Source of the DNA: Octopus sinensis | Lineage: Eukaryota | NCBI RefSeq assembly: GCF_006345805.1 | Contig: NC_043011.1 | Span: 28,842,464-28,906,463, forward strand | Direction: 5' to 3' | DNA: 64,000 nucleotides | Shown here: positions 1 to 64,000 of the stretch, one piece after another | How positions within the stretch are numbered: the stretch's first letter is position 1 | Layout of the letters: each line of letters begins with the position of its first letter | Program-made: the position numbers and the translations under genes | The notes under the pieces: generated by a model | Seen by the model: the letters and a program-made list of their open reading frames with translations, nothing else | The model's database searches: none | What the model was told of the DNA's origin: nothing

Positions 1-150
1 TTGAACTTATTGAAGATCGTGCGTATATTCGGTCTGATGTTTTCTTTGGTTCTTTAAATTGTTCTAGACTTTGCTTTATATAGTAAGTTGTTTCGCAGTT
101 CCTGTTGAACATATTCCATTTTGAAACTCATTTAACATTTTAATATTCAT

Positions 151-540
151 TAAGGCTGCCATCTGTGTAGTGACATTTCGTCCATCTTTATGTTCTGACT
201 TCAGATCTCGCCGAAGTCGACTTTATCTTTCATTTTCTTTCGGGGTCGATAATGTATGTACCGGTTGATCAATGGGGTCGAAGTAATCGACTTGTTCTCT
301 TCTCGAAATTGTTGGCCTTGTACAAAAATTTGAAACTAATGTTCTTTAAGGTGATCAACTAGCAAAGTCATTAGCACGCCGGGGAAAATGGTTAGCGGCA
401 TTCCGTCCGTCTCTAGTTCTGAGTTCAAATTGTGCTGAGATCAACTATACTTTTCATTCTTTCAGAATTTGTTAACTTGATGAATTGATGTCAGTCCTCG
501 AGTATAGAAAGGGAGAAAAACTAAAGGTGGAAACAAATAT
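151..540 (+). mobile_element. Two adjacent copies of SINE family A (tRNA-like head, (ATT)n tail)
   Basis: taaggc...ttagc...ttctgagttcaaat...gtcgacttt...cctttcggggtcgataa motif set, repeated dozens of times in the window. Confidence 0.8.
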
Positions 541-853
541 GTGTGACTGTATGTGTGTGTGTGTGTGTGTGTGCGTATGTGCGTGCCGGAATACATATAC
601 ATGTGTTTATAACACACCACACGCACACACACCACACACACACACACACACCACACACACACACACACACACATAATATATATATAGCATATATATATAT
701 ATACCACATACACACACATGAGTATAGATTTATAAATTCAAAGGATATTTTAATCAGATGCTTATGCCGAGTTCATTCCCTTGCTTTTACTTACGACTCC
801 CTTTTGAAGACTCAAGGCCAATCAATTATTGATCTGACCTATCGCTTTCTTAG

Positions 854-991
854 CTTAGAGATAAAAAGAATTACGATGAAGCCTTGCTAGTGTCTATTGA
901 AACTCATATCATTGATATACGGTTAATTGAGCCCAATAGGGATAAAAGGCGACTTGAAGTAGTGTCTTTTATGATGATGTGGAAATATCGT
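854..991 (+). CDS. Candidate upstream exon (46 codons), product unknown
   Basis: Pyrimidine-rich acceptor ctttcttAG (852-853), stop-free frame LRDKKNYDEALLVSIETHIIDIRLIEPNRDKRRLEVVSFMMMWKYR, perfect GTAAGT donor at 992. Non-repetitive sequence. No homology recognised. Confidence 0.4.
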
Positions 992-1204
992 GTAAGTTGC
1001 GTGCTGCGAGAGTTGTATTAGCTTGTTGGATGGTGTGTTCTGTCTGTGATATGAACATAAGTATTCTCTTTTAAGTAGCAATCGATTTTTAAAGGAATCA
1101 CTCACTAAAATCTAAAACTCATCTGCATTATATCTTCCTGTTGTACCTCTTCATCATTACATATTCCTCCTTTTCATTGTTGTTGTTGTTGTTAACATCG
1201 TTAA

Positions 1205-1370
1205 TTAATGCTGCGAGCTGACAGAATCATTAGCATGCCGGACAAAATGCTTAGTGGCATTCTGAGTTCAAATACCGCCGAGGTCGACTTTACTTTTTAT
1301 CTTTTCAGAGTAAAAAAAAAACAAGCACCAGTCGAGCACTGGGATCGATGTATTCGACCTCCACGCCCCT
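1205..1370 (+). mobile_element. SINE family A
   Basis: gcgagctgacagaatcattagcatgccggacaaaatgcttag...tctgagttcaaataccgccgaggtcgacttt. Confidence 0.8.
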
Positions 1371-1558
1371 CTAAACTTTAGCGCACGACCCCCTCACACC
1401 TACGCCCCCTCCACGGCACACCCCAGCCACGCCACGGCATCCACGCCCCTCCACGCCTCCACCACTGCCCCTCTATATATATATATATATATATACTTGA
1501 ATAATGGAACTGCAAATACAATATCCTTATGTATCTCACTATTATATATATATATATA

Positions 1559-1858
1559 AATCGTGATCACGTGACCGACCAGGCTATCAGATGTTGTTAC
1601 ACGTCGCTGGTCACAATGCGCTTCACATTGTTTTAGCCTTCAAATGACGCCACCCCACTGGCTAAGTGAGCAGGCCAACAGAAGAAAGAGTGAGAGAAAG
1701 TTGTGGTGAAAGAGTACAGCAGTGATCGCTAGAGCTGGAGCCTCATGGAGTTTTAGGCGTTTTCACTCAATAAACACTCACAATGCCCGGGCTGGGAATC
1801 AAAACCGCGATCCTACGGCCGTGAGTCCACTGCCCTAACAACTGGGCCATTGCGCCTC
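1559..1858 (-). mobile_element. SINE family C (tRNA-derived head), alternative tail
   Basis: Reverse complement begins gaggcgcaatggcccagttgttagggcagtggactcacggccgtaggatcgcggttttgattcccag, the same head as the copy at 21914. Confidence 0.8.
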
Positions 1859-2419
1859 CACATATATATATGTGTTTAATCCATCTGAGCATGAAGAATT
1901 AGACATTAATGATGATGACAATAAATTGAAGGCAATAACCATCAACATTTATTTGTCTAGTAATTGATAATATCAAGAACAAGAATGGGAGGAGGAGAAG
2001 GACGACGACGACGAGGAGGAGGAGGAGAAAGAGGAGAAGGAAGAGGATTTTTATCAAGCAAATAATTTTCCTTGAAATGAAATTCACAATTTATTAATTA
2101 TTAACTTCCAAGCTGTAAATTTGAGTGAAAAAGACCAATTACACATCAGTGGGGCATTAATGGCATGAATCTATCCAGAAAATCATCAAGAACTACCCTA
2201 TAAGTCATCAGATTACTCCACCATCCAAATTCTTTATCTGTTTGTTTATTTATCCAACTTTGGGCCATTTATCTGCCTATCTACTTCTGTTCTTGCAACT
2301 GTATCATCATGTCTGACCATTCTCCCAATCATGTTCCTTCCTATATGAAAGAAATAAGATGGGAGCCCCCTCTGTTTGATTGCTTGATCAGTTAGTAATT
2401 GCATCTTTATTTCACTTCA

Positions 2420-2450
2420 AATCACAGTCTGCCGCCGCCGCCGCCGCTGC

Positions 2451-2499
<49 letters not shown>

Positions 2500-2825
2500 T
2501 TCTTCTTCTTCTTCTTCTTCTTCTTCTTCTCATCCTCCTCATCCTCATTCTCCTCATCCTCATCCTCCTCATCTTCATCCTCCTTCTTCTTCTTGGTGGT
2601 GGTTGTGGTATTAGTTGTCATCACCATCATCTTCCATTTCTTCTTTCATATCTTCTTCTTCTTCTTCTTCTTCTTCATCTCATCCTCCTCATCCTTCTCA
2701 TCCTCATCCTCTTCATCCTCTTCATCCTCATCCTCCTCATCCTCCTTCTTCTTTGTGGTGGTTGTGGTATTAGTTGTCATCACCATCATCTTCCATTTCT
2801 TCTTTCATTTCTTCTTCTTCTTCTG
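2420..2825. repeat. Compound trinucleotide microsatellite (GCC/ATC/TTC/TCC) with internal block duplication
   Basis: Visible runs. The block ...cttcttggtggtggttgtggtattagttgtcatcaccatcatcttccatttcttctttcat occurs twice. Confidence 0.9.
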
Positions 2826-3471
2826 ATGCTGCTACTGTCGCTGCCCCCCCCCCCCCTTGTCCTCCCCCATTTTCCTTCAGTATTATCACTTACCAAACCA
2901 AAAAATAAACCGAGATGGTCATTACCATCAGTTTACTGAACAAAAAAAAAAAGCTTAGACAACAAAATGGAAAGAAAAATTAGCTTTCCTCAATTTCCAT
3001 ATGAAACTTGAATTCTTTATTTGGTTTTTAAAAAAAATTATCCTTCTAGCCATATTGGAGCTGTGCCACAATCTCCTAAGTGTCTTTTAACATATCTTCA
3101 TATTTTTTTTGTATATCTGTGTGTGTGTGTGTGTAAGTGTGAACTAGGTTGTGATTGGATTTATCTTCCATTGTCATATTGCTTGAAAGAATGTATTTTC
3201 TCTTCTTATAGTATCATTATTAATATCGCTACTAAGGCGGCGAGCTGGCAGAATCGTTAGCATGCTGGGTGAAATGCTTAGCAGTATTTCATCTGCCACT
3301 ACGTTCAGTGTTCAAATATATATTATTTTGTCTTGAGGGAGTCATTCTGTTTTAATGCCTAATTAATTAATTAATAAGACATTAAAACAGAATGTCTCTT
3401 CCCAGACACAATAAAATTTGCTTCAACACACGAATTCACTTAAAGAATCTGGCCAACCAAATACAAAAGCA

Positions 3472-3518
<47 letters not shown>

Positions 3519-4513
3519 TATGGATGTATGTATATCCAGCCATCACTCTATCTTTCTTTGCTGTATATTGGTGTAATTCACATATGCATAGATATATATT
3601 ACAGGCTTTGTAATAAGAAGGAAAGAAAAAAATAAAGGCTCGTAGTTTGACTTGGCAAAACAAACTTCAAAACAAAATACAAGAAATGGAAATACTCTGC
3701 CCTCTAACTGGAAAACTTGTTGCATGAAACTATACACTTTCACTACCTGAATCTCTTAGCCAATCCTCCTGAATTTGTTATACATGTCAAAGAAAGAGAC
3801 AGATTGAATCACACACTTTTTCCCTTGACATCACTTCCTCCCTCTTTTCCAGTGCCTAACATCTCTCTTCAGGCTTCTTCCAGCTTTCTTCTACCAAATC
3901 CACTCACAAGGCTCTAGTCAGCCTGTAGCTATAATAGAAGACATTTGCCCAAGGTACCATACCTATTTTTTTACTACCCACAAGGGGCTAAACACAGATG
4001 GGACAAACAAGGACAGACAAACGATTTAAGTCGATTACATCGACTCCAGTACGTAACTGGTACTTAATTTATCGACACCAAAAGGATGAAAGGCAAAGTC
4101 GACCTCGGAAAAAATAAAATATGGAACGCTTCACGAATTTGCATGTCATACCAAGGTACCATACCATGAGACTGAGCCCAAAACCATGTAACCAAGAAGT
4201 GAACTTCTTAACTGCACAACCATGCCCACAACCAACACAGTGAGGATATTTGCTTTCCCTCCCCAAATCATCAGAATAATTAAAATGATATTAGTCATGG
4301 ACTAATATTGATTTTTACCTCCCTGCATACATAATTATTGCAAATTTTTAAGACTTTTATTTATATTGTTAATTACTATTTTGTCACTCCTTAACTATTC
4401 TGCAAAAGATTTCTCTTTACATCAGCATAGAAAATAATCTTTGACAAGTGAGTGAGTCACTTTTCTGATTCAATCTCATCTATTTTGATAGTCATATATT
4501 TCAAGATATAATA

Positions 4514-4567
<54 letters not shown>

Positions 4568-5439
4568 AACCAATGTAAATGTAAATTACTTTAATGAATA
4601 AATAATATTTGCTTATAGATAATATATATATTTACATATGTTGTAGTAATGTAAAACCGATTGTTGTTTTCTGAAATAAGTGTTACGTGTTTGAATGACA
4701 GCATGTTGAGTTTAGTGAAATAAATGAGAAATTTATAGAAATGCTGTAGAGCAGTGTATTTGCAGTATGCTATGAATATATAATGAAAAGTGTGTGGCTT
4801 AGTGATTTGGGTGTTACAGTCACTGTCACAAGATCATGGCTTTGATTTCCAGACCAGGCAGTGCATTGAATTTTTGAGCAAGACACTTTATTTCACATTG
4901 TTTCAGTTAACTCAGCTGTAACAGACCAGCATCCTGTTCTAGAGGAATTTTGTGATTTTGGTCACACTTATACACTGTTGAAGAAGGCTCAGTAGACAAA
5001 GCGTCAAGCTCACAATCATGAGGTAGTGAGTTCGATTCCCAGACTAGGTAGTGTGTTGTGGTTCTTAAACAAGACACCTTATTTCATGATGCTCCAGTCT
5101 ACTCAGCTGTAGAAATGAGTTGTGGCATCACTGGTGCCAAGCTGTATCAGCCTCTGCCTTTCCCTTGGACAACATCTGTGGTGTGGAGAAGGGAGGCTGG
5201 CATGCATCGGCAACTGCTGGTCTTCCATAAACAATCTTACCCAGAGTTGTACCTTGGAGATGCAATCTAGATGCGATCCCATGGTTACTCATGACCCAAA
5301 GGGGTCTTTACCCTTCTACACTATAGGGACTGAGTAGCCAGCCCTATGAATTCTAGGACTTGAGATGATATAAACCCATAGCTCTGGTGTCAATGAAGTA
5401 GCTCTTATGTAGTTATGTAGAAGTGTATAATAGTCCTTT

Positions 5440-5935
5440 TTATTATAGGCACAAGGCCTGAAATATTGGGGGAAGTGGATAGCCAATTACATCAACCCTG
5501 GTGCTCGATCCCAAAAGGGATGAAGGGCAAAGTCAACCTTGGCAGAATTTGAACTTAGAACATACAGATAGACAAACAGACAAAATGCTGCTAAACATTT
5601 TACTTGGCATGCTAATGATTCTGTCAGCTCACCGCATAATAATAATAATAATAATAAGAAGAAGAAGAAGAGAAGAAGAAGAAGAAGAATCCTTTCTACT
5701 AAATGCACAAGGCCTGAAATTTGGAGGAAGTTGATTACATCGACCCCAATACTCAACTGGTACTTATTTTATCGACCCCAGTACCCAACTGGTACTTATT
5801 TTATCAACCCCGAAAGAGTTGAAAAGTAAAGTTGACCACAAAGGAATTTGAACTCAGAACATACAGATGGACAAAATGCTGCTAAGCATTTAACCCAGCA
5901 TGCTGACATTTCTGCCAGCATGTTGCCTAATGATG

Positions 5936-6001
<66 letters not shown>

Positions 6002-6215
6002 TATATTATTATTATTGTTAAGGTAACAAGGTAGCAATATCATTAGCATGCTGGGCAAGACGTTTGTCTTTACATTCTGAATCCAAATGCTGCAGAAGTC
6101 AACGTTGCCTTTCATCCTTTCATGTCTATGAAATAAGCTCCAGCTGAGAACTGGTGTCAAAGTGATTGACTAGCCTCTTCCCCCAAGCTTTTAGGCCTTG
6201 TGCCTATAACAGAAG
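5440..6215. mobile_element. Cluster of SINE family A copies (two on -, one on +) separated by (AAT)/(ATT) tracts
   Basis: Repeated gcacaaggcctgaaat...tacatcgacccc...caactggtacttattttatcgacccc...gaatttgaactcagaac. 35-bp internal duplication at ~5745-5810. Confidence 0.8.
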
Positions 6216-6790
6216 TTATTGTTGTTGCTTTTGTTTCTTATGTATTCATTTTAGTTTCCAAAAGATGGAACTGGCTTCGTACAATCTATATATTAATCTG
6301 CTTGTCTAGTTAATTAGAGAAGTGGAGGTGGAGTGAGTGAGACGTGGAGTCAAAGTGAGTGAGAGGGGGAGAAATGCAAGTAGAGAAGAAAGAAGCGAGG
6401 AGTATAATAATACACTAAGGCCAAATGTGTCATGTGATTAGTTGAAGGGAGAGGTGAAGAGCGAAAGAAAAAGATGGTGAGAGAAAAGTGGGAGAGAGAA
6501 GTGTTAATGATGTGCCATAAGTTGAGGAGGGAAAGATGAAGAGAAAGAGAGAAATATAAAGTGCTTAGCAGAGGGAAATTTTAAAATCATATAATATATA
6601 ATTGTGACTGGAAGTGAAATAACTGAGCAAAATTAAAATAAAAATCATCCTTTCTTTCTTAAATAGCTTCTCTTAATCTATTTTATTCTGTGGAATTTCC
6701 AGAGGTCCCACTAGTTCTGTGGAACTTCCATATGACCCACTAGTGGAATTTCCACAGGTCCCACTAGAACTTTTGAAGAGGATTAGTCCT

Positions 6791-6980
6791 TACAGTTCTA
6801 TATTTAAGAGATGAGGAATTATGTACATAATTTACATTTGATGGATATTTGTCCTAATCTTGTTCGTTGTTAATACAACGTTTCAGCAGATATACCCTCC
6901 AGCCTCCTTCAGGCATCTTGGGGTCGAACTCGGAATCTTGGGGTTAGTAGCCTGCACTCTTAACCACTACGCCATATGCC
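6791..6980 (-). mobile_element. SINE with tRNA-type promoter joined to a degenerate hammerhead module
   Basis: On - strand: A box TGGCGTAGTGG (6964-6974) and B box GAGTTCGACCCC (6920-6931), then ctgaagga-ggctg...ctgct-GAAACGTT, then an AT-rich tail. Confidence 0.75.
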
Positions 6981-7015
6981 TTAGGAATGAGAACTCTGGT
7001 TTGAAATTTCCCCAA

Positions 7016-7061
7016 GACACCTGATGAAGGCTGGAGGGTACATCAGCCGAAACATTGTGTT
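7016..7061 (+). ncRNA. Minimal type I hammerhead ribozyme fold, probably decayed
   Basis: GACAC|CTGATGA|A|GGCTG-10nt-CAGCC|GAAA|CAT|T|GTGTT. Stem I 5 bp, stem II 5 bp. Stem III is ACAT where the inverted sister copy has the palindrome ACGT (consistent with CpG decay). Confidence 0.65.
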
Positions 7062-7660
7062 AACAACAAACAAGATGAGGACAAATATCCATTGAATGTA
7101 AATAATGTAAATAATGCAGTATTAGTCCTTAGCAGAAACAACAGCAAGCAAAACCTAACTCATGGGATCTCACATGTTGTGTGATGGGAGTTTCACCTTA
7201 AATATATATATACGTTTTAAACACATTTGTTTTACTTACTGCGTATTTCGTTTATAATAATTTATCTATATATCTATTATATCTTTTTAGTTTTATGCAC
7301 ACTTTTAAAATCCCTACTTTGCATTGGATCTCTGACTCACCCACCTTCTTCATTTTGATATAAATTTTGTGTCCTGCACCCCCCCCCCACCATCTCACCA
7401 TCACATCTTGTCATAACATTTCATATTTATTTTACTTTAATGACGATGTATGTAATTGCCTTCATCATCATCATCATCATCATCATCATTATTATTATTG
7501 TTGTTGTTATTATCATTATCATCACCTTTATTTTATTATTATTATTATTATTATTATCATCATCATTATTATTATTATTATTATTATTATTGTTGTTATT
7601 ATTATTATCATTATCATCACCACCTTTATTTTATTATTATTATTATTATTATTATCATCA

Positions 7661-7703
<43 letters not shown>

Positions 7704-7720
7704 CTTCTGTTTCATTACAG

Positions 7721-7829
7721 TCAGGAAGAGGCCGTTAAGATAGAGGATGAGCTGCTAACAGAATATGCTTTCAATGTTCCACAACTATTAGAGTTGGCAG
7801 GATATAGCTGTGCTGTGGCCATTACACAG
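7721..7829 (+). CDS. NAXE: YjeF_N / NAD(P)HX epimerase-family gene (NAXE/YJEFN3-like), internal exon A (phase 2 start, phase 0 end)
   Basis: Acceptor ttcattacAG (7719-20), donor GTgaag (7830). Translates (S)[36 protein letters not shown], aligning with NAXE [37 protein letters not shown]. 109 bp. Confidence 0.95.
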
Positions 7830-9358
7830 GTGAAGCATTTCTCATATTGATTCAGACAGATTCTCAAATATGTTTAGATTCTTGCAATTTGTTTCTGTTA
7901 TTGTTGTTGCTGCTGTTGCCGTTGTTGTTGTTTTACTACTCTACAAGATGTGCATGTGCGTGAGTGTGTGTGTGTGTGTGTGTGTGTGTATGTTTGCTGG
8001 TGTTAATTTTGTAGGACTGCATGTGTGTGTTTTATGATATTGTGTTCGCTTTATGGTACTGTTTGCATGTGTGTGTGTGTGTGTGAGTGTGTATGTGTGT
8101 GCATGTTTGTGTGCATGTGTGTGTGTGTGTGCGTGTGTGTGTGTGCATGTGTGTGTGTATGTGAGTTAGCATATTTATAGTACTGTTGTTTTTGAGGTAC
8201 TGTGCATGTGTGTATATGTGTGTATTTTTCTCTGCTATTATTACTATACATGCATACACACACACACACACGCACACACACACGCACACACACGCACACA
8301 CACGCACACACACATACACACACACAATAACAAATTCACAAAATCACAAAAATATATGAATTAATACATACAGAAATATGAAACAACATACTTATATACA
8401 CAGGTGCTCTCTCACCCCTTTCTCTTGTTTTCCTTTGCCCTTTCCCTCCTGCTTCCCTCTTTCCCACCACTCTCTCTCTCTCTAACAAACATATCCATGC
8501 CAACATTTCTATCACTAATGGACAGCACTTACAAAATTGGTAAACAGCACACCGCCCATAATTTTTGGGAACTTTTATTTTTCATGCTCAGAATTGCCAA
8601 AGCATGGAATAAACAACCCATGCCAGTTGTTAACTGTCAGGACACTACATCCTTCACAAAATTCCATGCTTTCCAAAATTCACCAACACTGTTCCTGTTG
8701 TGTCTATACACCTTCGTTCTTCTTTATGACTTTTTTCATACTTCTTCGTTTTCTTGTGTTTTACTATGAGTACCATATATGTACTTTGAGCTGTATTTGC
8801 TGTTTTTATTTACTGGACTTATCACTTTTTGTTGCCTCTTTTCACCTTTTTTTTAACTCTTTCTTGACAAGTTGTTGTATGACTGAGCCAGGGGCTTATA
8901 TTCCGGGTGTGCTAGGTATGCAGTGCACACCAATCGAAAATGGCAAATTCATTATAAATATTGACCTCATTCATTAATTTAATCACAAATCTCAACAGAA
9001 AACTTTGAAATTTGGTGGCATTGGCTGTAGCAACACACCCAACACAATAACCACCATATGTCAGTGGAATAAGCTCTATATACAATAAGCTTGTTACTTA
9101 AAGTGGAAAACTGACAGAATCATTAGCAGATCAGACAAAACGCTTAGCAGTTTTAATTCTTGCTCACCAAGATCATCTTTGCCTTTCATCCTTTCAGGAT
9201 CAATAACATAAATACAGTTGAGTGCTAGGGTCAATGTAATCAATTATCTCCTTCCACCAAAATTTGCAGTTTTGTGTCTATAGTAGAAAGGGTAATTATT
9301 ATTATTATTATTATTATTATTATTTATTATTATTATTATTATTATTATCATTATTATT

Positions 9359-9905
9359 GAGTGAGAGAGCAGTGCATTCCATCAAAGTGACACTGGGGTA
9401 AAATATACAAATCCCAGTATACTCATCATGACTACCCGTCTGATAAGGGTACACCAGGCACATGCATCACAAAGTTATGTGTGCAACACAGTGATCTCAT
9501 ATCAAGATAAACAGCGCATAACCTTGCAGGTGGGGCCCAGTTAGAATTTTCTTCTGGTCGAGTTGCCCATCCCACTCAAAAGGTCCTTGAATAAGGGTTG
9601 TTTAAGGATGTTGAACGAACCACCCATGTTTCCAAAGCTGAATTATCCAAACCTCCAAGAATTCCTTTCAACACACAGCTATGATGCTCCCCCACTACTT
9701 CTGCTTGTGATCAGAGATGCACATATCATCAGCCACTAAGAGACATGCTCAACTGGTTAAGTCAAACAACTAACAAGAAAATCTGTGGTATTGAGCAGAA
9801 TATTTGCTGTAGCCCATCTTTTATACCAAGACAAAACAATGTACATGATAACACTTCCAACCAGTTAAGATCAGAAGCCACAAGAGCCACTGCCTGGTAC
9901 TGCAT
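9359..9905 (-). mobile_element. ~550-bp non-coding element with (AAT)n tail, copy 1 (family D)
   Basis: Colinear with copies at 10275 and 13781. All begin (att)n-gagtgagaga on +. Confidence 0.85.
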
Positions 9906-9907
9906 TA

Positions 9908-10014
<107 letters not shown>

Positions 10015-10274
10015 AGATGTATGAAGGTGATGAACTGGCAGAATCCTTAGCATGTTGGATAAAACGTTTAGCAGCATTTCTTCTGGCTCTTTCTATTCTG
10101 CATTCAAATCCTACAAATTAATCCTTCTAGGATCAATAAACTTAAGTATCAGTCAAATACTGGGTCAATATAATCAATAATCCTCTTTCCCTGAAATTAC
10201 AGGCCTTGTGCTAAACTTAAAGAGAAATTATTACTATTATCACTAGTATTATTATTATTATTATTATTATTATT

Positions 10275-10826
10275 GAGTGAGAGAGCAGTTCATGCCATCA
10301 AAGTGACACTGGGGTAAAATATACGAAGCCCAATATACCCATCATGACTACCCGTCTGATAAAGGTACACCAGGCACATGCATCACAACCATATGTGCGC
10401 GACATGGTGATCTCATATCAAGGTAAACAGCACATGACCTTGCAGGTGGGGCCCAGTTAGAATTTTTTCAGATTGAGTAGCCCATCCCGCTCAAACGGTC
10501 CCTGAATAAGGGTTGTTTAAGGATGTTGAAAGAACCACCCATGTTTCCAGAGGTGAACTATTCAAACCCCAAAGAATCCCTCTCAACACATGGCTATGAT
10601 GCTCCCCCACTACTTCTGCTCGTGATCAGAGATGCACATATCGTCAGCACTAAGGGACATGCTCAACTGGTTATGGTCAAACAACTGACAAGCAAATCTG
10701 TGGTATTGAGCAGAATATTTGCTGTAGCCCATCTTTTATACCAAGACAAAACAATGTACATGATAACACTTCCAATCAGTTAAGATCAGAAGCCATGAGA
10801 GCCACTGCCTGGTACTGCATCAGGGC
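10275..10826 (-). mobile_element. Family D copy 2
   Basis: Colinear with copy 1 over the full length; flanked by (ATT)n on both sides. Confidence 0.85.
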
Positions 10827-10827
10827 A

Positions 10828-10917
<90 letters not shown>

Positions 10918-10954
10918 GTTGTTGTTGTTGTTGTTGTTATTATTATTATTATTG

Positions 10955-11012
<58 letters not shown>

Positions 11013-12384
11013 CTACTCAATACCTATGAAGGCACATGGCTTTATGGTTTGGGTTTTCAGCTCATGATCCTGAGGTTATGAGTTCAATTCCAGGTAGCAC
11101 ATTGTGTGCTTCTGCAAAACACTTTATTTCATATTCCTCCAGTTCACACAGTTGGCAAAAATGGGTTGCACATATATTTTAAAAGGCCAACATTGTCACA
11201 TTGTGTCTCACACTGAACCTCTCTGACAACTACATTAAGGGTACATGCGTTTGTGACATGCACAGCTGCCTGCATGATAATTTCATGAGCTGGCTGTTCC
11301 ATTTATAAGATCAACCGGAACACTCATCATCATTATAATCAACAGAGTGCCAGTTAAGTTAATATTCAGACATGCAGAAATGTTCAGCTACATAAAAAAA
11401 ATATGGATTTCTAAAAGTTTCTGTTGAATTTAAAGTAATCTAAAGTAATCTACCATACTTAACAAAATTATCAAAATAATATTATGGGTATGTCTGTGCC
11501 GGTGGCATGTAGAAAATATTCATTACACTCTTGGAGTGGTTGGCATTAGGAAGGGCGTCCAGCCATAGAAATCAAGCTAAATCTGGAACCTGGTGCAGCT
11601 CTCTGGCGTTTTTACAAGTTCCGGTCAAACTGTCTATTCCATGCCAGCATGGAAAGCAGATGTTAAATGATGATGATTATGATCATCATCATCATCATCA
11701 TCATATTGTCTTTTCCTCACCACCATTATTTCTATTTTTTTTTCTTAACGCTCTTTGAATTGTGTTGATAGAAATTTAATTATTGTCTAAAAATGTTAGT
11801 AAAACAAAATAAAGGAATCGGAATCACTTACATTTCTAAGCTATAAGCCAGCCCAGTCCTGTCTGAGCAGATTTATGCTGAGAGACATTCCAGTTGTGAC
11901 CACCCTCTACAATCAACTAAATGCATTTCTGATTTTTTTTTTTTATTATTATTTTTTTGTAGACATTAGAATGTGATTTCAGGAATGTATGACTGCTATT
12001 TCTAACAGACCAAGAAAAATATAGTGGTTCTTCTATTGGTGTGTGGTTTACTCATAGTTATTTAGTTCAAGGCCATCATAACATTTTTTGACCATTTATC
12101 AAGATATATCTCTTAACCCATGAAAAGTTAGCAAGAAATGTAAAATGCTGTCTTTTATGTTTTACTTGTTTCAGTCATTAGACTGTGGCCATGCTGAGGT
12201 ACAGACTTGAAGAATTTTTAGTCAGTACTTATTTTTTCTTCAGCCTGGTATTAATCTATCAGTCTCTTTTGTCGAACAGCTAAGTTATCAGAGCACAAAC
12301 ACACCAACACTGGCCATCAAGTGGTTATAGGAGACAAACATGAATACACACCCATACACACAAATGCACACACACACACACACA

Positions 12385-12425
<41 letters not shown>

Positions 12426-12600
12426 CTGTTATATAGTGTGATGATGGGGACTGCTATCTCTAAATAACACACACATATATATATACTTTATTGAAAAACA
12501 GCTACTTTTCGATAAACCATATTACTCTACCTTTGGTATTTGTGTACTTTTTTCCATCTTGTTTCACATTTATGTGCTTACTCTGATATATATATATATG

Positions 12601-12631
<31 letters not shown>

Positions 12632-13732
12632 GTATGTATGTATGTACATACGTACAATGGCTTCTTCCAGTTTCTGTCTACCAAACCCACTCACAAAGTT
12701 TTATTTAATCCAGAACCATGTGGTTAGGAAGCAAGCTTCTTACCACACAGCCACACCTTTGCCTATAAAGAATGTAAAAAAAAATAGTAAAAAAAAAACA
12801 TATAAGTACCAATTAAAATAATAAAAGTAAAAATAAACCATAAATACTAAGTGAGTAACAGAGAAAACCTGGTTGTCTGCAACAGTAATAGCAATAAACC
12901 AACTAAAAGCCTTTTACCATTGGAAAAAATTAAATAGCCATACAAACAGTTTATACAAGAAACTAAAAAGCATTAGTAACAACTAATGCTAATTTCTTAC
13001 ACAGGCAGAAGGCCAGAAATTTCTGTGAAGGATATAATTCAATGGTTCTTGATCATTTTTCGTTTATGGACTCCTCTGATCGTTGCTCTATTGTCATGGA
13101 CCCCCCGTAGACATTTGGTGTTAAAAAACTAGATTTATAAATATGTCTGTCAAAATTCCTAATTTGTATTCCACACATTAATTTGTGTAGGTGGAACTAA
13201 GTAAAACATTAGAGAAAGAAATCTAGCTGTTTCTTCCAATAAATACATCCGAAACAAAATTTTGTCATGTACTCTTAATAAATTATTGTGGGTCCCCAAT
13301 TTACTATTTTGCTTGCAAGGACCCTCCAAAATCTCATATGGAACCCCAGGGTTCATATGGATCCCAGTTAGAACCACTGATATAGTCACTTATAGCAACA
13401 CTTGTACTTGACTGGTGATTTATCTTATGGAACCCAGAGAGAGTTAAAAGGCAAAGTTGATCACTGGAGAATTTGAACTTGAAATGTAAGGGGTTAGAAG
13501 TAACATAGTCAGACATGTTGTTCGATATCCTAATGCAGTGGTGGGCAATATGTGGCCCATGGGACATTCTAAAAAGTAGTCAAACCTGCCTGATGATGAG
13601 CCATGTCTCATGACGCTTGCTTCCTAGAAAAAGGTTGCCCATGCATGCTCTAATGATTCTACTAATTTAAGAGGAGAAGGTTAGTCAATACTATTGATGC
13701 AACTAGTTGATTAATGCTTTATATTACCAAAC

Positions 13733-13780
<48 letters not shown>

Positions 13781-14284
13781 GAGTGAGAGAGTGGTGCATG
13801 CCATCAAAGTGACACTGGAGTAAAATATATGAAGCCCAGTATACCCATCATGACTACCCGTCTGATAAGGGTACACCAGGAACATGCATCACAACCATAT
13901 GTGCACAACATGATGAGCTCAAATCAAAATAAACAGTGCATGACCTTGCAGATGTGGCCCAGTAGCCCATCCCGCTCAAAAGGTCCCTGAATAAGGGTTG
14001 TTTAAGGATGTTGAATGAAACACCCATATTTCCAAAGGTGAATTATTCAAACCCCAAAGAATTCCTCTCAGCACATGATGTTCCCCCACTATTTCTACTC
14101 ATGATCAGAGGTGCACATACTGTCAGCCACCAAGAGACCTGTTCAACTGGTTTAAGGTCAAGCAACTGACAAGCAAATCTGTGGTATCGAGCAGAATATT
14201 TGCTGTAACCCATCTTTTATACCAAGACAAAACATGTACATGATAATACTTCCAATCAGTAAAGATCAGAAGCCATGAAAGCCA
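13781..14284 (-). mobile_element. Family D copy 3 (small internal deletion)
   Basis: Colinear with copies 1 and 2; flanked by ATT repeats. Confidence 0.85.
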
Positions 14285-14448
14285 TTATTATTGTTATTAT
14301 TAAGTTGGTAAGCTAGCTTTATTACCAAACTCAAAAGGATAAAAAGGTAAGATGACTTCAGCAGGATTTGAACTTGGAATGTAAAATGATATTTACAAAT
14401 TAGTGCCAAAGCAATTTTTCCATAGCTTTAACACTACTTTAACATAAC

Positions 14449-14875
14449 ATGGTAAGTAGCTTGCTTACCAACTACATGGTTCCAGGTTCAGTCCCACTGC
14501 TTACCAACTACATGGTTCCAGGTTCAGTCCCACCTTGGGCAAGTGTCTTCTACTATAGCCTTGGGCCAACCAAAACCTTGTGAGTGGATTTGGTAGACGG
14601 AAACTGAAAGAAGCCCATTGTATATATGTATATGTATATATATGTGTGTGTGTGTGTTTGTGTGTCTGTGTTTGTCCTCCCCCCTCCAACATTGCTTGGA
14701 CAACCGATGCTGGCATGTTTACATCCCCGTAACTTAGCAGTTTGGCAAAAGGGACCAAGAGAATAAGTACAAGGCTTACAAAGAATAAGTCCTGGGGTTG
14801 ATTTGCTCAACTAAAGGTGGTGCTCCAGGATGGCCACAGTCAAATGACTGAAACAAGTAAAAGAGTAAAAGAGTA
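14449..14875 (+). mobile_element. SINE family B (CORE-like domain, internal TA/TG microsatellite), with a 36-bp tandem duplication in the head
   Basis: ccttgggcaagtgtcttctactatagcc core and the tail gaaacaagtaaaagagtaaaagagta. tgcttaccaactacatggttccaggttcagtcccac is repeated at 14462 and 14498. Confidence 0.9.
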
Positions 14876-15249
14876 TACAGCAACTGATATCAGAGTCAAA
14901 AAAGCTATATGACAACTAACACATAAATAAAAAGTCTAAATACGAATAATAAAAAACTTAAATAGACAAGTAAAAAAGCTTATATAAACACCAAGTACAA
15001 AAAATACAATGCTTTATAATTACAAAGACAGTAATAGATTATTATTGGGCAAAAAAAAGACAGAAGAGATTTGCAAAGTGTATTGTTTTTCCTGATTTTG
15101 GGATGACAAAAAAGCTGATGATTCATGAAGTCCATAATTCCTTATTGAGAACATGGTAGAAGAAATTTACAGAATCAGTCCATTTGTCTGTCTCTCTATT
15201 TGTATATCTATCTATTTATCTATCTATATATCTACCTATCTATCTCTTC

Positions 15250-15320
<71 letters not shown>

Positions 15321-15696
15321 ATGTATGTATGTGTGTGTGTGTACACAGATAACATTATAATATAATAATATAGATAATATATTAGATAATATATTTATAA
15401 TGTATATGTGTGTGTGTGTGTAAAATATAACATGTCACACACACACACATATATTTATATATATAACATATGTATACAATACATAATATACATACATACA
15501 TATATACATATAATGATATATTTGACTTGCTAAGATTTATATTTCTAATAACAGATGACTTTTTAATGAAATCTCGAAAGCAAAGATGAAAATAAACATA
15601 CTAAGAAGCGTCATTTAGACTACATGAGATATTTATATTGGCCAAAGCTTGTAGTAGCTCTAATCTTGTTCAAAACACACTAATATAAGCACACGG

Positions 15697-15915
15697 ACTC
15701 TTTTACTCTCTTTTACTTGTTTCAGTCATTTGACTGCGGCCATGCTGGAGCACCGCCTTTAGTTGAGCAAATCGACCCCGGGACTTATTCTTTGTAAGCC
15801 CAGTACTTATTCTATCTGTCTCTTTTGCCGAACCGCTAAGTGACAGGGACGTAAATACACCAGCATCGGTTGTCAAGCAATGCTAGGGGGACAAACACAG
15901 ACACACAAACACACT

Positions 15916-15949
<34 letters not shown>

Positions 15950-16113
15950 ACAGGCTTCTTTCAGTTTCCGTCTACCAAATCCACTCACAAGGCATTGGTC
16001 GGCCCGGGGCTATAGCAGAAGACACTTGCCCAAGATGCCACACAGTGGGACTGAACCTGGAACCATGTGGTTGGTTAGCAAGCTACTTACCACACAGCCA
16101 CTCCTGCACCTAT
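15697..16113 (-). mobile_element. SINE family B, full length, young
   Basis: Reverse complement of the family B consensus; CpGs retained. Confidence 0.92.
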
Positions 16114-16778
16114 GCACATACAGATTTCATACATATGTGTGTGTGCGTGTGTGTATAAATGTATGTGTTTTTTCAATGTGTACAAATAACATGGAAAAAT
16201 AAATAAATAGTTACCAGGGTAGCAAAAATTCACATAAGCGCCAAGGATGTTACAGTCTACTTATAAAGGTAGATGTTACAGGGTTTAGTAAAATCCTTTT
16301 GTATAACATAGATAAATTAAGAAATGGAGTTAAACACAGATGTTATTCAAATCTTTATACTTCCTATGTTTTGAAGAAAAAATTGGTATGATTCCTGAGG
16401 GAATAAAATGATATAAAACAGTGTAATCATCTCGTTAGGGAGAAAAGAGAAACAAAACACATCAATAAGCCATTTTAACTGAATGTGATTACCACGTATA
16501 TGATGAAGGGAACGCTGGCAAGTTATTTTTTAAAAAAAGCCATTAATATATTTAACGTCAAAGGTAATTTAGAGAAACAGAAGGAGGAGAAAGAAAGAAA
16601 TTAACAGAAAATTAAGAGTGGAGAAATATAGTGTGAAAATAAAGTGAAAATAAGTGAAATGAATGAAAATAAAGCTTAAAGGCATGTAAATAAATATATG
16701 TAGCAAAAATGAAATGTAAGAAGACAGTCAAAAGTCAAATTTTATAGATTGGTAGAAACTACTTATAGGAACTAAAGG

Positions 16779-17185
16779 TATAGGTGCAGGAGTGGCTGTG
16801 TGGTAAGTAGCTTGCTAACCAACCACATGGTTCCGGGTTCAGTCCCACTGCGTGGCATCTTGGGCAAGTGTCTTCTGCTATAGCCCCGGGCCGACCAATG
16901 CCTTGTGAGTGGATTTGGTAGATGGAAACTGAAATAAGCCTGTCATATATATGTATATATATATAAGTGTGTGTGTATATGTTTGTGTGTCTGTGTTTGT
17001 CCCCCTAGCATTGCTTGACAACCGATGCTGGTGTGTTTACGTCCCCGTCACTTAGCGGTTCGGCAAAAGAGACCGATAGAATAAGTACTGGGCTTACAAA
17101 GAATAAGTCCCGGGGTCGATTTGCTCGACTAAAGGCGGTGCTCCAGCATGGCCGCAGTCAAATGACTGAAACAAGTAAAAGAGTA
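16779..17185 (+). mobile_element. SINE family B, full length, young
   Basis: ggtgcaggagtggctgtgtggtaagtagc...gcagtcaaatgactgaaacaagtaaaagagta. Confidence 0.92.
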
Positions 17186-17214
17186 AATGTTTGCAACAAT
17201 AAACACGCTCTTTA

Positions 17215-17790
17215 ATGGTGTATACAAGAGAATTCTCCTATGGGCCAGGGACTTTCCCTGTCTTTATAGCCTTAATTGCTTTATCTACCAAGGTACTGTC
17301 TATTTGGATAGCTGGTACCTCTGTTGGGTCAACATTCAGCAAACTCTCTTTCTCCCATTCATTCTCTTTATTTAGCAACCTTTCATAGTAGCATATCCAA
17401 GTCTCTCTCTTTGCAGCCTCATTAAATGCAGGTGAGCCATGCAGACACATTTCTCCCCTATGACATCGCGATTCTCTCTCACACACTGTCTTGCAAAACA
17501 AAATACTTCAAGTCTTTGGTCCTCATGATGCAGAACATTGGCAAATTTTTTCTTATTTGCTGCCCCTCTAGCTAAGTAAACTTGTCTCCTAGCTTCCCTT
17601 CAGGCAATCTGATACAATTCTCTGCTACCACCGTTCTTCCAATACTTCCAAGTATGTTTCTTTTCCCTAATGGCCCTGTCAACTACATTGTTCCACCACC
17701 ACATTACCTTGGGTCGAGAGGGGACTTTCCACCATCCCCAAATCTGCTCAGTAGCCCTCAACAGGTTGTCCCGTAGGAAACTCCAGTTGT
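17215..17790 (-). mobile_element. RTE-type LINE fragment (linker between endonuclease and RT)
   Basis: Frameshifted peptides WWWNNVVDRAIREKK..W..W...Y and W..YYERLLNKENEW...VDKAIKAIKTGKVPGP, typical of the region before the RT domain. Confidence 0.8.
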
Positions 17791-17834
17791 CTTCCAACAT
17801 CATGTGATGCTATATCCTCCTCTATTTCGTATTT

Positions 17835-17892
<58 letters not shown>

Positions 17893-18279
17893 GGGGGTAT
17901 GTATAGATAAATATATGTACGTATATAAATATAAATATAAATATATATATATGTGTGTGTGTGTGTGTATGCATATGTATGTGTGTGTGTGCATGTATGT
18001 ATATATATATATATATATATATATGAGGTAATGGTGTCAAGAAGACCCAAAGGTATCGAGTAAAGCTGAGTAAGTGCTATAGACAGACTATAGTTAAGCT
18101 CCAGGTTTGGTGATTATGCGAATGAGGAGTCCAACGTAGGTCATATACCAGCATGCGTATATATATAAAAATTGACAGAATGAGATAAAAATCCAAGGCT
18201 GTGAAAGATTTCCAAACATTTATAAATAGGTCTTAAATCTTTCACAGCCTTGGATTTTTATATCATTCTGTTAATATCA

Positions 18280-18670
18280 TCATCATCATCATCATCATTT
18301 AACGTCTGCTTTCCATGCTAGCATGGGCTGGACGATTTGACTGAGGTCTGGCAACCAGATGGCTACACTAGACTAGTCTGATCTGGCAGAGTTTCTACAG
18401 CTGGATGCTCTTCCTAACGCCAACCACTCCAAGTGTGTAGTGGGTGCTTTTACGTGCCACTGGCACGAGGGCCAGTAGGTGCTATTGGCAACGGCCACAC
18501 TCAAATCGTGCTTTTTATGTGCCACCTGCACAGGAGCCAGTCCAGCGGCACTGACAATGACCTCGCTCGAATGTTTTTTACACATGTCACCAGCACAGGT
18601 GCTAGTAAGGTGACGCAGGAAACGATCACGCTCAAATGGTGTCTTTACGTGCCATCAGCATGGAGACCAG
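18280..18670 (-). mobile_element. (GAT)n-tailed short retroelement with four 65-bp internal repeats
   Basis: Tail catcatcatttaacgtctgctttccatgctagcatggg; the module gtgccactggcac recurs at 18454, 18519, 18584 and 18649. Confidence 0.75.
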
Positions 18671-18698
18671 ATATATATATATATGTATATATATATAT

Positions 18699-19009
18699 AT
18701 CGTGACGCATATTTGCCATTTGAATATGGCTAACCTCTAAGGGTGGATGCTACTGTAGTTTGTAGCCCCAGGAAGATATCTCCTCCAGCTGGCTATAGAC
18801 ACACTATCTGTGTCCTCTCAGTATTTGTGAAGAGTATTGTGAAGAGTATTTGTGAAGAGAACACAGATACTGAGAGGACACAGATACTGAGAGGACACAG
18901 ATATTGTGTCTATAGCCAGCTGGAGGAGATATCTTCCTGGGGCTACAAACTACAGTAGCATCCACCCTTAGGGGTTAGCCATATTCAAATGGCAAATATG
19001 CGTCACGAT
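18699..19009. mobile_element. Young fold-back/MITE-like element, 126-bp arms
   Basis: 18699-18824 is the reverse complement of 18884-19009 with 2 mismatches. Confidence 0.9.
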
Positions 19010-19046
19010 GTGTTACCGCTACTGTTTATAACTCGCTCTGAGATTT

Positions 19047-19094
<48 letters not shown>

Positions 19095-19420
19095 TCAATA
19101 AACTTCCAACCTTGTCTTATTTTCACGTTTTCATTATTTACAATTTTTACAATTTCACAATATTGTAATAGAATATTATATATTTATTGTGATAAAACTC
19201 AAACTTTCATGCATTATGTAATCATCAGGTTTATGGAGTAGTGGTAACAGTCGTGTTCCACCTCTACTACATAAACTTGATTATAGAAAGGGCATCCAGC
19301 TGTCAAAACTACATTAAAACAAACAGCAAATCTTGGCGTAGTCTTCTGGCTCACCAGCTTCTGTCAAAACATCAAGCCCATGCCAGCATGGAAAATGGAC
19401 TTTGAATGATGATGATGATT

Positions 19421-19471
<51 letters not shown>

Positions 19472-19550
19472 ATGATGATGACGATGACGACGACGATGAT
19501 GATGATGATGATGAACAACACACTAATGTAGATATGAATATGTACTTGTA

Positions 19551-19952
19551 TACTCTTTTACTTATTTCAGTCGTTTGACTGCAGCCATGCTGGAGCACTG
19601 CTTTTAGTCAAGCAAATCGGCCCCAGGACTTATTCTTGTAAGCCTAGTAATTATTCTATCAGTCTCTTTTGCCGAACTGCTAAGTTACGGGGATGTAAAC
19701 ACACCAGCATCGGTTGTCAAGCGATGCTGGGGGGACAAACACAGACACACAAACATACACACATATATATACACATATACATATATACGACGGGCTTCTT
19801 TCAGTTTCTGTCTACCAAATCCACTCACAAGGCTTTGGTCGGCTCAAGGCTATAGTAGAAGATACTTGCCCAAGGTGCCATGCAGTGGGACTGAACTCGG
19901 AACCATGTGGTTGGTAAGCAAGCTACTTACCACACAGCCACTCTGCACCTAT
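19551..19952 (-). mobile_element. SINE family B
   Basis: Full-length match to the family B consensus. Confidence 0.9.
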
Positions 19953-20340
19953 ATGTAAATGTTTATTTACAGTTTTTACTTTTGAGAAATTTTAAGAATA
20001 CCAGCAGAGTGTTTACTGACAGGAGAAACTTTGTCTGAAGGCTTATTTAACCATCAAAGAAAATTTTTTGCCTTCATGTTTATATAGGAAAAAATATTGA
20101 AAGTTTATGAACAGAAGGTGTACTGGAACTGTGAGACTATAGTCCTAGATAAATTTCTGAATAAAAGTTGCTTTTATTTTTTATGAGGAAAAATCTGAGG
20201 AATAAGTCTCGGTATAAGGTAAATATAGATAGTAAGGGAAGACCAGCAGGGTGTTAAAAAGGAAAAAATAGAAAAAAATGGAAAATAATAGAGGCAAATA
20301 CAATTAGAGGTGAAAGAAAAATCAATAAGTTGCAAAGTAT

Positions 20341-20758
20341 ACAAGGTACTACCAAAAAGTTCCACGATTAGTTATGTTGAATAAAAAATAACTTATCTAC
20401 CTAATCATCTTTGAAATAGTCACCTTGCACAGCAATACACCAGTCTCAGCATTCCTGTCACTTTTGGAATCCATCCTGGGAGTCGTTTTCTGTGAGTCGC
20501 GGATTTTCTGTGATTTGCTCTTGATCTTGACAACGGTGTCGAAACAGCAACCTTTGAACTGCATTTTCTTCTTGGGGAAGAGATGGAAGTTTGCTGGTGC
20601 TAATTCTGGTGAATAGGGTGGGTGTGGAAGTGATACCATGTTGGTTTTGGAGAGAAACTCACAAATGAAGAGAGCTCACTGACAGGATGCATTGTCATCA
20701 TGAAGAGTCCAATTCTTCATGCTCCACAGATCCACTCACTTTCACTGAATGTCTTCCC
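20341..20758 (-). mobile_element. mariner transposon 3' relic
   Basis: Peptide WTLHDDNA...LPHPPYSPELAPANFHLFPKKKMQFKG matches the mariner D,D34D C-terminal motifs LHHDNA and YSPDLAPxD. TIR-like end caaggtactaccaaaaagttc. Confidence 0.88.
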
Positions 20759-20762
20759 TTAA

Positions 20763-20984
20763 CCCTTTCAATTCCAACCCAGCTGAAACCGCCTCTGGTT
20801 GTGTAGTACAAATGTCTTGTTTTCATATAAGTTTTGAATTAAAATCTTCTACCAAACCTTAGTCGCAACTATGTTCCTTACACCAGCTGAATGATAACTA
20901 AGTTATTTTACTAAATTCTTTGTTAATTTAAAATTAATTGAAAGAAACACAGAGCATCTCAAAATAAATATGGTAACGAAAGGG
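20763..20984. mobile_element. piggyBac-type MITE
   Basis: TTAA|CCCTTTCaattcca ... tggtaacGAAAGGG|TTAA; TTAA target duplication at 20759-62 and 20985-88. Confidence 0.88.
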
Positions 20985-21112
20985 TTAAAATGGACTGTAT
21001 TTCACTACAGCTGTTTTAGATGTGTTTTTTATTGATGAACAAAAGTGTTACATCATGCAAAAAACCGTTTTCATCAGGTGAATACAGGTCAGATTTATAC
21101 GTTTTGAACATA

Positions 21113-21509
21113 CTCTCTCTTTTACTCTTTCACTTGTTTCAGTCATTTGACTGCGGCCATGCTGGAGCACCGCCTTTACTCGAGCAAATCGACCCCGGGA
21201 CTTATTCTTTGTAAGCCAAGTACTTATTCTATCGGTCTCTTTTTGCTGAACCGCTATGTGACGGGACGTAAACACACCAGCATCGGTTGTCAAGCGATGG
21301 TGGGGGGACAAACACAGACACACAAACATATACACACACACATACATATATATATACATTCAGTTTCCGTCTACCAAATCTACTCACAAGGCATTAGTCG
21401 GCCCAAGGCTATAGCAGAAGACACTTGCCCAAGATGCCACGCAGTGGAACTGAACCCGGAACCATGTGGTTGGTAAGCAAGCTACTTACCACACAGCCAC
21501 TCCTGCGCT
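21113..21509 (-). mobile_element. SINE family B inserted into a locally duplicated segment
   Basis: Its flanks are contiguous in the paralogous empty site at ~25390-25410. Confidence 0.92.
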
Positions 21510-21913
21510 TAGTTGCCATTTGTGAATGCTTTCACAACTGGAGTACAAATCTGTGTTTACTTTAGTAACTAAGAATTTCTCCTTAAATACTGTTTGTACA
21601 CGATAGCACAATCATCGACCTGGCTTTGGTGCTTTACTATATAAGTACATGATTCTCCTGAATCCTGGAAATTTTATACACACACACAATGAATTCCTTT
21701 CAGTTTCCATCTACCAAATCCCACTCACAAGTATTTGGTGAGCATGGGTCTATAATAGAAAACACTTGCCAAAGGTATCATGCAGTGAGACTGAACCTAA
21801 AACAATGTGGTTAGGAAACAAATTTTTTAACCACGTGGTCCCACTTGCACCTATTTGTGTACGTAATTTAATTATAATGTGTATGTTTGTGCACTTGTTA
21901 TTTGTATGTGTTT

Positions 21914-22295
21914 GAGGCGCAATGGCCCAGTGGTTAGTGCAGCGGACTTGCGGTCATAGGATCGCGGTTTCGATTCCCAGACCGGGCGTTGTGAGTGTTT
22001 ATTGAGCGAAAACACCTAAAAGCTCCACGAGGCTCCAGCAGGGGATGGTGGTGATCCCTGCTGTACTCTTTCACCACAACTTTCTCTCCCTCTTACTTCT
22101 TGTTTCTGTTGTACCTGTATTTCAAGGGGCTGGCCTTGTTACTCTCTGTGTCATGCTGAATATCCCCGAGAACTACGTTAAGGGTGCACGTGTCTGTGGA
22201 GTACTCAGCCACTTACACGTTAATTTCACGAGCAGGCTGTTCCGTTGATTCGGATCAACTGGAACCCTCATCATCGTAACCAACGGAGTGCTTCC
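21914..22295 (+). mobile_element. SINE family C, full length
   Basis: A box TGGCCCAGTGG and B box GTTTCGATTCC; body gtcatgctgaatatccccgagaactacgttaagggt. Degenerate copies at ~4790, ~11040, ~38000 (-), ~44010 and ~49690. Confidence 0.88.
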
Positions 22296-23570
22296 ATCCA
22301 TTTGTATGTGTTTGTTTATGATATGTTCCTTGCATGTACAAATCAAATCAAGGGGGAGATATATTAAAATTATAAAGCTCGACATTTCTGCACATGTGTG
22401 TGTATGTGTGTGTATTGTCTGTGTTTGTATACGCTTCTATCTATGTATATGATCATGTGTATGTGTATTCTAACATTATACATATTTATATAATCATTTG
22501 TATGAAATTCAGCTGTTATATCCACTCATGAGGCTGCATAGAATAATTTGTAAATTCAGATAAGATCATGAGGAAACACGAATACTAATGTTTCCAAGTA
22601 AGACTATCTTCTGAGGGCTAAAATGTTAATGCTTTGGATGGCATTAAACAAATAGATTTCAAGAATGCACTAAAAGAGGAAAAAAGCCATTTTCTCAGTC
22701 TCTCCTACACATTAAATTTTTTTTCCCTATAACAAGTGGTGATGTTCAGATGTCAGTTTTATGACTCCCTATGGCATGACATCTTATTAGCAGACTTTTT
22801 AAAATTAATTTTGCTGATTCATACTATTATTTATTCCTTTCGTATTTAATATTTGCTATATATCATATTCATTCATGTACAATATGTACTTGTGTGTATG
22901 GCCAATGAAATTGCAGAAAAGATCTATTACTTATGTCTAATATGCTCTAAATTTTTTTTTTTTAATATAATGATATATGAAGAAAAGTATGTTTTATTCT
23001 GATTGCTATATAAAATATACAGCTGCTTAAATTCCTGCATATTAAACAAAGTAAAAAGTAAATTTAAAACTAAACTTTGACTCACTGAACTATACTGATG
23101 TATGCTGTAAAAGTGCATCTGCCAGCTGTCAAATCAATATCATGAAAATCACTTGATCATATTATTTCGTGATAAAGTCTGTATTGAAAAGGGCCAGGTT
23201 GTCACTCATTAAGGAGTGTACTATACTTTGTCTAATTATTTTAAGTGCCTTTGTTGTCATAGAAAGATGTAGACACCCACATGGCTCTCCTACCCTTTGA
23301 TCTTTCACATCCAGGTTAAGACACCTGGAGAAGAAAGAGAGACAGAAAGAGCTGTATCAACTCTCATCTGATACTCCTTTTGCTGCTAAGTTGACTTGGA
23401 TATAGTGAACTGGAGAGCCTTGCTCAAGGATAAAATGTACCAACTAGTCTAGTAATTGAACCTATGACATTAAGATCATGAGCCATGCAACATAACCACC
23501 AAGTCACACTCCTTCCCAAGGAAGATACTATCCTCAGTAAATGGTTTATAATTTTCAAGCCTCAAGAGTA

Positions 23571-24459
23571 CAAGATCTGATCAATAAATATCCGGACTGT
23601 TGCTTAGTAATGAAGCTAAAGCACACAGAGTAAAGTTGTTGGGCAGAGATTGACCTTGAACATTGCTGTGTATGTGCACTAAGTTTTAACGTTCTAGCAT
23701 ATTTCTGCTGTCTACAGCAGTGCTTGGAAGGAAGGTGTGTAGCATGGGATCATCACATTGACCATGACAGAGAAAGTTGTCATGACAATACCTGCTAAGA
23801 GGCCTACACAAAGTTGCAGAAGGTGTATGGAGAGGAGTGTATGAGCTGCACACAAGTGTACTAGTCATACAGACGTTTCCAAAATGGCCCAAAAAATTCA
23901 ATATTGACGAACGTTCTGGGAAACCCACAACCAGCAGAACTGAGAGAAAATTCACCGATATGCATTCATCAATGAGGGGAAATCATTGAATCCCCATCCA
24001 TGACTTATCAGAGGATGTGCTGATTAGTTATGGTTCAGTTCAGTCCATTATCAATACTTGGGTATGAGACTCGTATCTGCCAAGTTTGTGCCCAAACTGC
24101 TTTCAGCTGACCAAAAAGACACTCGGATTTCAGTTGCACAAGATCTCCTTGATTGTGTCGAGAATGATGAAAACCTTTTGAAAACTTTGTGTATGCCTCT
24201 GAGTAGGTATTACCAAGCTTTTGGCAAAATTTGATGCAGATTCTCTGCTCAAATTTCTCTGTCATGGTCAATGCAACAATCACATGCTACACACCTTCCT
24301 TCAAAACACTGCTGTAAACAGCGGAAGTGAGCTAGAACATTAAAACTTAGTGTGCATGCACAACAGAGTTCAAGGGCAATCTGTGCCAAGCAGCTTCACT
24401 CTGCATGCTTAAGCTTTGTTACTATGGCAACAGTCCAGGTACTTAATGATCAGACCACG
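23571..24459 (+). mobile_element. Rearranged mariner: 5' transposase half closed by an inverted copy of its own 5' end
   Basis: TA flanks at 23569-70 and 24460-61; arms 23571-23815 and 24183-24459. Peptides VSAKFVPKLLSADQK (+) and MTEKFEQRICIKFCQKLG (-). Confidence 0.88.
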
Positions 24460-26882
24460 TATTTAGTTAGCCATTGCTTTATGTATTACTACTTAGTTAA
24501 GCCCTTTACTCTCTATGGAGTATAGGTCATCAACTACTTTTCTCCACTGTTCTGGACCCTAGGATGCCTTTTCTTATTCCAGGTCTTGTTGGTTTTGAAT
24601 TAGCATCAGTGCTTCTGCAACTTGGCTTTTTCTTTCTTTTTTTCTTTTGGCACCCTACACAAACCCATTTTTAGCTCTAAGAAGTTGAGGTCCATATGAA
24701 TCTTGCTTCTATCCTTTGACCTGTCCAGTATGGAGGGCCTACTATGAGCTTGTGCTCCACTGGCATAGCTGTCAGGGTCATTGAAACACACAAACCACCA
24801 TCCAGCAACAAGGACTTGTTCTTGTGGTGGATTGATTCATATATTGTCAACATGTATTTGCTGAAAGCTGGAACTTGGCACTGAGTTAATAAAGCAGTAA
24901 ACATGAAGTTTATTGCTGAAGAAAATCATATTTACTTAAAAATCAGTACCAGTACTGGTATACAAAACCTTGAAACTTACTTACAGCAGCTGAAGCTAGT
25001 ACTTAATTGACTATCTCTCTACAGTCACAACAGATACAGCTCTACCAACACAGACTAAGGCAAGACTTTACAGGTACAGATCAGATGGACCATGGTCCAT
25101 GCTTCAACATTCCATAGTGAATATATTGAATTGGTTCCCAGTTCGTTAATGTAGATCTAGTGAAAGAATTTTAACTGGACACTGAAAGATTATAAAACAT
25201 TTGTCAGTTATAATTTGCATCATTTGTCACAATTATAAACTGCACCTATCTATATCTAAGTGCCTTTGTCCAGTTCCTGGAATAACTGGGCTGACAGTTA
25301 TTTTAGATGAGTTTTTTATTGATGAACAAAAGTGTTACATCATGCAAAAAAAAACGTTTTCATCAGGTGAATACAGGTCAGAATTATACATTTTGAACAT
25401 AGTTGCCATTTGTGAATGCTTTCACAACTGGAGTACAAATCTGTATTTACTTTAGTAACTAAGTATTAAGGCCATGAGACTTAATGATGCTTCAACATTT
25501 CAAAGTGAATATATTGAATTGGTTCCCAGTTCATTAATGTAGATCCAGTGAAAGTATTTTAACTGGACACAGAAAGATTATAAAACATTTGTCAGTTATA
25601 ATTTGCGTCATTTGTCGCAATTATAAACTGCACCTATCTTGGAGCTTATCTATAATGGCATATCTATATCTAAGTGTCTTTGTCCAGATCCTGGAATAAC
25701 TGGGCTGACAGCTTTCTTGTCCACTGATCCTGCTTGCAGTTTCAAAATAGCATAAGGCACAAGCTTAACTGTGTGGTTAAAAAATTTGCTCCACAACCAC
25801 GTGATTTGTGGTTTCAATCCCACTGTCTGGTACCTTCAATAAGTATCTTCAACTATAGCTTGGGCTAACCAAAGCCTTGTTAATGGATTTGGTGAATGGA
25901 AACTGAAAGAAGCTTATCATATGTATGTACATTAGTATGTGTGCTCGAAAGCACATGTGTATGTTTGATTCTGCTTTCTTGTCTTGGTTTAATGTGAGTG
26001 TTGTAAACGAGTCTCACCATCATACAAATGTTGTTAGTTGTTTCCACTCTTTCATGAAAATATGTCCTGTCATGAGGAAATATCACATTTCTTACAAACA
26101 ACTGAGAGTTGGCAGTAGGAAGGGTATCCAGCCATAGACAATCTGCCTCAACAAATTCTGTCAGACCTGCACAAGCATGAAAACTTTTAGGGCATTTAAA
26201 TGATAATAATGAAATTCCTAATGTGGGCATAAAAGCTTAATGAATTGTCTGAGTTTAATTAAAACCTTCATTAATCCATTTTTGATGAAGCTCGCTGCTT
26301 ATGTTTCCAAATCAAATTTTAAAACAATCAAGAATTTACAAGGATTTAGTAAAGTAAATTTGGCATTACCAAGCTGCTTTCTGGAAGATAATTTACTAAA
26401 ATATTCTCGAAAATATAATTATGACAGACAGCTTTAATTTAAGAATGAACACTTTAAAACAGAGTTTTGTATCATGGAACTAGAATCAGTCTCCTGCAGG
26501 TTAGTAATAAAAGAGTTAGTTATGTTTGTCAAAAACCCAGGTTGATATCATTGTTTGAATCATCATCATCATTGCCATCATCAGCAGCATCGTCATCATC
26601 ATCATCATCATCATTGTCACCGTTATCATTTTATCATTCACTTTTCCTTGCTTGCATGAGTCAGCCTTCTTGTCACAAACCTGAATGCACCCTTGTTTTC
26701 CACCATGTTTTCCACCATGATCCGGACATGCAAGATTGGAAATGAATGACAATGTTTGTATGAGAGTAGCAGTCATTTACAACCATTACACGATAACAAG
26801 ATTAGGAATACTAATGTTGGATTCTCCCATCAATTTCAACATATAAGGGTCTGTCAGCTTTTATTATTTTTGGGGGGCTTTT

Positions 26883-27120
26883 TTGCTTTTGTTTTAGTTT
26901 TATGTCTCTCATGAGACCTTAATCCAGCTGTTGTCTAATCCACTATGTCTAATCCACAGATTAAACATAAGAAAGGTTGTTATAGAAAGTGACTGGCATG
27001 TTGCTTTTGTTTTAGTTTTATGTCTCTCATGAGACCTTAATCCAGCTGTTGTCTAATCCACTATGTCTAATCCACAGATTAAACATAAGAAAAGTTGTTA
27101 TAGAAAGTGACTGGCATGTT
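26883..27120. repeat. Tandem duplication 2 x 118 bp
   Basis: Units start at 26883 and 27001; one mismatch. Confidence 0.95.
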
Positions 27121-27889
27121 TGTTCAAAACTTGTTTAAGCTCTCAGTTCTTTAAGATGATCCAGATGGCCCAATTCATAGCTCATTGTGGTTTGTGGCAA
27201 GTTAATCTCCATTCATTGTGATTCAAGGCAGTTTTGTATTTTCTTTTAGTTTCTCTCTGCCAAAACAGCTCACAAGTCTTTGATCAGTTCGGGTCTATAT
27301 TAGAACAACACATGACTACAGTACCACAGAATGGGATTGAATCCATAACCGCACGGTTGGGAAGCAAGCTTCTTAACCACACACTCATACCTGTATCTGA
27401 ATAAGAGCCATTAATTCTTATAGACAATAAACTGGTAGCTTTCCTACCAATTTGGCCTCCTTTCAATTTCAAAATAGAATTAGAAAGGGAAACACAGTTA
27501 AATAATTCACCATTTCCTTTCTATTACAAAAGAAAGAATCATCTTTCCAGTAGTAATCTTTACTTTATTTTTTTCAAAAGTTAACCAAATTTAATTTAAA
27601 AGAAATGAAATACATTATATCATATGATCTTTATACAATTATTTAATTTGATTTACTTTTCTTTTATGATTTCACTTGAAAGTTCTTAATCTTTATACAC
27701 GGCTGCTATTTTGATCTAACTTAATCTCATCTAAGCATTTTTAACCATTCATGTCCTTTTGCACTGTATACTCTTTCGTTATAGGTTTATATTTAGATGG
27801 CCCACACTGTTGCCAACAACGTGGTAGAGAGAGAGAGTGAGTGTTTTGGCACAAATTTTACATTCAGTTTTCATTATTATTACAAGAGT

Positions 27890-28670
27890 TAAGGCAGCAA
27901 GCTAGCAGAAATGCTTAGCAGTATTTTGCCCATCACAATATTTCTCAGTTTAAATTCCACCAAGGTCAACTTTACCTTTCATCCTTTCAGGGTTTATAAA
28001 TTAAGTACCAGTTGAGCACTGAGGCCAATGTGATCAAATGTCCCCCCTCTCCACAAAATCCAGGTCTTGTGCCTATAGTAGAAAGGATTATTATTACAAG
28101 AGTGAATGTGGCAAGCTGGTATAATTGTTATTACATTGGATGTAATGCTTAGTGGCATTTCTTCTGGTTTTTATTCTTTTATTCTTCTACTTGTTTCACT
28201 CATTAGACCGCAGCCATGCTGGAGCACTACCTCAAAGAATTTTAGCCAAATTAATCAACCCCAGTACTTTATTTTTTAAACCTGGTACTTTTTCTATTGG
28301 TCTCTTTTGCCAAAACTGCTAAGTTACAGGGATGTAAACACACCAGCAAGCTTCTTTCAGTTTCTGTCTACCAAATCCAGTCATAAGACTTTGGTCGGCC
28401 CAAGGCTATAGTAGAAGACACTTACCCAAGGTGTCAGGCAGTGGAACTGAACCCAGAGCCATATTGTTGGAAAGCAAGCTTCTTACCACACAGCCACTTC
28501 TGTGCCTATACTTTTCTTTACATTTTGAGTTCAAATTACACTGAGGTCAATTTTGCCTTCTATCTTTCCAGGGTTTATAAAACAAAGTACTAGTCAAGTA
28601 CTGGGATCAGTGTAATAGACTTGCTCCCTCCCCTCAAAATTACTGACCTTCTACCAAATTTAGAAAGAAT
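27890..28670. mobile_element. Two SINE A copies, the second split by a nested SINE B (-) at ~28172-28510
   Basis: gcatttcttctggtttt | SINE B | ctttacattttgagttcaaat rejoins the family A sequence. Confidence 0.8.
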
Positions 28671-29067
28671 TATTTTTTCTAGTGTTACCTATTATATGAC
28701 AGTTAACTTTGGCAGTATACATTTGCCATAATATCAGGAAACATGGCATACATTCAATAATTATAATTTAACATTTATCAAATTTGTTATTGTTAATATA
28801 AAATAATGAAATAAATATTGGTTTCAAATTTTGGCACAAGGCTGGGTAATATATCCATCCAAATTCACACTTCATCATCGTCATCATCCTCATTTAACAT
28901 CCATTTTCCATGCTGGCATCAGTTGGATGGTTTGACTGAAAACTGGTTAAGCTGGGGAGCTGCACCAGGTTTCAATCTGATTTGGCATGGTTGCTATGGC
29001 TGGATGCCCTTCTTAACGCCAACCGCTTCTAGAGTGTAGTGGTTGCATTTTATGTGTCACAAGCACT

Positions 29068-29100
<33 letters not shown>

Positions 29101-29242
29101 TTCTGAAGCACTTTGCTAAAAACATAAAACAACCACTCTTTCTTTCCTTCTCTGAGCATCTTATTAATACTTTACGTGTACCACATCCTTGCATTTTTGC
29201 TTTTTGTCTTATTTCTCTGGGTTTTTTTATTAATCATATATA

Positions 29243-29755
29243 TCTTTATATATAAAACTGTAGTTGTGTGAGTGTCTGTCCCCTTCGATTTAGATTCCTA
29301 ACCACTCCCACATTTTGCGGTGCAGTTTAACCAAATTCGGGTATCTTATAGTCGTGATTCATATCGAGCCCGTCTGAGTATTAGCGCACGTCTACGATGA
29401 GGCTACGATTTTTAAAATAATTTAACATCATTTTTTATTCCATTTTAATGCATAATTTTTCGTGTGTCGATGGCGGCGGAGTTGGCGTCCATGGTCACAC
29501 CTGCACCTGTTTGCTTCTCCCCCTTCTTCCCTCCCTCGTGAAGCTGTGGGGAAGGGAGTGTAAGGAAATCAACGTCGTAAAGCGTTGTCAAGGAGACCAG
29601 CATTCTTTTAGAACAACGACTTCATGGCTTGAAGACACCAAAATTACCATCATTTTTTATTCCATTTTTAATGCCTTTTTTTGCTATAACTCACTAAAAA
29701 TGCTTATATAGTTATTTCCCTTACAAAACCGAGCAACGCCGGGCGATACTGCTAG
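29243..29755 (+). mobile_element. Non-autonomous Helitron, young
   Basis: A|TC 5' end, subterminal hairpin CCGAGCAACGCCGG (29729-42), CTAG|T 3' end, no TSD, CpG-rich. Confidence 0.88.
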
Positions 29756-30646
29756 TATATATATAAAACGATGATGATGATGTATATATATCAAAGCAAA
29801 GTGGGATCAATAAGGGAATTAGTAATCCAGGAAAAATACTTCTTAAGCTCTCTGTAGATGAAAATACACGAGGTTAACAAAAAGTCCTGTGATTGTACAC
29901 TAGGTAATCTGTGTTTGTGTACGTGTGCGTGTGTATGCATTTCCCCGAAAAGAAGAACCAGCCATCAGTGGGTGTGAATAATTCTGCAGATGTTACATCA
30001 GAGTTTTCCTTCTCGTTAGAGAAATATCTAAACAAAGTCTAAGTGTCATTTACTCCCAGCTGCCAAATGACCATTGATTCTGCTGCCTTCATCTGCCCTT
30101 CGATAGGTTTTGTTTTGTGTTCTGCAGAGTGTCCAACAAAATCCTTGACAGGTTTTGCTTTGTGCTATAGAGTGTCCAATGGAAATCACCCTCCTTGCTA
30201 AACAAATGCATATATTGTTTAGAGAGTGGGATTGGCTCTGAACAAAACCTTTCCTCACAGCAAAAAAGCATCAGATTTAAGCATCACTTGATTTTTAACA
30301 TTTCTATTATGAGCTGCATACTCTGACTGGCAACAGCTGAGAAAGACAAAACACCCAATGAAAAAATTCCATTATAAAATAAAGACATGTGTGGTATGGG
30401 TGGTAAACTCTCTGAACACCTGCTGCAAGAGGCACCCATCAATGCCATCTCTGTGCTAAAGACTAAAGTGTGTTGGTCCCAAGCAGGACTGAAAGTTACA
30501 TCCATGTTGCTCATGTGTGGAGGAACAATTAAATGACGGCATTACTCAGAGTTGAGTTGCAGCCATCATTAATATATGTATGTGCTTTGCATTTATGTAA
30601 GGGTTTGTATGCATGAATATATTTGTATATATGTATGTATATATAA

Positions 30647-31884
30647 CTATAGACATGACAGAAGTAAACAGACACACTTATAATCATTAAAATTTATTTA
30701 AATCTGAAATTATACATTAAAATTATTTATTAATTGTTATAATGTGAATACATAATATCTAGTAGACATTCCCTTTGCATTTTTCAATGCAAGGACCCTA
30801 TTAGGCATGTTACTGATCAGATGACGAATATTTTCTTGCGGAATTTCTTACCAAATTTCATGTAGTAATCTCAGAAGATTTGGTTTTGAAGATGCTTTCT
30901 TGTTCTTTTTATGAAGTGTCCTGTCCATTATGTCCCAGAGGTGTTCCATGGGGTTCATATCTGGAGACTGGATTGGCCATAGAAGCTTTTCAATGGCATT
31001 CTCAACCAACAAATCTTGGGTCATTTTAGCCGTGTAACAATAAATAAAGTGTCTTCTTTAATCATTTCACCACTGGAGAAGATTGGAAGGAATCCTTTCT
31101 GCAATATGGACACATATTTATCTGAGTTTATGTTTTCCCTCATATTCCACCAGCTCTGATCTACCATTGCTCCACATTACTCCCCAGACCGTCACAGAAT
31201 AGCTGCCATATTTCATTGTTAGCTGCAATCTTTTCACATCAAATTTTTGATCACAGAGTCTCCAGATCCACACTCGACCACTATTAGGAAAAACAGCAAA
31301 TCTGGACTCATCAGAGAATATGACAGTGTCCCAAAATATTAGTGGCCTCTCTGCCATTTCACTAGCCCAATCTTTTCTCCGCTTGATGTTGGTTGGTCAA
31401 AGAAGTAGCTTCTTTCTTACCGCTCTGCCATAGTAACCTAGTTTGTGGAGATATCTGAAAGCTGTTCTGGGACTGACATCAACTTGTTCTGCTATGTCAG
31501 AGGCTTTGCAACAATGATTATCCTCCACATTTAACAAAGAGAAGGGTCCTGTTAGAGGGCCCATGTTGATCTGGGTGAGATGACATGGACTCCTTCCTCT
31601 CTCTGGTGAATTGCACAATCACTCTATTAACTATAGAAAGCAAGATCCCAAGGTTTTCTGCGATTCTACGCTGACTACGTCCACCTTCAGAGTTACCCAC
31701 ATTATAGCCTCTTTGAAATTCAGACAGTTCCAAGGCTTCTTTTATACATGACATGATTAAACAGTCACATATAGAACCTGAAACCTAAAAATGTCAATCA
31801 ATAAAGAACATAAACCTTTACAAGTTAGAATAAACATAAAACGATGTTTTATGATCTGTCTATTTACTTCTGTCATGTCTGTGT
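30647..31884 (-). mobile_element. Near full-length degenerate Tc1 (DD34E) transposon
   Basis: ~27-bp TIRs (acagacatgacagaagtaaa.agaca). Frameshifted peptides ELSEFQRG...IAENLG, WDTVIFSDESRF and WPIQSPDMNPMEHLWD. Confidence 0.92.
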
Positions 31885-32592
31885 ATATCGTCAGTGATCC
31901 AAAAGAGAAGCACACTTTAAGTTATCGAGCACATAGAGTAAATAGTTAAAGAGAGTTTTTCTCCATCCACTTTGAAGAGAGGTTATAGGCCACTGGCCAT
32001 TAAGGCCTGATGAGCCACTATAAAGTTAAGCGCTTTATAGATTTGAAACGCTGGGTAACCCCATAGAACAGCCAAAACTATCTTCATCTAATGACATATA
32101 TGTGTATGTGTGTGTATGTATATATGCATGAGTGTGCATTTGTGTGTGGATGTGTGTGTGTGTGTGTGTGTGTGCGTGTTTGTTTGTGAGTCCGTCTGTA
32201 TTTCTTCCTTGTCTTCACATATGTTCACTGTTTGTGTTAAAGAAATACACCACTGTTCATACTGGCTGTGTTGTTTGTTTCCTGTTCTCTGCCTGACTAT
32301 GTCCAGACTGGCTGGCTGTTCATTGTTCAATAGACTGGAGCATAATTAAACTTGCTTGGCAACAAGTGATGTTGGAGCTAGAAGGGGAATTCAACCATAG
32401 AAAATTCTGCTCCACCATTGTCTCTGTTAACCCATGCAAGCATAAAAATGTTAGATGTTAAAATAAGGATGATGATGATGATAATGATATATACACACAC
32501 ACAAATATATATATATGTATATATATACATGTATATGTGTGTATAAACACACACACACACACATATATATATAAACTTACTATGCATGTATA

Positions 32593-33499
32593 CAAGGGGG
32601 TACCCAAAAGTAACCAGAACCATTCTCTGTGTGACAAACCCATTGTAGCTCAGACTTCCGTCACTAGAAGCCACTTGATGCAACCTTCAGGCATCAGTCT
32701 GCCAACTGGTATTGTTAGGTATAGTCATACTGCCATATGATGCATCTTCATTTTGCAGTGCTTCTCCCCTGTTCATCAATTTTTGCAATGGCTGAAACAA
32801 AGGAACAGCATGCTTCCAAGAAATTTTGTTTTCTGCTGGAGAATATGGTGACCAAAACAGTTTTCATGCTTCAAACAACTTACAAGGACACTGCCATGAG
32901 CAAAACCACAAGTTTACAAATGGTTTCCATGCTTTAGGAATGGTTGCTTGTCTCTTGAAGACCAACTTCATTCAGGATGACTGTCAACCTCCTGAATGAA
33001 TGAAAACCTCATGAAAATCCATGAACTGATCTTGAAGTACCATTATCAAACAACTGATGAATTTGTTGATATGACTGATGTATCCTGGAGCCCTGTCAAC
33101 GAATTTTGAGTGAGGAATTGCAAATGAAAAGAGTTGCAGCAAAATTTGTGCCTCGCTTGCTCGTGGAAAATCAAAAGCAGTCATGAATGAATGTGCTTCA
33201 TGAACTGAAAGAACAATTGGAAGTTGATCCAGATCTTTTTTTCGAGGGTCATCACTGGTGATGAAAGCTAGTGCTACGGAATTTTCAGATGTGGATGAGG
33301 CGAAGAAAAAAATAATGGAGGCATAAAAAGGCATCACTTCACAAGAGTTCCAGCACTGCTTCACATAGTGGGAAACACAATTGGACCGATGCATTGCTTC
33401 AGACAGAGAATACTTTGAAGACAATAAAAGTGTAAACATGTAAAACTAAGTGAATAAAATAATATTGCAAAATTCCAGTTTCTTTTTGGTATCCCCTCA
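32593..33499 (+). mobile_element. Internally deleted mariner
   Basis: TA-flanked TIRs caagggggtacccaaaagtaaccagaa / ttccagtttctttttggtatcccctca. Peptides MKRVAAKFVPRLL and ITGDES, then a jump to the C-terminal QEFQHCF*W...LDRCI...EYFE. Confidence 0.9.
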
Positions 33500-34179
33500 T
33501 ATATATATATATATGTGTGTGTGTATACATATATGCATGTCATGTAAAAATGCCTGTGCAGTACCTCATAAAAGCACCCAGCACACTCTAAAGTGGTTGG
33601 TGTTAGGAAGGGCATCCAGCCATAGAAATCATATCAAATCAGACTGGAGTCTGGTGCAGCCCACCAACTTACCAGCTCTGGTCACACCGTACAACCCATG
33701 CAGGCACGGACAACAGACATTAAATGATAAGGATGATGAACTTCTGTATATAAATGTACCATGCACACAAAGGGAGGGCTGTATGTTTACATAGGGCAGA
33801 CAGCTGATTCATTTAAGAATTGTTATCACAACGATGTCACCAGCTTCAACAGAATCAGTAAGATACATTCAACATCTTTGGCTGATTTTTTGTGTGGCAA
33901 CTGAAGGAGGATAAAATTAAGTACAACATAACTTGGTCCATAGTAAGGCATGCAAAACCATACAATATCATTTCCAGATGCTGACTCTGCCCTGAGAAAT
34001 CCCTGTCTATTCTGTGGACCAATGTGAAGATCATTAATAGAATTTCTGAAAGACTTTCAAGATGCCTACATGCATATAAATGTTGTTGGCATCTTTTTGT
34101 CTCGGGATACAATGGAGTTGCACACAAACTAATCTAGTCTGGTTTTTACATTTCATGTCCTCTCCAGTTTTGCACAGGC

Positions 34180-34420
34180 CTGGGCTAGATGTAAGAAAAT
34201 CCTGGGTAGCCCAATCGTCAGGATTCCTCTCTCGACCTTGCTGGCGTAGTCCAAAGGAGTGCAGAGCATTACATTTGGCACCAGCTTGGTTGCAGGAGCT
34301 GCAGGACGAGTGTTGAGTCAAACACTAAACTGCCTACGGGGCTCCACTCCAGATTTCTTTGAAGGTTGTCTCCTTTCCGTAACCCTGGATAGGGGCCCAT
34401 ACCGGCTACTGTCAGCCAGA
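34180..34420 (+). mobile_element. Probable RTE LINE 5' region fragment
   Basis: ggcgtagtccaaagga...tttggcaccagc...gcaggagctgc...aactgcctacggggctccactccagattt resembles RTE 5' UTRs (recalled, not searched). Confidence 0.5.
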
Positions 34421-35058
34421 GTCAGCTGAGCCCGAGACTCATGTCAGGCAAGGTCGTCACTCCCTGAAGTAGTGAAGAAAATCGCTACCCACTACCTAAA
34501 TGTACTTTCACACAATGCAGTGGGAATAAAATTGAGTAACTGTTAACATAATTTACTTTGAGCTTTAACCTCCTTGTTTTTATAAACACTAAGTAGCTAC
34601 TTTTAACTCGCTATGTGAATGTGTGTACCAAACCACACATGTGCATATGCTTACCTTTCCATTGATGCTTGTATGAACATGTGTACATGTTGCATGTGTA
34701 CATGCAACATGAGGGCATTTATACATCGATATCTGTTAACAGTTACTTTTAATACATTTCTCACTGTATTGTGCATTCATTTCTCTTTTGCATCTGTTAT
34801 TTTATTATTGATTTCTTTTGTATAAATGAAGATGTATCCTTGTTTTGCTGCTTTTCTTTCTACAAAATGAGAAGATGCATTGCAGAACTCTTATTTTAAT
34901 GAGTTATATCTATTTATCACCTAAAGAGGCACATCTGCATTATTGGATGCTCCAAAACCAGTTGTTAAGTGTCCCACCCATAAGGGGTAGATGCTACATG
35001 CATCAAAACAAATGCCATGATTAATAAAAATTCTCATATCTTCCATCTTCCATTTACC

Positions 35059-35111
<53 letters not shown>

Positions 35112-35161
35112 CATATATATATATATACATATGTATATATACATGTGTATATTTATGTATA

Positions 35162-35223
<62 letters not shown>

Positions 35224-35225
35224 TA

Positions 35226-35256
<31 letters not shown>

Positions 35257-36239
35257 ATGTATGTATGTATGTATGAGACAACAGTCTACTCTGAGTACCA
35301 CTCTTAATTGGACTGAAGTATGATACATTGTTACATTACTAAATGTGTGTGTGTTTTTTTTTTTAGAAGGGTATTTTTTTTTAGAAGTGCAAGATCCCTG
35401 AACATAGAAGTTTTCAATCCACTCAGCAATTTCCCTTAACTTACTGACAAGATACTAACTGTCCTTGGGTCTAATTGTGGCCAATGTAGATTCTTGCCAG
35501 TTACCAGGAAATCTGAACTTATTTATTTTGTGCTACTAAAATATTATCAGGAAATGAATTTAAACTGATTCTATTGAATAACAAATGGTAGCACTATTTT
35601 GGATTTCTTTAAAGTTCAGCTTTTGGCTTCACCTGGTTTACAGACATTTGAACTTTAAACAAACTAAGAAAATAGCTTCGCTTGCCAGTGTTTATCTAAG
35701 CAGAAATATTGAAGTGAATCTTAATGAAGATAAACAGTGTTTGTTGGTAGCATATACATACTCATTTGTTTGTTTTTATCTGTTTTTCCATTTTTGCATG
35801 GGTTAGGGGAATATGTTATTAAAGTATGGTCTTACAGCCAGATGTTTTTTCTGGCACTGATCCTTACCTATTTTTCAAGTGTGGCACCTCTTATTTCGCA
35901 CGTCTTCAATGTTGCAACGCCAGTGGATGATTGGTTAACAAAAGAAATGACATCACTGTTTGTAACTCAAGATTTTGAAGAAATTTACGTGGAAATAAAC
36001 ACACAGACATACACATACATACATACCCTCATACAATATATATATGTGTGTGTGTGTGTATGTGTGTGTGTGTTTACATACCTTGTTCAAGTATCTTCTA
36101 TAGCGCTGGGCCAACCAAAGCCTTGTGACAGAAACTGAAAGACCATCGTGTGTGTGTGTGTTTGTGTCCCTTTGTCTTGATATCACATGATAGTTGTGTG
36201 TGTCCCCATCATATAAGCAGTGTCTTTCCTTTCTAGTCT

Positions 36240-36795
36240 TCCATGAAAGCATGTCTAGTCTTCTATGCATGTATTCTCATGCATATAGCTACATATCTAG
36301 ACATGCTCATATATATTTAAATGATAAACTTCTGGAAGGTTTTACAGATTTTTACAATTCCAGTGATGGACTGGATCAGTAGGCTTCGAATTAGCTTTCT
36401 CCTTTCTGGTTTTGAGAAGCCTAATTTCTCAAGATTAGTATTTAAGCAGTGTGTTACATATCTCAGGGTCCCAATAATTGCAGGTATAAACCTGAACTTG
36501 TAATATGGATAGAGTAACTGCAGATTTTTCAATAGTTCAGCATAGGATCTCTCTTTTTCACTGATCTTCAGCTTTATGTTAACATCTGCTGGGCAGCTAA
36601 TTTCCACAACTGTGCACAGTTTCTCTTCTCAATCCCAAATCATTATATCAGGTCTATTGTTCTTACATTTTATTGAGGTCTTCACTGGTACATTCCACCA
36701 GTACTCCTTTTTTATTATGAGTGGTTGTGGCTTCTACCATGTTGTGGGTTTTATTTCTTTGTCCTTGAGATTATCCTTCCAACGGATTTCGTTAT
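36240..36795 (-). mobile_element. 3' relic of a restriction-like-endonuclease (RLE) non-LTR retrotransposon
   Basis: KEYWWNVPVKTSIKCKNNRPDIMIWD*EEKLCTVVEISCPADVNIKLKISEKERSY..L..LQLLYP...IPAIIG shows the PD-(D/E) endonuclease signature. Confidence 0.85.
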
Positions 36796-37149
36796 ATGTA
36801 TGTATGGTATGCATGCATGCATGCATACACTCACACACACATTGGATAATATAGTCTTGTATGTCCTCCAGCAGAACCAAGATGCTCAAAACTGAAATGA
36901 CTTTGATCTCAGATTTGTTCAATCGTGGTTGAGCTGAGACTAAACAACAACAACATAATGACAAACACTTTATTTTCAGTTGCTGTGATGATTTGCCAAT
37001 ATATTCCTTTGAATCTCAAATACCAAATGATTTTGTAGTGACTCTTTCCATCATAAAGACCAAAAGCAATACATGGAAATATTTGAATTTGAAACTGTTA
37101 AATCTATGTTTATTCTAACTAAACAAACATGGAAAAATAAAGATTTGTG

Positions 37150-37203
<54 letters not shown>

Positions 37204-38497
37204 CGTGTGCGTGTATGTGTGTGTGTGAGCATGTCAGTATACAGAAACTTTTGATTGCATGACTGTTACACCTATTTCTTTTAATATGATTTTATTTCAT
37301 TAATTTTCTCATTACTAAATATTAAATAAAATGTTTGCTGACTTTCAAAGCTTCTTTAAACTCTGTCTGTAGCTTCTGTACTTTTTGTTGCTTTATTTTT
37401 TTTTTTTATTCAGCTATTTTATCTTTCTAAATTTCAATACCGTTTACTTAGAAATTTCATTCCCCCCCCCCCCACACACACACACACTGCAATAGGAAAG
37501 ATACCATTTATAAAATCAAAAGAGATATTCAAAGAAATATTGTTATTATATATGCAATATTTATGTCAACAAATGCCTGCTCCAAAGACTTCATCAATCA
37601 AACAGCAGCAATCTTTATGGGACTACCAAACCTCTATTGAAACTGGTTATCTGTTGCTTACAGCAATAAGAGTTCCAGTTGAGCCAGTCAATGGAACAGC
37701 CATCTCATGGCAGTAACCCTTTAACATTCAGATTTTTCTACCATTTGTAATTCTTATTGACTCAGTGTTTTGAATTAATCATGCATTGGCCAGTTTATAT
37801 GCTAAAGAGTTAATGTACAAGTAATTGAACACTCCACAGACATGTGTATCCTTAATCTTTTAGCATTTAAACCAGCCATATCAAGCCCAAATATTCTACA
37901 CATTTTACATTCAAACCAGCCAGATCTAGCCTTTCCCACCTACCCTACAATGTGTTTCTAAAAAGAAACAATCACATCATTGAAATCTTGAAGCTATAAG
38001 ATAATTAATGCAGGATTAATTCAAAACAATGTGAATATATAAGCATTACATTTGATGGGATTAATGTGGTTCCTAAGGAAACTCAGTACGACACAGAATG
38101 TGACAAGGCTGGCCCTTTGAAATACAGGGATTACACATTTTTGCCAGCTGAGTAGACTTGGAGCAACATGAAAGAATGTGCCTTGCTCAAGGACATGACA
38201 CGCCACCAGAAATTGAACTCACAACCTTATGATCACAATCCACACACCCTAGTCACTGAGCCACATGCCCTCACCCAATCCCTACAGTTATAGCATGGGG
38301 GATACATTATCCCCAGTGCATACCAATTCAAGAAATCTTGAACTAAAACTGAATAATGATATACATACATACATCCATACATCCATCCATCCATCCATCC
38401 ATACATACATACATACCAATCTCATCACATATGCATCTTATTATTATTAAGCTAATCGAGTGACCCTTATTTTTTTTACATGTACTTTCCATGCTGA

Positions 38498-40050
38498 CAT
38501 TGACTAATATTTTGTCTTAGTTAAATTGGCAAATTGGCACAAGACTGCAATACCTTAGAAGATCAGCAGTGATTTGCAATCAAAAGTCTATAGATTACAT
38601 TTTTTGTGTTACATAGTTCATTGGCCTGAATAAACTACGATACAAAGAGAAGATGGGCTGGATGAGGTGTCACAGTCTGAGCCGTTATTTTTCTGTTTAG
38701 AACTAGCTTAAAAGCCGCACTCCATATGGACTTTTAAGCTGCCTACTGTGGAAAGCCAATTGGGCTTGTAGGCCAAAACTAAAGAAAGCAATTATAATAA
38801 AGCATTTGTTGGTACCCTACTAATATGATATTACTTTAAATTCATTTTGAATGAAAAACTTGTAAGTTCACAAATTTTTGAGAGTTCTTTTAAAATTTGA
38901 ATTTTCAACTGTTAGTGTACAACAAATCCTCATCCAGACCTGATCCCAATGCTGGATGTTAAGGAACCAATTGAAGGGCAGATTTTCAATCCTGGGCTCA
39001 TCCTCATTCCAAAAAGTTATAATATGTCTATGTAGAGCAAATGGAGACTAAAATAAAGGGGTCCTAGATGGACAGACAGAATTTCATGCTTGTTATTACA
39101 TGATTGCCTTCCTAGTTGGGTCAGGGACCACATCTCACTCATATGTTCCATTTTTGGCACAGTTTCTACAGTTGGGTACCCTTACCAAAATCAAACATTT
39201 TACAGGGCATACTGAGTGCATTTTATTGTGGTACAGTACCAGAAGGTTGTCAGGTCTCTGACTAAAAGGCCCTCTCTACTCTATGTTGTTTATGGTAATT
39301 TGTCAACCATTTTAAGGAGACCTAGGTGCATTTTATCATGACACCAATCACCTGTCTTCTCTACCCTACATCACTTTTGTTCATTCACCACCCACTTGAC
39401 AGAATATATTTTTATGTTTTATGTTTCAGTCATTAGACTGTGGTCATGCTGGGGCACTGATTGAAGGGTTTTAGTCGAACAAATTGACCCCAGTAAATTT
39501 TCTTTTTAAGTCTGGTACTTATTCTATTGGTCTCTTTTCTTTCTTTTGTTTACCAAACTACTAAGTTACAGGGACGTAATCAAACCAACACCAGTTGTCA
39601 AGCAAGATGGAGAGAAAACACAACCTCAGATACACACACACACACACACACCTACAATGGGTCTCTTTCAGTTCCATCAACCAAATCCATTCACGAGGCT
39701 TTGGTCAGCCTGGTGCTACATTGGAAGACATTTGTTCAAGATGGAACTGAACTCAGAACCATGTGGTTGAGAAGCAAACTTCTTACCACACAGCCAGGTC
39801 TCCACCAATAGAGTATTTTATTGTGGCACCAGCACTGAAGATGTTATCTTGTCCCCAGAAAGGCAACACAACCCTATTAACACTATGCATTATTGTTTCT
39901 CCAAGACAATCTCTCTAGTCATGTGGAACTAATCAGGACTATGTAACACCAAAAACAGTAATCTATAGATTTTTGATTTTTAATCACTGCTGATCTTCTA
40001 ATGTTTCTCAGTCTTGTGCCAATTTTGCTAAAACATACTATTAGTCAATG
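38498..40050. mobile_element. Old element bounded by ~115-bp imperfect inverted repeats, with a nested SINE B (~39410-39800)
   Basis: 38498-38616 is approximately the reverse complement of 39938-40050 (ttggcacaagactg, ttagaagatcagcagtgatt, tctatagattac, gtgttacatagt). Confidence 0.7.
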
Positions 40051-40160
40051 ATTAATATTGATATTTTTCCTCATCACATATTCCTAGTGAGATTTTTTAT
40101 GCTCCCACTATTATGTTAATCCTTACTTAATTGTTCATGAAGCAGATGTTGCAAGTGTAA

Positions 40161-40198
<38 letters not shown>

Positions 40199-40401
40199 GC
40201 ATGCATACATGCCTGTATGAATGTATGTAAACACATGTATATTATGTGTGTGTACCTATATATAGATATGTGTGTGTATATGTGTATGTATATATATATA
40301 TATAACGGGAAGGTTTATGAAAATAAACAAAAGACGAAGGCAGGTGGAGTACAAACAAACAAATGTATTAGTATGGCGCTCAGGAATAGAAATAGAACAA
40401 G

Positions 40402-40439
40402 TCTTTTACGTTTCGAGCCTACGCTCTTCGACAGAAAGA
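40402..40439 (-). ncRNA. Minimal hammerhead-like fold with core variant
   Basis: On - strand: TCTTT|CTGTCGA|A|GAGC-GTAG-GCTC|GAAA|CGT|A|AAAGA. Stems I and II perfect, ACGT palindrome, GUA site; core position 6 is U instead of A. Confidence 0.6.
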
Positions 40440-40507
40440 TACACAGAAAAGAAACAAGGAGAGAAACAAGGAGAGAAAAAAATGCGTGTAGGAGCTAACG
40501 ATCTATC

Positions 40508-40538
<31 letters not shown>

Positions 40539-40766
40539 TGTATGTATATATATATATGTATACATCTGTGTGTGTAACCACCATAATTGTAGACCCACTT
40601 TCCATGCTGATATAGGTAGACCACTTCAGTTGGACCTAACATATGTTCAGAATTTATAGCTCTTCAAAGCAGGTCATGGGACTTCATCTTGTTCATGTTT
40701 CAGATTCTTGCTTGCTTTCTACTGCTGTAACTGATTAATCATCATTTTTTTTTTCCTTTTTTCCAG

Positions 40767-40877
40767 GTGTATCCTTTAGATAAAATGAGCAGAGATAATG
40801 GTGCCATACTCGTCTGCTGCGGCCCAGACAACAATGGAGGACATGGACTTGTCTGTGCACGACACCTTAAACATTTT
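40767..40877 (+). CDS. NAXE: NAXE/YJEFN3-like gene, exon B
   Basis: Poly-T acceptor ttttttccAG, donor GTAAGT at 40878. Encodes [37 protein letters not shown], matching the Yje[18 protein letters not shown] motif region. 111 bp, phase 0/0. Confidence 0.97.
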
Positions 40878-41445
40878 GTAAGTAAACTGATTAAGAAGCT
40901 TAAAAGTAGATCGATCTTTTATTCTTTTACTTGTTTCAGTCATTTGACAGTGGCCATGCTGGAGCACTGCCTTGAAGGGTTTTAGTTGAAGAAATCGACC
41001 CCAGGGCTTGTATTTTTTTTTAATGCCTAGTACTTATTCTATCAGTCTGTTTTGCTGAACTGATAAGTTACAGGATGTGAACACACACCAGCACAAGTTG
41101 TCAAGCTGTGATGGAAGGACAAACACAAAGGCACACATACATACATAGATAGATACTGTCTTCATCTATTGTTTCAAATTACTGTTGTTTACTTTCCTAC
41201 ATCCACCCTGTATTATTTTGTTTGCTCGAGCCCTGATTCTCTGTAAATCTTGTGGGTGACACTGATATATGACGTTCCTAGTCTTATCGTTAAAGGCATG
41301 AAACTAGGTTTTAGTATTTTTCAATTGATAACTGATGAAGTATTAGGGTTCTGGTGTCTGTCCTTCATGTACAGTTTGTAGTACTTAATTCATTTTTCAT
41401 TTATGGAATAACTAAATGCCACACATCCTGATTTTTGTTATATGC

Positions 41446-41494
<49 letters not shown>

Positions 41495-41496
<2 letters not shown>

Positions 41497-41905
41497 TTTT
41501 ACTCTCTTTTACTTGTTTCAGTCATTTGACTGTGGCCATGCTGGAGCACCACCTTTTTAGTCGAGCAAATCGACCCCAGGACTTATTCTTTGTAAGCCTA
41601 GTACTTATTCTATCGGTCTCTTTTGCCGAACCGCTAAGCTATGGGGACATAAACACACCAGCATCGGTTGTCAAGCAATGTTGGGGGGACAAACACAGAC
41701 ACACAAACATACACATACATATATATTTATACATATATACGACAGGCTTCTTTCAGTTTCCGTCTACCAAATCCACTCACAAGGCTTTGGTCGGCCTGAG
41801 GCTATAGTAGAAGACACTTGCCCAAGGTGCCACGCAGTGGGACTGAACCCGGAGCCATGTGGTTGGTAAACAAGCTACTAACCACACAGCCACTCCTACG
41901 CCTAT
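41495..41905 (-). mobile_element. SINE family B, full length (partial copies at 40917-41135 and 41920-42050)
   Basis: Match to the family B consensus. Confidence 0.9.
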
Positions 41906-43317
41906 GTGTATATATATGACAAGCTTCTTTCAGTTTCCATCTACCAAATCCACTCACAAGGCTTTGGTCAGCTCAGAGTTATAGTGAAAGACACTTGCCC
42001 GAAGTGGCATGCAGTGAGACTGAACATGTAACCACATGGGTGGGAAGCAAACCATCCTTGCACTTTTTAAAATGAACAGCTATTTCAAAATTTTACTTAA
42101 AGCATCTTTTCCAAAGTACATATACCCTTATACAATAAAGCAACACCTTTCAGCCATATATATGTTCTAATTTCAGTTTTTTTTCACCCAGACACTAATT
42201 AAATCTACAATATAGTTTGCATCTACCACAAAGTACATTTTCACCAACAGTAAGAACCACTTTAATAACTATTAATATGTGTTCGACCAATCTGCTCCCC
42301 CCGAAAATACTTTAAAACATCTCATAAATTCAGAACATAAACACCATTAACATTACACCATTTAATATATTTATTTACTTAACCTTCAACCAATAAATTT
42401 TGCTTTAACTATCATTATATATAACATAATATAATTTTATTTTTCTTTAATTCATTTCACTATAATTATGGTCTCTGCCCTTTCTAACATGATCTCAAAC
42501 TATTTCTAATACATTAACAATTTAACACTGTAAATTCACATTCCCAATAACTATATACAACATTATACGAATTTAATATTCTAAAACAATTACAATTTAA
42601 ATGTATTTTTTGTTTGAAGAGTTTGTGCCAGTTAATGCCATGTGTTATTTGTAATATATTTTCTGTACAATGAATTCAATTAGACAATACTGTTGCAGCA
42701 ATGAATAACATCCTACTGTTTTCTATAATAGAATAAATTATTTATTTGATATATCAATCATAATTGTCTATAATTGGAACATTATTTAATTTCATATATC
42801 ATCATCCTCATTGTCATCATCATCATCATCATCATCATCATTTAACTTCTGCTTTCCAAGCTGGTATGGGTTAGATGGTTTGCCTGGAACTGGTAAGCTG
42901 GAGAGCTGCACCAGGTTCCTGTCTGGTTTGGCATGGTTTCTACAACTGGATGCCCTTTTTAGTGCTTTTTATGTAAAAATAAGGGTACAGATAAAAGAAG
43001 AGAGGATGAAGATAAAAAAATGAAAAAGGATCAAAGAACTTAGGAAAAGAAATAAAGAGAATAATAAGATGCCAGCACTATTTCTCAAATTTAGGGTTGG
43101 AGCAAGAGATCAAGCAGTGAATTAGTGTCTATTGAATAGATGAAGTTCCAGTTGGTTATGGCCAGTAATTTTATGAATATATTCCTACCTATGGGAGTGT
43201 GAATACATTAAAGGAGGAATGGAGAAGTAGGCATGAATGAAGAAACCAGTTAAATATTTGTTTAAGAATAAAAGTTACAATTTAAGATTTGGAGATCTAA
43301 GAGGTTAAGGTTTAAAG

Positions 43318-43596
43318 CCGTGGTTCCCAAAGTGGGTGATATCCCCGCACCCCGGGGGGTGCAGTGGAAAGTTCCTAGGGGGTGTTGAAGAAAAGTGGGG
43401 CGATAATGGGGTAGTAATTCATGAAAAACAACAAAATAATGGGTTCATTGGATTAAGTTTTACTTGTGAAATACAGTTGCTTTGAATTTGCTTCAGAAAG
43501 AGGTATAGGCTCGTGATGGTTAGTTGGGGTGGGGGAAATAGGAATGTGGCCCAGGTGTCAAGGGGGCGGCAGACTGGAAATGTTTGAGAACCACTG
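43318..43596. mobile_element. hAT (Charlie-like) MITE
   Basis: TIRs ccgtggttcccaaa / tttgagaaccactg; exact 8-bp TSD GTTTAAAG at 43310-17 and 43597-604. Confidence 0.93.
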
Positions 43597-44676
43597 GTTT
43601 AAAGTTTAAGAGATTAAATTAAAACCTGCAGGTTAAAGTAAAGAATTCACAGCTATCTTCTAAGATACTAATGGTGATGGAGAAGATAATGAAGGGATAG
43701 ACATAAGTATATTATAACGACCATGGAAATATGCAAGTAAGTGTTATGTGTGAGGGATAGTTTACACTTGGACTTATGGAAAAATTTAAATGTCCATAAA
43801 AATATGTTTACAAGTTGTGAATGCTTTGTTTTGTTTGTTGAGTAACTGTGGTGAGTTGAGTTAATATCTGGAAGGTCTCCTTTAGGCAGAGCCCAGATTT
43901 AGAGCACTGACCCTGATATGGGATGCCAGAATCTATGATCGTCCAGGATGTCCTATATTGTATTTTCCTATTAATTAGATGGTGTATGTGGCTGGCTTGG
44001 GATGTGGAGGAGCAATGGCTCAGTGGTTAGGGCAGTGGACTCGCGGTCGTAGGATCGCGGTTTCAATTCCCAGACAGGTAATCTAAATGACTAGGTATGC
44101 TAAGTAAGTGCTGTAACGGATTACTAGGGCTCCAAGGTTGCAGATTTCCAAGCAGCAGATATATAATTCTTAAAGAGGACAACAAATGTTGAGGCAAGGC
44201 AAACACCTCAAGTCATATACATTATTATTATTAGAAAAGAAATTCAAAGTCTCACAGCTATTTCTGGGATATCCCAGTGTATGGGATATTTTGTCATTGG
44301 AGACAAATAGGGAAAATGAGAAGGGTTTAGATTAATGAACTTATGATGTAGGAGACAGGAGTAAAGGAATAAAGAGATGAAGAAAGAGAAGAAAAAAGAA
44401 GCATTAAAGTTCAGTTCTACTTTCCAATCTTGTAGAAATAAGTCCATAAGTCCTTAGCTGCAATCCTGCCTAAATCCATGTTGGTTACATGTATATATAT
44501 ACGATAGGTTTCTTTCAGTTTTTGTATACCCAGTCCACTCTGAAGGCTTTGGTTGACCTGAGGCTATAACAGAAGATGCAATGCAAGAAGACTGAACCTA
44601 GAACCATGTGGTTGGGAAACAAGCGTCTTACAACACAGCTGTGCCTATATATATGTGTGTGTGTGTATATATATAA

Positions 44677-45640
44677 ATGAATGAAAGAATGGAGTTGAAC
44701 GAAGATTTTAACAAAATTCCTTTACTCTCAACACATGTTTCGAAATTTGGCATCTTAAGGACAACAATATAACTTTCAAGCTGGATTGGTCCATATTGTC
44801 TGTATCCTTTCCTTTTGATAAGGGCAGGAAATATTGTGGCATTTGTAATTCTGAACTCTTCTATATCCTTTTCGCCAAGTTCCCCTTGGTAAACACACTA
44901 ATAGAAAAATCCTATAAATGTAAGCATTGGCAGAAGCACACTTTCCACTCATATAAATGATAAATAATATAGATAACCTCTTTGATTTTAATAATTAGTT
45001 TCACGTCTACACCACTGCCATAGACAAATTCTTTCTGTCTACTCCGTTGCATGAAACATTACTACTAAATATCGTTGGCGTATGTTTATCTCTTTCTCTC
45101 TACCTCTCCCCCTCTCTTTCTCTCTCTCTCTCTCAATCATACGCACAATCAAACACACAGACACAAATTTGTCACCTCACTACTAAATATATTTGACAAT
45201 TGTCCCCCACACACACACAATTACACACACACACACACAAATGCAGTTATATACACACACTCATACACACACATAAACACTCAAACTTATTAACAAAAGC
45301 AAACACCCGCGCATCCCCATACATACAGCATACATAATGTCCCCTTCCTATTTTTAGAACTTCCACCTTCCAACCAATTTTGACGTCATTGCTTATAACA
45401 GATTATTTTTAAAAAAACACTCATTATCACTGTGGACACCATGTAGGCAGTCATCAAAAAGTCTTTGTTCGTCTTGAGGCTGATAGAGGTTCCTTGTCTT
45501 TCCTGATGAGAAGACAGCATAATGCACCCTTTATTCCTTCGGAATTAAGAGTATGCAGTCTTCGAAACATATGTTGAGAGTAAAGGAATTTTGTTAAAAT
45601 CTTCGTTCAACTCCATTCTTTCATTTATTCATATTTAAAA
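44677..45640 (+). mobile_element. 5'-truncated Penelope-like element: endonuclease C-terminus, 3' pLTR with hammerhead, inverted pLTR tip at the 5' junction
   Basis: Open frame 44742-44960 EIWHLKDNNITFKLDWSIL...PFDKGRKYCGICNSELFYI...LVNTLIEKSYKCKHWQK* matches the PLE GIY-YIG C-terminal CxxC...CxH pattern. 44677-44745 is the reverse complement of ~45561-45635. Confidence 0.88.
45490..45588 (+). ncRNA. Type I hammerhead ribozyme fold
   Basis: Stem I TTCCTTgtCTTTC/GAGAGtaAAGGAA; core CTGATGA 45503-09; stem II GAAGAC.GCATA/TATGC.GTCTTC; GAAA 45564-67; palindromic stem III ACATATGT; site GUU at 45573-75. Confidence 0.85.
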
Positions 45641-45776
45641 AAAACACACAAATTTCCACACAAGAACACGGGGTTTCTGCCCTTGACATGTAGCTTCAAC
45701 CGTGTTTTCTGACGTGAATTTGCTACCCAGGTACCGATTAACCGAATTATCCATACTAGGATAATTCATTCACCTA

Positions 45777-45842
<66 letters not shown>

Positions 45843-46269
45843 GTATATATATATATATATAATGTATGTATAAACACATATATATATATATACATATGTA
45901 TGTATATGTGTACTTGTGTTAGAAGGCTGTCCTAGTTGTTAGGATGATGAATCGTGTTCTTGAGCAAAACACTTTATTTCACATCACTCCAATCCATTCA
46001 GCAGTAAGTGGGGTAAAAGTTGGCAAAGGGCTGGTATGCTGTTCAGGTAAAGAATATTACCTTGCCCACCTAACCAATGGATTAGCATCATTCAAAAGCT
46101 ACCACTATGCAATGAAACATATTTTGCCTAGCTGCATATAACAACATCGAATACACTCTCTCTCTCTCTCACTATATATTTATATATAAAGTCATAGTAC
46201 TGCCTACTTGCTGAGTTACTGTGCATTCTCAGTTATTAAATATATTGCTTCAATGAACTAATTTTCTAC

Positions 46270-46362
46270 TACCAAGATTCATATACATACTTACATACAT
46301 TTATACATACATGCATATATATGTCATTGTATGTCTGCATACATAATACGTACATGCATACG

Positions 46363-46443
<81 letters not shown>

Positions 46444-46593
46444 CATACATATATATATATATACATATGCATATATATATGTGTGTGTGTATGTATGTAT
46501 TATATATTATGTATATATGTATGTATATATATATATGTGTGTGTATGTACATTTGTATCATATATATATATATGTATATACACATATATATAG

Positions 46594-46690
<97 letters not shown>

Positions 46691-46720
46691 TGTATGTATG
46701 CATATATATGTCACCAAGTC
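46270..46720. repeat. Long (TA)n/(TATG)n microsatellite
   Basis: Directly visible; source of several spurious YIYI ORFs. Confidence 0.95.
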
Positions 46721-46977
46721 TAATTCTTTAAAATCTCTGATTCCAGAGTTTCCTACTTTTATCTGAGTTCCATTTCCTAAACCAAGAATATCTGTTGCAC
46801 AACTAGTCTTTAATATATTCTTTCCCCAATGCCACCACAAAATACAAAGGTTATTTCCTCTACCAAGAATAGATTGGTTCAGTTCCATGTTCTTCAATTT
46901 CTAGATATAGGCTAGTCAAAAACAGTCTATATGCTAAAAAAAATATTTTTGAATTATTTTTTCTTAATTTTTGTTTT

Positions 46978-47042
<65 letters not shown>

Positions 47043-47135
47043 TATTGTTGTCTTCATTATCCGTTGTTGTCGTCGTTGCTATTGTGCTTTTTATTCTTAT
47101 TTTTGTTGTTCTTTTTCTTGTTGCTGTTGTTTTTG

Positions 47136-47189
<54 letters not shown>

Positions 47190-47342
47190 GTGGTGGTAGT
47201 AGTTGTATTTTTTTATTTACTTCTGTCTTTATTATTTTAATATTGATTTAATTACTTTGCATTTTCATTTGCAAAAAAAAAAGAAGAATGCAGAATAAAA
47301 CTAGTCTGTTAATGCCTGCCTCTCCCCCTTCTCTGTCCCTCC

Positions 47343-47344
<2 letters not shown>

Positions 47345-47430
<86 letters not shown>
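47345..47430. repeat. (CT)n microsatellite
   Basis: Directly visible. Confidence 0.95.
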
Positions 47431-47436
<6 letters not shown>

Positions 47437-47590
47437 CACTTCATCTTCTGTTCTCTTCTGAACTATTGCTCAGGAATACTTAACTTACAACAGGTATGCA
47501 TGGAGTGCAGACAGTAAAAAGCTAGTGCATACATACAAGTATGTGCATGTATGTATATATGTATGTGTGTATATATGTATATATTATATA

Positions 47591-47643
<53 letters not shown>

Positions 47644-48009
47644 GTATGTATGTATGTATGTATGTATGTATGTATGTATGTTGTATGTATGTATGTACAC
47701 GTCACATGTACATTGACACACATATCTATATGTCTATGTATGCGTAGGCTAAGATGTACAAATGGGAGAACTAGAATTCAATACAAAAGTAGACATGAAC
47801 CACATCAGTAACTCAAAGGCAAAGAGTTTCGGGCTAAAGCACTTGCCAAACTTTTATGAGTGTTTCAGTACGAAACACTAAGCTCTGAAATCACTTTCAG
47901 GTCTTTATAACAATAAAGGCAATATACACGCAGGAAAACACTCTCTCTCTCTTTCTCTCTTTCTCACTCTCTCTCTCTCTTTCTCTCTCACTCTCTCTCA
48001 CACACACAT

Positions 48010-48040
48010 CTATGGATGGATGGATGGATGGATGGATAGT

Positions 48041-48071
<31 letters not shown>

Positions 48072-48080
48072 GTAGATAGA

Positions 48081-48116
<36 letters not shown>

Positions 48117-48181
48117 TAGGCAGGCAGGCAGGCAGGCAGGCAGACAGACAGACAGACAGACAGACAGCTAGCTAGCTAGCG

Positions 48182-48247
<66 letters not shown>

Positions 48248-48250
48248 GTA
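48010..48250. repeat. Compound tetranucleotide array (TGGA/TAGA/CAGA/CAGG/CTAG)
   Basis: Directly visible. Confidence 0.95.
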
Positions 48251-48254
48251 GGTC

Positions 48255-48790
48255 ATCATCATCCTTAAACATTCAGGTTTGACGAGAACAAACAAGCTGG
48301 AGAGCAACACCAGGTTCCAGTCTGATTTGGCTTTGATTTTTATGGCTGGATGTCCCTCATGATACCAACCACTTTACAGTGTGTACTGGGTGCTTTTAAC
48401 ATGGCACCAGCACAAGACTCTTGCAGGCCAATCCTCTTCACCAGGGTATGTGGCCTTAACACTTTTGCTGTGGTGGACAGATCCTCTTGAGTACTGCAAA
48501 GCATCAGATATCTCAGTCCTTTGTCATCTCCTCTGAAAGATTCAGCGTTCTGAGGTCATTCATCAGTACTTTGTCTCATGGGTATCTCTTTTCCACAAGT
48601 CCCATCCACTTTGAATGATCGTACTTCTTAATGGATCTCTCGACATCTAACCACATCACATGACCAAACCAGCACAATCTTCTCTCTTGGACGCTGTATC
48701 TAATTCCTCTTGTGCCTAACTTTTTTCTCAACACACTAGCATTCTGTCACATGTGTGCACTTCCATCGCACATACTGGCCATGTACCAAC
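48255..48790 (-). mobile_element. RTE LINE 3' end
   Basis: Peptide VQERRLCWFGHVMWLD (the RLRWFGHVxR motif), followed by a 3' UTR and a (GAT)n tail. Confidence 0.85.
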
Positions 48791-49148
48791 ACACATGCCT
48801 TTCTCTGAACTATCCATCCTTTCCTCCTTTATTCACTGATGGTCTAGAACCTCTTAAAATAAACACTAATTTATGAGCAGGGACTTCAGATTCTCACAGT
48901 TGCCAGACTAGTTAACTGGTACCTTGCACAGAATAGTATTTGTTGACTTGTATCCTTATTTTAATGTACAGGACATGTATTTCATTTATTTAAGTAAATT
49001 TAATATTTGCTTAATTTAGAATGTTTTGACCCATGGTATTGACTGGTTTAGAAAAATTAGAAATCTAAAAAGGTTTTTGAAAACCAATGTTGTATACAAA
49101 CAGAAATATGATATGTTTACAATTTTTATTTTTTACTATTTTTTGCAG

Positions 49149-49410
49149 GGGTACAAACCATCCATTTTCTACCCTAAAACTTCAAATCAACAAATCTTTG
49201 AAAACCTGAGACTGCAATGTGAGAGAATGGATATGCCATTCCTCTCATTCTTTCCCAGTGAACCACATCTGATAGACTCAGCTTATAATCTTGTGGTTGA
49301 TGCTATCTATGGTAGCTGTCACAAAGAGCGAATCACTGGAGACTTTGCTTCTGTACTAGAGACACTGAAAAAGATTGAAAATCCTCTCGTAAGTTTGGAC
49401 ATTCCTTCAG
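49149..49410 (+). CDS. NAXE: NAXE/YJEFN3-like gene, exon C
   Basis: Acceptor ttttgcAG, donor GTAGGT at 49411. Encodes GYKPSIFYPK...QCERMDMPFLSFFP...YNLVVDAIYG...PLVSLDIPS(G). 262 bp, phase 0/1. Confidence 0.97.
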
Positions 49411-50213
49411 GTAGGTACCCTTCTACTACATTGTTAACAAACACCCAAATATACCTAATTGTAGTTGGTTAGGTTGGTATTACTTAATGCTTAGCTCCAG
49501 TTTGGCTGATTCAGCCCTCAAGCAGAACCGATCAAAGATATTCCAGAGGGACTATCACATGATATTTTCAGACATAAAGTATCTATGACTACATAATTTA
49601 ATGTTTACTGTTCTCATTTTTTTTTTTCACTGGGAGGGGTTTGATTCAAGGTGATATTTGGGTGGTATTTCAAATGCATGAACACACATGGGTCAGTGGT
49701 TAGGATATTCAGCTCATGACGATAAAGTTGTGAGTTTGATTTCTGGTGACACATTGTTTCCTTGAGCAAGACACTTTATTTCACATCACTCCATTCCATT
49801 CATCTGGCAAAAATGAGTAGCACATGTATTTCAAAGGGCCAACTTTGTCACACTCTGTGTCATGCTGAATCTCCCTGAGAATTACTTTAAGGGTACGTAG
49901 AGCTGTGGACTGCTCAGCCACATGCACGTTAATTTCATGAGCAAGTTGTTCTGTTAATTGAATCAACAGGATTTATTTCTAATGCACCATGATTATTTAC
50001 TCTCTCTTCTATTCACCTGCTTGGTCATATTGCTTTCAAGAAACGATGATAGCAGAAAGTAGTGAAGACATTTTAGTAGATCTAGTAAAGCATGAGGCAA
50101 ATTCAGTGGTGCTAGTACCATGATAAAATGTACCCAGTACCTTTTATAAAGTAGTCGCCAGTAAGTGATGCAATGTGGGGTCAAGAGCTCTTCAATCCTA
50201 TATATATATACAT

Positions 50214-50543
50214 ATACAAAATGGGACAAGAACACAAAACATCCAGACAGCTAGATGATACAAGAAAGGGACAACAAAACATCCAGATAAACCATACAAA
50301 GAAAACAAGGACAGGTCATTTAGAGTTTTCTTTTCTCAGTCGAGTTCCAGATTATCTTTGCAATTTTGGCTGGTTATACTTGAGATTGCTCCAATCTGGC
50401 CAACCCCAAGGATCTCGACTGAGGAAAGAAAACTTTGACTGATCAGTCCTTGTTTTCTTTGTATCGTCTATTTGGATTTTTTTTGTACATTTCTTGTATC
50501 ACATAACTGTCTGGATGTTTTGCATTCTTGTCCCATTTTGTAT
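50214..50543. mobile_element. Fold-back element, ~130-bp arms
   Basis: 50214-50344 is approximately the reverse complement of 50414-50543. Confidence 0.85.
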
Positions 50544-50547
50544 TTAT

Positions 50548-50599
<52 letters not shown>

Positions 50600-50965
50600 G
50601 AGAGAAAGAGAGAGAGTAAGAGAGAAGACCAAAGTGTACGTATGCCGCTATATATATATATATATATAGATATATATATATATATATTGTAAGAGCAACT
50701 GTTTTATCGAAAGCGTATATTGTTGTTAAATGCTTAAAATACGAGACTAGAAAAACAGCCAACAACTGATGAAGGGTCGTTCTTTATGTTGCTTGTTTTG
50801 TTTTCCATTTGTGTCGTTGGTTGTTCCAAAGAATAGTTCATGTTCCGTGTATTCGTGCTTCATATTTTTCGTTGTACATGTTTCGTGACATCCTGTGCCC
50901 ACATATGCATATATATATATATATATATAGATGTAAGTATGTACATATACATATGTATATATGCA

Positions 50966-51023
<58 letters not shown>

Positions 51024-51925
51024 TTTATGTATATATATATATATATGCCATGATTGAGAAGACCCATCAAGCCAAGTGAAATCATAGTCTTGGCAGATAC
51101 TGGTGTCACACAACTGGCACCTCTACTGGTGGCACGTAAAAGCACTCATTACACTCTAAGAGTGGTTGGCATTAGGAAGGGCATCCAGCTGTAGAAACCA
51201 TGCCAAATCAAACTGGAGTCTGGTGTAGCCCCTCAACTTACCAGCCCTGATCAAACCATCCAACCGATGCCAGTGAACACTAAATGGACACAAAATGATG
51301 ATGATGATGATAATGATGATGCTATGTACTTAGAAAGCACAAAAACTAGCAAATTGGTTCTGAAATTATTTAATTTACATTATTTTACATGTATTTCAGT
51401 GAAGATAGAAAAACCACCTTATGTAATCCAGGCCAGGTATATTTTATAGAGTATTCTAAGTAAATGGTAAAATGTCACGTAATATAAATTGCATGATACA
51501 TACAAGTATATTGTATTTAAATTTATGAATATATTTAAGCTTATTTCAGGCTATATTGTGTATAAAATATATACTGTTCATATAATGATGAACCATCTGA
51601 AGCACAAATATGCAAATTAAGTTATCTGCCACTATGGTAGCTTAGTTGCTCACTGTTATCTATAACAGCTGACACTTGGTATGCTATCAATTGAGGAAGG
51701 AAATTAGGGATGTCTTCTCAGAAGAGTAATCAATAAATCATGAAATCGTTCATCAGAATGCTCTCCACTCATTTTTCTTGCTCATTGAAAGTGTAGAAGA
51801 AATATGTTCACATTCTTGTTTAGTTGTTTTTTTATCCCAACAAGAGTGAATGACCTTCTAATATTTAAACATATTTCAGTACATTCAATTCAAGCTGTGT
51901 TTTGAATCACACACACACACACGCA

Positions 51926-52021
<96 letters not shown>

Positions 52022-52169
52022 ATACATATATATATTAGGTTGAAGAAAAGGTTTGTGTACCATGTTTTGAAGAATTATTGTTGTTGTTATTGAATAAATT
52101 CTTGCATAAAAAATCATTATTTTAACAAGCCACACAAACTTTTTCCTCAACCTAGTATGTATAAATATA

Positions 52170-52205
<36 letters not shown>

Positions 52206-52276
52206 TGTATGTATGTATGTATGTATGTATGCATATATATATATAAATATATATATATGTATGCATGTCTGTATGT

Positions 52277-52337
<61 letters not shown>

Positions 52338-52404
52338 TTATAATATATATTCTTCATTTAGGGATAGCAGTAAACATAATAGCACAGGGCTAAGTTAATT
52401 TGTT

Positions 52405-52912
52405 TTGGTATCTAAAGACAAAAATAACAATATAAGGTTTTAAGTTAGATGGTTCATCCTGTCCATCTCTTTCCCTTATGACAAGGGCAAAGGATTTTGT
52501 AACATTTGCAACTCTGAACTCTTCCATATTCACTTCTCTAAGAATCACCTTGTTAACACACTTCTAGAGTAATCTTACAAATGTAAGCACTGGCAGAAGC
52601 ATACCTTTAGCTCATATAAGTGATTTATACCAGTCTGTATAGTTTGAACATTTAATTCACCTTGCACTTTACTTCAATAGAGAAATCTACTTCTAAGCCT
52701 TTGAACATTTTTTTCAACCAACATATCCCTCTTTATTTGTTCTCTACTTATTATTTCTTTATTCCTTCTCTTCCTATGGTCTGCCTTTGACGTCAGATCT
52801 ACTAACGTTTTTTTTTTTAAATACATAATAGCATTCGGTTTATCATTTATGCAGTCATCAAAATTATAATGTCTTGTTGTTGCGATAGGTTCTCAACAAC
52901 AAGACATTATAA
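52405..52912 (+). mobile_element. Second Penelope-like relic (same family as 44.7 kb), ending in a snap-back hairpin
   Basis: FPYDKGKGFCNICNSELFHI...LVNTLLE*SYKCKHWQKHTFSSYK*; perfect 19-bp inverted repeat at 52864-82 / 52894-912. Confidence 0.85.
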
Positions 52913-53365
52913 CATTATTTTACACTGTTTATTCCTTTGGAATGTTTCTAACATCCCTTTTTTATCATACTTAGGGCACCTACAATAACAGGAACAACTC
53001 TTATTTTAAGATGCTACATTTTTTGTATTTCAATTTCCAGGTCTTATATTGCCTTAGTTTTTTAAATTCTTTGATAGATATATTTTTATCTGTGGGAATT
53101 ATTATGAATTTGGTGAGTTGGCAGCATCACTAGAATACTGAATAAAATTCTTTGAAACATCTTTACATTCTGAGTTTTAAATCTACCAAAGTTGATTTTG
53201 CCTTTCATCATTTTAGTACAAGTTATGCACTGGGGTCAATATAATTGACTAGCCCCTCCCACCAAAACTTCAGTCCTTGTGCCTATAGTAGAAAGAATTA
53301 TTATTATTATGGTTGTTGATGTTGCTGTTGTTATCCTGATTATGATTATTTTTTTTATTATTCAG

Positions 53366-53700
53366 GTTGGGACATTGAAAACGGCTGCTCGGATGGACTA
53401 CAGCCATCAATGTTAATTTCCTTGACTTGCCCGAAGTTATGTGCCCGTCACTTCCAAGGCCAGCATCACTACCTGGGAGGTCGGTACATACCACGTACCC
53501 TGGAACTCCGATACGAGCTAAACCTACCCCAGTATGCCGGCATTGATTGTACAGTGGAGCTGAAGACACAGCATCAGTCAACTACCCACAATACTAGCGC
53601 AACCACTACCACTACTACTACTTCTTCTTCAACTACTACCACCACTACTACTAATACTACTAATACTAATACCAATACTACAGCTTCCTCAGCCTCATAG
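53366..53700 (+). CDS. NAXE: NAXE/YJEFN3-like gene, terminal coding exon with low-complexity tail
   Basis: Acceptor ttattcAG, phase 1. Encodes (G)[66 protein letters not shown] plus a 44-aa T/S/N-rich tail, ending at TAG 53698-53700. The four exons splice in frame to 271 aa. Confidence 0.96.
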
Positions 53701-54341
53701 AAGCGCGTCCATCCTTTTATTTTCTATTTATATATCTGTTTATCTATTTTCTTTTCTCTTACTCTTCTTTCTTTCTATGTATCTATCTCTGCATCTTTGT
53801 TCATCTGTCTCTCTCTCTCTCTCTTTCGCCTCTTTCTTCTCACTCTATATCTGCATATTTAACTATCTATCTCTCCCCCCCCCTCTCTCTCTCTCTCTCT
53901 TTCTCTATCAATATTTATTGATATTTTAAATCTTATCTACTAAAATTTTAAAAAAAACATGAAAATATAACACTAATAATAATGATGATGACGATGATGA
54001 TGATAATGATGATGATCATGGGGATGAACTTGGGTGATGGGGGGATGATTGGTTACCTAAATTATAATGGTAATAGTGTTTATATCAAGAACATCAAGAT
54101 GATGATGATGATGAGAATGATAATGGGAATGAGCATGATGATAATTATGATGATGATGATGATGATGATGATAACAGCAGTGGCAGCAATGGTGCAGATA
54201 GTGGTGAGGAAGTGGGTGCTCCTGCATGGTCACGGTCAAATGACTGAAAGAAGTAAAAGAATAAAAGAATATATGTGTAAACACTTAAGTTTACAGGTGA
54301 GTGTATCTGGTATAATAATAATAATAATAACAATGATGATG

Positions 54342-54392
<51 letters not shown>

Positions 54393-54883
54393 GTAAATAA
54401 CAAATGCCACCACCACCAGCATTGATACCACTACCACTAGTACCACCACCACCACAACCACCACCTCCATCACCATGATAACCATCATCAACATCATGAT
54501 CCTAATCATCATCATTCTCATCATTGTTGTGATTATTGTTGTTGTTCTTGAATGTGTGTAGCTGGAGTATACACAGTAAGGGCCTCACACTACCCAGTGA
54601 TGCCTGTGGACACAGTTTCAATTCCCAGCTGAAGAAAGCTATCCACAACAGATTATATTGTTAATAACCCCCTTGGAAAAGACATAAACAATTCACCCAC
54701 TATGTTCATGACATAGTAATCTACAAAGCCTCATGTCTGTCTATGTAAGTTACATTATTATTGTTTTGATTAACTATAGATTTTTCTCTTTGATAGATAG
54801 ATAGAAATAGATGTAGTTATATATATATATATATGTATACAAATATATATATATATATAAGTATACAAATATATATAAATATA

Positions 54884-54915
<32 letters not shown>

Positions 54916-55171
54916 CATACATACATATATATGAATATATATATACACATATACGTACATATATTGAATATATATATATATTATTATGTTATAGTATATA
55001 TATAATATATATAATATATATATATATATACACATACATATATATGAATATATATAAAGTATATATTATAATGTATATATATATATATATATAATAGATA
55101 TGGATATTTAATATATATATATAATCTTGTAATATAAATTTTTTGTTGGTACATTCCGTCTTCTCTTTATC

Positions 55172-55227
<56 letters not shown>

Positions 55228-55337
55228 GTATTTATTTATAAGATTAGCAGAATTTTGGGAAGTTATAATGATTCTTTCTCACTCCACAAAATTTCTACCA
55301 ATGTGCCACTCTAAGAACATTAATGGTTTATGTTGAC

Positions 55338-55775
55338 AGATTGGCAGAATTATTAGAGTGTCAGACAAAAAAAATGCTTTGCAGTATCTGTTCTGGTACA
55401 TTACATTCTGGGTTCAAATCCCATCGAAGTCAACTTTATTGTTCAACCCTCCGGAGATAAAATTAAAATCAAGTGCTTGGATTTTATTTCAACTACTTGA
55501 TATATTTGCTAAATTTTTATTAACTACTCCCCCATATATTTTTGACCCTGTTCCTTTGCTAAGAAAAATTACAAAGGACAGTGGTTTAACAGATTCATTA
55601 GAACATCAGACTAAATGCATCGCAGTATTTTTTCTGACTCTTTACATTCTGAGTTCAAATCCCACCAAGGTCAACTTTGCCTTTTGAGCTTTCCAGGCTT
55701 GACTACATGAAGTACATTTCAAGTACTAACCCCATTCCTATAAAAATTTAATTGCCTTGTGCTTAAATTAGAAAC

Positions 55776-55865
<90 letters not shown>

Positions 55866-56075
55866 GGCAGCAAGCTAGCAGAATCGTTAGCACACCAAGC
55901 AAAATGCTTTGTGGTATTTTGTCCATCTTCCCATTCTGAGTTCAAATTCCACTGAGGTTGACTTTGCCTTTCATCCTTTTGGGGTTGATAAATTAAATAC
56001 CAGTGAAATTTCAGGCCTTGTGCCTATAGTAGAAAGGATTGTTATTATAACTACTACTACTACTACTACTACTAC
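55338..56075 (+). mobile_element. Three head-to-tail SINE A copies
   Basis: Three consecutive ...cagaat..ttag...ttctgagttcaaat...caactttgcc units with ATT/ACT spacers. Confidence 0.8.
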
Positions 56076-56575
56076 TACTGGAAGAATTGTTAAAGCAGTG
56101 AGAAAAATATGACTAAATACTTTGTGAAATGTAGTCACAAAACATATTTTCAGTCCAAATCTTGACAAGGTCATTCTCATTTTTCTCTTTTTTTTTATCC
56201 TTCTGGGGTTGATGAAATGAAGTACCCCTAAAGTCAGGTGCTTGGTTGATTTATTCTGCTGTTACTGTCCCCAACAATATTTTGCCTTGTGTCCTTGTTA
56301 GAAATCTTAATAATCATCATCCTCATCATCATCATTGTCGTCGTCATCATCATCATCATCGTTGTTGTCCTCATAAATATAAGGGGATTAATATTCGTTG
56401 TTTTTTTTTTTGTTGTTTTGTTTTCTGCTGACATATTTTAGCTGCAAAGCTTGCCGCTTCATATACAAAGTTGGGGTGTAAGAGGCAGGGTAGTTTGGAA
56501 CCCTTCGTTCTGTTATTCAATGCCACATGTTATTCTTTTATTACACTACAAAGTGTGTTTGTGTATGTATATGTA

Positions 56576-56607
<32 letters not shown>

Positions 56608-56680
56608 CACACATATATAAACATTCATATCGTATATATATACATAGCACACATTCACATAAATATATATATATATATAC

Positions 56681-56720
<40 letters not shown>

Positions 56721-56722
<2 letters not shown>

Positions 56723-56992
56723 ATTCTGTTGTGTCTGGGGAGAGGTATTCTCTTTTAGTGCCTTATAATCTAACACACTCACTGGTAAAATTTCCATTCA
56801 TTTCCTTCAGTTTTCTAAAATTTTCTTTGCATCTTGCAACCATTTCAATGAGAGTCAAGACTATTGAAAAGGTTGCAAGACAATGAAAATTTTAGAAAAA
56901 TAAAGAAAGAAATTAGTGGAAATTTTACCGGTGAGTGTGTTAAATTATAAGGCACTAAAAGAGAATGACTCTCCCCAGACACAACAGAATAT
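56721..56992. mobile_element. Fold-back element, ~128-bp arms, 13-nt loop
   Basis: 56721-56849 is approximately the reverse complement of 56863-56992. Confidence 0.88.
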
Positions 56993-57408
56993 GTTTCAAC
57001 ACATGAACTCACATAAAGAATCTTGCAAACCAAATCCAAAAACGAAATATATATACATATACATATACAAATATGCATTTTTATATATACACATGTATAT
57101 CAATACATATATCTATGTATAAATACAAGTGTGTGTATACAGATCTACACAGAGACACATGCATACACATTTCTGTATTAGTATACATTCATATGTATAT
57201 GTGCTTTGTATATATACATACATATTATATTTTGTGTGTATATATATATATATATATGCATACACACTCAAACACACATATACAAAAATACATGCTTATG
57301 TATGTGTTTTACATTTATACATATATATTATAGATGCTATGTATATGTATGTATATATATATACACACACATTCATTTGTTTGTATATATATATATATGT
57401 ATATGTTC

Positions 57409-57480
<72 letters not shown>

Positions 57481-58475
57481 ACCCATACACACACATATGT
57501 ACCTATGTATGCATATGTATATTGTACAGCCTTGCTGTGGATGTAAAGTTTATATATATAAAGAAGCTAAATAAATGGGCACCCAGAGTCTCCCATTTAC
57601 ATTTGTTGACACCTCACTATATTTACTACTTACTGCCATCCAACTCACACTTGCCATTCTAACATCTCCATACACAAACGTGCTTTGCTTTCTTTGAGAT
57701 TGTTTTATAACCGTAAGCACATGTGCAATTTGTGCGTGCATCCCACACCCATCATATGAGTATTTTGATTACAACTCTGCTTTAGGCACTAATTAGATTT
57801 GCAAGAACTGTTTTGTTAATTTTTGACACTGAGGTGACAACACTTCTGTCACAATCGTTCATGCCATTTGCTTAAGGAAACTTATTCCTAAATTTACTTA
57901 TAGAATCAGTAAATTCAATATTTAAATTATATATTTATTGCTGGCAAACTTATGTTCGGAAGTTTAACCTATGTATCTCAATGACTAACCCAGGATCCAA
58001 GGTTTAACCTGTTATCGATTGAATGGAGGCTGTGTGTTTATACAGTTTTCAAACTGAAGTGTTGGTGTGAACACGAAGAGAATATCACTGAGTGTTCATA
58101 CACTTTTTTTCTTTCTTTTAAGGTGTTTTTTTTTGTTCCCATGGTATTGACACACCAATACTTTGATTAAAACTATTTGCTGCTGTACTATTGATATCCT
58201 TGCTTAACCATCACACACAGAAAAACAGACACACACACACATCAACTCACAAACACAAGACAACCATTCACATGCAGACAGACACATACATACATACATG
58301 CACAGATGTGTGTGTATGTACATATATATATGTATATATACATACATATATGTGTGTGTCTATATATATATACACATACACACACACGTATATATATATA
58401 GAGAGAGACACACACATGCATATGTGTGTGTGTTTGTCTATATATATATACACATATGTATGTGTGTGTATGTGA

Positions 58476-58509
<34 letters not shown>

Positions 58510-58586
58510 CACACACATTTATATACACACACTTGTATGCATGTGTGTGTGGAGATATATATATATATATATATACATATATACAT

Positions 58587-58638
<52 letters not shown>

Positions 58639-58653
58639 ATATATATATATATA

Positions 58654-58685
<32 letters not shown>

Positions 58686-58849
58686 ATACAAACAATATGC
58701 ATATATAAGTATAGGCTTGGGTATATCTACATACTCATGCATACATACATGCATACACATACACACCTATACTTAAACATGCAAAAATCTATATATGTGT
58801 CTTTGCTATGGTTACACATCTTCAATATTAGTTTATTTGAAGGCACTGA

Positions 58850-59060
58850 GCTACCAGAATTGTTGGTACGTTAGTCAAAATGCTTAGTGGCATTTCTTCT
58901 GGCTGTTTATGTTCTGAGTTCAAATCCTGCCAAGGTCAACTTTGCCTTTCATCCTTTCAGGGTCGATAGAATAAGTACCAGTCAAGTACTGGGGTCAATG
59001 TAATTGACTTGCTCCCTACCCCTAAAATACCTAGCCTTGTGGCAAATTTTGGAACACTAT
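58850..59060 (+). mobile_element. SINE family A
   Basis: Match to the family A consensus. Confidence 0.85.
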
Positions 59061-59251
59061 TAGTTTTTTGGGGGTTCTTTTTAAGTTGCTATGCGAGGGG
59101 TAGACTTGTTGTTGTTGTTCTTTTTCTTGTTGTTTATTACTTAATAAATGAAATTTTACTGTTTAAAATACTAAATATCTGAGAAAATATAATTCCAACT
59201 TTGAGCAAAAATAAATAAAATAATATAAAATTATCAACTGGTTTATGAGTA

Positions 59252-59287
<36 letters not shown>

Positions 59288-60378
59288 TTTGTGCGTGAAT
59301 ATATTTGTATACGTGTGTATATGAAATCATATATCTAATCAACCAGATGTCTGTTATATGCCATGGTAGACATCTCTTTAATTAGTTATGCATTTCTAAG
59401 TTTAATAAACACCAATTAAAGAACACTTAATTTATTGTCTGTCTACAAACAAATGTTAACTCTACACAATGTATTGAATACTCGTTTTTATCATTTGTGC
59501 ACACATACATGTGTTTGTGTGTGAGTATATGTACATATATATAAATATATATTTGTGTGTGTGTGTGCTTTATGTTATATATATATATATATATATGTCT
59601 GTTACATGTAATAAGCAATACATTTGTCATATCCATATATCCACCTATTACATATATCTTATTACATGTCACATATGTCTTTTTCTGTTACATGTGTCTA
59701 TCTATTACGTAACATGTTATACATGTCTTTCTGTTATATCTCACATGTGCACACCTGTTGCATGTGTTTATTTTTCATATATCACTTATTACATGTATTT
59801 CTCTGTTACATATTATACATTACATGTGGCTGTCTTTTGCTTGTATTTGTTCCGTCTTTACATTACATAAATATGGCTGTTACATGTTATCTGTTACACA
59901 TATCTGTCTGTCACACGTGATATGCTTCCATGTGTGCGAGTGAAATCAAACAGCTCAAGACAGAAATGAATGAACCAGAAGTGCCTGAGTGGAGATGGTA
60001 TGAGACCAAGCAAGTACTGGCTGATCTCATGTCAGCTCCAAGGAGCCGAAGCCACTGAGTAAATTCAGAAATGACTGAGCGCAAAGACTATACATCTGTG
60101 GGATTAGTGGATATTGGTGAGTGGCTTCAAGCCTGTTAATTGAGCAGTTTTTCTCTTGAAGTCCAATGCATTTGTGTGGATCAGCAACACTGTCACAGAT
60201 GTAGTAGTTCTCTATTGATATTTTTAGCATATATATATATATATATTATATATATATATAAATGTAAAAATTTAGATTCAGATGAATATGGTACTTAAGT
60301 TCAGGCACCAGAATTTAGTACAGTATTATCCATAAAATTTCAACATAAGGTGATTAAAATCAAAATAAGGTGACTAAA

Positions 60379-60691
60379 ATCAAAATAAGCAACAAGGATA
60401 TCCTGAGGTAATGCAGTACGATTGTTTCATGCAACTCCATTTAACTAAACAATGCAATCATTTCATTACATCAATTTAAAATGTAGAGCGATCTTCAGCT
60501 GCAAAAAGACAGAGTTTAATTAAATTGTGTCCTTTTGTTCTAATTTAATTAAATTCCATGTCTTTGTGCAGCTGAAGATTGCTCTACATTTTAAATTGAT
60601 GTAATGAAATGATTGCATTGCTCAATTAAATGGAGTTGCATGAAACAATCGTACTGCATTACCTCTGGATATCCTTGTTGCTTATTTTGAT
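60379..60691. mobile_element. Fold-back element, ~140-bp arms
   Basis: atcaaaataagcaacaaggatatcc... is mirrored by ...ggatatccttgttgcttattttgat. A 20-bp tandem duplication sits just outside the left end. Confidence 0.9.
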
Positions 60692-62066
60692 ACATATATA
60701 AATGTATATTTTCATGAGATACTAATAGTTTCATGTGATGAAAACAACTCAGACAGCATTTCATAACACATATAGTAGCTTCATGCAATCCTCAGAGCCT
60801 AAGATTGTGTGAAGGCACTAGACATGTTATAAAATGCTGTCTGAGGTATTTTCATCACATGAAACTATATATACATATAAATACACACACACACAGAGAA
60901 ATACATATATATGAGCATGCCTGTTTGAAAAGGTTAAACAAAAGTGCTCACAACACTAGAAAAAAACTTCTTCCCAAAAAAGGTTAGTAACATCCTCATA
61001 ATAGATTTCATGACATTTTTTTTAAAATAATTTTTATTTTTAAATCACCTGTATACCTCAAAAAACTATTAATTCTCATAGACTTTCAAATAGGTATAAA
61101 TATATATATATATATACACACACACATACATGTATGCACACATGTGTGTGCATGTGTGTATGTGTATGCTTTGTTGAGGATTATAGTAGTTGTGGCTGAA
61201 GTATTTTTCAGTTCCAAAGATCTGGCTTTGTTATACTGAGGAGGTACATTCACCAAAAGAGATCTTCAATGATGGTGAAAAACTAACTTTTCAAGTTAAA
61301 TATAATTTATATTTAGGGCTAGGGATTTGAAAATGTTTTCATGGTGTGTGCAGTGATCATGTCATTTTTCTGTTGAAGGATACAAAATTGTATAAACCCA
61401 TTGGAGACTGTTTATCAGTGTAGATGTTATTCTTAGCCACAGATCTTTACATCCCGAGCTCAAGCCCTACTTGGGGCAAATTTGTCTTAAACCAATCTAT
61501 AAATAAATAAAATATAAAACAACTAAATGTATCATCCCCACTAAAATGTAAGGACTTAATATAAATTAATAAATTAATAATTTAAATCACAAAACCACAC
61601 AGTAATAGGATTGACTCAGTTGGTAGAAAGTCCAGACTAACTGATTACTCCATTCTGATGCCATATATTTCTCTGAGTTCTAATGATGCCTTGAATTACA
61701 TTGCTTCTTGTCTTTTGTTTTGGTAAAATAAATACCAGCAATATAATGCTTATTAAATTGAGTGTAAAATTGGCTTCTTTATAAAGCTCTTCTAACAACA
61801 TGTCTTGTGGTATTGCTAATATAAACATGTTTTGTGAAAGTGTTAACACTTTTCAGTGCAAATCTGTTGGCCTCTATTTGTAGATAGCCATTATATATAA
61901 TATATATAATCATTGTTTTTACAGAAACAATTTTGCACTTTTCATTTCAATTACAGCACTGGAAAATTGCCAAGTCTAAATATTTTTTCTACCACATTTT
62001 TTTAAATATACATATGTACATACATACACATATACATATATATGTGTATATGTTAATATGTATATG

Positions 62067-62113
<47 letters not shown>

Positions 62114-62366
62114 CACAGTATTATGTATACTTCAGAGAAATAATTTAACAGTATGTCTAATGCGATATCAACTTTTTCAGTTCCTTTCCAATGTTACCTG
62201 CTGCTTCATAAACTATGTAAACTATGTCATCAGTGTGTTGACACTTTCTAGAACAAATCTGTTGGCCACACTTTGTAGATACTCATCTGATATACATACG
62301 TATATAAATATATATGTGTATGTATATGTATATATTATGTGTATGCATATATATATATATATATAT

Positions 62367-62459
<93 letters not shown>

Positions 62460-62616
62460 CACACACATACACACATATATATACATGTACTTTTGCCTCA
62501 TCACTATAGAATTATTCACAACAAATATTTCTGTTTCTTTGATTTGTTACACTGAAGAAGTGACAAGCTGTATTTTCCATCCAGATACATACAGACATGT
62601 ACATATACATACATAT

Positions 62617-62657
<41 letters not shown>

Positions 62658-62816
62658 CCTCTCTGTTCTCATTGACATTACTTGATGTCATCCAGGGACC
62701 TAATGATTGATATACCATTTAAAACCTAGATATTCTGAAACTTAGATAAATAAGTTTCTTTATTAAGACTTGCTCACTTATACACACACACATTATTATT
62801 GTTGTTGTTGTTATTG

Positions 62817-62867
<51 letters not shown>

Positions 62868-62899
62868 GTTATTGTTATTGTTGTTGTTATTATAATCAT

Positions 62900-63670
<771 letters not shown>

Positions 63671-64000
63671 TCATTGCTGTTGTTGTTGTTGTTGTTATTA
63701 TAAAAAACTGAAGCTTCTTAAATCAGATTTTCAATTGTTCAAATAACTGAAATAGCAAAAATATAGAATAATACAAAATATATACACTCTACACTATATA
63801 TTGAATACCTTTTTCCCTGTTTATAAATCCAAATGTTCACCAATCCATATTCATACATATATGTATATGTTAGTATGTAAGTACTTATGTGTTATGTTAG
63901 TTATAATTTACAGAACTTTTATTTTACTAAAGCGAGTGTGACAGCTTCTTCATTTCAAGTCCAAGGCTGGCTTAATTGTACAACTATTGCAGCTTATGAC

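What the first reader, a model, noticed from the sequence alone, without database searches (positions are those of the whole stretch)
40767..49410. YjeF_N protein with altered substrate-binding motifs: a possible YJEFN3-like pseudo-epimerase in a mollusc
Seen: GPDNNGGHG (D at 40827-29, H at 40842-44) replaces GPGNNGGDG, and DAIYGSCHKE (49299 onward) replaces DAIFGFSFKG. The DIPSG aspartate and the YPK lysine are kept. Established: NNGGD and the GFSFKG segment bind NAD(P)HX in NAXE/Nnr epimerases, and vertebrate YJEFN3 is degenerate at the same sites. Several residues here (ELLxEY, AVAxT, IFYP, FLS, PLVSLDIPSG, PKxCA, GxDC) resemble YJEFN3 more than NAXE, from recalled sequences. Inference: a divergent paralog, either an ancient YJEFN3 orthologue or a convergent loss of function.
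Basis: partly seen in the sequence, partly recalled or inferred. Interest (0 to 1): 0.7.

Follow-up and report, generated by a model that had tools for sequence, protein, structure and literature searches.

The report
Octopus NAXE gene with remodelled pocket
The window holds the original, intron-containing NAD(P)HX-epimerase (NAXE) gene of Octopus vulgaris, whose ligand-binding loops have been rewritten and then conserved, while an intronless copy elsewhere in the genome keeps the normal enzyme residues. This parallels vertebrate YJEFN3 but arose independently.

Summary
Exons at 40767-40877 and 49149-49410 (+ strand) encode GPDNNGGHG and DAIYGSCHKE in place of GPGNNGGDG and DAIFGFSFKG, within a YjeF_N protein (Pfam 2e-30) that is 100% identical to an Octopus vulgaris protein.

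The gene is not a YJEFN3 orthologue.
- It has the same intron positions as a canonical pearl-oyster NAXE. Sister-species transcripts show the same alternative first exon as that gene.
- It nests among mollusc NAXE sequences in a tree.
- It is 66-68% identical to mollusc NAXE but only about 50% identical to YJEFN3.

Coleoid cephalopods carry a second NAXE copy. It is a single uninterrupted ORF in Octopus sinensis, Argonauta and a probable squid or cuttlefish, so it is probably a retrogene. It keeps all 54 near-invariant NAXE positions.

The window gene has changed 8 of those 54 positions. Seven of the eight are also changed in YJEFN3, which is reported to lack epimerase activity (P = 2.5e-4). 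The gene is nevertheless under strong purifying selection (omega about 0.04) and is predicted to keep the fold (TM 0.98 to mouse AI-BP).

My best reading is that the parental locus shifted away from NAD(P)HX epimerisation after the retrocopy took over that job. Loss of activity is inferred, not shown. Interest is moderate.

The parts
7721..7829 (+). Exon 2 of the gene. The first base completes a split codon. It encodes (S)[36 protein letters not shown] and carries the D69E and M84L changes (human NAXE numbering).
   Evidence: tblastn to human NAXE E = 1.4e-8; AG acceptor and GTGAAG donor; same boundaries in Argonauta and Pinctada.
7830..40766 (+). Intron of 32.9 kb, rich in microsatellites. 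I found no other gene in it.
40767..40877 (+). Exon 3. It holds the beta1-alphaA loop GPDNNGGHG (40821-40847), with G118D at 40827-29 and D123H at 40842-44.
   Evidence: The His at position 123 is present in all four cephalopod orthologues.
49149..49410 (+). Exon 4. It holds the beta4-alphaD loop DAIYGSCHKE (49299-49328; F188Y, F190S, S191C, F192H). It also holds the retained K+ ligand Asp185 and the retained invariant Asp of DIPSG (49398-49400).
   Evidence: Loop roles are taken from PMC4059234.
53366..53700 (+). Exon 5, ending in stop codon TAG at 53698-53700. It holds the retained catalytic-type Lys of CPK (53434-53436), the F262Y change in GGRY, the conserved C-terminus to VELK, and then a Thr/Ser-rich tail (53566-53697).
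   Evidence: The same read-through C-terminus appears in the O. bimaculoides and O. sinensis RefSeq models and in Argonauta. Weak Pfam Mucin hit on the tail.
61787..61883 (+). Alternative last exon used by the deposited O. vulgaris model (P0002). It is spliced from a cryptic donor after GGR inside exon 5 and replaces the conserved C-terminal 40 residues. It is probably an annotation artefact or a minor isoform.
   Evidence: 100% tblastn match to the P0002 C-terminus; AG acceptor at 61785-86; sister-species models do not use it.

Best explanation
The window carries exons 2-5 of the ancestral, intron-bearing NAXE (NAD(P)HX epimerase, AIBP) locus of Octopus vulgaris.

Before the last common ancestor of octopuses and cuttlefish/squid, an mRNA of this gene was probably retro-copied to another chromosome, most likely the mRNA of the isoform with the mitochondrial-type presequence. 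That intronless copy keeps every near-invariant NAXE residue and is presumably the working epimerase.

The parental locus then changed the two loops that form the dinucleotide-binding trench (D123H, F188Y, F190S/I, F192H, R197K/T) and three other invariant positions. It kept the fold, the K+ ligands, the invariant pocket Asp and the catalytic-type Lys.

The new residues (His123, Tyr188, His192) have been fixed across coleoids, and the gene is under strong purifying selection. It is therefore a working protein with an altered pocket. Most likely it no longer epimerises NAD(P)HX, or does so poorly, and instead serves an epimerase-independent or altered-ligand function. It is a convergent analogue of vertebrate YJEFN3, not its orthologue.

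Shown: the gene structure, the paralogy, the intronless canonical copy, the selective constraint, the retained fold, the separation from YJEFN3 and the positional convergence with it. Inferred: the loss or change of catalytic activity, and the order of events.
For: Gene model and species.

Ancestral structure: the four intron positions are the same as in the Pinctada canonical NAXE gene and in Argonauta. The Pinctada gene starts with an MDRISV first exon, as do the O. vulgaris (P0002) and O. bimaculoides models of this gene. O. bimaculoides RefSeq isoforms show both alternative first exons, MDRISV... and MLCKVFNRWVPVARNMF....

Second copy: it is a single uninterrupted ORF in O. sinensis (783 bp), in Argonauta (783 bp) and on an unnamed 246-kb ENA contig (810 bp). 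That contig's product clusters at 90% or more with the transcripts I take to be from squid or cuttlefish. The copy is also present in O. vulgaris on a different contig. Its only close relatives are three 90%-identity clusters that I assign to cephalopods (two of them unnamed transcript sets); the next best hits are 60-66% identical.

Conservation: of 54 positions at least 93% invariant in 236 homologues, the window lineage changes 8, the intronless copy 0 and YJEFN3 15. The overlap is 7 of 8 (hypergeometric P = 2.5e-4).

Constraint: Octopus versus Argonauta gives dN 0.062-0.069 and dS at least 1.5, so omega is at most 0.05. The intronless copy gives omega about 0.06.

Fold: AlphaFold2 pLDDT 92, and TM 0.98 / rmsd 0.9 A to mouse AI-BP 2dg2.

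Not YJEFN3.

Literature: the trench is flanked by the beta1-alphaA and beta4-alphaD loops, and the latter makes most contacts to the ADP moiety. F162 of mouse AI-BP (my mapping: human F192, which is His here) gates the trench (PMC4059234). Mouse Yjefn3 lacks epimerase activity and lacks these residues (PMC12861718).
Against: No activity or binding data exist for this protein. The invariant pocket Asp, the Lys whose mutation abolishes activity in E. coli YjeF, and the three K+ ligands are all retained, so residual or altered catalysis is possible.

I know of no mutational data for Asp123 or Phe192.

The NJ tree does not resolve whether the two cephalopod copies are sisters. Quartets give 36% for the pair as sisters and 58% for the window copy grouping with other molluscs. 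The retrocopy could therefore be older than cephalopods, although no non-cephalopod relative was found.

The presequence similarity between the retrocopy and exon 1b is weak. No poly(A) remnant is evident directly downstream of the stop codon in O. sinensis, and I did not search for target-site duplications. dS is saturated, so omega is only an upper-bound estimate. Only distance-based phylogeny was possible.
Confidence: 0.7

Rival explanations
1. It is still an active NAD(P)HX epimerase. The two cephalopod copies would have divided the ancestral job by compartment or tissue (for example the MDRISV cytosolic isoform versus the mitochondrial one), and the loop substitutions would be tolerated or would only tune affinity.
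For: The catalytic-type Lys, the invariant Asp, the K+ ligands and the fold are all retained. Purifying selection is strong. The gene keeps both alternative first exons.
Against: Asp123 is invariant in 99-100% of homologues, while Phe188 is 97%/100% invariant and Phe190 and Phe192 are 94% (100% and 96% in metazoans). The same positions are the ones lost in YJEFN3, which is reported to be inactive. The beta4-alphaD loop that makes most ADP contacts is rewritten. The gene keeps a presequence-type isoform of its own (P0415), although neither presequence was tested for targeting, so division by compartment alone does not explain the changes.
Confidence: 0.24
2. It is an ancient orthologue of vertebrate YJEFN3, retained in cephalopods and lost in other molluscs.
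For: Seven of the 8 changed invariant positions coincide with YJEFN3 changes, and D69E is the identical residue. 12.4% of quartets pair it with YJEFN3.
Against: It nests in mollusc NAXE. 87.6% of quartets go against this pairing. It is about 50% identical to YJEFN3 versus 66-68% to mollusc NAXE. HMM scores are 385 versus 290 bits. The replacement residues differ (His versus Val/Ile at 123; His versus Val/Ala at 192). It shares gene structure and the MDRISV first exon with canonical mollusc NAXE. YJEFN3 is itself closest to vertebrate NAXE. No NDUFA13 neighbour is present.
Confidence: 0.03
3. It is a decaying pseudogene or an artefact of gene prediction.
For: The motifs are degenerate. The deposited O. 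vulgaris model has an odd C-terminus.
Against: The reading frame is open across four exons with canonical splice sites. Omega is at most 0.05 over the Octopus-Argonauta divergence. The orthologues I assign to squid or cuttlefish are 77-81% identical, and one of them is an assembled transcript. The model is confident.
Confidence: 0.03

Closest known systems
NAXE / AIBP / APOA1BP (NAD(P)HX epimerase, EC 5.1.99.6; mouse AI-BP structures 2dg2, 2o8n, 3rno)
   Same: Same family and fold (Pfam YjeF_N 2e-30; predicted TM 0.98 to 2dg2). Same intron positions as the mollusc NAXE gene, and orthologues carry the same alternative first exons. It retains Asn120, Asp185 and Ser221 (K+ ligands), Asp218 and Lys245.
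   Different: Eight of 54 near-invariant positions are changed: D69E, M84L, D123H, F188Y, F190S/I, F192H, R197K/T and F262Y. Octopods also have G118D and a Thr/Ser-rich C-terminal tail. Epimerase activity is doubtful.
Vertebrate YJEFN3 (AIBP2)
   Same: It is a second NAXE-like paralogue that coexists with a canonical NAXE. It has changes at 7 of the same 8 invariant positions in the ligand trench while keeping Asp218 and Lys245. Mouse Yjefn3 is reported to lack epimerase activity (PMC12861718).
   Different: Independent origin: YJEFN3 is a separate vertebrate clade, whereas this gene sits inside mollusc NAXE. The replacement residues differ (GPEQNGA[VI]G and LGPGVEPGE versus GPDNNGGHG and YGSCHKE). 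YJEFN3 has further changes (G135E, G259A and others, 15 of 54 in all). Here it is the parental locus that diverged, and a retrocopy kept the enzyme residues.
EDC3 YjeF_N domain (non-epimerase YjeF_N protein that binds NADH)
   Same: YjeF_N fold with the retained invariant Asp and an altered trench. It shows that the fold can serve as a ligand-sensing module without acting as an epimerase (PMC4059234).
   Different: Only 17% identity (Foldseek TM 0.73-0.77). EDC3 has extra LSm and FDF domains and a role in mRNA decapping. There is no evidence for such a role here.
Retrogene replacement (for example amphioxus SYCP1, PMC5803294)
   Same: A single-exon retrocopy carries the ancestral function of a multi-exon parent.
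   Different: In classical replacement the parent is lost. Here the parent survives under strong constraint with a remodelled pocket.

Membership tests
YjeF_N domain family (Pfam PF03853) | Significant match to the family profile over the whole domain | tested here: met
   E = 2e-30, 106 bits against a cut-off of 24.9, profile positions 3-169 of 169.
YjeF_N domain family (Pfam PF03853) | YjeF_N three-dimensional fold | tested here: met
   AlphaFold2 pLDDT 92.1 and pTM 0.91. Foldseek TM 0.98/0.95 and rmsd 0.9 A to mouse AI-BP 2dg2.
NAD(P)HX epimerase (NAXE/Nnr epimerase domain) | NNGGD segment of the beta1-alphaA loop (human 119-123) | tested here: not met
   It reads NNGGH. Asp123 is 99-100% invariant in 236 homologues, and His is present in all four cephalopod orthologues.
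NAD(P)HX epimerase (NAXE/Nnr epimerase domain) | F-G-F-S-F-K segment of the beta4-alphaD loop (human 188-193) | tested here: not met
   It reads YGSCHK in octopods and YGIQHA in the cuttlefish and the second, unnamed orthologue.
NAD(P)HX epimerase (NAXE/Nnr epimerase domain) | K+ ligands Asn120, Asp185 and Ser221, and the invariant pocket Asp218 | tested here: met
   All are retained. The assignment of roles rests on my recollection of the UniProt/HAMAP annotation, checked for numbering, and on PMC4059234.
NAD(P)HX epimerase (NAXE/Nnr epimerase domain) | Invariant Lys required for activity (E. coli YjeF K192; human K245) | tested here: met
   CPK Lys at 53434-36 (PMC5938422).
NAD(P)HX epimerase (NAXE/Nnr epimerase domain) | Catalyses R/S-NAD(P)HX interconversion | not testable with these tools
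   This needs a coupled enzyme assay.
Vertebrate YJEFN3 orthology group | Monophyly with vertebrate YJEFN3 | tested here: not met
   NJ tree with 200 bootstraps, quartets 87.6% against and HMM scores.
Vertebrate YJEFN3 orthology group | YJEFN3 signature residues (GPEQNGA[VI]G, LGPG/LGA..., FEYEP, HHFVAGRF) | tested here: not met
   The window protein has [21 protein letters not shown] and HHYLGGRY.
Vertebrate YJEFN3 orthology group | Conserved neighbourhood (NDUFA13 adjacent, seen as NDUFA13-YJEFN3 fused models) | tested here: inconclusive
   No NDUFA13-like sequence lies in the 64-kb window. However, the annotated gene spans 274 kb, so any neighbours lie outside the window.
Retrogene (applies to the partner copy, not to the window gene) | Coding sequence without the parental introns, at a different locus | tested here: met
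   Single ORFs in O. sinensis, Argonauta and an unnamed ENA contig. In O. vulgaris it lies on a different contig from the window gene.
Retrogene (applies to the partner copy, not to the window gene) | Poly(A) remnant and target-site duplications | not tested
   No A-run directly follows the stop codon in L001. Such marks are expected to be erased at this age.

The most novel reading that the evidence does not exclude
NAXE has an old second function that does not need NAD(P)HX epimerisation. Whenever a spare canonical copy appears, one copy is released to specialise in that second function by rewriting the same trench residues. This would have happened in vertebrates (YJEFN3), in coleoid cephalopods (this gene, where unusually the parental locus specialised and a retrogene kept the enzyme), and repeatedly in bivalves and gastropods. 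The two conserved histidines (positions 123 and 192) would then mark a new ligand or metal site rather than decay.
Probability: 0.35. Interest if true: 0.65.

Novelty: new variant of a known kind. Interest (0 to 1): 0.5.

Why it matters
What YJEFN3 does, and whether NAXE moonlights (cholesterol efflux via AIBP, or vitamin B6 homeostasis), are both unresolved. NAXE deficiency is lethal in children, for reasons that NADHX accumulation alone may not explain (PMC5938422, PMC12861718).

An independent, strongly conserved lineage that altered the same trench positions while keeping the pocket Asp and Lys is a natural replicate of YJEFN3. It indicates which residues are dedicated to epimerisation and which to whatever else the fold does. 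It also offers a pair of proteins (window gene versus retrocopy) for direct comparison.

It is also a clear case in which a retrogene appears to have inherited a housekeeping role while the parental gene changed. I found no report of this in the searchable literature.

Tried and rejected
- Exon 1: I searched the window for a first exon. Neither the MDRISV... exon nor the MLCKVF... presequence exon is present. From the 274-kb annotated range, the MDRISV exon lies roughly 212 kb upstream (inference).
- Second copy: I looked for another NAXE copy in the window and found none.
- YJEFN3 orthology: rejected by the tree, quartets, identities and HMM scores.
- Pseudogene: rejected by omega.
- Synteny: the window has no NDUFA13-like sequence and no other called gene. 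The look-up of the Ostrea protein P0007 failed.
- Sisterhood of the two cephalopod copies: unresolved by NJ and quartets. The presequence alignment is only weakly supportive.
- RNA editing: considered from the codon table. A-to-I editing could turn GAC (Asp118) into Gly, but it cannot turn CAT (His123) into Asp or rebuild GFSFKG. Editing therefore cannot restore the canonical site.
- Other content of the window: the Rfam and tRNA scans were empty. The 15 ORFs of 130 aa or more are microsatellite and other non-gene read-throughs, or overlap exons 2 and 4.
- Methods not available: no ML phylogeny or codeml software was installed. Model coordinates cannot be read, so the His123-His192 distance could not be measured.


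Full report
**1. What is in the window**

On the + strand, four exons with canonical AG/GT boundaries encode a YjeF_N protein. They lie at 7721-7829, 40767-40877, 49149-49410 and 53366-53700, with stop codon TAG at 53698-700.

Each exon matches human NAXE (sequence recalled from memory; numbering checked) at E = 1e-8 to 2e-23. The spliced 271-aa product hits Pfam YjeF_N at 2e-30.

GPDNNGGHG has Asp at 40827-29 and His at 40842-44. DAIYGSCHKE starts at 49299. DIPSG is retained.

The 271 residues are exons 2-5 only. The first exon is not in the window. The product is 100% identical to a deposited Octopus vulgaris protein, P0002, whose annotated gene spans 274 kb.

P0002 ends differently from my model. 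It uses a cryptic donor after GGR and an exon at 61787-61883. RefSeq models of O. bimaculoides and O. sinensis, and the Argonauta model, use the read-through exon 5 that I describe.

**2. Who has the altered motifs**

Among the 120 best database hits, about 100 have the canonical GPGNNGGDG and FGFSFK. Only two groups replace the Asp of NNGGD.
- Four 90%-identity clusters that I take to be cephalopod orthologues of the window gene: Octopus, Argonauta, the cuttlefish Acanthosepion, and an unnamed transcript set that clusters with the cuttlefish sequence and is probably from a squid or cuttlefish.
- Extra paralogues in some bivalves.

Octopods read GPD[NS]NGGHG and YGSCH[KM]E. The cuttlefish and the unnamed transcript read GPGNNGAHG and YGIQHAG. 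His123, Tyr188 and His192 (human NAXE numbering) are therefore shared by all four.

**3. A canonical copy exists, and it is intronless**

Octopus sinensis P0078 is 56-58% identical to the window protein and has all the canonical motifs. Its 90% cluster includes proteins from O. vulgaris, O. bimaculoides and Argonauta. The O. vulgaris member (CAI9737168.1) sits on a 73.6-Mb contig, whereas the window gene sits on an 84.0-Mb contig.

In genomic DNA this gene is a single uninterrupted ORF in three assemblies:
- 783 bp in O. sinensis;
- 783 bp in Argonauta;
- 810 bp on an unnamed 246-kb ENA contig, whose product clusters with the transcripts I take to be from squid or cuttlefish.

The window gene has the opposite character. 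It has the same four intron positions as the canonical NAXE gene of the pearl oyster Pinctada, and that gene starts with an MDRISVNRFSFRRKGS first exon, as does the annotated Octopus protein. Argonauta has the same exon structure. O. bimaculoides isoforms show two alternative first exons for this gene: MDRISV... and a presequence-like MLCKVFNRWVPVARNMFSRSV....

So the window gene is the parental locus, and the canonical copy is most simply a retrogene. If the unnamed sequences are indeed from squid or cuttlefish, the retrogene predates the octopod-decapodiform split. Its only close relatives are the three clusters assigned to cephalopods; the next best hits are generic NAXE at 60-66% identity.

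**4. It is not a YJEFN3 orthologue**

I retrieved real YJEFN3 sequences. They carry GPEQNGA[VI]G and [VI]LGPGVEPGE-type loops. Four lines of evidence separate them from the window gene.
- NJ tree (73 sequences, 227 columns, 200 bootstraps). The cephalopod divergent clade (100%) lies inside mollusc NAXE (53% support for the mollusc clade). YJEFN3 forms its own 100% clade.
- Four-point quartets. 87.6% give (window lineage, mollusc NAXE | vertebrate NAXE, YJEFN3), and 12.4% pair the window lineage with YJEFN3. YJEFN3 is itself closest to vertebrate NAXE.
- Identities. The window protein is 66-68% identical to mollusc NAXE, 57-58% to vertebrate NAXE and about 50% to YJEFN3.
- Profile HMMs. It scores 385 bits against mollusc NAXE, 336 against vertebrate NAXE and 290 against YJEFN3. 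Ordinary invertebrate NAXE proteins score about the same against the YJEFN3 model.

PLVSLD is octopod-only.

**5. The resemblance to YJEFN3 is real at the level of positions**

I defined 54 positions that are at least 93% invariant in 236 NAXE homologues and essentially 100% invariant in 103 metazoan ones.

| Lineage | Positions changed (of 54) |
|---|---|
| Window lineage | 8: D69E, M84L, D123H, F188Y, F190S/I, F192H, R197K/T, F262Y |
| Intronless copy | 0 |
| YJEFN3 | 15 |

Seven of the 8 window-lineage changes fall on positions that YJEFN3 also changes. About 2.2 would be expected by chance (hypergeometric P = 2.5e-4).

The literature places these loops at the ligand trench. The beta1-alphaA and beta4-alphaD loops flank the trench, and the latter makes most contacts with the ADP moiety. 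F162 of mouse AI-BP, which by my mapping is human F192 and is His here, blocks the trench in the apo form (PMC4059234).

Several functional residues are retained: the invariant pocket Asp; the Lys whose mutation removes at least 95% of epimerase activity in E. coli YjeF (PMC5938422); and the K+ ligands. Mouse Yjefn3 is reported to lack epimerase activity (PMC12861718).

**6. It is a working gene**

Between Octopus and Argonauta, the 227-codon core has dN 0.062-0.069 and a saturated dS of at least 1.5, so omega is at most 0.05. This is as constrained as the intronless copy, which has omega about 0.06.

AlphaFold2 gives pLDDT 92. Its lowest 10-residue block (mean 80) covers residues 131-140, which include most of the rewritten loop. 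The model superposes on mouse AI-BP with TM 0.98 and rmsd 0.9 A.

**7. Interpretation**

The shown facts fit the following sequence of events. A retrocopy preserved the housekeeping epimerase. The parental locus then altered its dinucleotide trench and fixed new residues (His, Tyr, His), which points to a shifted function rather than decay.

Loss of epimerase activity is inferred, at roughly two chances in three. The main rival is that the protein is still an epimerase with tolerated changes.

The same pattern of a spare copy with altered trench residues recurs in other taxa: Ruditapes, oysters, Mya, Batillaria, Bradybaena, a flatworm, a leech and a cockroach. This suggests that NAXE duplicates are repeatedly released from epimerase constraint.

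I found no published description of the cephalopod pair.

**8. Limits**

- Phylogeny was distance-based only, because no ML software was available.
- dS is saturated.
- The timing relative to Nautilus is unknown.
- There are no biochemical data.
- Two clusters that I treat as squid or cuttlefish sequences carry no species name.
- Residue roles rest on literature and recalled annotation, and I could not read the model coordinates.

Noticed in passing
Not in the window (first exon, upstream); seen in P0002, P0006, P0413 and others: A conserved alternative N-terminal exon, MDRISVNRFSFRRKGS, is present in NAXE models of many molluscs, a brachiopod and a nemertean. A shorter RFSF[RK]RR core occurs in a sea star, a hemichordate and chelicerates (24 of 120 hits). 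It resembles the basic RFSFKK core of the MARCKS effector domain (my recollection). It suggests an old, non-mitochondrial isoform that may be phospho-regulated or membrane-binding.
   Followed up: partly
Related proteins P0023, P0024, P0030, P0033, P0036-38, P0041, P0053, P0084, P0249, P0259, P0275: Independent NAXE duplicates with altered NNGGD and/or GFSFK loops occur in Ruditapes (five copies), oysters, Mya, Batillaria, Bradybaena, Macrostomum, Helobdella and Diploptera. Most of the mollusc ones with a complete N-terminus carry the MDRISV-type N-terminus; that of Ruditapes P0036 is degenerate, and two others have cut N-termini. In Mya and the oysters, canonical copies carry a presequence-like N-terminus.
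   Followed up: partly
window 53484 (cryptic donor) and 61787-61883: The deposited O. vulgaris model P0002 splices out of exon 5 after GGR into a distant exon. This replaces the conserved last 40 residues with an unconserved peptide. Sister-species RefSeq models do not do this, so it is a likely annotation artefact or a minor isoform.
   Followed up: partly
window 53566-53697: A Thr/Ser/Asn-rich low-complexity tail ([44 protein letters not shown]) follows the domain. It is longer in Argonauta and short in the unnamed (probably squid or cuttlefish) transcript P0003. It gives a weak Pfam Mucin hit (E = 3e-4, below the cut-off).
   Followed up: no
L003 10001-10177 (Argonauta hians): The first 40 residues of the Argonauta model P0001 (IGSIPSYPTREVFGAISKLNNSRPPGLDALHAEILK...) look like a fragment of a retroelement reverse transcriptase joined wrongly to the gene.
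   Followed up: no
P0410 (O. vulgaris copy of the intronless gene): The deposited O. vulgaris model of the canonical copy has an aberrant Asp/Cys-rich C-terminus after GGR. The O. sinensis and Argonauta loci have the normal ending in one ORF, so this is probably a mis-splice in the annotation.
   Followed up: no
window 7440-7720, 40510-40560, 46300-46900, 51890-52360, 57100-58800: There are long microsatellite tracts: (ATT)n just upstream of exon 2, (ATGT)n upstream of exon 3, and TA/CA-rich runs elsewhere. They generate most of the 15 ORFs of 130 aa or more; two further ORFs overlap exons 2 and 4. No tRNA or Rfam match occurs anywhere in the window.
   Followed up: yes
window 40827-40829: The octopod-specific Asp118 codon GAC could be recoded to Gly (GGC) by A-to-I editing, which is common in coleoids. 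The His123 codon CAT cannot be edited to Asp. I did not check this against editing data.
   Followed up: no

What the first reader, a model, noticed from the sequence alone, without database searches (positions are those of the whole stretch)
45490..45588. Well-formed hammerhead ribozyme on the sense strand of the YjeF_N gene intron
Seen in sequence: every element of a type I hammerhead. Stem I pairs 11 of 13 positions around a 2x2 internal loop, followed by CUGAUGA, an extended stem II (11 bp plus a further apical hairpin ATTCC-TTC-GGAAT), GAAA and a self-palindromic stem III (ACAUAUGU). Established: Penelope-like pLTRs carry hammerheads whose palindromic stem III favours dimeric cleavage. 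Inference: GUU-G probably decayed from GUC-G by CpG deamination, and GUU is a weaker but permitted NUH site. It lies in sense orientation in intron 40878-49148, so the pre-mRNA could carry a conditional self-cleaving site.
Basis: partly seen in the sequence, partly recalled or inferred. Interest (0 to 1): 0.85.

Follow-up and report, generated by a model that had tools for sequence, protein, structure and literature searches.

The report
Relic Penelope-element hammerhead in octopus intron
A complete hammerhead (self-cleaving RNA) motif really is at this spot, but it is the leftover 3' tail of an old, broken Penelope-like jumping gene sitting in an intron of an octopus NAXE-like gene, and nothing suggests the host gene uses it.

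Summary
Window 45490-45588 (+) holds every element of a type I hammerhead ribozyme (HHR): helix I, CUGAUGA, a 54-nt helix II, GAAA, the palindromic mini-helix III ACAUAUGU, and the site GUU|G.

It is not chance. A relaxed descriptor hits once in the window and 0.007 times per shuffled window. A covariance model built only from relatives elsewhere finds it as top hit (52.8 bits, E about 7e-10). Rfam's models miss it.

It belongs to a 5'-truncated Penelope-like element (PLE).
- An inverted 5'-truncated copy (44651-44744) abuts its 5' end.
- TA-rich microsatellites flank the unit.

Relatives show the same layout, core variation mostly at N7, compensatory changes in helices I and II, and mostly GUC. 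So GUU is probably CpG decay.

Host use as a conditional cleavage site is unsupported:
- it is the only complete core in the window;
- helix III forms in about 8% of the monomer ensemble;
- position 17 is U;
- the inverted arm can sequester the 3' half (-122 kcal/mol);
- it is not detected in the available O. sinensis sequence.

It is a new member of a known kind, of low to moderate interest.

The parts
45490..45588 (+). Type I hammerhead ribozyme motif. Helix I 45490-45502 / 45576-45588; CUGAUGA 45503-45509; helix II 45510-45563; GAAA 45564-45567; helix III 45567-45574; predicted scissile bond 45575|45576 (GUU|G).
   Evidence: Sequence; fold; shuffles. A covariance model built only from relatives outside the window hits 45489-45596 at 52.8 bits, E about 7e-10.
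44748..44960 (+). Remnant of the last ~70 codons and stop codon (TGA 44958-44960) of a Penelope-like element ORF. It is the C-terminal end of the GIY-YIG endonuclease: ...IWHLKD...CGICNSELFYILF...VNTLIEKSYKCKHWQKH*.
   Evidence: A profile of this peptide and the copy at 52444-52569 gives 162 proteins with E<=1e-3, best 2e-12, nearly all matching at their own C-termini. The longer hits show CxC..CPL..C linker, GIY..YIG, R, H, then C.LC..EK..I...LNKRSE...CRH.
44961..45777 (+). 3' untranslated part of the 5'-truncated PLE copy ('arm A'). It contains the hammerhead and about 60-190 nt of tail after it. 45075-45340 is CT/CA-rich low-complexity sequence that copy B lacks.
   Evidence: Collinear matches to copies B and C and to Logan contigs. 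Homology to copy C runs to 45737.
44651..44744 (-). Inverted, 5'-truncated sister copy ('arm D') abutting the 5' end of arm A head-to-head. It carries only the 3' half of the hammerhead (UUCGAAACAUGUGUU|GAGAGUAAAGGAA) plus tail.
   Evidence: 94 nt, 90.4% identical to 45561-45653 in reverse complement; nhmmer E=3.8e-16.
44647..44675 (.). TA/TG microsatellite at the left edge of the composite insertion.
   Evidence: Sequence. PLEs are reported to show a bias for inserting into microsatellites (PMC8557442).
45779..45870 (.). (TA)n microsatellite at the right edge of the composite insertion.
   Evidence: Sequence.
40768..40877 (+). Upstream exon of the host YjeF_N/NAXE-like gene (...[21 protein letters not shown]), followed by donor gtaagt at 40878.
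49149..49411 (+). Downstream exon of the host gene (GYKPSIFYPK...VSLDIPSG), preceded by acceptor AG at 49147-49148.
   Evidence: It is 95% identical in DNA to O. sinensis L001 9611-10276.
16209..16562 (-). Older decayed copy C of the same PLE 3' region. Its hammerhead homologue is at 16344-16452, with CUAACGA, AAAA and a 4-nt deletion at the site.
   Evidence: nhmmer; covariance model R1 at 51.8 bits.
52398..52941 (+). Copy B of a related PLE in the next intron, in sense orientation. It has the EN C-terminal remnant (52420-52620) and a 3' region that stops at the apex of helix II.
   Evidence: Homology to O. sinensis resumes exactly at 52942.

Best explanation
The motif is the hammerhead ribozyme that a family of canonical (C-terminal endonuclease) Penelope-like retrotransposons carries in the non-coding region downstream of its ORF. 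In a tandem unit that region would be the pseudo-LTR.

Shown:
- A 5'-truncated copy of about 1 kb (44745-~45777, +) and a head-to-head inverted, more deeply truncated copy (44651-44744, -) lie in TA-rich microsatellite inside intron 40878-49148 of an octopus NAXE-like gene.
- The hammerhead in arm A has kept all core nucleotides and helices I and II.

Inferred:
- In active elements the ribozyme acts as a dimer. Its 2-bp helix III with a palindromic loop becomes a long intermolecular helix when two copies meet, as in tandem PLE transcripts. It then processes element RNA, possibly with help from the element's protein.
- At this locus it is a solitary fossil. It has no partner copy. C17 has changed to U17. 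In the pre-mRNA the inverted arm can pair with its 3' half. It therefore most likely cleaves little or not at all and has no role for the host gene.
For: Motif real and non-random.

Family membership tested independently: covariance model R1, built only from five contigs outside the window, returns 45489-45596 (+) as best hit. The hit is full length, 52.8 bits, E about 7e-10.

PLE context:
- The EN C-terminal peptide at 44748-44957 matches 162 proteins (best E 2e-12) at their C-termini. The longer ones carry the PLE-type CX2-5CxxC linker and GIY-YIG/R/H/E/N motifs.
- An inverted 5'-truncated copy is directly adjacent.
- Microsatellites flank the unit.
- 5' truncation, an adjacent inverted copy, a microsatellite target and an HHR in the pLTR are the published PLE signature (PMC8557442).

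Same architecture elsewhere: the EN end followed about 270-320 nt later by the HHR on the same strand is seen in L002, L011, L014, L015 and L018.

Selection on the ribozyme in the family:
- Box 1 varies at N7 (U, C, A). The only other change is G5A in two decayed copies.
- GUC is present in 4 relatives.
- With 5 sequences, 73% of cells are paired against 34-43% with slid partners, and 14 pairs change on both sides against 4-5.
- With 7 sequences the figures are 64.5% against 33-45%, and 15 against 6-9.

Likely weak or no activity here:
- Only one complete core exists in the window.
- Helix III probability is 0.08, while a dimer is favoured by about 9 kcal/mol.
- The MFE of the 1-kb sense RNA pairs 45561-45653 with 44661-44744, with a duplex energy of -121.6 kcal/mol.
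- Single PLE HHRs were inactive in vitro and dimers weakly active (PMC4209133).
- The Anolis PLE HHR needed the element's protein and was dispensable for insertion (PMC11167929).

Not detected in O. sinensis: no homology to 40000-48834 in the 9.6 kb upstream of the orthologous exon, and no family copy there.
Against: - No RT domain or tandem pLTR is present at this locus, so PLE assignment rests on 70 codons of EN plus the insertion architecture.
- Pfam gave no hit to ten of the homologous proteins. Their PLE-EN nature is read from motifs, not from a curated model.
- The relatives used for covariation are few and mostly decayed. They come from Logan assemblies of SRA runs SRR11869384-94, whose organism I could not determine. 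The tested structure was derived from the window copy, which inflates the paired fraction.
- Rfam's hammerhead models do not score this motif or L011.
- No cleavage data exist. A U17 hammerhead with intact helices I and II could still cleave slowly. Co-transcriptional folding could favour the local ribozyme before the long-range duplex forms.
- The O. sinensis comparison covers only 9.6 kb of a non-alignable intron, so absence of the insertion is not proven.
Confidence: 0.8

Rival explanations
1. Exapted intronic ribozyme. The sense-strand hammerhead cleaves the NAXE-like pre-mRNA conditionally and so tunes the expression or processing of the host gene.
For: - Sense orientation inside the intron.
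- All core nucleotides are intact, and helices I and II are predicted with p>=0.98.
- The inverted arm could in principle act as an on/off competitor.
- Precedent from my own knowledge: conserved intronic hammerheads HH9/HH10 in amniotes.
Against: - No partner for the dimer that the palindromic helix III needs.
- Helix III forms in about 8% of the ensemble.
- U17 instead of the family's C17.
- The 3' half is thermodynamically captured by the inverted arm.
- No detectable conservation in O. sinensis.
- The two arms have drifted 10% apart.
- Vertebrate retrozyme-type HHR elements are reported to be excluded from introns (abstract of bioRxiv 10.64898/2026.07.22.740005). That argues such insertions are tolerated rather than used.
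Confidence: 0.05
2. In the active element, the conserved 3'-UTR structure serves mainly as a recognition or initiation structure for the element's reverse transcriptase. This applies especially to the long helix II with its sequence-conserved apical hairpin UAUUCC-N3-4-GGAAU. Self-cleavage would be secondary or dispensable.
For: - The apical hairpin sequence is retained in copies A, B, C, L002 and L018, and in mutated form in L005 and L014, even where the catalytic boxes are mutated.
- The lower helix II covaries.
- In the Anolis PLE, catalytic HHR mutants did not affect insertion, and reverse transcription starts in a stem-loop near the 3' end (PMC11167929).
- Naiad PLEs thrive without HHRs (PMC8557442).
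Against: - Box 1 variation falls at the one free position N7, apart from G5A in two decayed copies. GAAA is kept in four of seven copies and GUC in four of eight. This is the pattern expected if catalysis itself is selected.
- No experiment bears on RT binding in this family.
- The sample is small.
Confidence: 0.1
3. The motif is a unit of a non-autonomous retrozyme or hammerhead satellite (tandem 170-400 nt repeats giving circular RNAs), not a PLE remnant.
For: Type I hammerheads with a short palindromic helix III are typical of animal retrozymes (PMC7229834 abstract). Retrozymes are proposed to be PLE derivatives.
Against: - No tandem repeat of the unit exists. Self-BLAST of 44600-45760 finds only the inverted arm and divergent dispersed copies, and there is a single core in 64 kb.
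- An EN ORF remnant lies upstream on the same strand, here and in every relative.
Confidence: 0.03
4. Chance resemblance in AT-rich intron sequence.
For: Rfam reports no hammerhead here.
Against: - 0.007 expected hits per window even for a loose descriptor.
- An independent family model scores 52.8 bits.
- Relatives share the layout and covary.
Confidence: 0.01

Closest known systems
Hammerhead ribozymes of Penelope-like elements (Cervera & De la Pena 2014, PMC4209133)
   Same: - Type I topology.
- A tiny palindromic helix III implying action as a dimer, a longer-than-usual helix II and G10.1-C11.1.
- Location in the element's non-coding repeat.
- Most genomic copies are solitary motifs in truncated elements.
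- Pairs on opposite strands 100-700 bp apart were described there too.
   Different: - Helix II here is far longer (54 nt; 11-12 stacked positions plus an internal loop and a sequence-conserved apical hairpin) than the 6-8 bp reported.
- There is no unpaired nucleotide between A9 and 10.1.
- Helix I is long (13 positions).
- The host is a cephalopod. A full-text search for 'hammerhead ribozyme' with 'octopus' found no description of one.
Poseidon PLE of Anolis carolinensis (PAc) and its hammerhead (Frangieh et al. 2024, PMC11167929)
   Same: A PLE with a C-terminal GIY-YIG EN, an HHR in the pLTR region and an optional 'tail' at insertion ends. It gives the mechanistic precedent that the HHR is protein-assisted and not required for insertion in vitro.
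   Different: - In PAc the HHR overlaps the ORF start.
- Here only the distance from the preceding ORF stop is known (about 270-530 nt), because the copy is 5'-truncated.
- EN homologues of this family carry the CX2-5CxxC linker (Neptune/Nematis-like), which Penelope/Poseidon lack (PMC8557442).
Animal non-LTR retrozymes and hammerhead satellites (newt satellite 2, Schistosoma Sm-alpha; PMC7229834)
   Same: Type I hammerhead with a weak palindromic helix III that is active as a dimer in multimeric transcripts.
   Different: Those are short tandem units without an ORF. This is a dispersed single copy attached to an EN ORF remnant.
Conserved intronic hammerheads of amniotes (HH9/HH10; Rfam RF02275, RF02277; from my own knowledge)
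   Same: A retroelement-like type I hammerhead lying in sense orientation in an intron of a protein-coding gene.
   Different: Those are ultraconserved across species and fold as stable monomers. This one is not detected in the O. sinensis sequence available, has a 2-bp helix III and U17, and is not detected by any Rfam model.

Membership tests
Hammerhead ribozyme, type I | Conserved core C3 U4 G5 A6 N7 G8 A9 ... G12 A13 A14, with the A15.1-U16.1 pair | tested here: met
   CUGAUGA 45503-45509; GAAA 45564-45567; A45567-U45574.
Hammerhead ribozyme, type I | Three helices around the core, with the open ends in helix I | tested here: met
   Helix I has 11 of 13 positions paired. Helix II has 11 bp plus an apical hairpin. 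Helix III has only 2 bp plus a 4-nt loop and is palindromic. Helices I and II have p>=0.98 and helix III p about 0.08 in the monomer.
Hammerhead ribozyme, type I | Cleavage triplet NUH (position 17 not G) | tested here: met
   The triplet is GUU|G. It is permitted but suboptimal by established hammerhead biochemistry (my own knowledge). Relatives have GUC.
Hammerhead ribozyme, type I | Helices supported by compensatory changes among relatives | tested here: met
   14-15 pairs change on both sides against 4-9 with slid partners, and 0-5 of 500 shuffles reach the observed values. The sample is small (5-7 sequences, several decayed) and the structure was taken from the window copy.
Hammerhead ribozyme, type I | Recognised by a curated Rfam hammerhead covariance model | tested here: not met
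   No hammerhead hit at gathering score or at E<=10. The relative L011, which has an intact core, is also missed. The probable cause is the 50-nt helix II and the 2-bp helix III, but that was not tested. This is a detection criterion, not a defining property.
Hammerhead ribozyme, type I | Site-specific self-cleavage | not testable with these tools
   Needs in vitro transcription or RNA-end mapping.
Penelope-like element, canonical C-terminal EN+ | ORF ending in a PLE-type GIY-YIG endonuclease | tested here: met
   Only the last 70 codons survive (44748-44960). A profile search gives 162 hits, best E 2e-12, matching protein C-termini. Longer hits show the linker Zn-finger-like motif and GIY-YIG/R/H/E/N. 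No curated model confirmed it: Pfam gave 0 hits.
Penelope-like element, canonical C-terminal EN+ | Telomerase-like reverse transcriptase domain | tested here: not met
   It is absent from this copy, which is 5'-truncated at about 44745. No PLE RT was recognised among the window ORFs (by eye). The family's RT was not recovered, so this feature is untested for the family.
Penelope-like element, canonical C-terminal EN+ | Insertion architecture: 5' truncation, inverted 5'-truncated copy adjacent at the 5' end, microsatellite target | tested here: met
   Arm D (44651-44744, -) abuts arm A (from about 44745, +). TA-rich repeats lie on both sides. The features are as listed in PMC8557442.
Penelope-like element, canonical C-terminal EN+ | Pseudo-LTRs (partial tandem) carrying the hammerhead | tested here: not met
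   There is no direct repeat of the unit at this locus. The hammerhead lies in the region that would form the pLTR in a tandem. This is expected for a truncated single insertion.
Animal non-LTR retrozyme / hammerhead satellite | Tandem array of short (170-400 nt) units, each with a hammerhead | tested here: not met
   A single complete core in 64 kb and no tandem copies.
Exapted conserved intronic hammerhead (HH9/HH10-like) | Conservation at the orthologous intron position across species | tested here: inconclusive
   Not found in the 9.6 kb upstream of the orthologous exon in O. sinensis L001. That part of the intron is not alignable and no empty site could be defined.

The most novel reading that the evidence does not exclude
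The hammerhead and the inverted arm about 815 nt upstream form a two-state element in the NAXE-like pre-mRNA. In one state the local ribozyme fold gives slow cleavage of the intron. In the other, a 94-bp intronic dsRNA captures the ribozyme's 3' half. The balance would be set by transcription speed or by A-to-I editing of the duplex, which is prominent in cephalopods. The relic would then have acquired a host-level regulatory effect.

A milder version: this cephalopod PLE family defines a hammerhead subclass. Its 50-nt helix II would carry a protein-binding hairpin that couples cleavage to reverse-transcriptase binding.
Probability: 0.04. Interest if true: 0.65.

Novelty: new member of a known kind. 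Interest (0 to 1): 0.25.

Why it matters
It matters only modestly.
- It extends the known link between Penelope-like elements and hammerheads to a cephalopod genome.
- It shows a family variant with a very long helix II that all current Rfam hammerhead models miss. Censuses based on Rfam will therefore undercount such ribozymes. The small alignment and model made here (A4, A5, R1) could seed a search of octopus genomes.
- For the host gene it most likely means nothing. It is one more transposon fossil in a repeat-filled intron.
- If, against the odds, it cleaved in vivo, it would be a rare case of a young intronic ribozyme paired with its own antisense competitor.

Tried and rejected
- Rfam at gathering score and at E<=10 found no hammerhead. 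I treated this as a limit of the models, not as evidence against the motif.
- A word-indexed protein search with the 69-aa ORF remnant found nothing. The exhaustive profile search was needed.
- A metagenome scan for the exact 3' half of the ribozyme found 0 matches.
- A word-indexed search with an alignment of family proteins returned only 3 short Logan contigs.
- Pfam on ten homologues gave no family.
- Several Logan contigs (L004, L006-L010) end before the hammerhead region and gave no copy.
- The O. sinensis locus L001 has no alignable sequence for window 40000-48834 and no family copy. The only model hit there (9331-9445, 20 bits) is microsatellite with no core.
- Model hits at window 58496 and 62538 are also low-complexity.
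- Chance origin was rejected. The retrozyme/tandem reading was rejected.
- I considered that CUGAUGA in arm A arose by chance from the CUAACGA seen in copies C and L002. I rejected this once L011, L014, L015 and L018 showed CUGANGA.
Full report
THE OBSERVATION

Window 45490-45588 (+) reads UUCCUUGUCUUUC / CUGAUGA / GAAGACAGCAUAAUGCACCCUUUAUUCCUUCGGAAUUAAGAGUAUGCAGUCUUC / GAAA / CAUAUG / UU | GAGAGUAAAGGAA.
- Helix I pairs 11 of 13 positions (one U-G) around a 2x2 loop.
- The core CUGAUGA...GAAA is complete.
- G10.1-C11.1 and A15.1-U16.1 are in place.
- Helix II has 6 bp, an A.A mismatch, 5 bp, an internal loop and the hairpin AUUCC-UUC-GGAAU.
- Helix III is the palindrome ACAUAUGU, which as a monomer is 2 bp plus a 4-nt loop.
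- The site is GUU|G (45575|45576).

The 108-nt RNA folds with z = -3.5 against shuffles. Helices I and II have pair probabilities of at least 0.98. The hammerhead-consistent fold (-28.3 kcal/mol) is within 1.8 kcal/mol of the MFE.

A deliberately loose hammerhead descriptor finds exactly this one site on both strands of the window. It finds 2 sites in 300 dinucleotide-preserving shuffles, which is 0.007 per window.

Rfam 15 gives no hammerhead hit, either at gathering score or at E<=10 on a 500-nt slice. It also misses a relative with an intact core. I therefore read this as a blind spot of the models for a 50-nt helix II and a 2-bp helix III. That cause was not tested.

HOST GENE AND ORGANISM

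Exons at 40768-40877 and 49149-49411 (+) encode a YjeF_N/NAXE-like protein.

The best protein match is Octopus sinensis (98% over exon 2). The DNA is only 95% identical in the exon region and about 84% in alignable intron. The window therefore comes from a related octopod, not from O. sinensis itself.

WHAT THE MOTIF BELONGS TO

Self-comparison shows that 45561-45653 is repeated in reverse complement at 44651-44744 (94 nt, 90.4%). That stretch is the 3' half of the ribozyme plus the sequence after it.

Immediately to the right of this inverted arm, and on the same strand as the hammerhead, 44748-44960 is an ORF remnant ending in a stop: WHLKDNNITFKLDWSILSVSFPFDKGRKYCGICNSELFYILFAKFPLVNTLIEKSYKCKHWQKHTFHSYK*. 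A 70%-identical copy lies at 52420-52620.

A word-indexed protein search found nothing. An exhaustive profile search against 1.8 billion representatives gave 162 proteins at E<=1e-3, best 2e-12, and almost all match at their own C-terminus.

The longer hits have a clear layout: CxC...CPL..C, GIY...YIG, R, H, then ELSK.IW.LKD...W.I....PY......C.LC..EK..I......LNKRSE....CRH..K. This is the GIY-YIG endonuclease with the CX2-5CxxC linker that Craig et al. describe for canonical PLEs of the Neptune/Nematis type (PMC8557442). Pfam did not name them, so this identification rests on motifs.

The stop directly after the EN tail, in both window copies and in the homologues, shows that the EN is C-terminal. 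This rules out the Naiad/Chlamys type.

The locus matches the published PLE insertion signature point for point (PMC8557442):
- strong 5' truncation;
- an inverted 5'-truncated copy directly adjacent at the 5' end;
- flanking microsatellite (TA/TG at 44647-44675, (TA)n from 45779);
- a hammerhead in the non-coding part.

Cervera & De la Pena also noted pairs of PLE hammerheads on opposite strands 100-700 bp apart (PMC4209133).

RELATIVES AND THE COVARIATION TEST

Iterated nhmmer with 45370-45745 recovered further copies.
- In the window: copy C (16209-16562, -) and copy B (52398-52941, +, in the next intron).
- In contigs fetched through the homologous proteins: L002/3, L011-13, L014, L015-17, L018/19 and L005.

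These contigs are Logan assemblies of SRA runs SRR11869384-94, whose organism I could not establish. In each of them the EN C-terminal remnant lies upstream on the same strand, and the hammerhead homologue follows about 270-320 nt later. In the window copy the distance is about 530 nt, of which about 260 nt is low-complexity sequence that copy B lacks.

The core table is what a selected ribozyme looks like.
- Box 1 is CUGAUGA (A, L015, L018), CUGACGA (L011), CUGAAGA (L014) or CUAACGA (the decayed C and L002). Variation therefore sits at the one free position, N7.
- GAAA is kept in A, L011, L015 and L018.
- The site is GUC in L011, L014, L015 and L018. It is GUA in L005 and GUU in A and its sister arm D.

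On a 5-sequence alignment, 73% of cells pair against 34-43% with slid partners. Fourteen pairs change on both sides against 4-5, and 0-1 of 500 shuffles reach the observed values. With 7 sequences the figures are 64.5% against 33-45%, 15 against 6-9, and 1-5 of 500.

The support is strongest for the lower helix II and the first five pairs of helix I. The caveats are a small sample, decayed copies, and a structure taken from the window copy.

As an independent check I built a covariance model from the five external contigs only (A5, R1). Its best hit in the window plus L001 is 45489-45596 (+), full length, 52.8 bits, E about 7e-10. Copy C follows at 51.8 bits. The remaining hits are microsatellite.

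GUU VERSUS GUC

The family consensus is C17, followed by G in three of the four GUC copies. U7 in box 1 likewise looks like decay of the CpG in CUGACGA, which is harmless at N7.

Both arms A and D carry T at position 17. So either the source RNA already had U17, or the CpG decayed twice. The data do not decide between these.

HOW IT MOST LIKELY WORKS, AND WHAT IT DOES HERE

Inferred from the anatomy and the literature:
- In active elements, two copies of the ribozyme pair through the palindrome to make a long helix III. The computed dimer is -69.6 kcal/mol against 2 x -30.1 for monomers.
- The dimer then cuts element transcripts.
- Published PLE hammerheads show no detectable cleavage as single motifs and low cleavage as dimers (PMC4209133).
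- The Anolis element's hammerhead needed the element's protein and was dispensable for insertion in vitro (PMC11167929).

At this locus four things argue against activity:
- there is no second complete hammerhead in 64 kb;
- helix III has probability 0.08 in the monomer, and the MFE instead pairs AUG of the core with CAU of helix III;
- U17 is suboptimal and extends the palindrome to AACAUAUGUU, which can pair A14 with U17;
- in the sense pre-mRNA the already-transcribed inverted arm can pair with the whole 3' half of the ribozyme. That covers the GAAA box, helix III, the site and the 3' strand of helix I. The duplex energy is -121.6 kcal/mol, and this pairing is what the MFE of the 1-kb region contains.

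The two arms differ by 10%. The O. sinensis sequence available (9.6 kb upstream of the orthologous exon) has no homology to window 40000-48834 and no family copy. That region could not be aligned well enough to show an empty site.

I therefore rate host use of the ribozyme as unsupported and unlikely (about 5%).

COMPARISON WITH KNOWN SYSTEMS AND NOVELTY

The motif works like, and passes the tests I could run for, a PLE hammerhead. It is not a retrozyme or satellite unit, because there is no tandem array. It shows none of the conservation that defines exapted intronic hammerheads.

It differs from published PLE hammerheads in these respects:
- a very long helix II whose apical hairpin UAUUCC-N3-4-GGAAU is conserved in sequence across divergent copies;
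- no bulged base after A9;
- a long helix I;
- invisibility to Rfam.

A full-text search found no description of a hammerhead in octopus.

The verdict is a new member of a known kind, real but ordinary. Its modest technical interest is for ribozyme censuses.

Noticed in passing
window 44651-44744 with 45561-45653: In the sense pre-mRNA these inverted arms can form a 94-bp, 90% complementary intronic dsRNA (-121.6 kcal/mol). That makes it a plausible substrate for A-to-I editing, which is prominent in cephalopods.
   Followed up: partly
window 33880-34092 (+): A second PLE endonuclease C-terminal remnant from a different, more canonical family (...WQLKEDKIKYNITWSIVRHAKPYNIISRC*LCPEKSLSILWTNVKIINRISERLSRCLHAYK). 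tblastn gives E=1.7e-6 to the peptide at 44748. I saw no hammerhead core in the 600 nt downstream.
   Followed up: partly
window 40768-40877 and 49149-49411: The host NAXE-like gene has substitutions in motifs that are invariant in bivalve homologues. CGPGNNGGDG becomes [10 protein letters not shown], and FGFSFKG becomes YGSCHKE. The second change is shared with the O. sinensis 'NAD(P)H-hydrate epimerase-like' protein. The gene may be a divergent paralogue or a decaying gene.
   Followed up: no
window 52398-52941 (+) and L001 11354: PLE copy B lies in the next intron, also in sense. It stops at the apex of helix II, exactly where homology to O. sinensis resumes (52942 = L001 11354, 94% identity). 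B is therefore absent from, or replaced at, the orthologous O. sinensis site, and it is truncated at its 3' side. That is unusual for a PLE.
   Followed up: partly
L011-L013 1229-1363; L018/L019 2179-2362: Relatives with fully intact hammerhead cores (CUGACGA or CUGAUGA, GAAA, GUC) sit in contigs assembled independently from several SRA runs. The contigs read straight through the cleavage site. In L018 the 5' strand of the lower helix II is deleted, so the conserved hairpin follows G10.1 directly.
   Followed up: partly
window 15700-17190, 19730-19965, 21296-21524, 28293-28521, 41556-42094 and others: A highly repeated element of about 230-480 nt occurs in both orientations, including 239-nt arms that are 96% complementary at 15708-15946 / 16945-17183. 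A tRNA-like SINE family (GTTCAAATCC...GGTCGATAAA) has at least 11 copies. These are ordinary interspersed repeats of this genome.
   Followed up: no
window 20400-20675 (-), 17240-17810 (-), 48576-48734 (-): Other transposon ORF remnants seen by eye in the ORF lists. One is a mariner-like transposase C-terminus (...PHPPYSPELAPANFHLFPKKK...). The others are LINE-type reverse-transcriptase fragments (...GKVPGP...RRLCWFGHV...).
   Followed up: no
window 45559-45693 (+): The best Rfam match near the finding is a weak, sub-threshold hit to a Tetrahymena H/ACA snoRNA model (26 bits against a gathering score of 130, E=0.043 on 500 nt). I regard it as chance.
   Followed up: no
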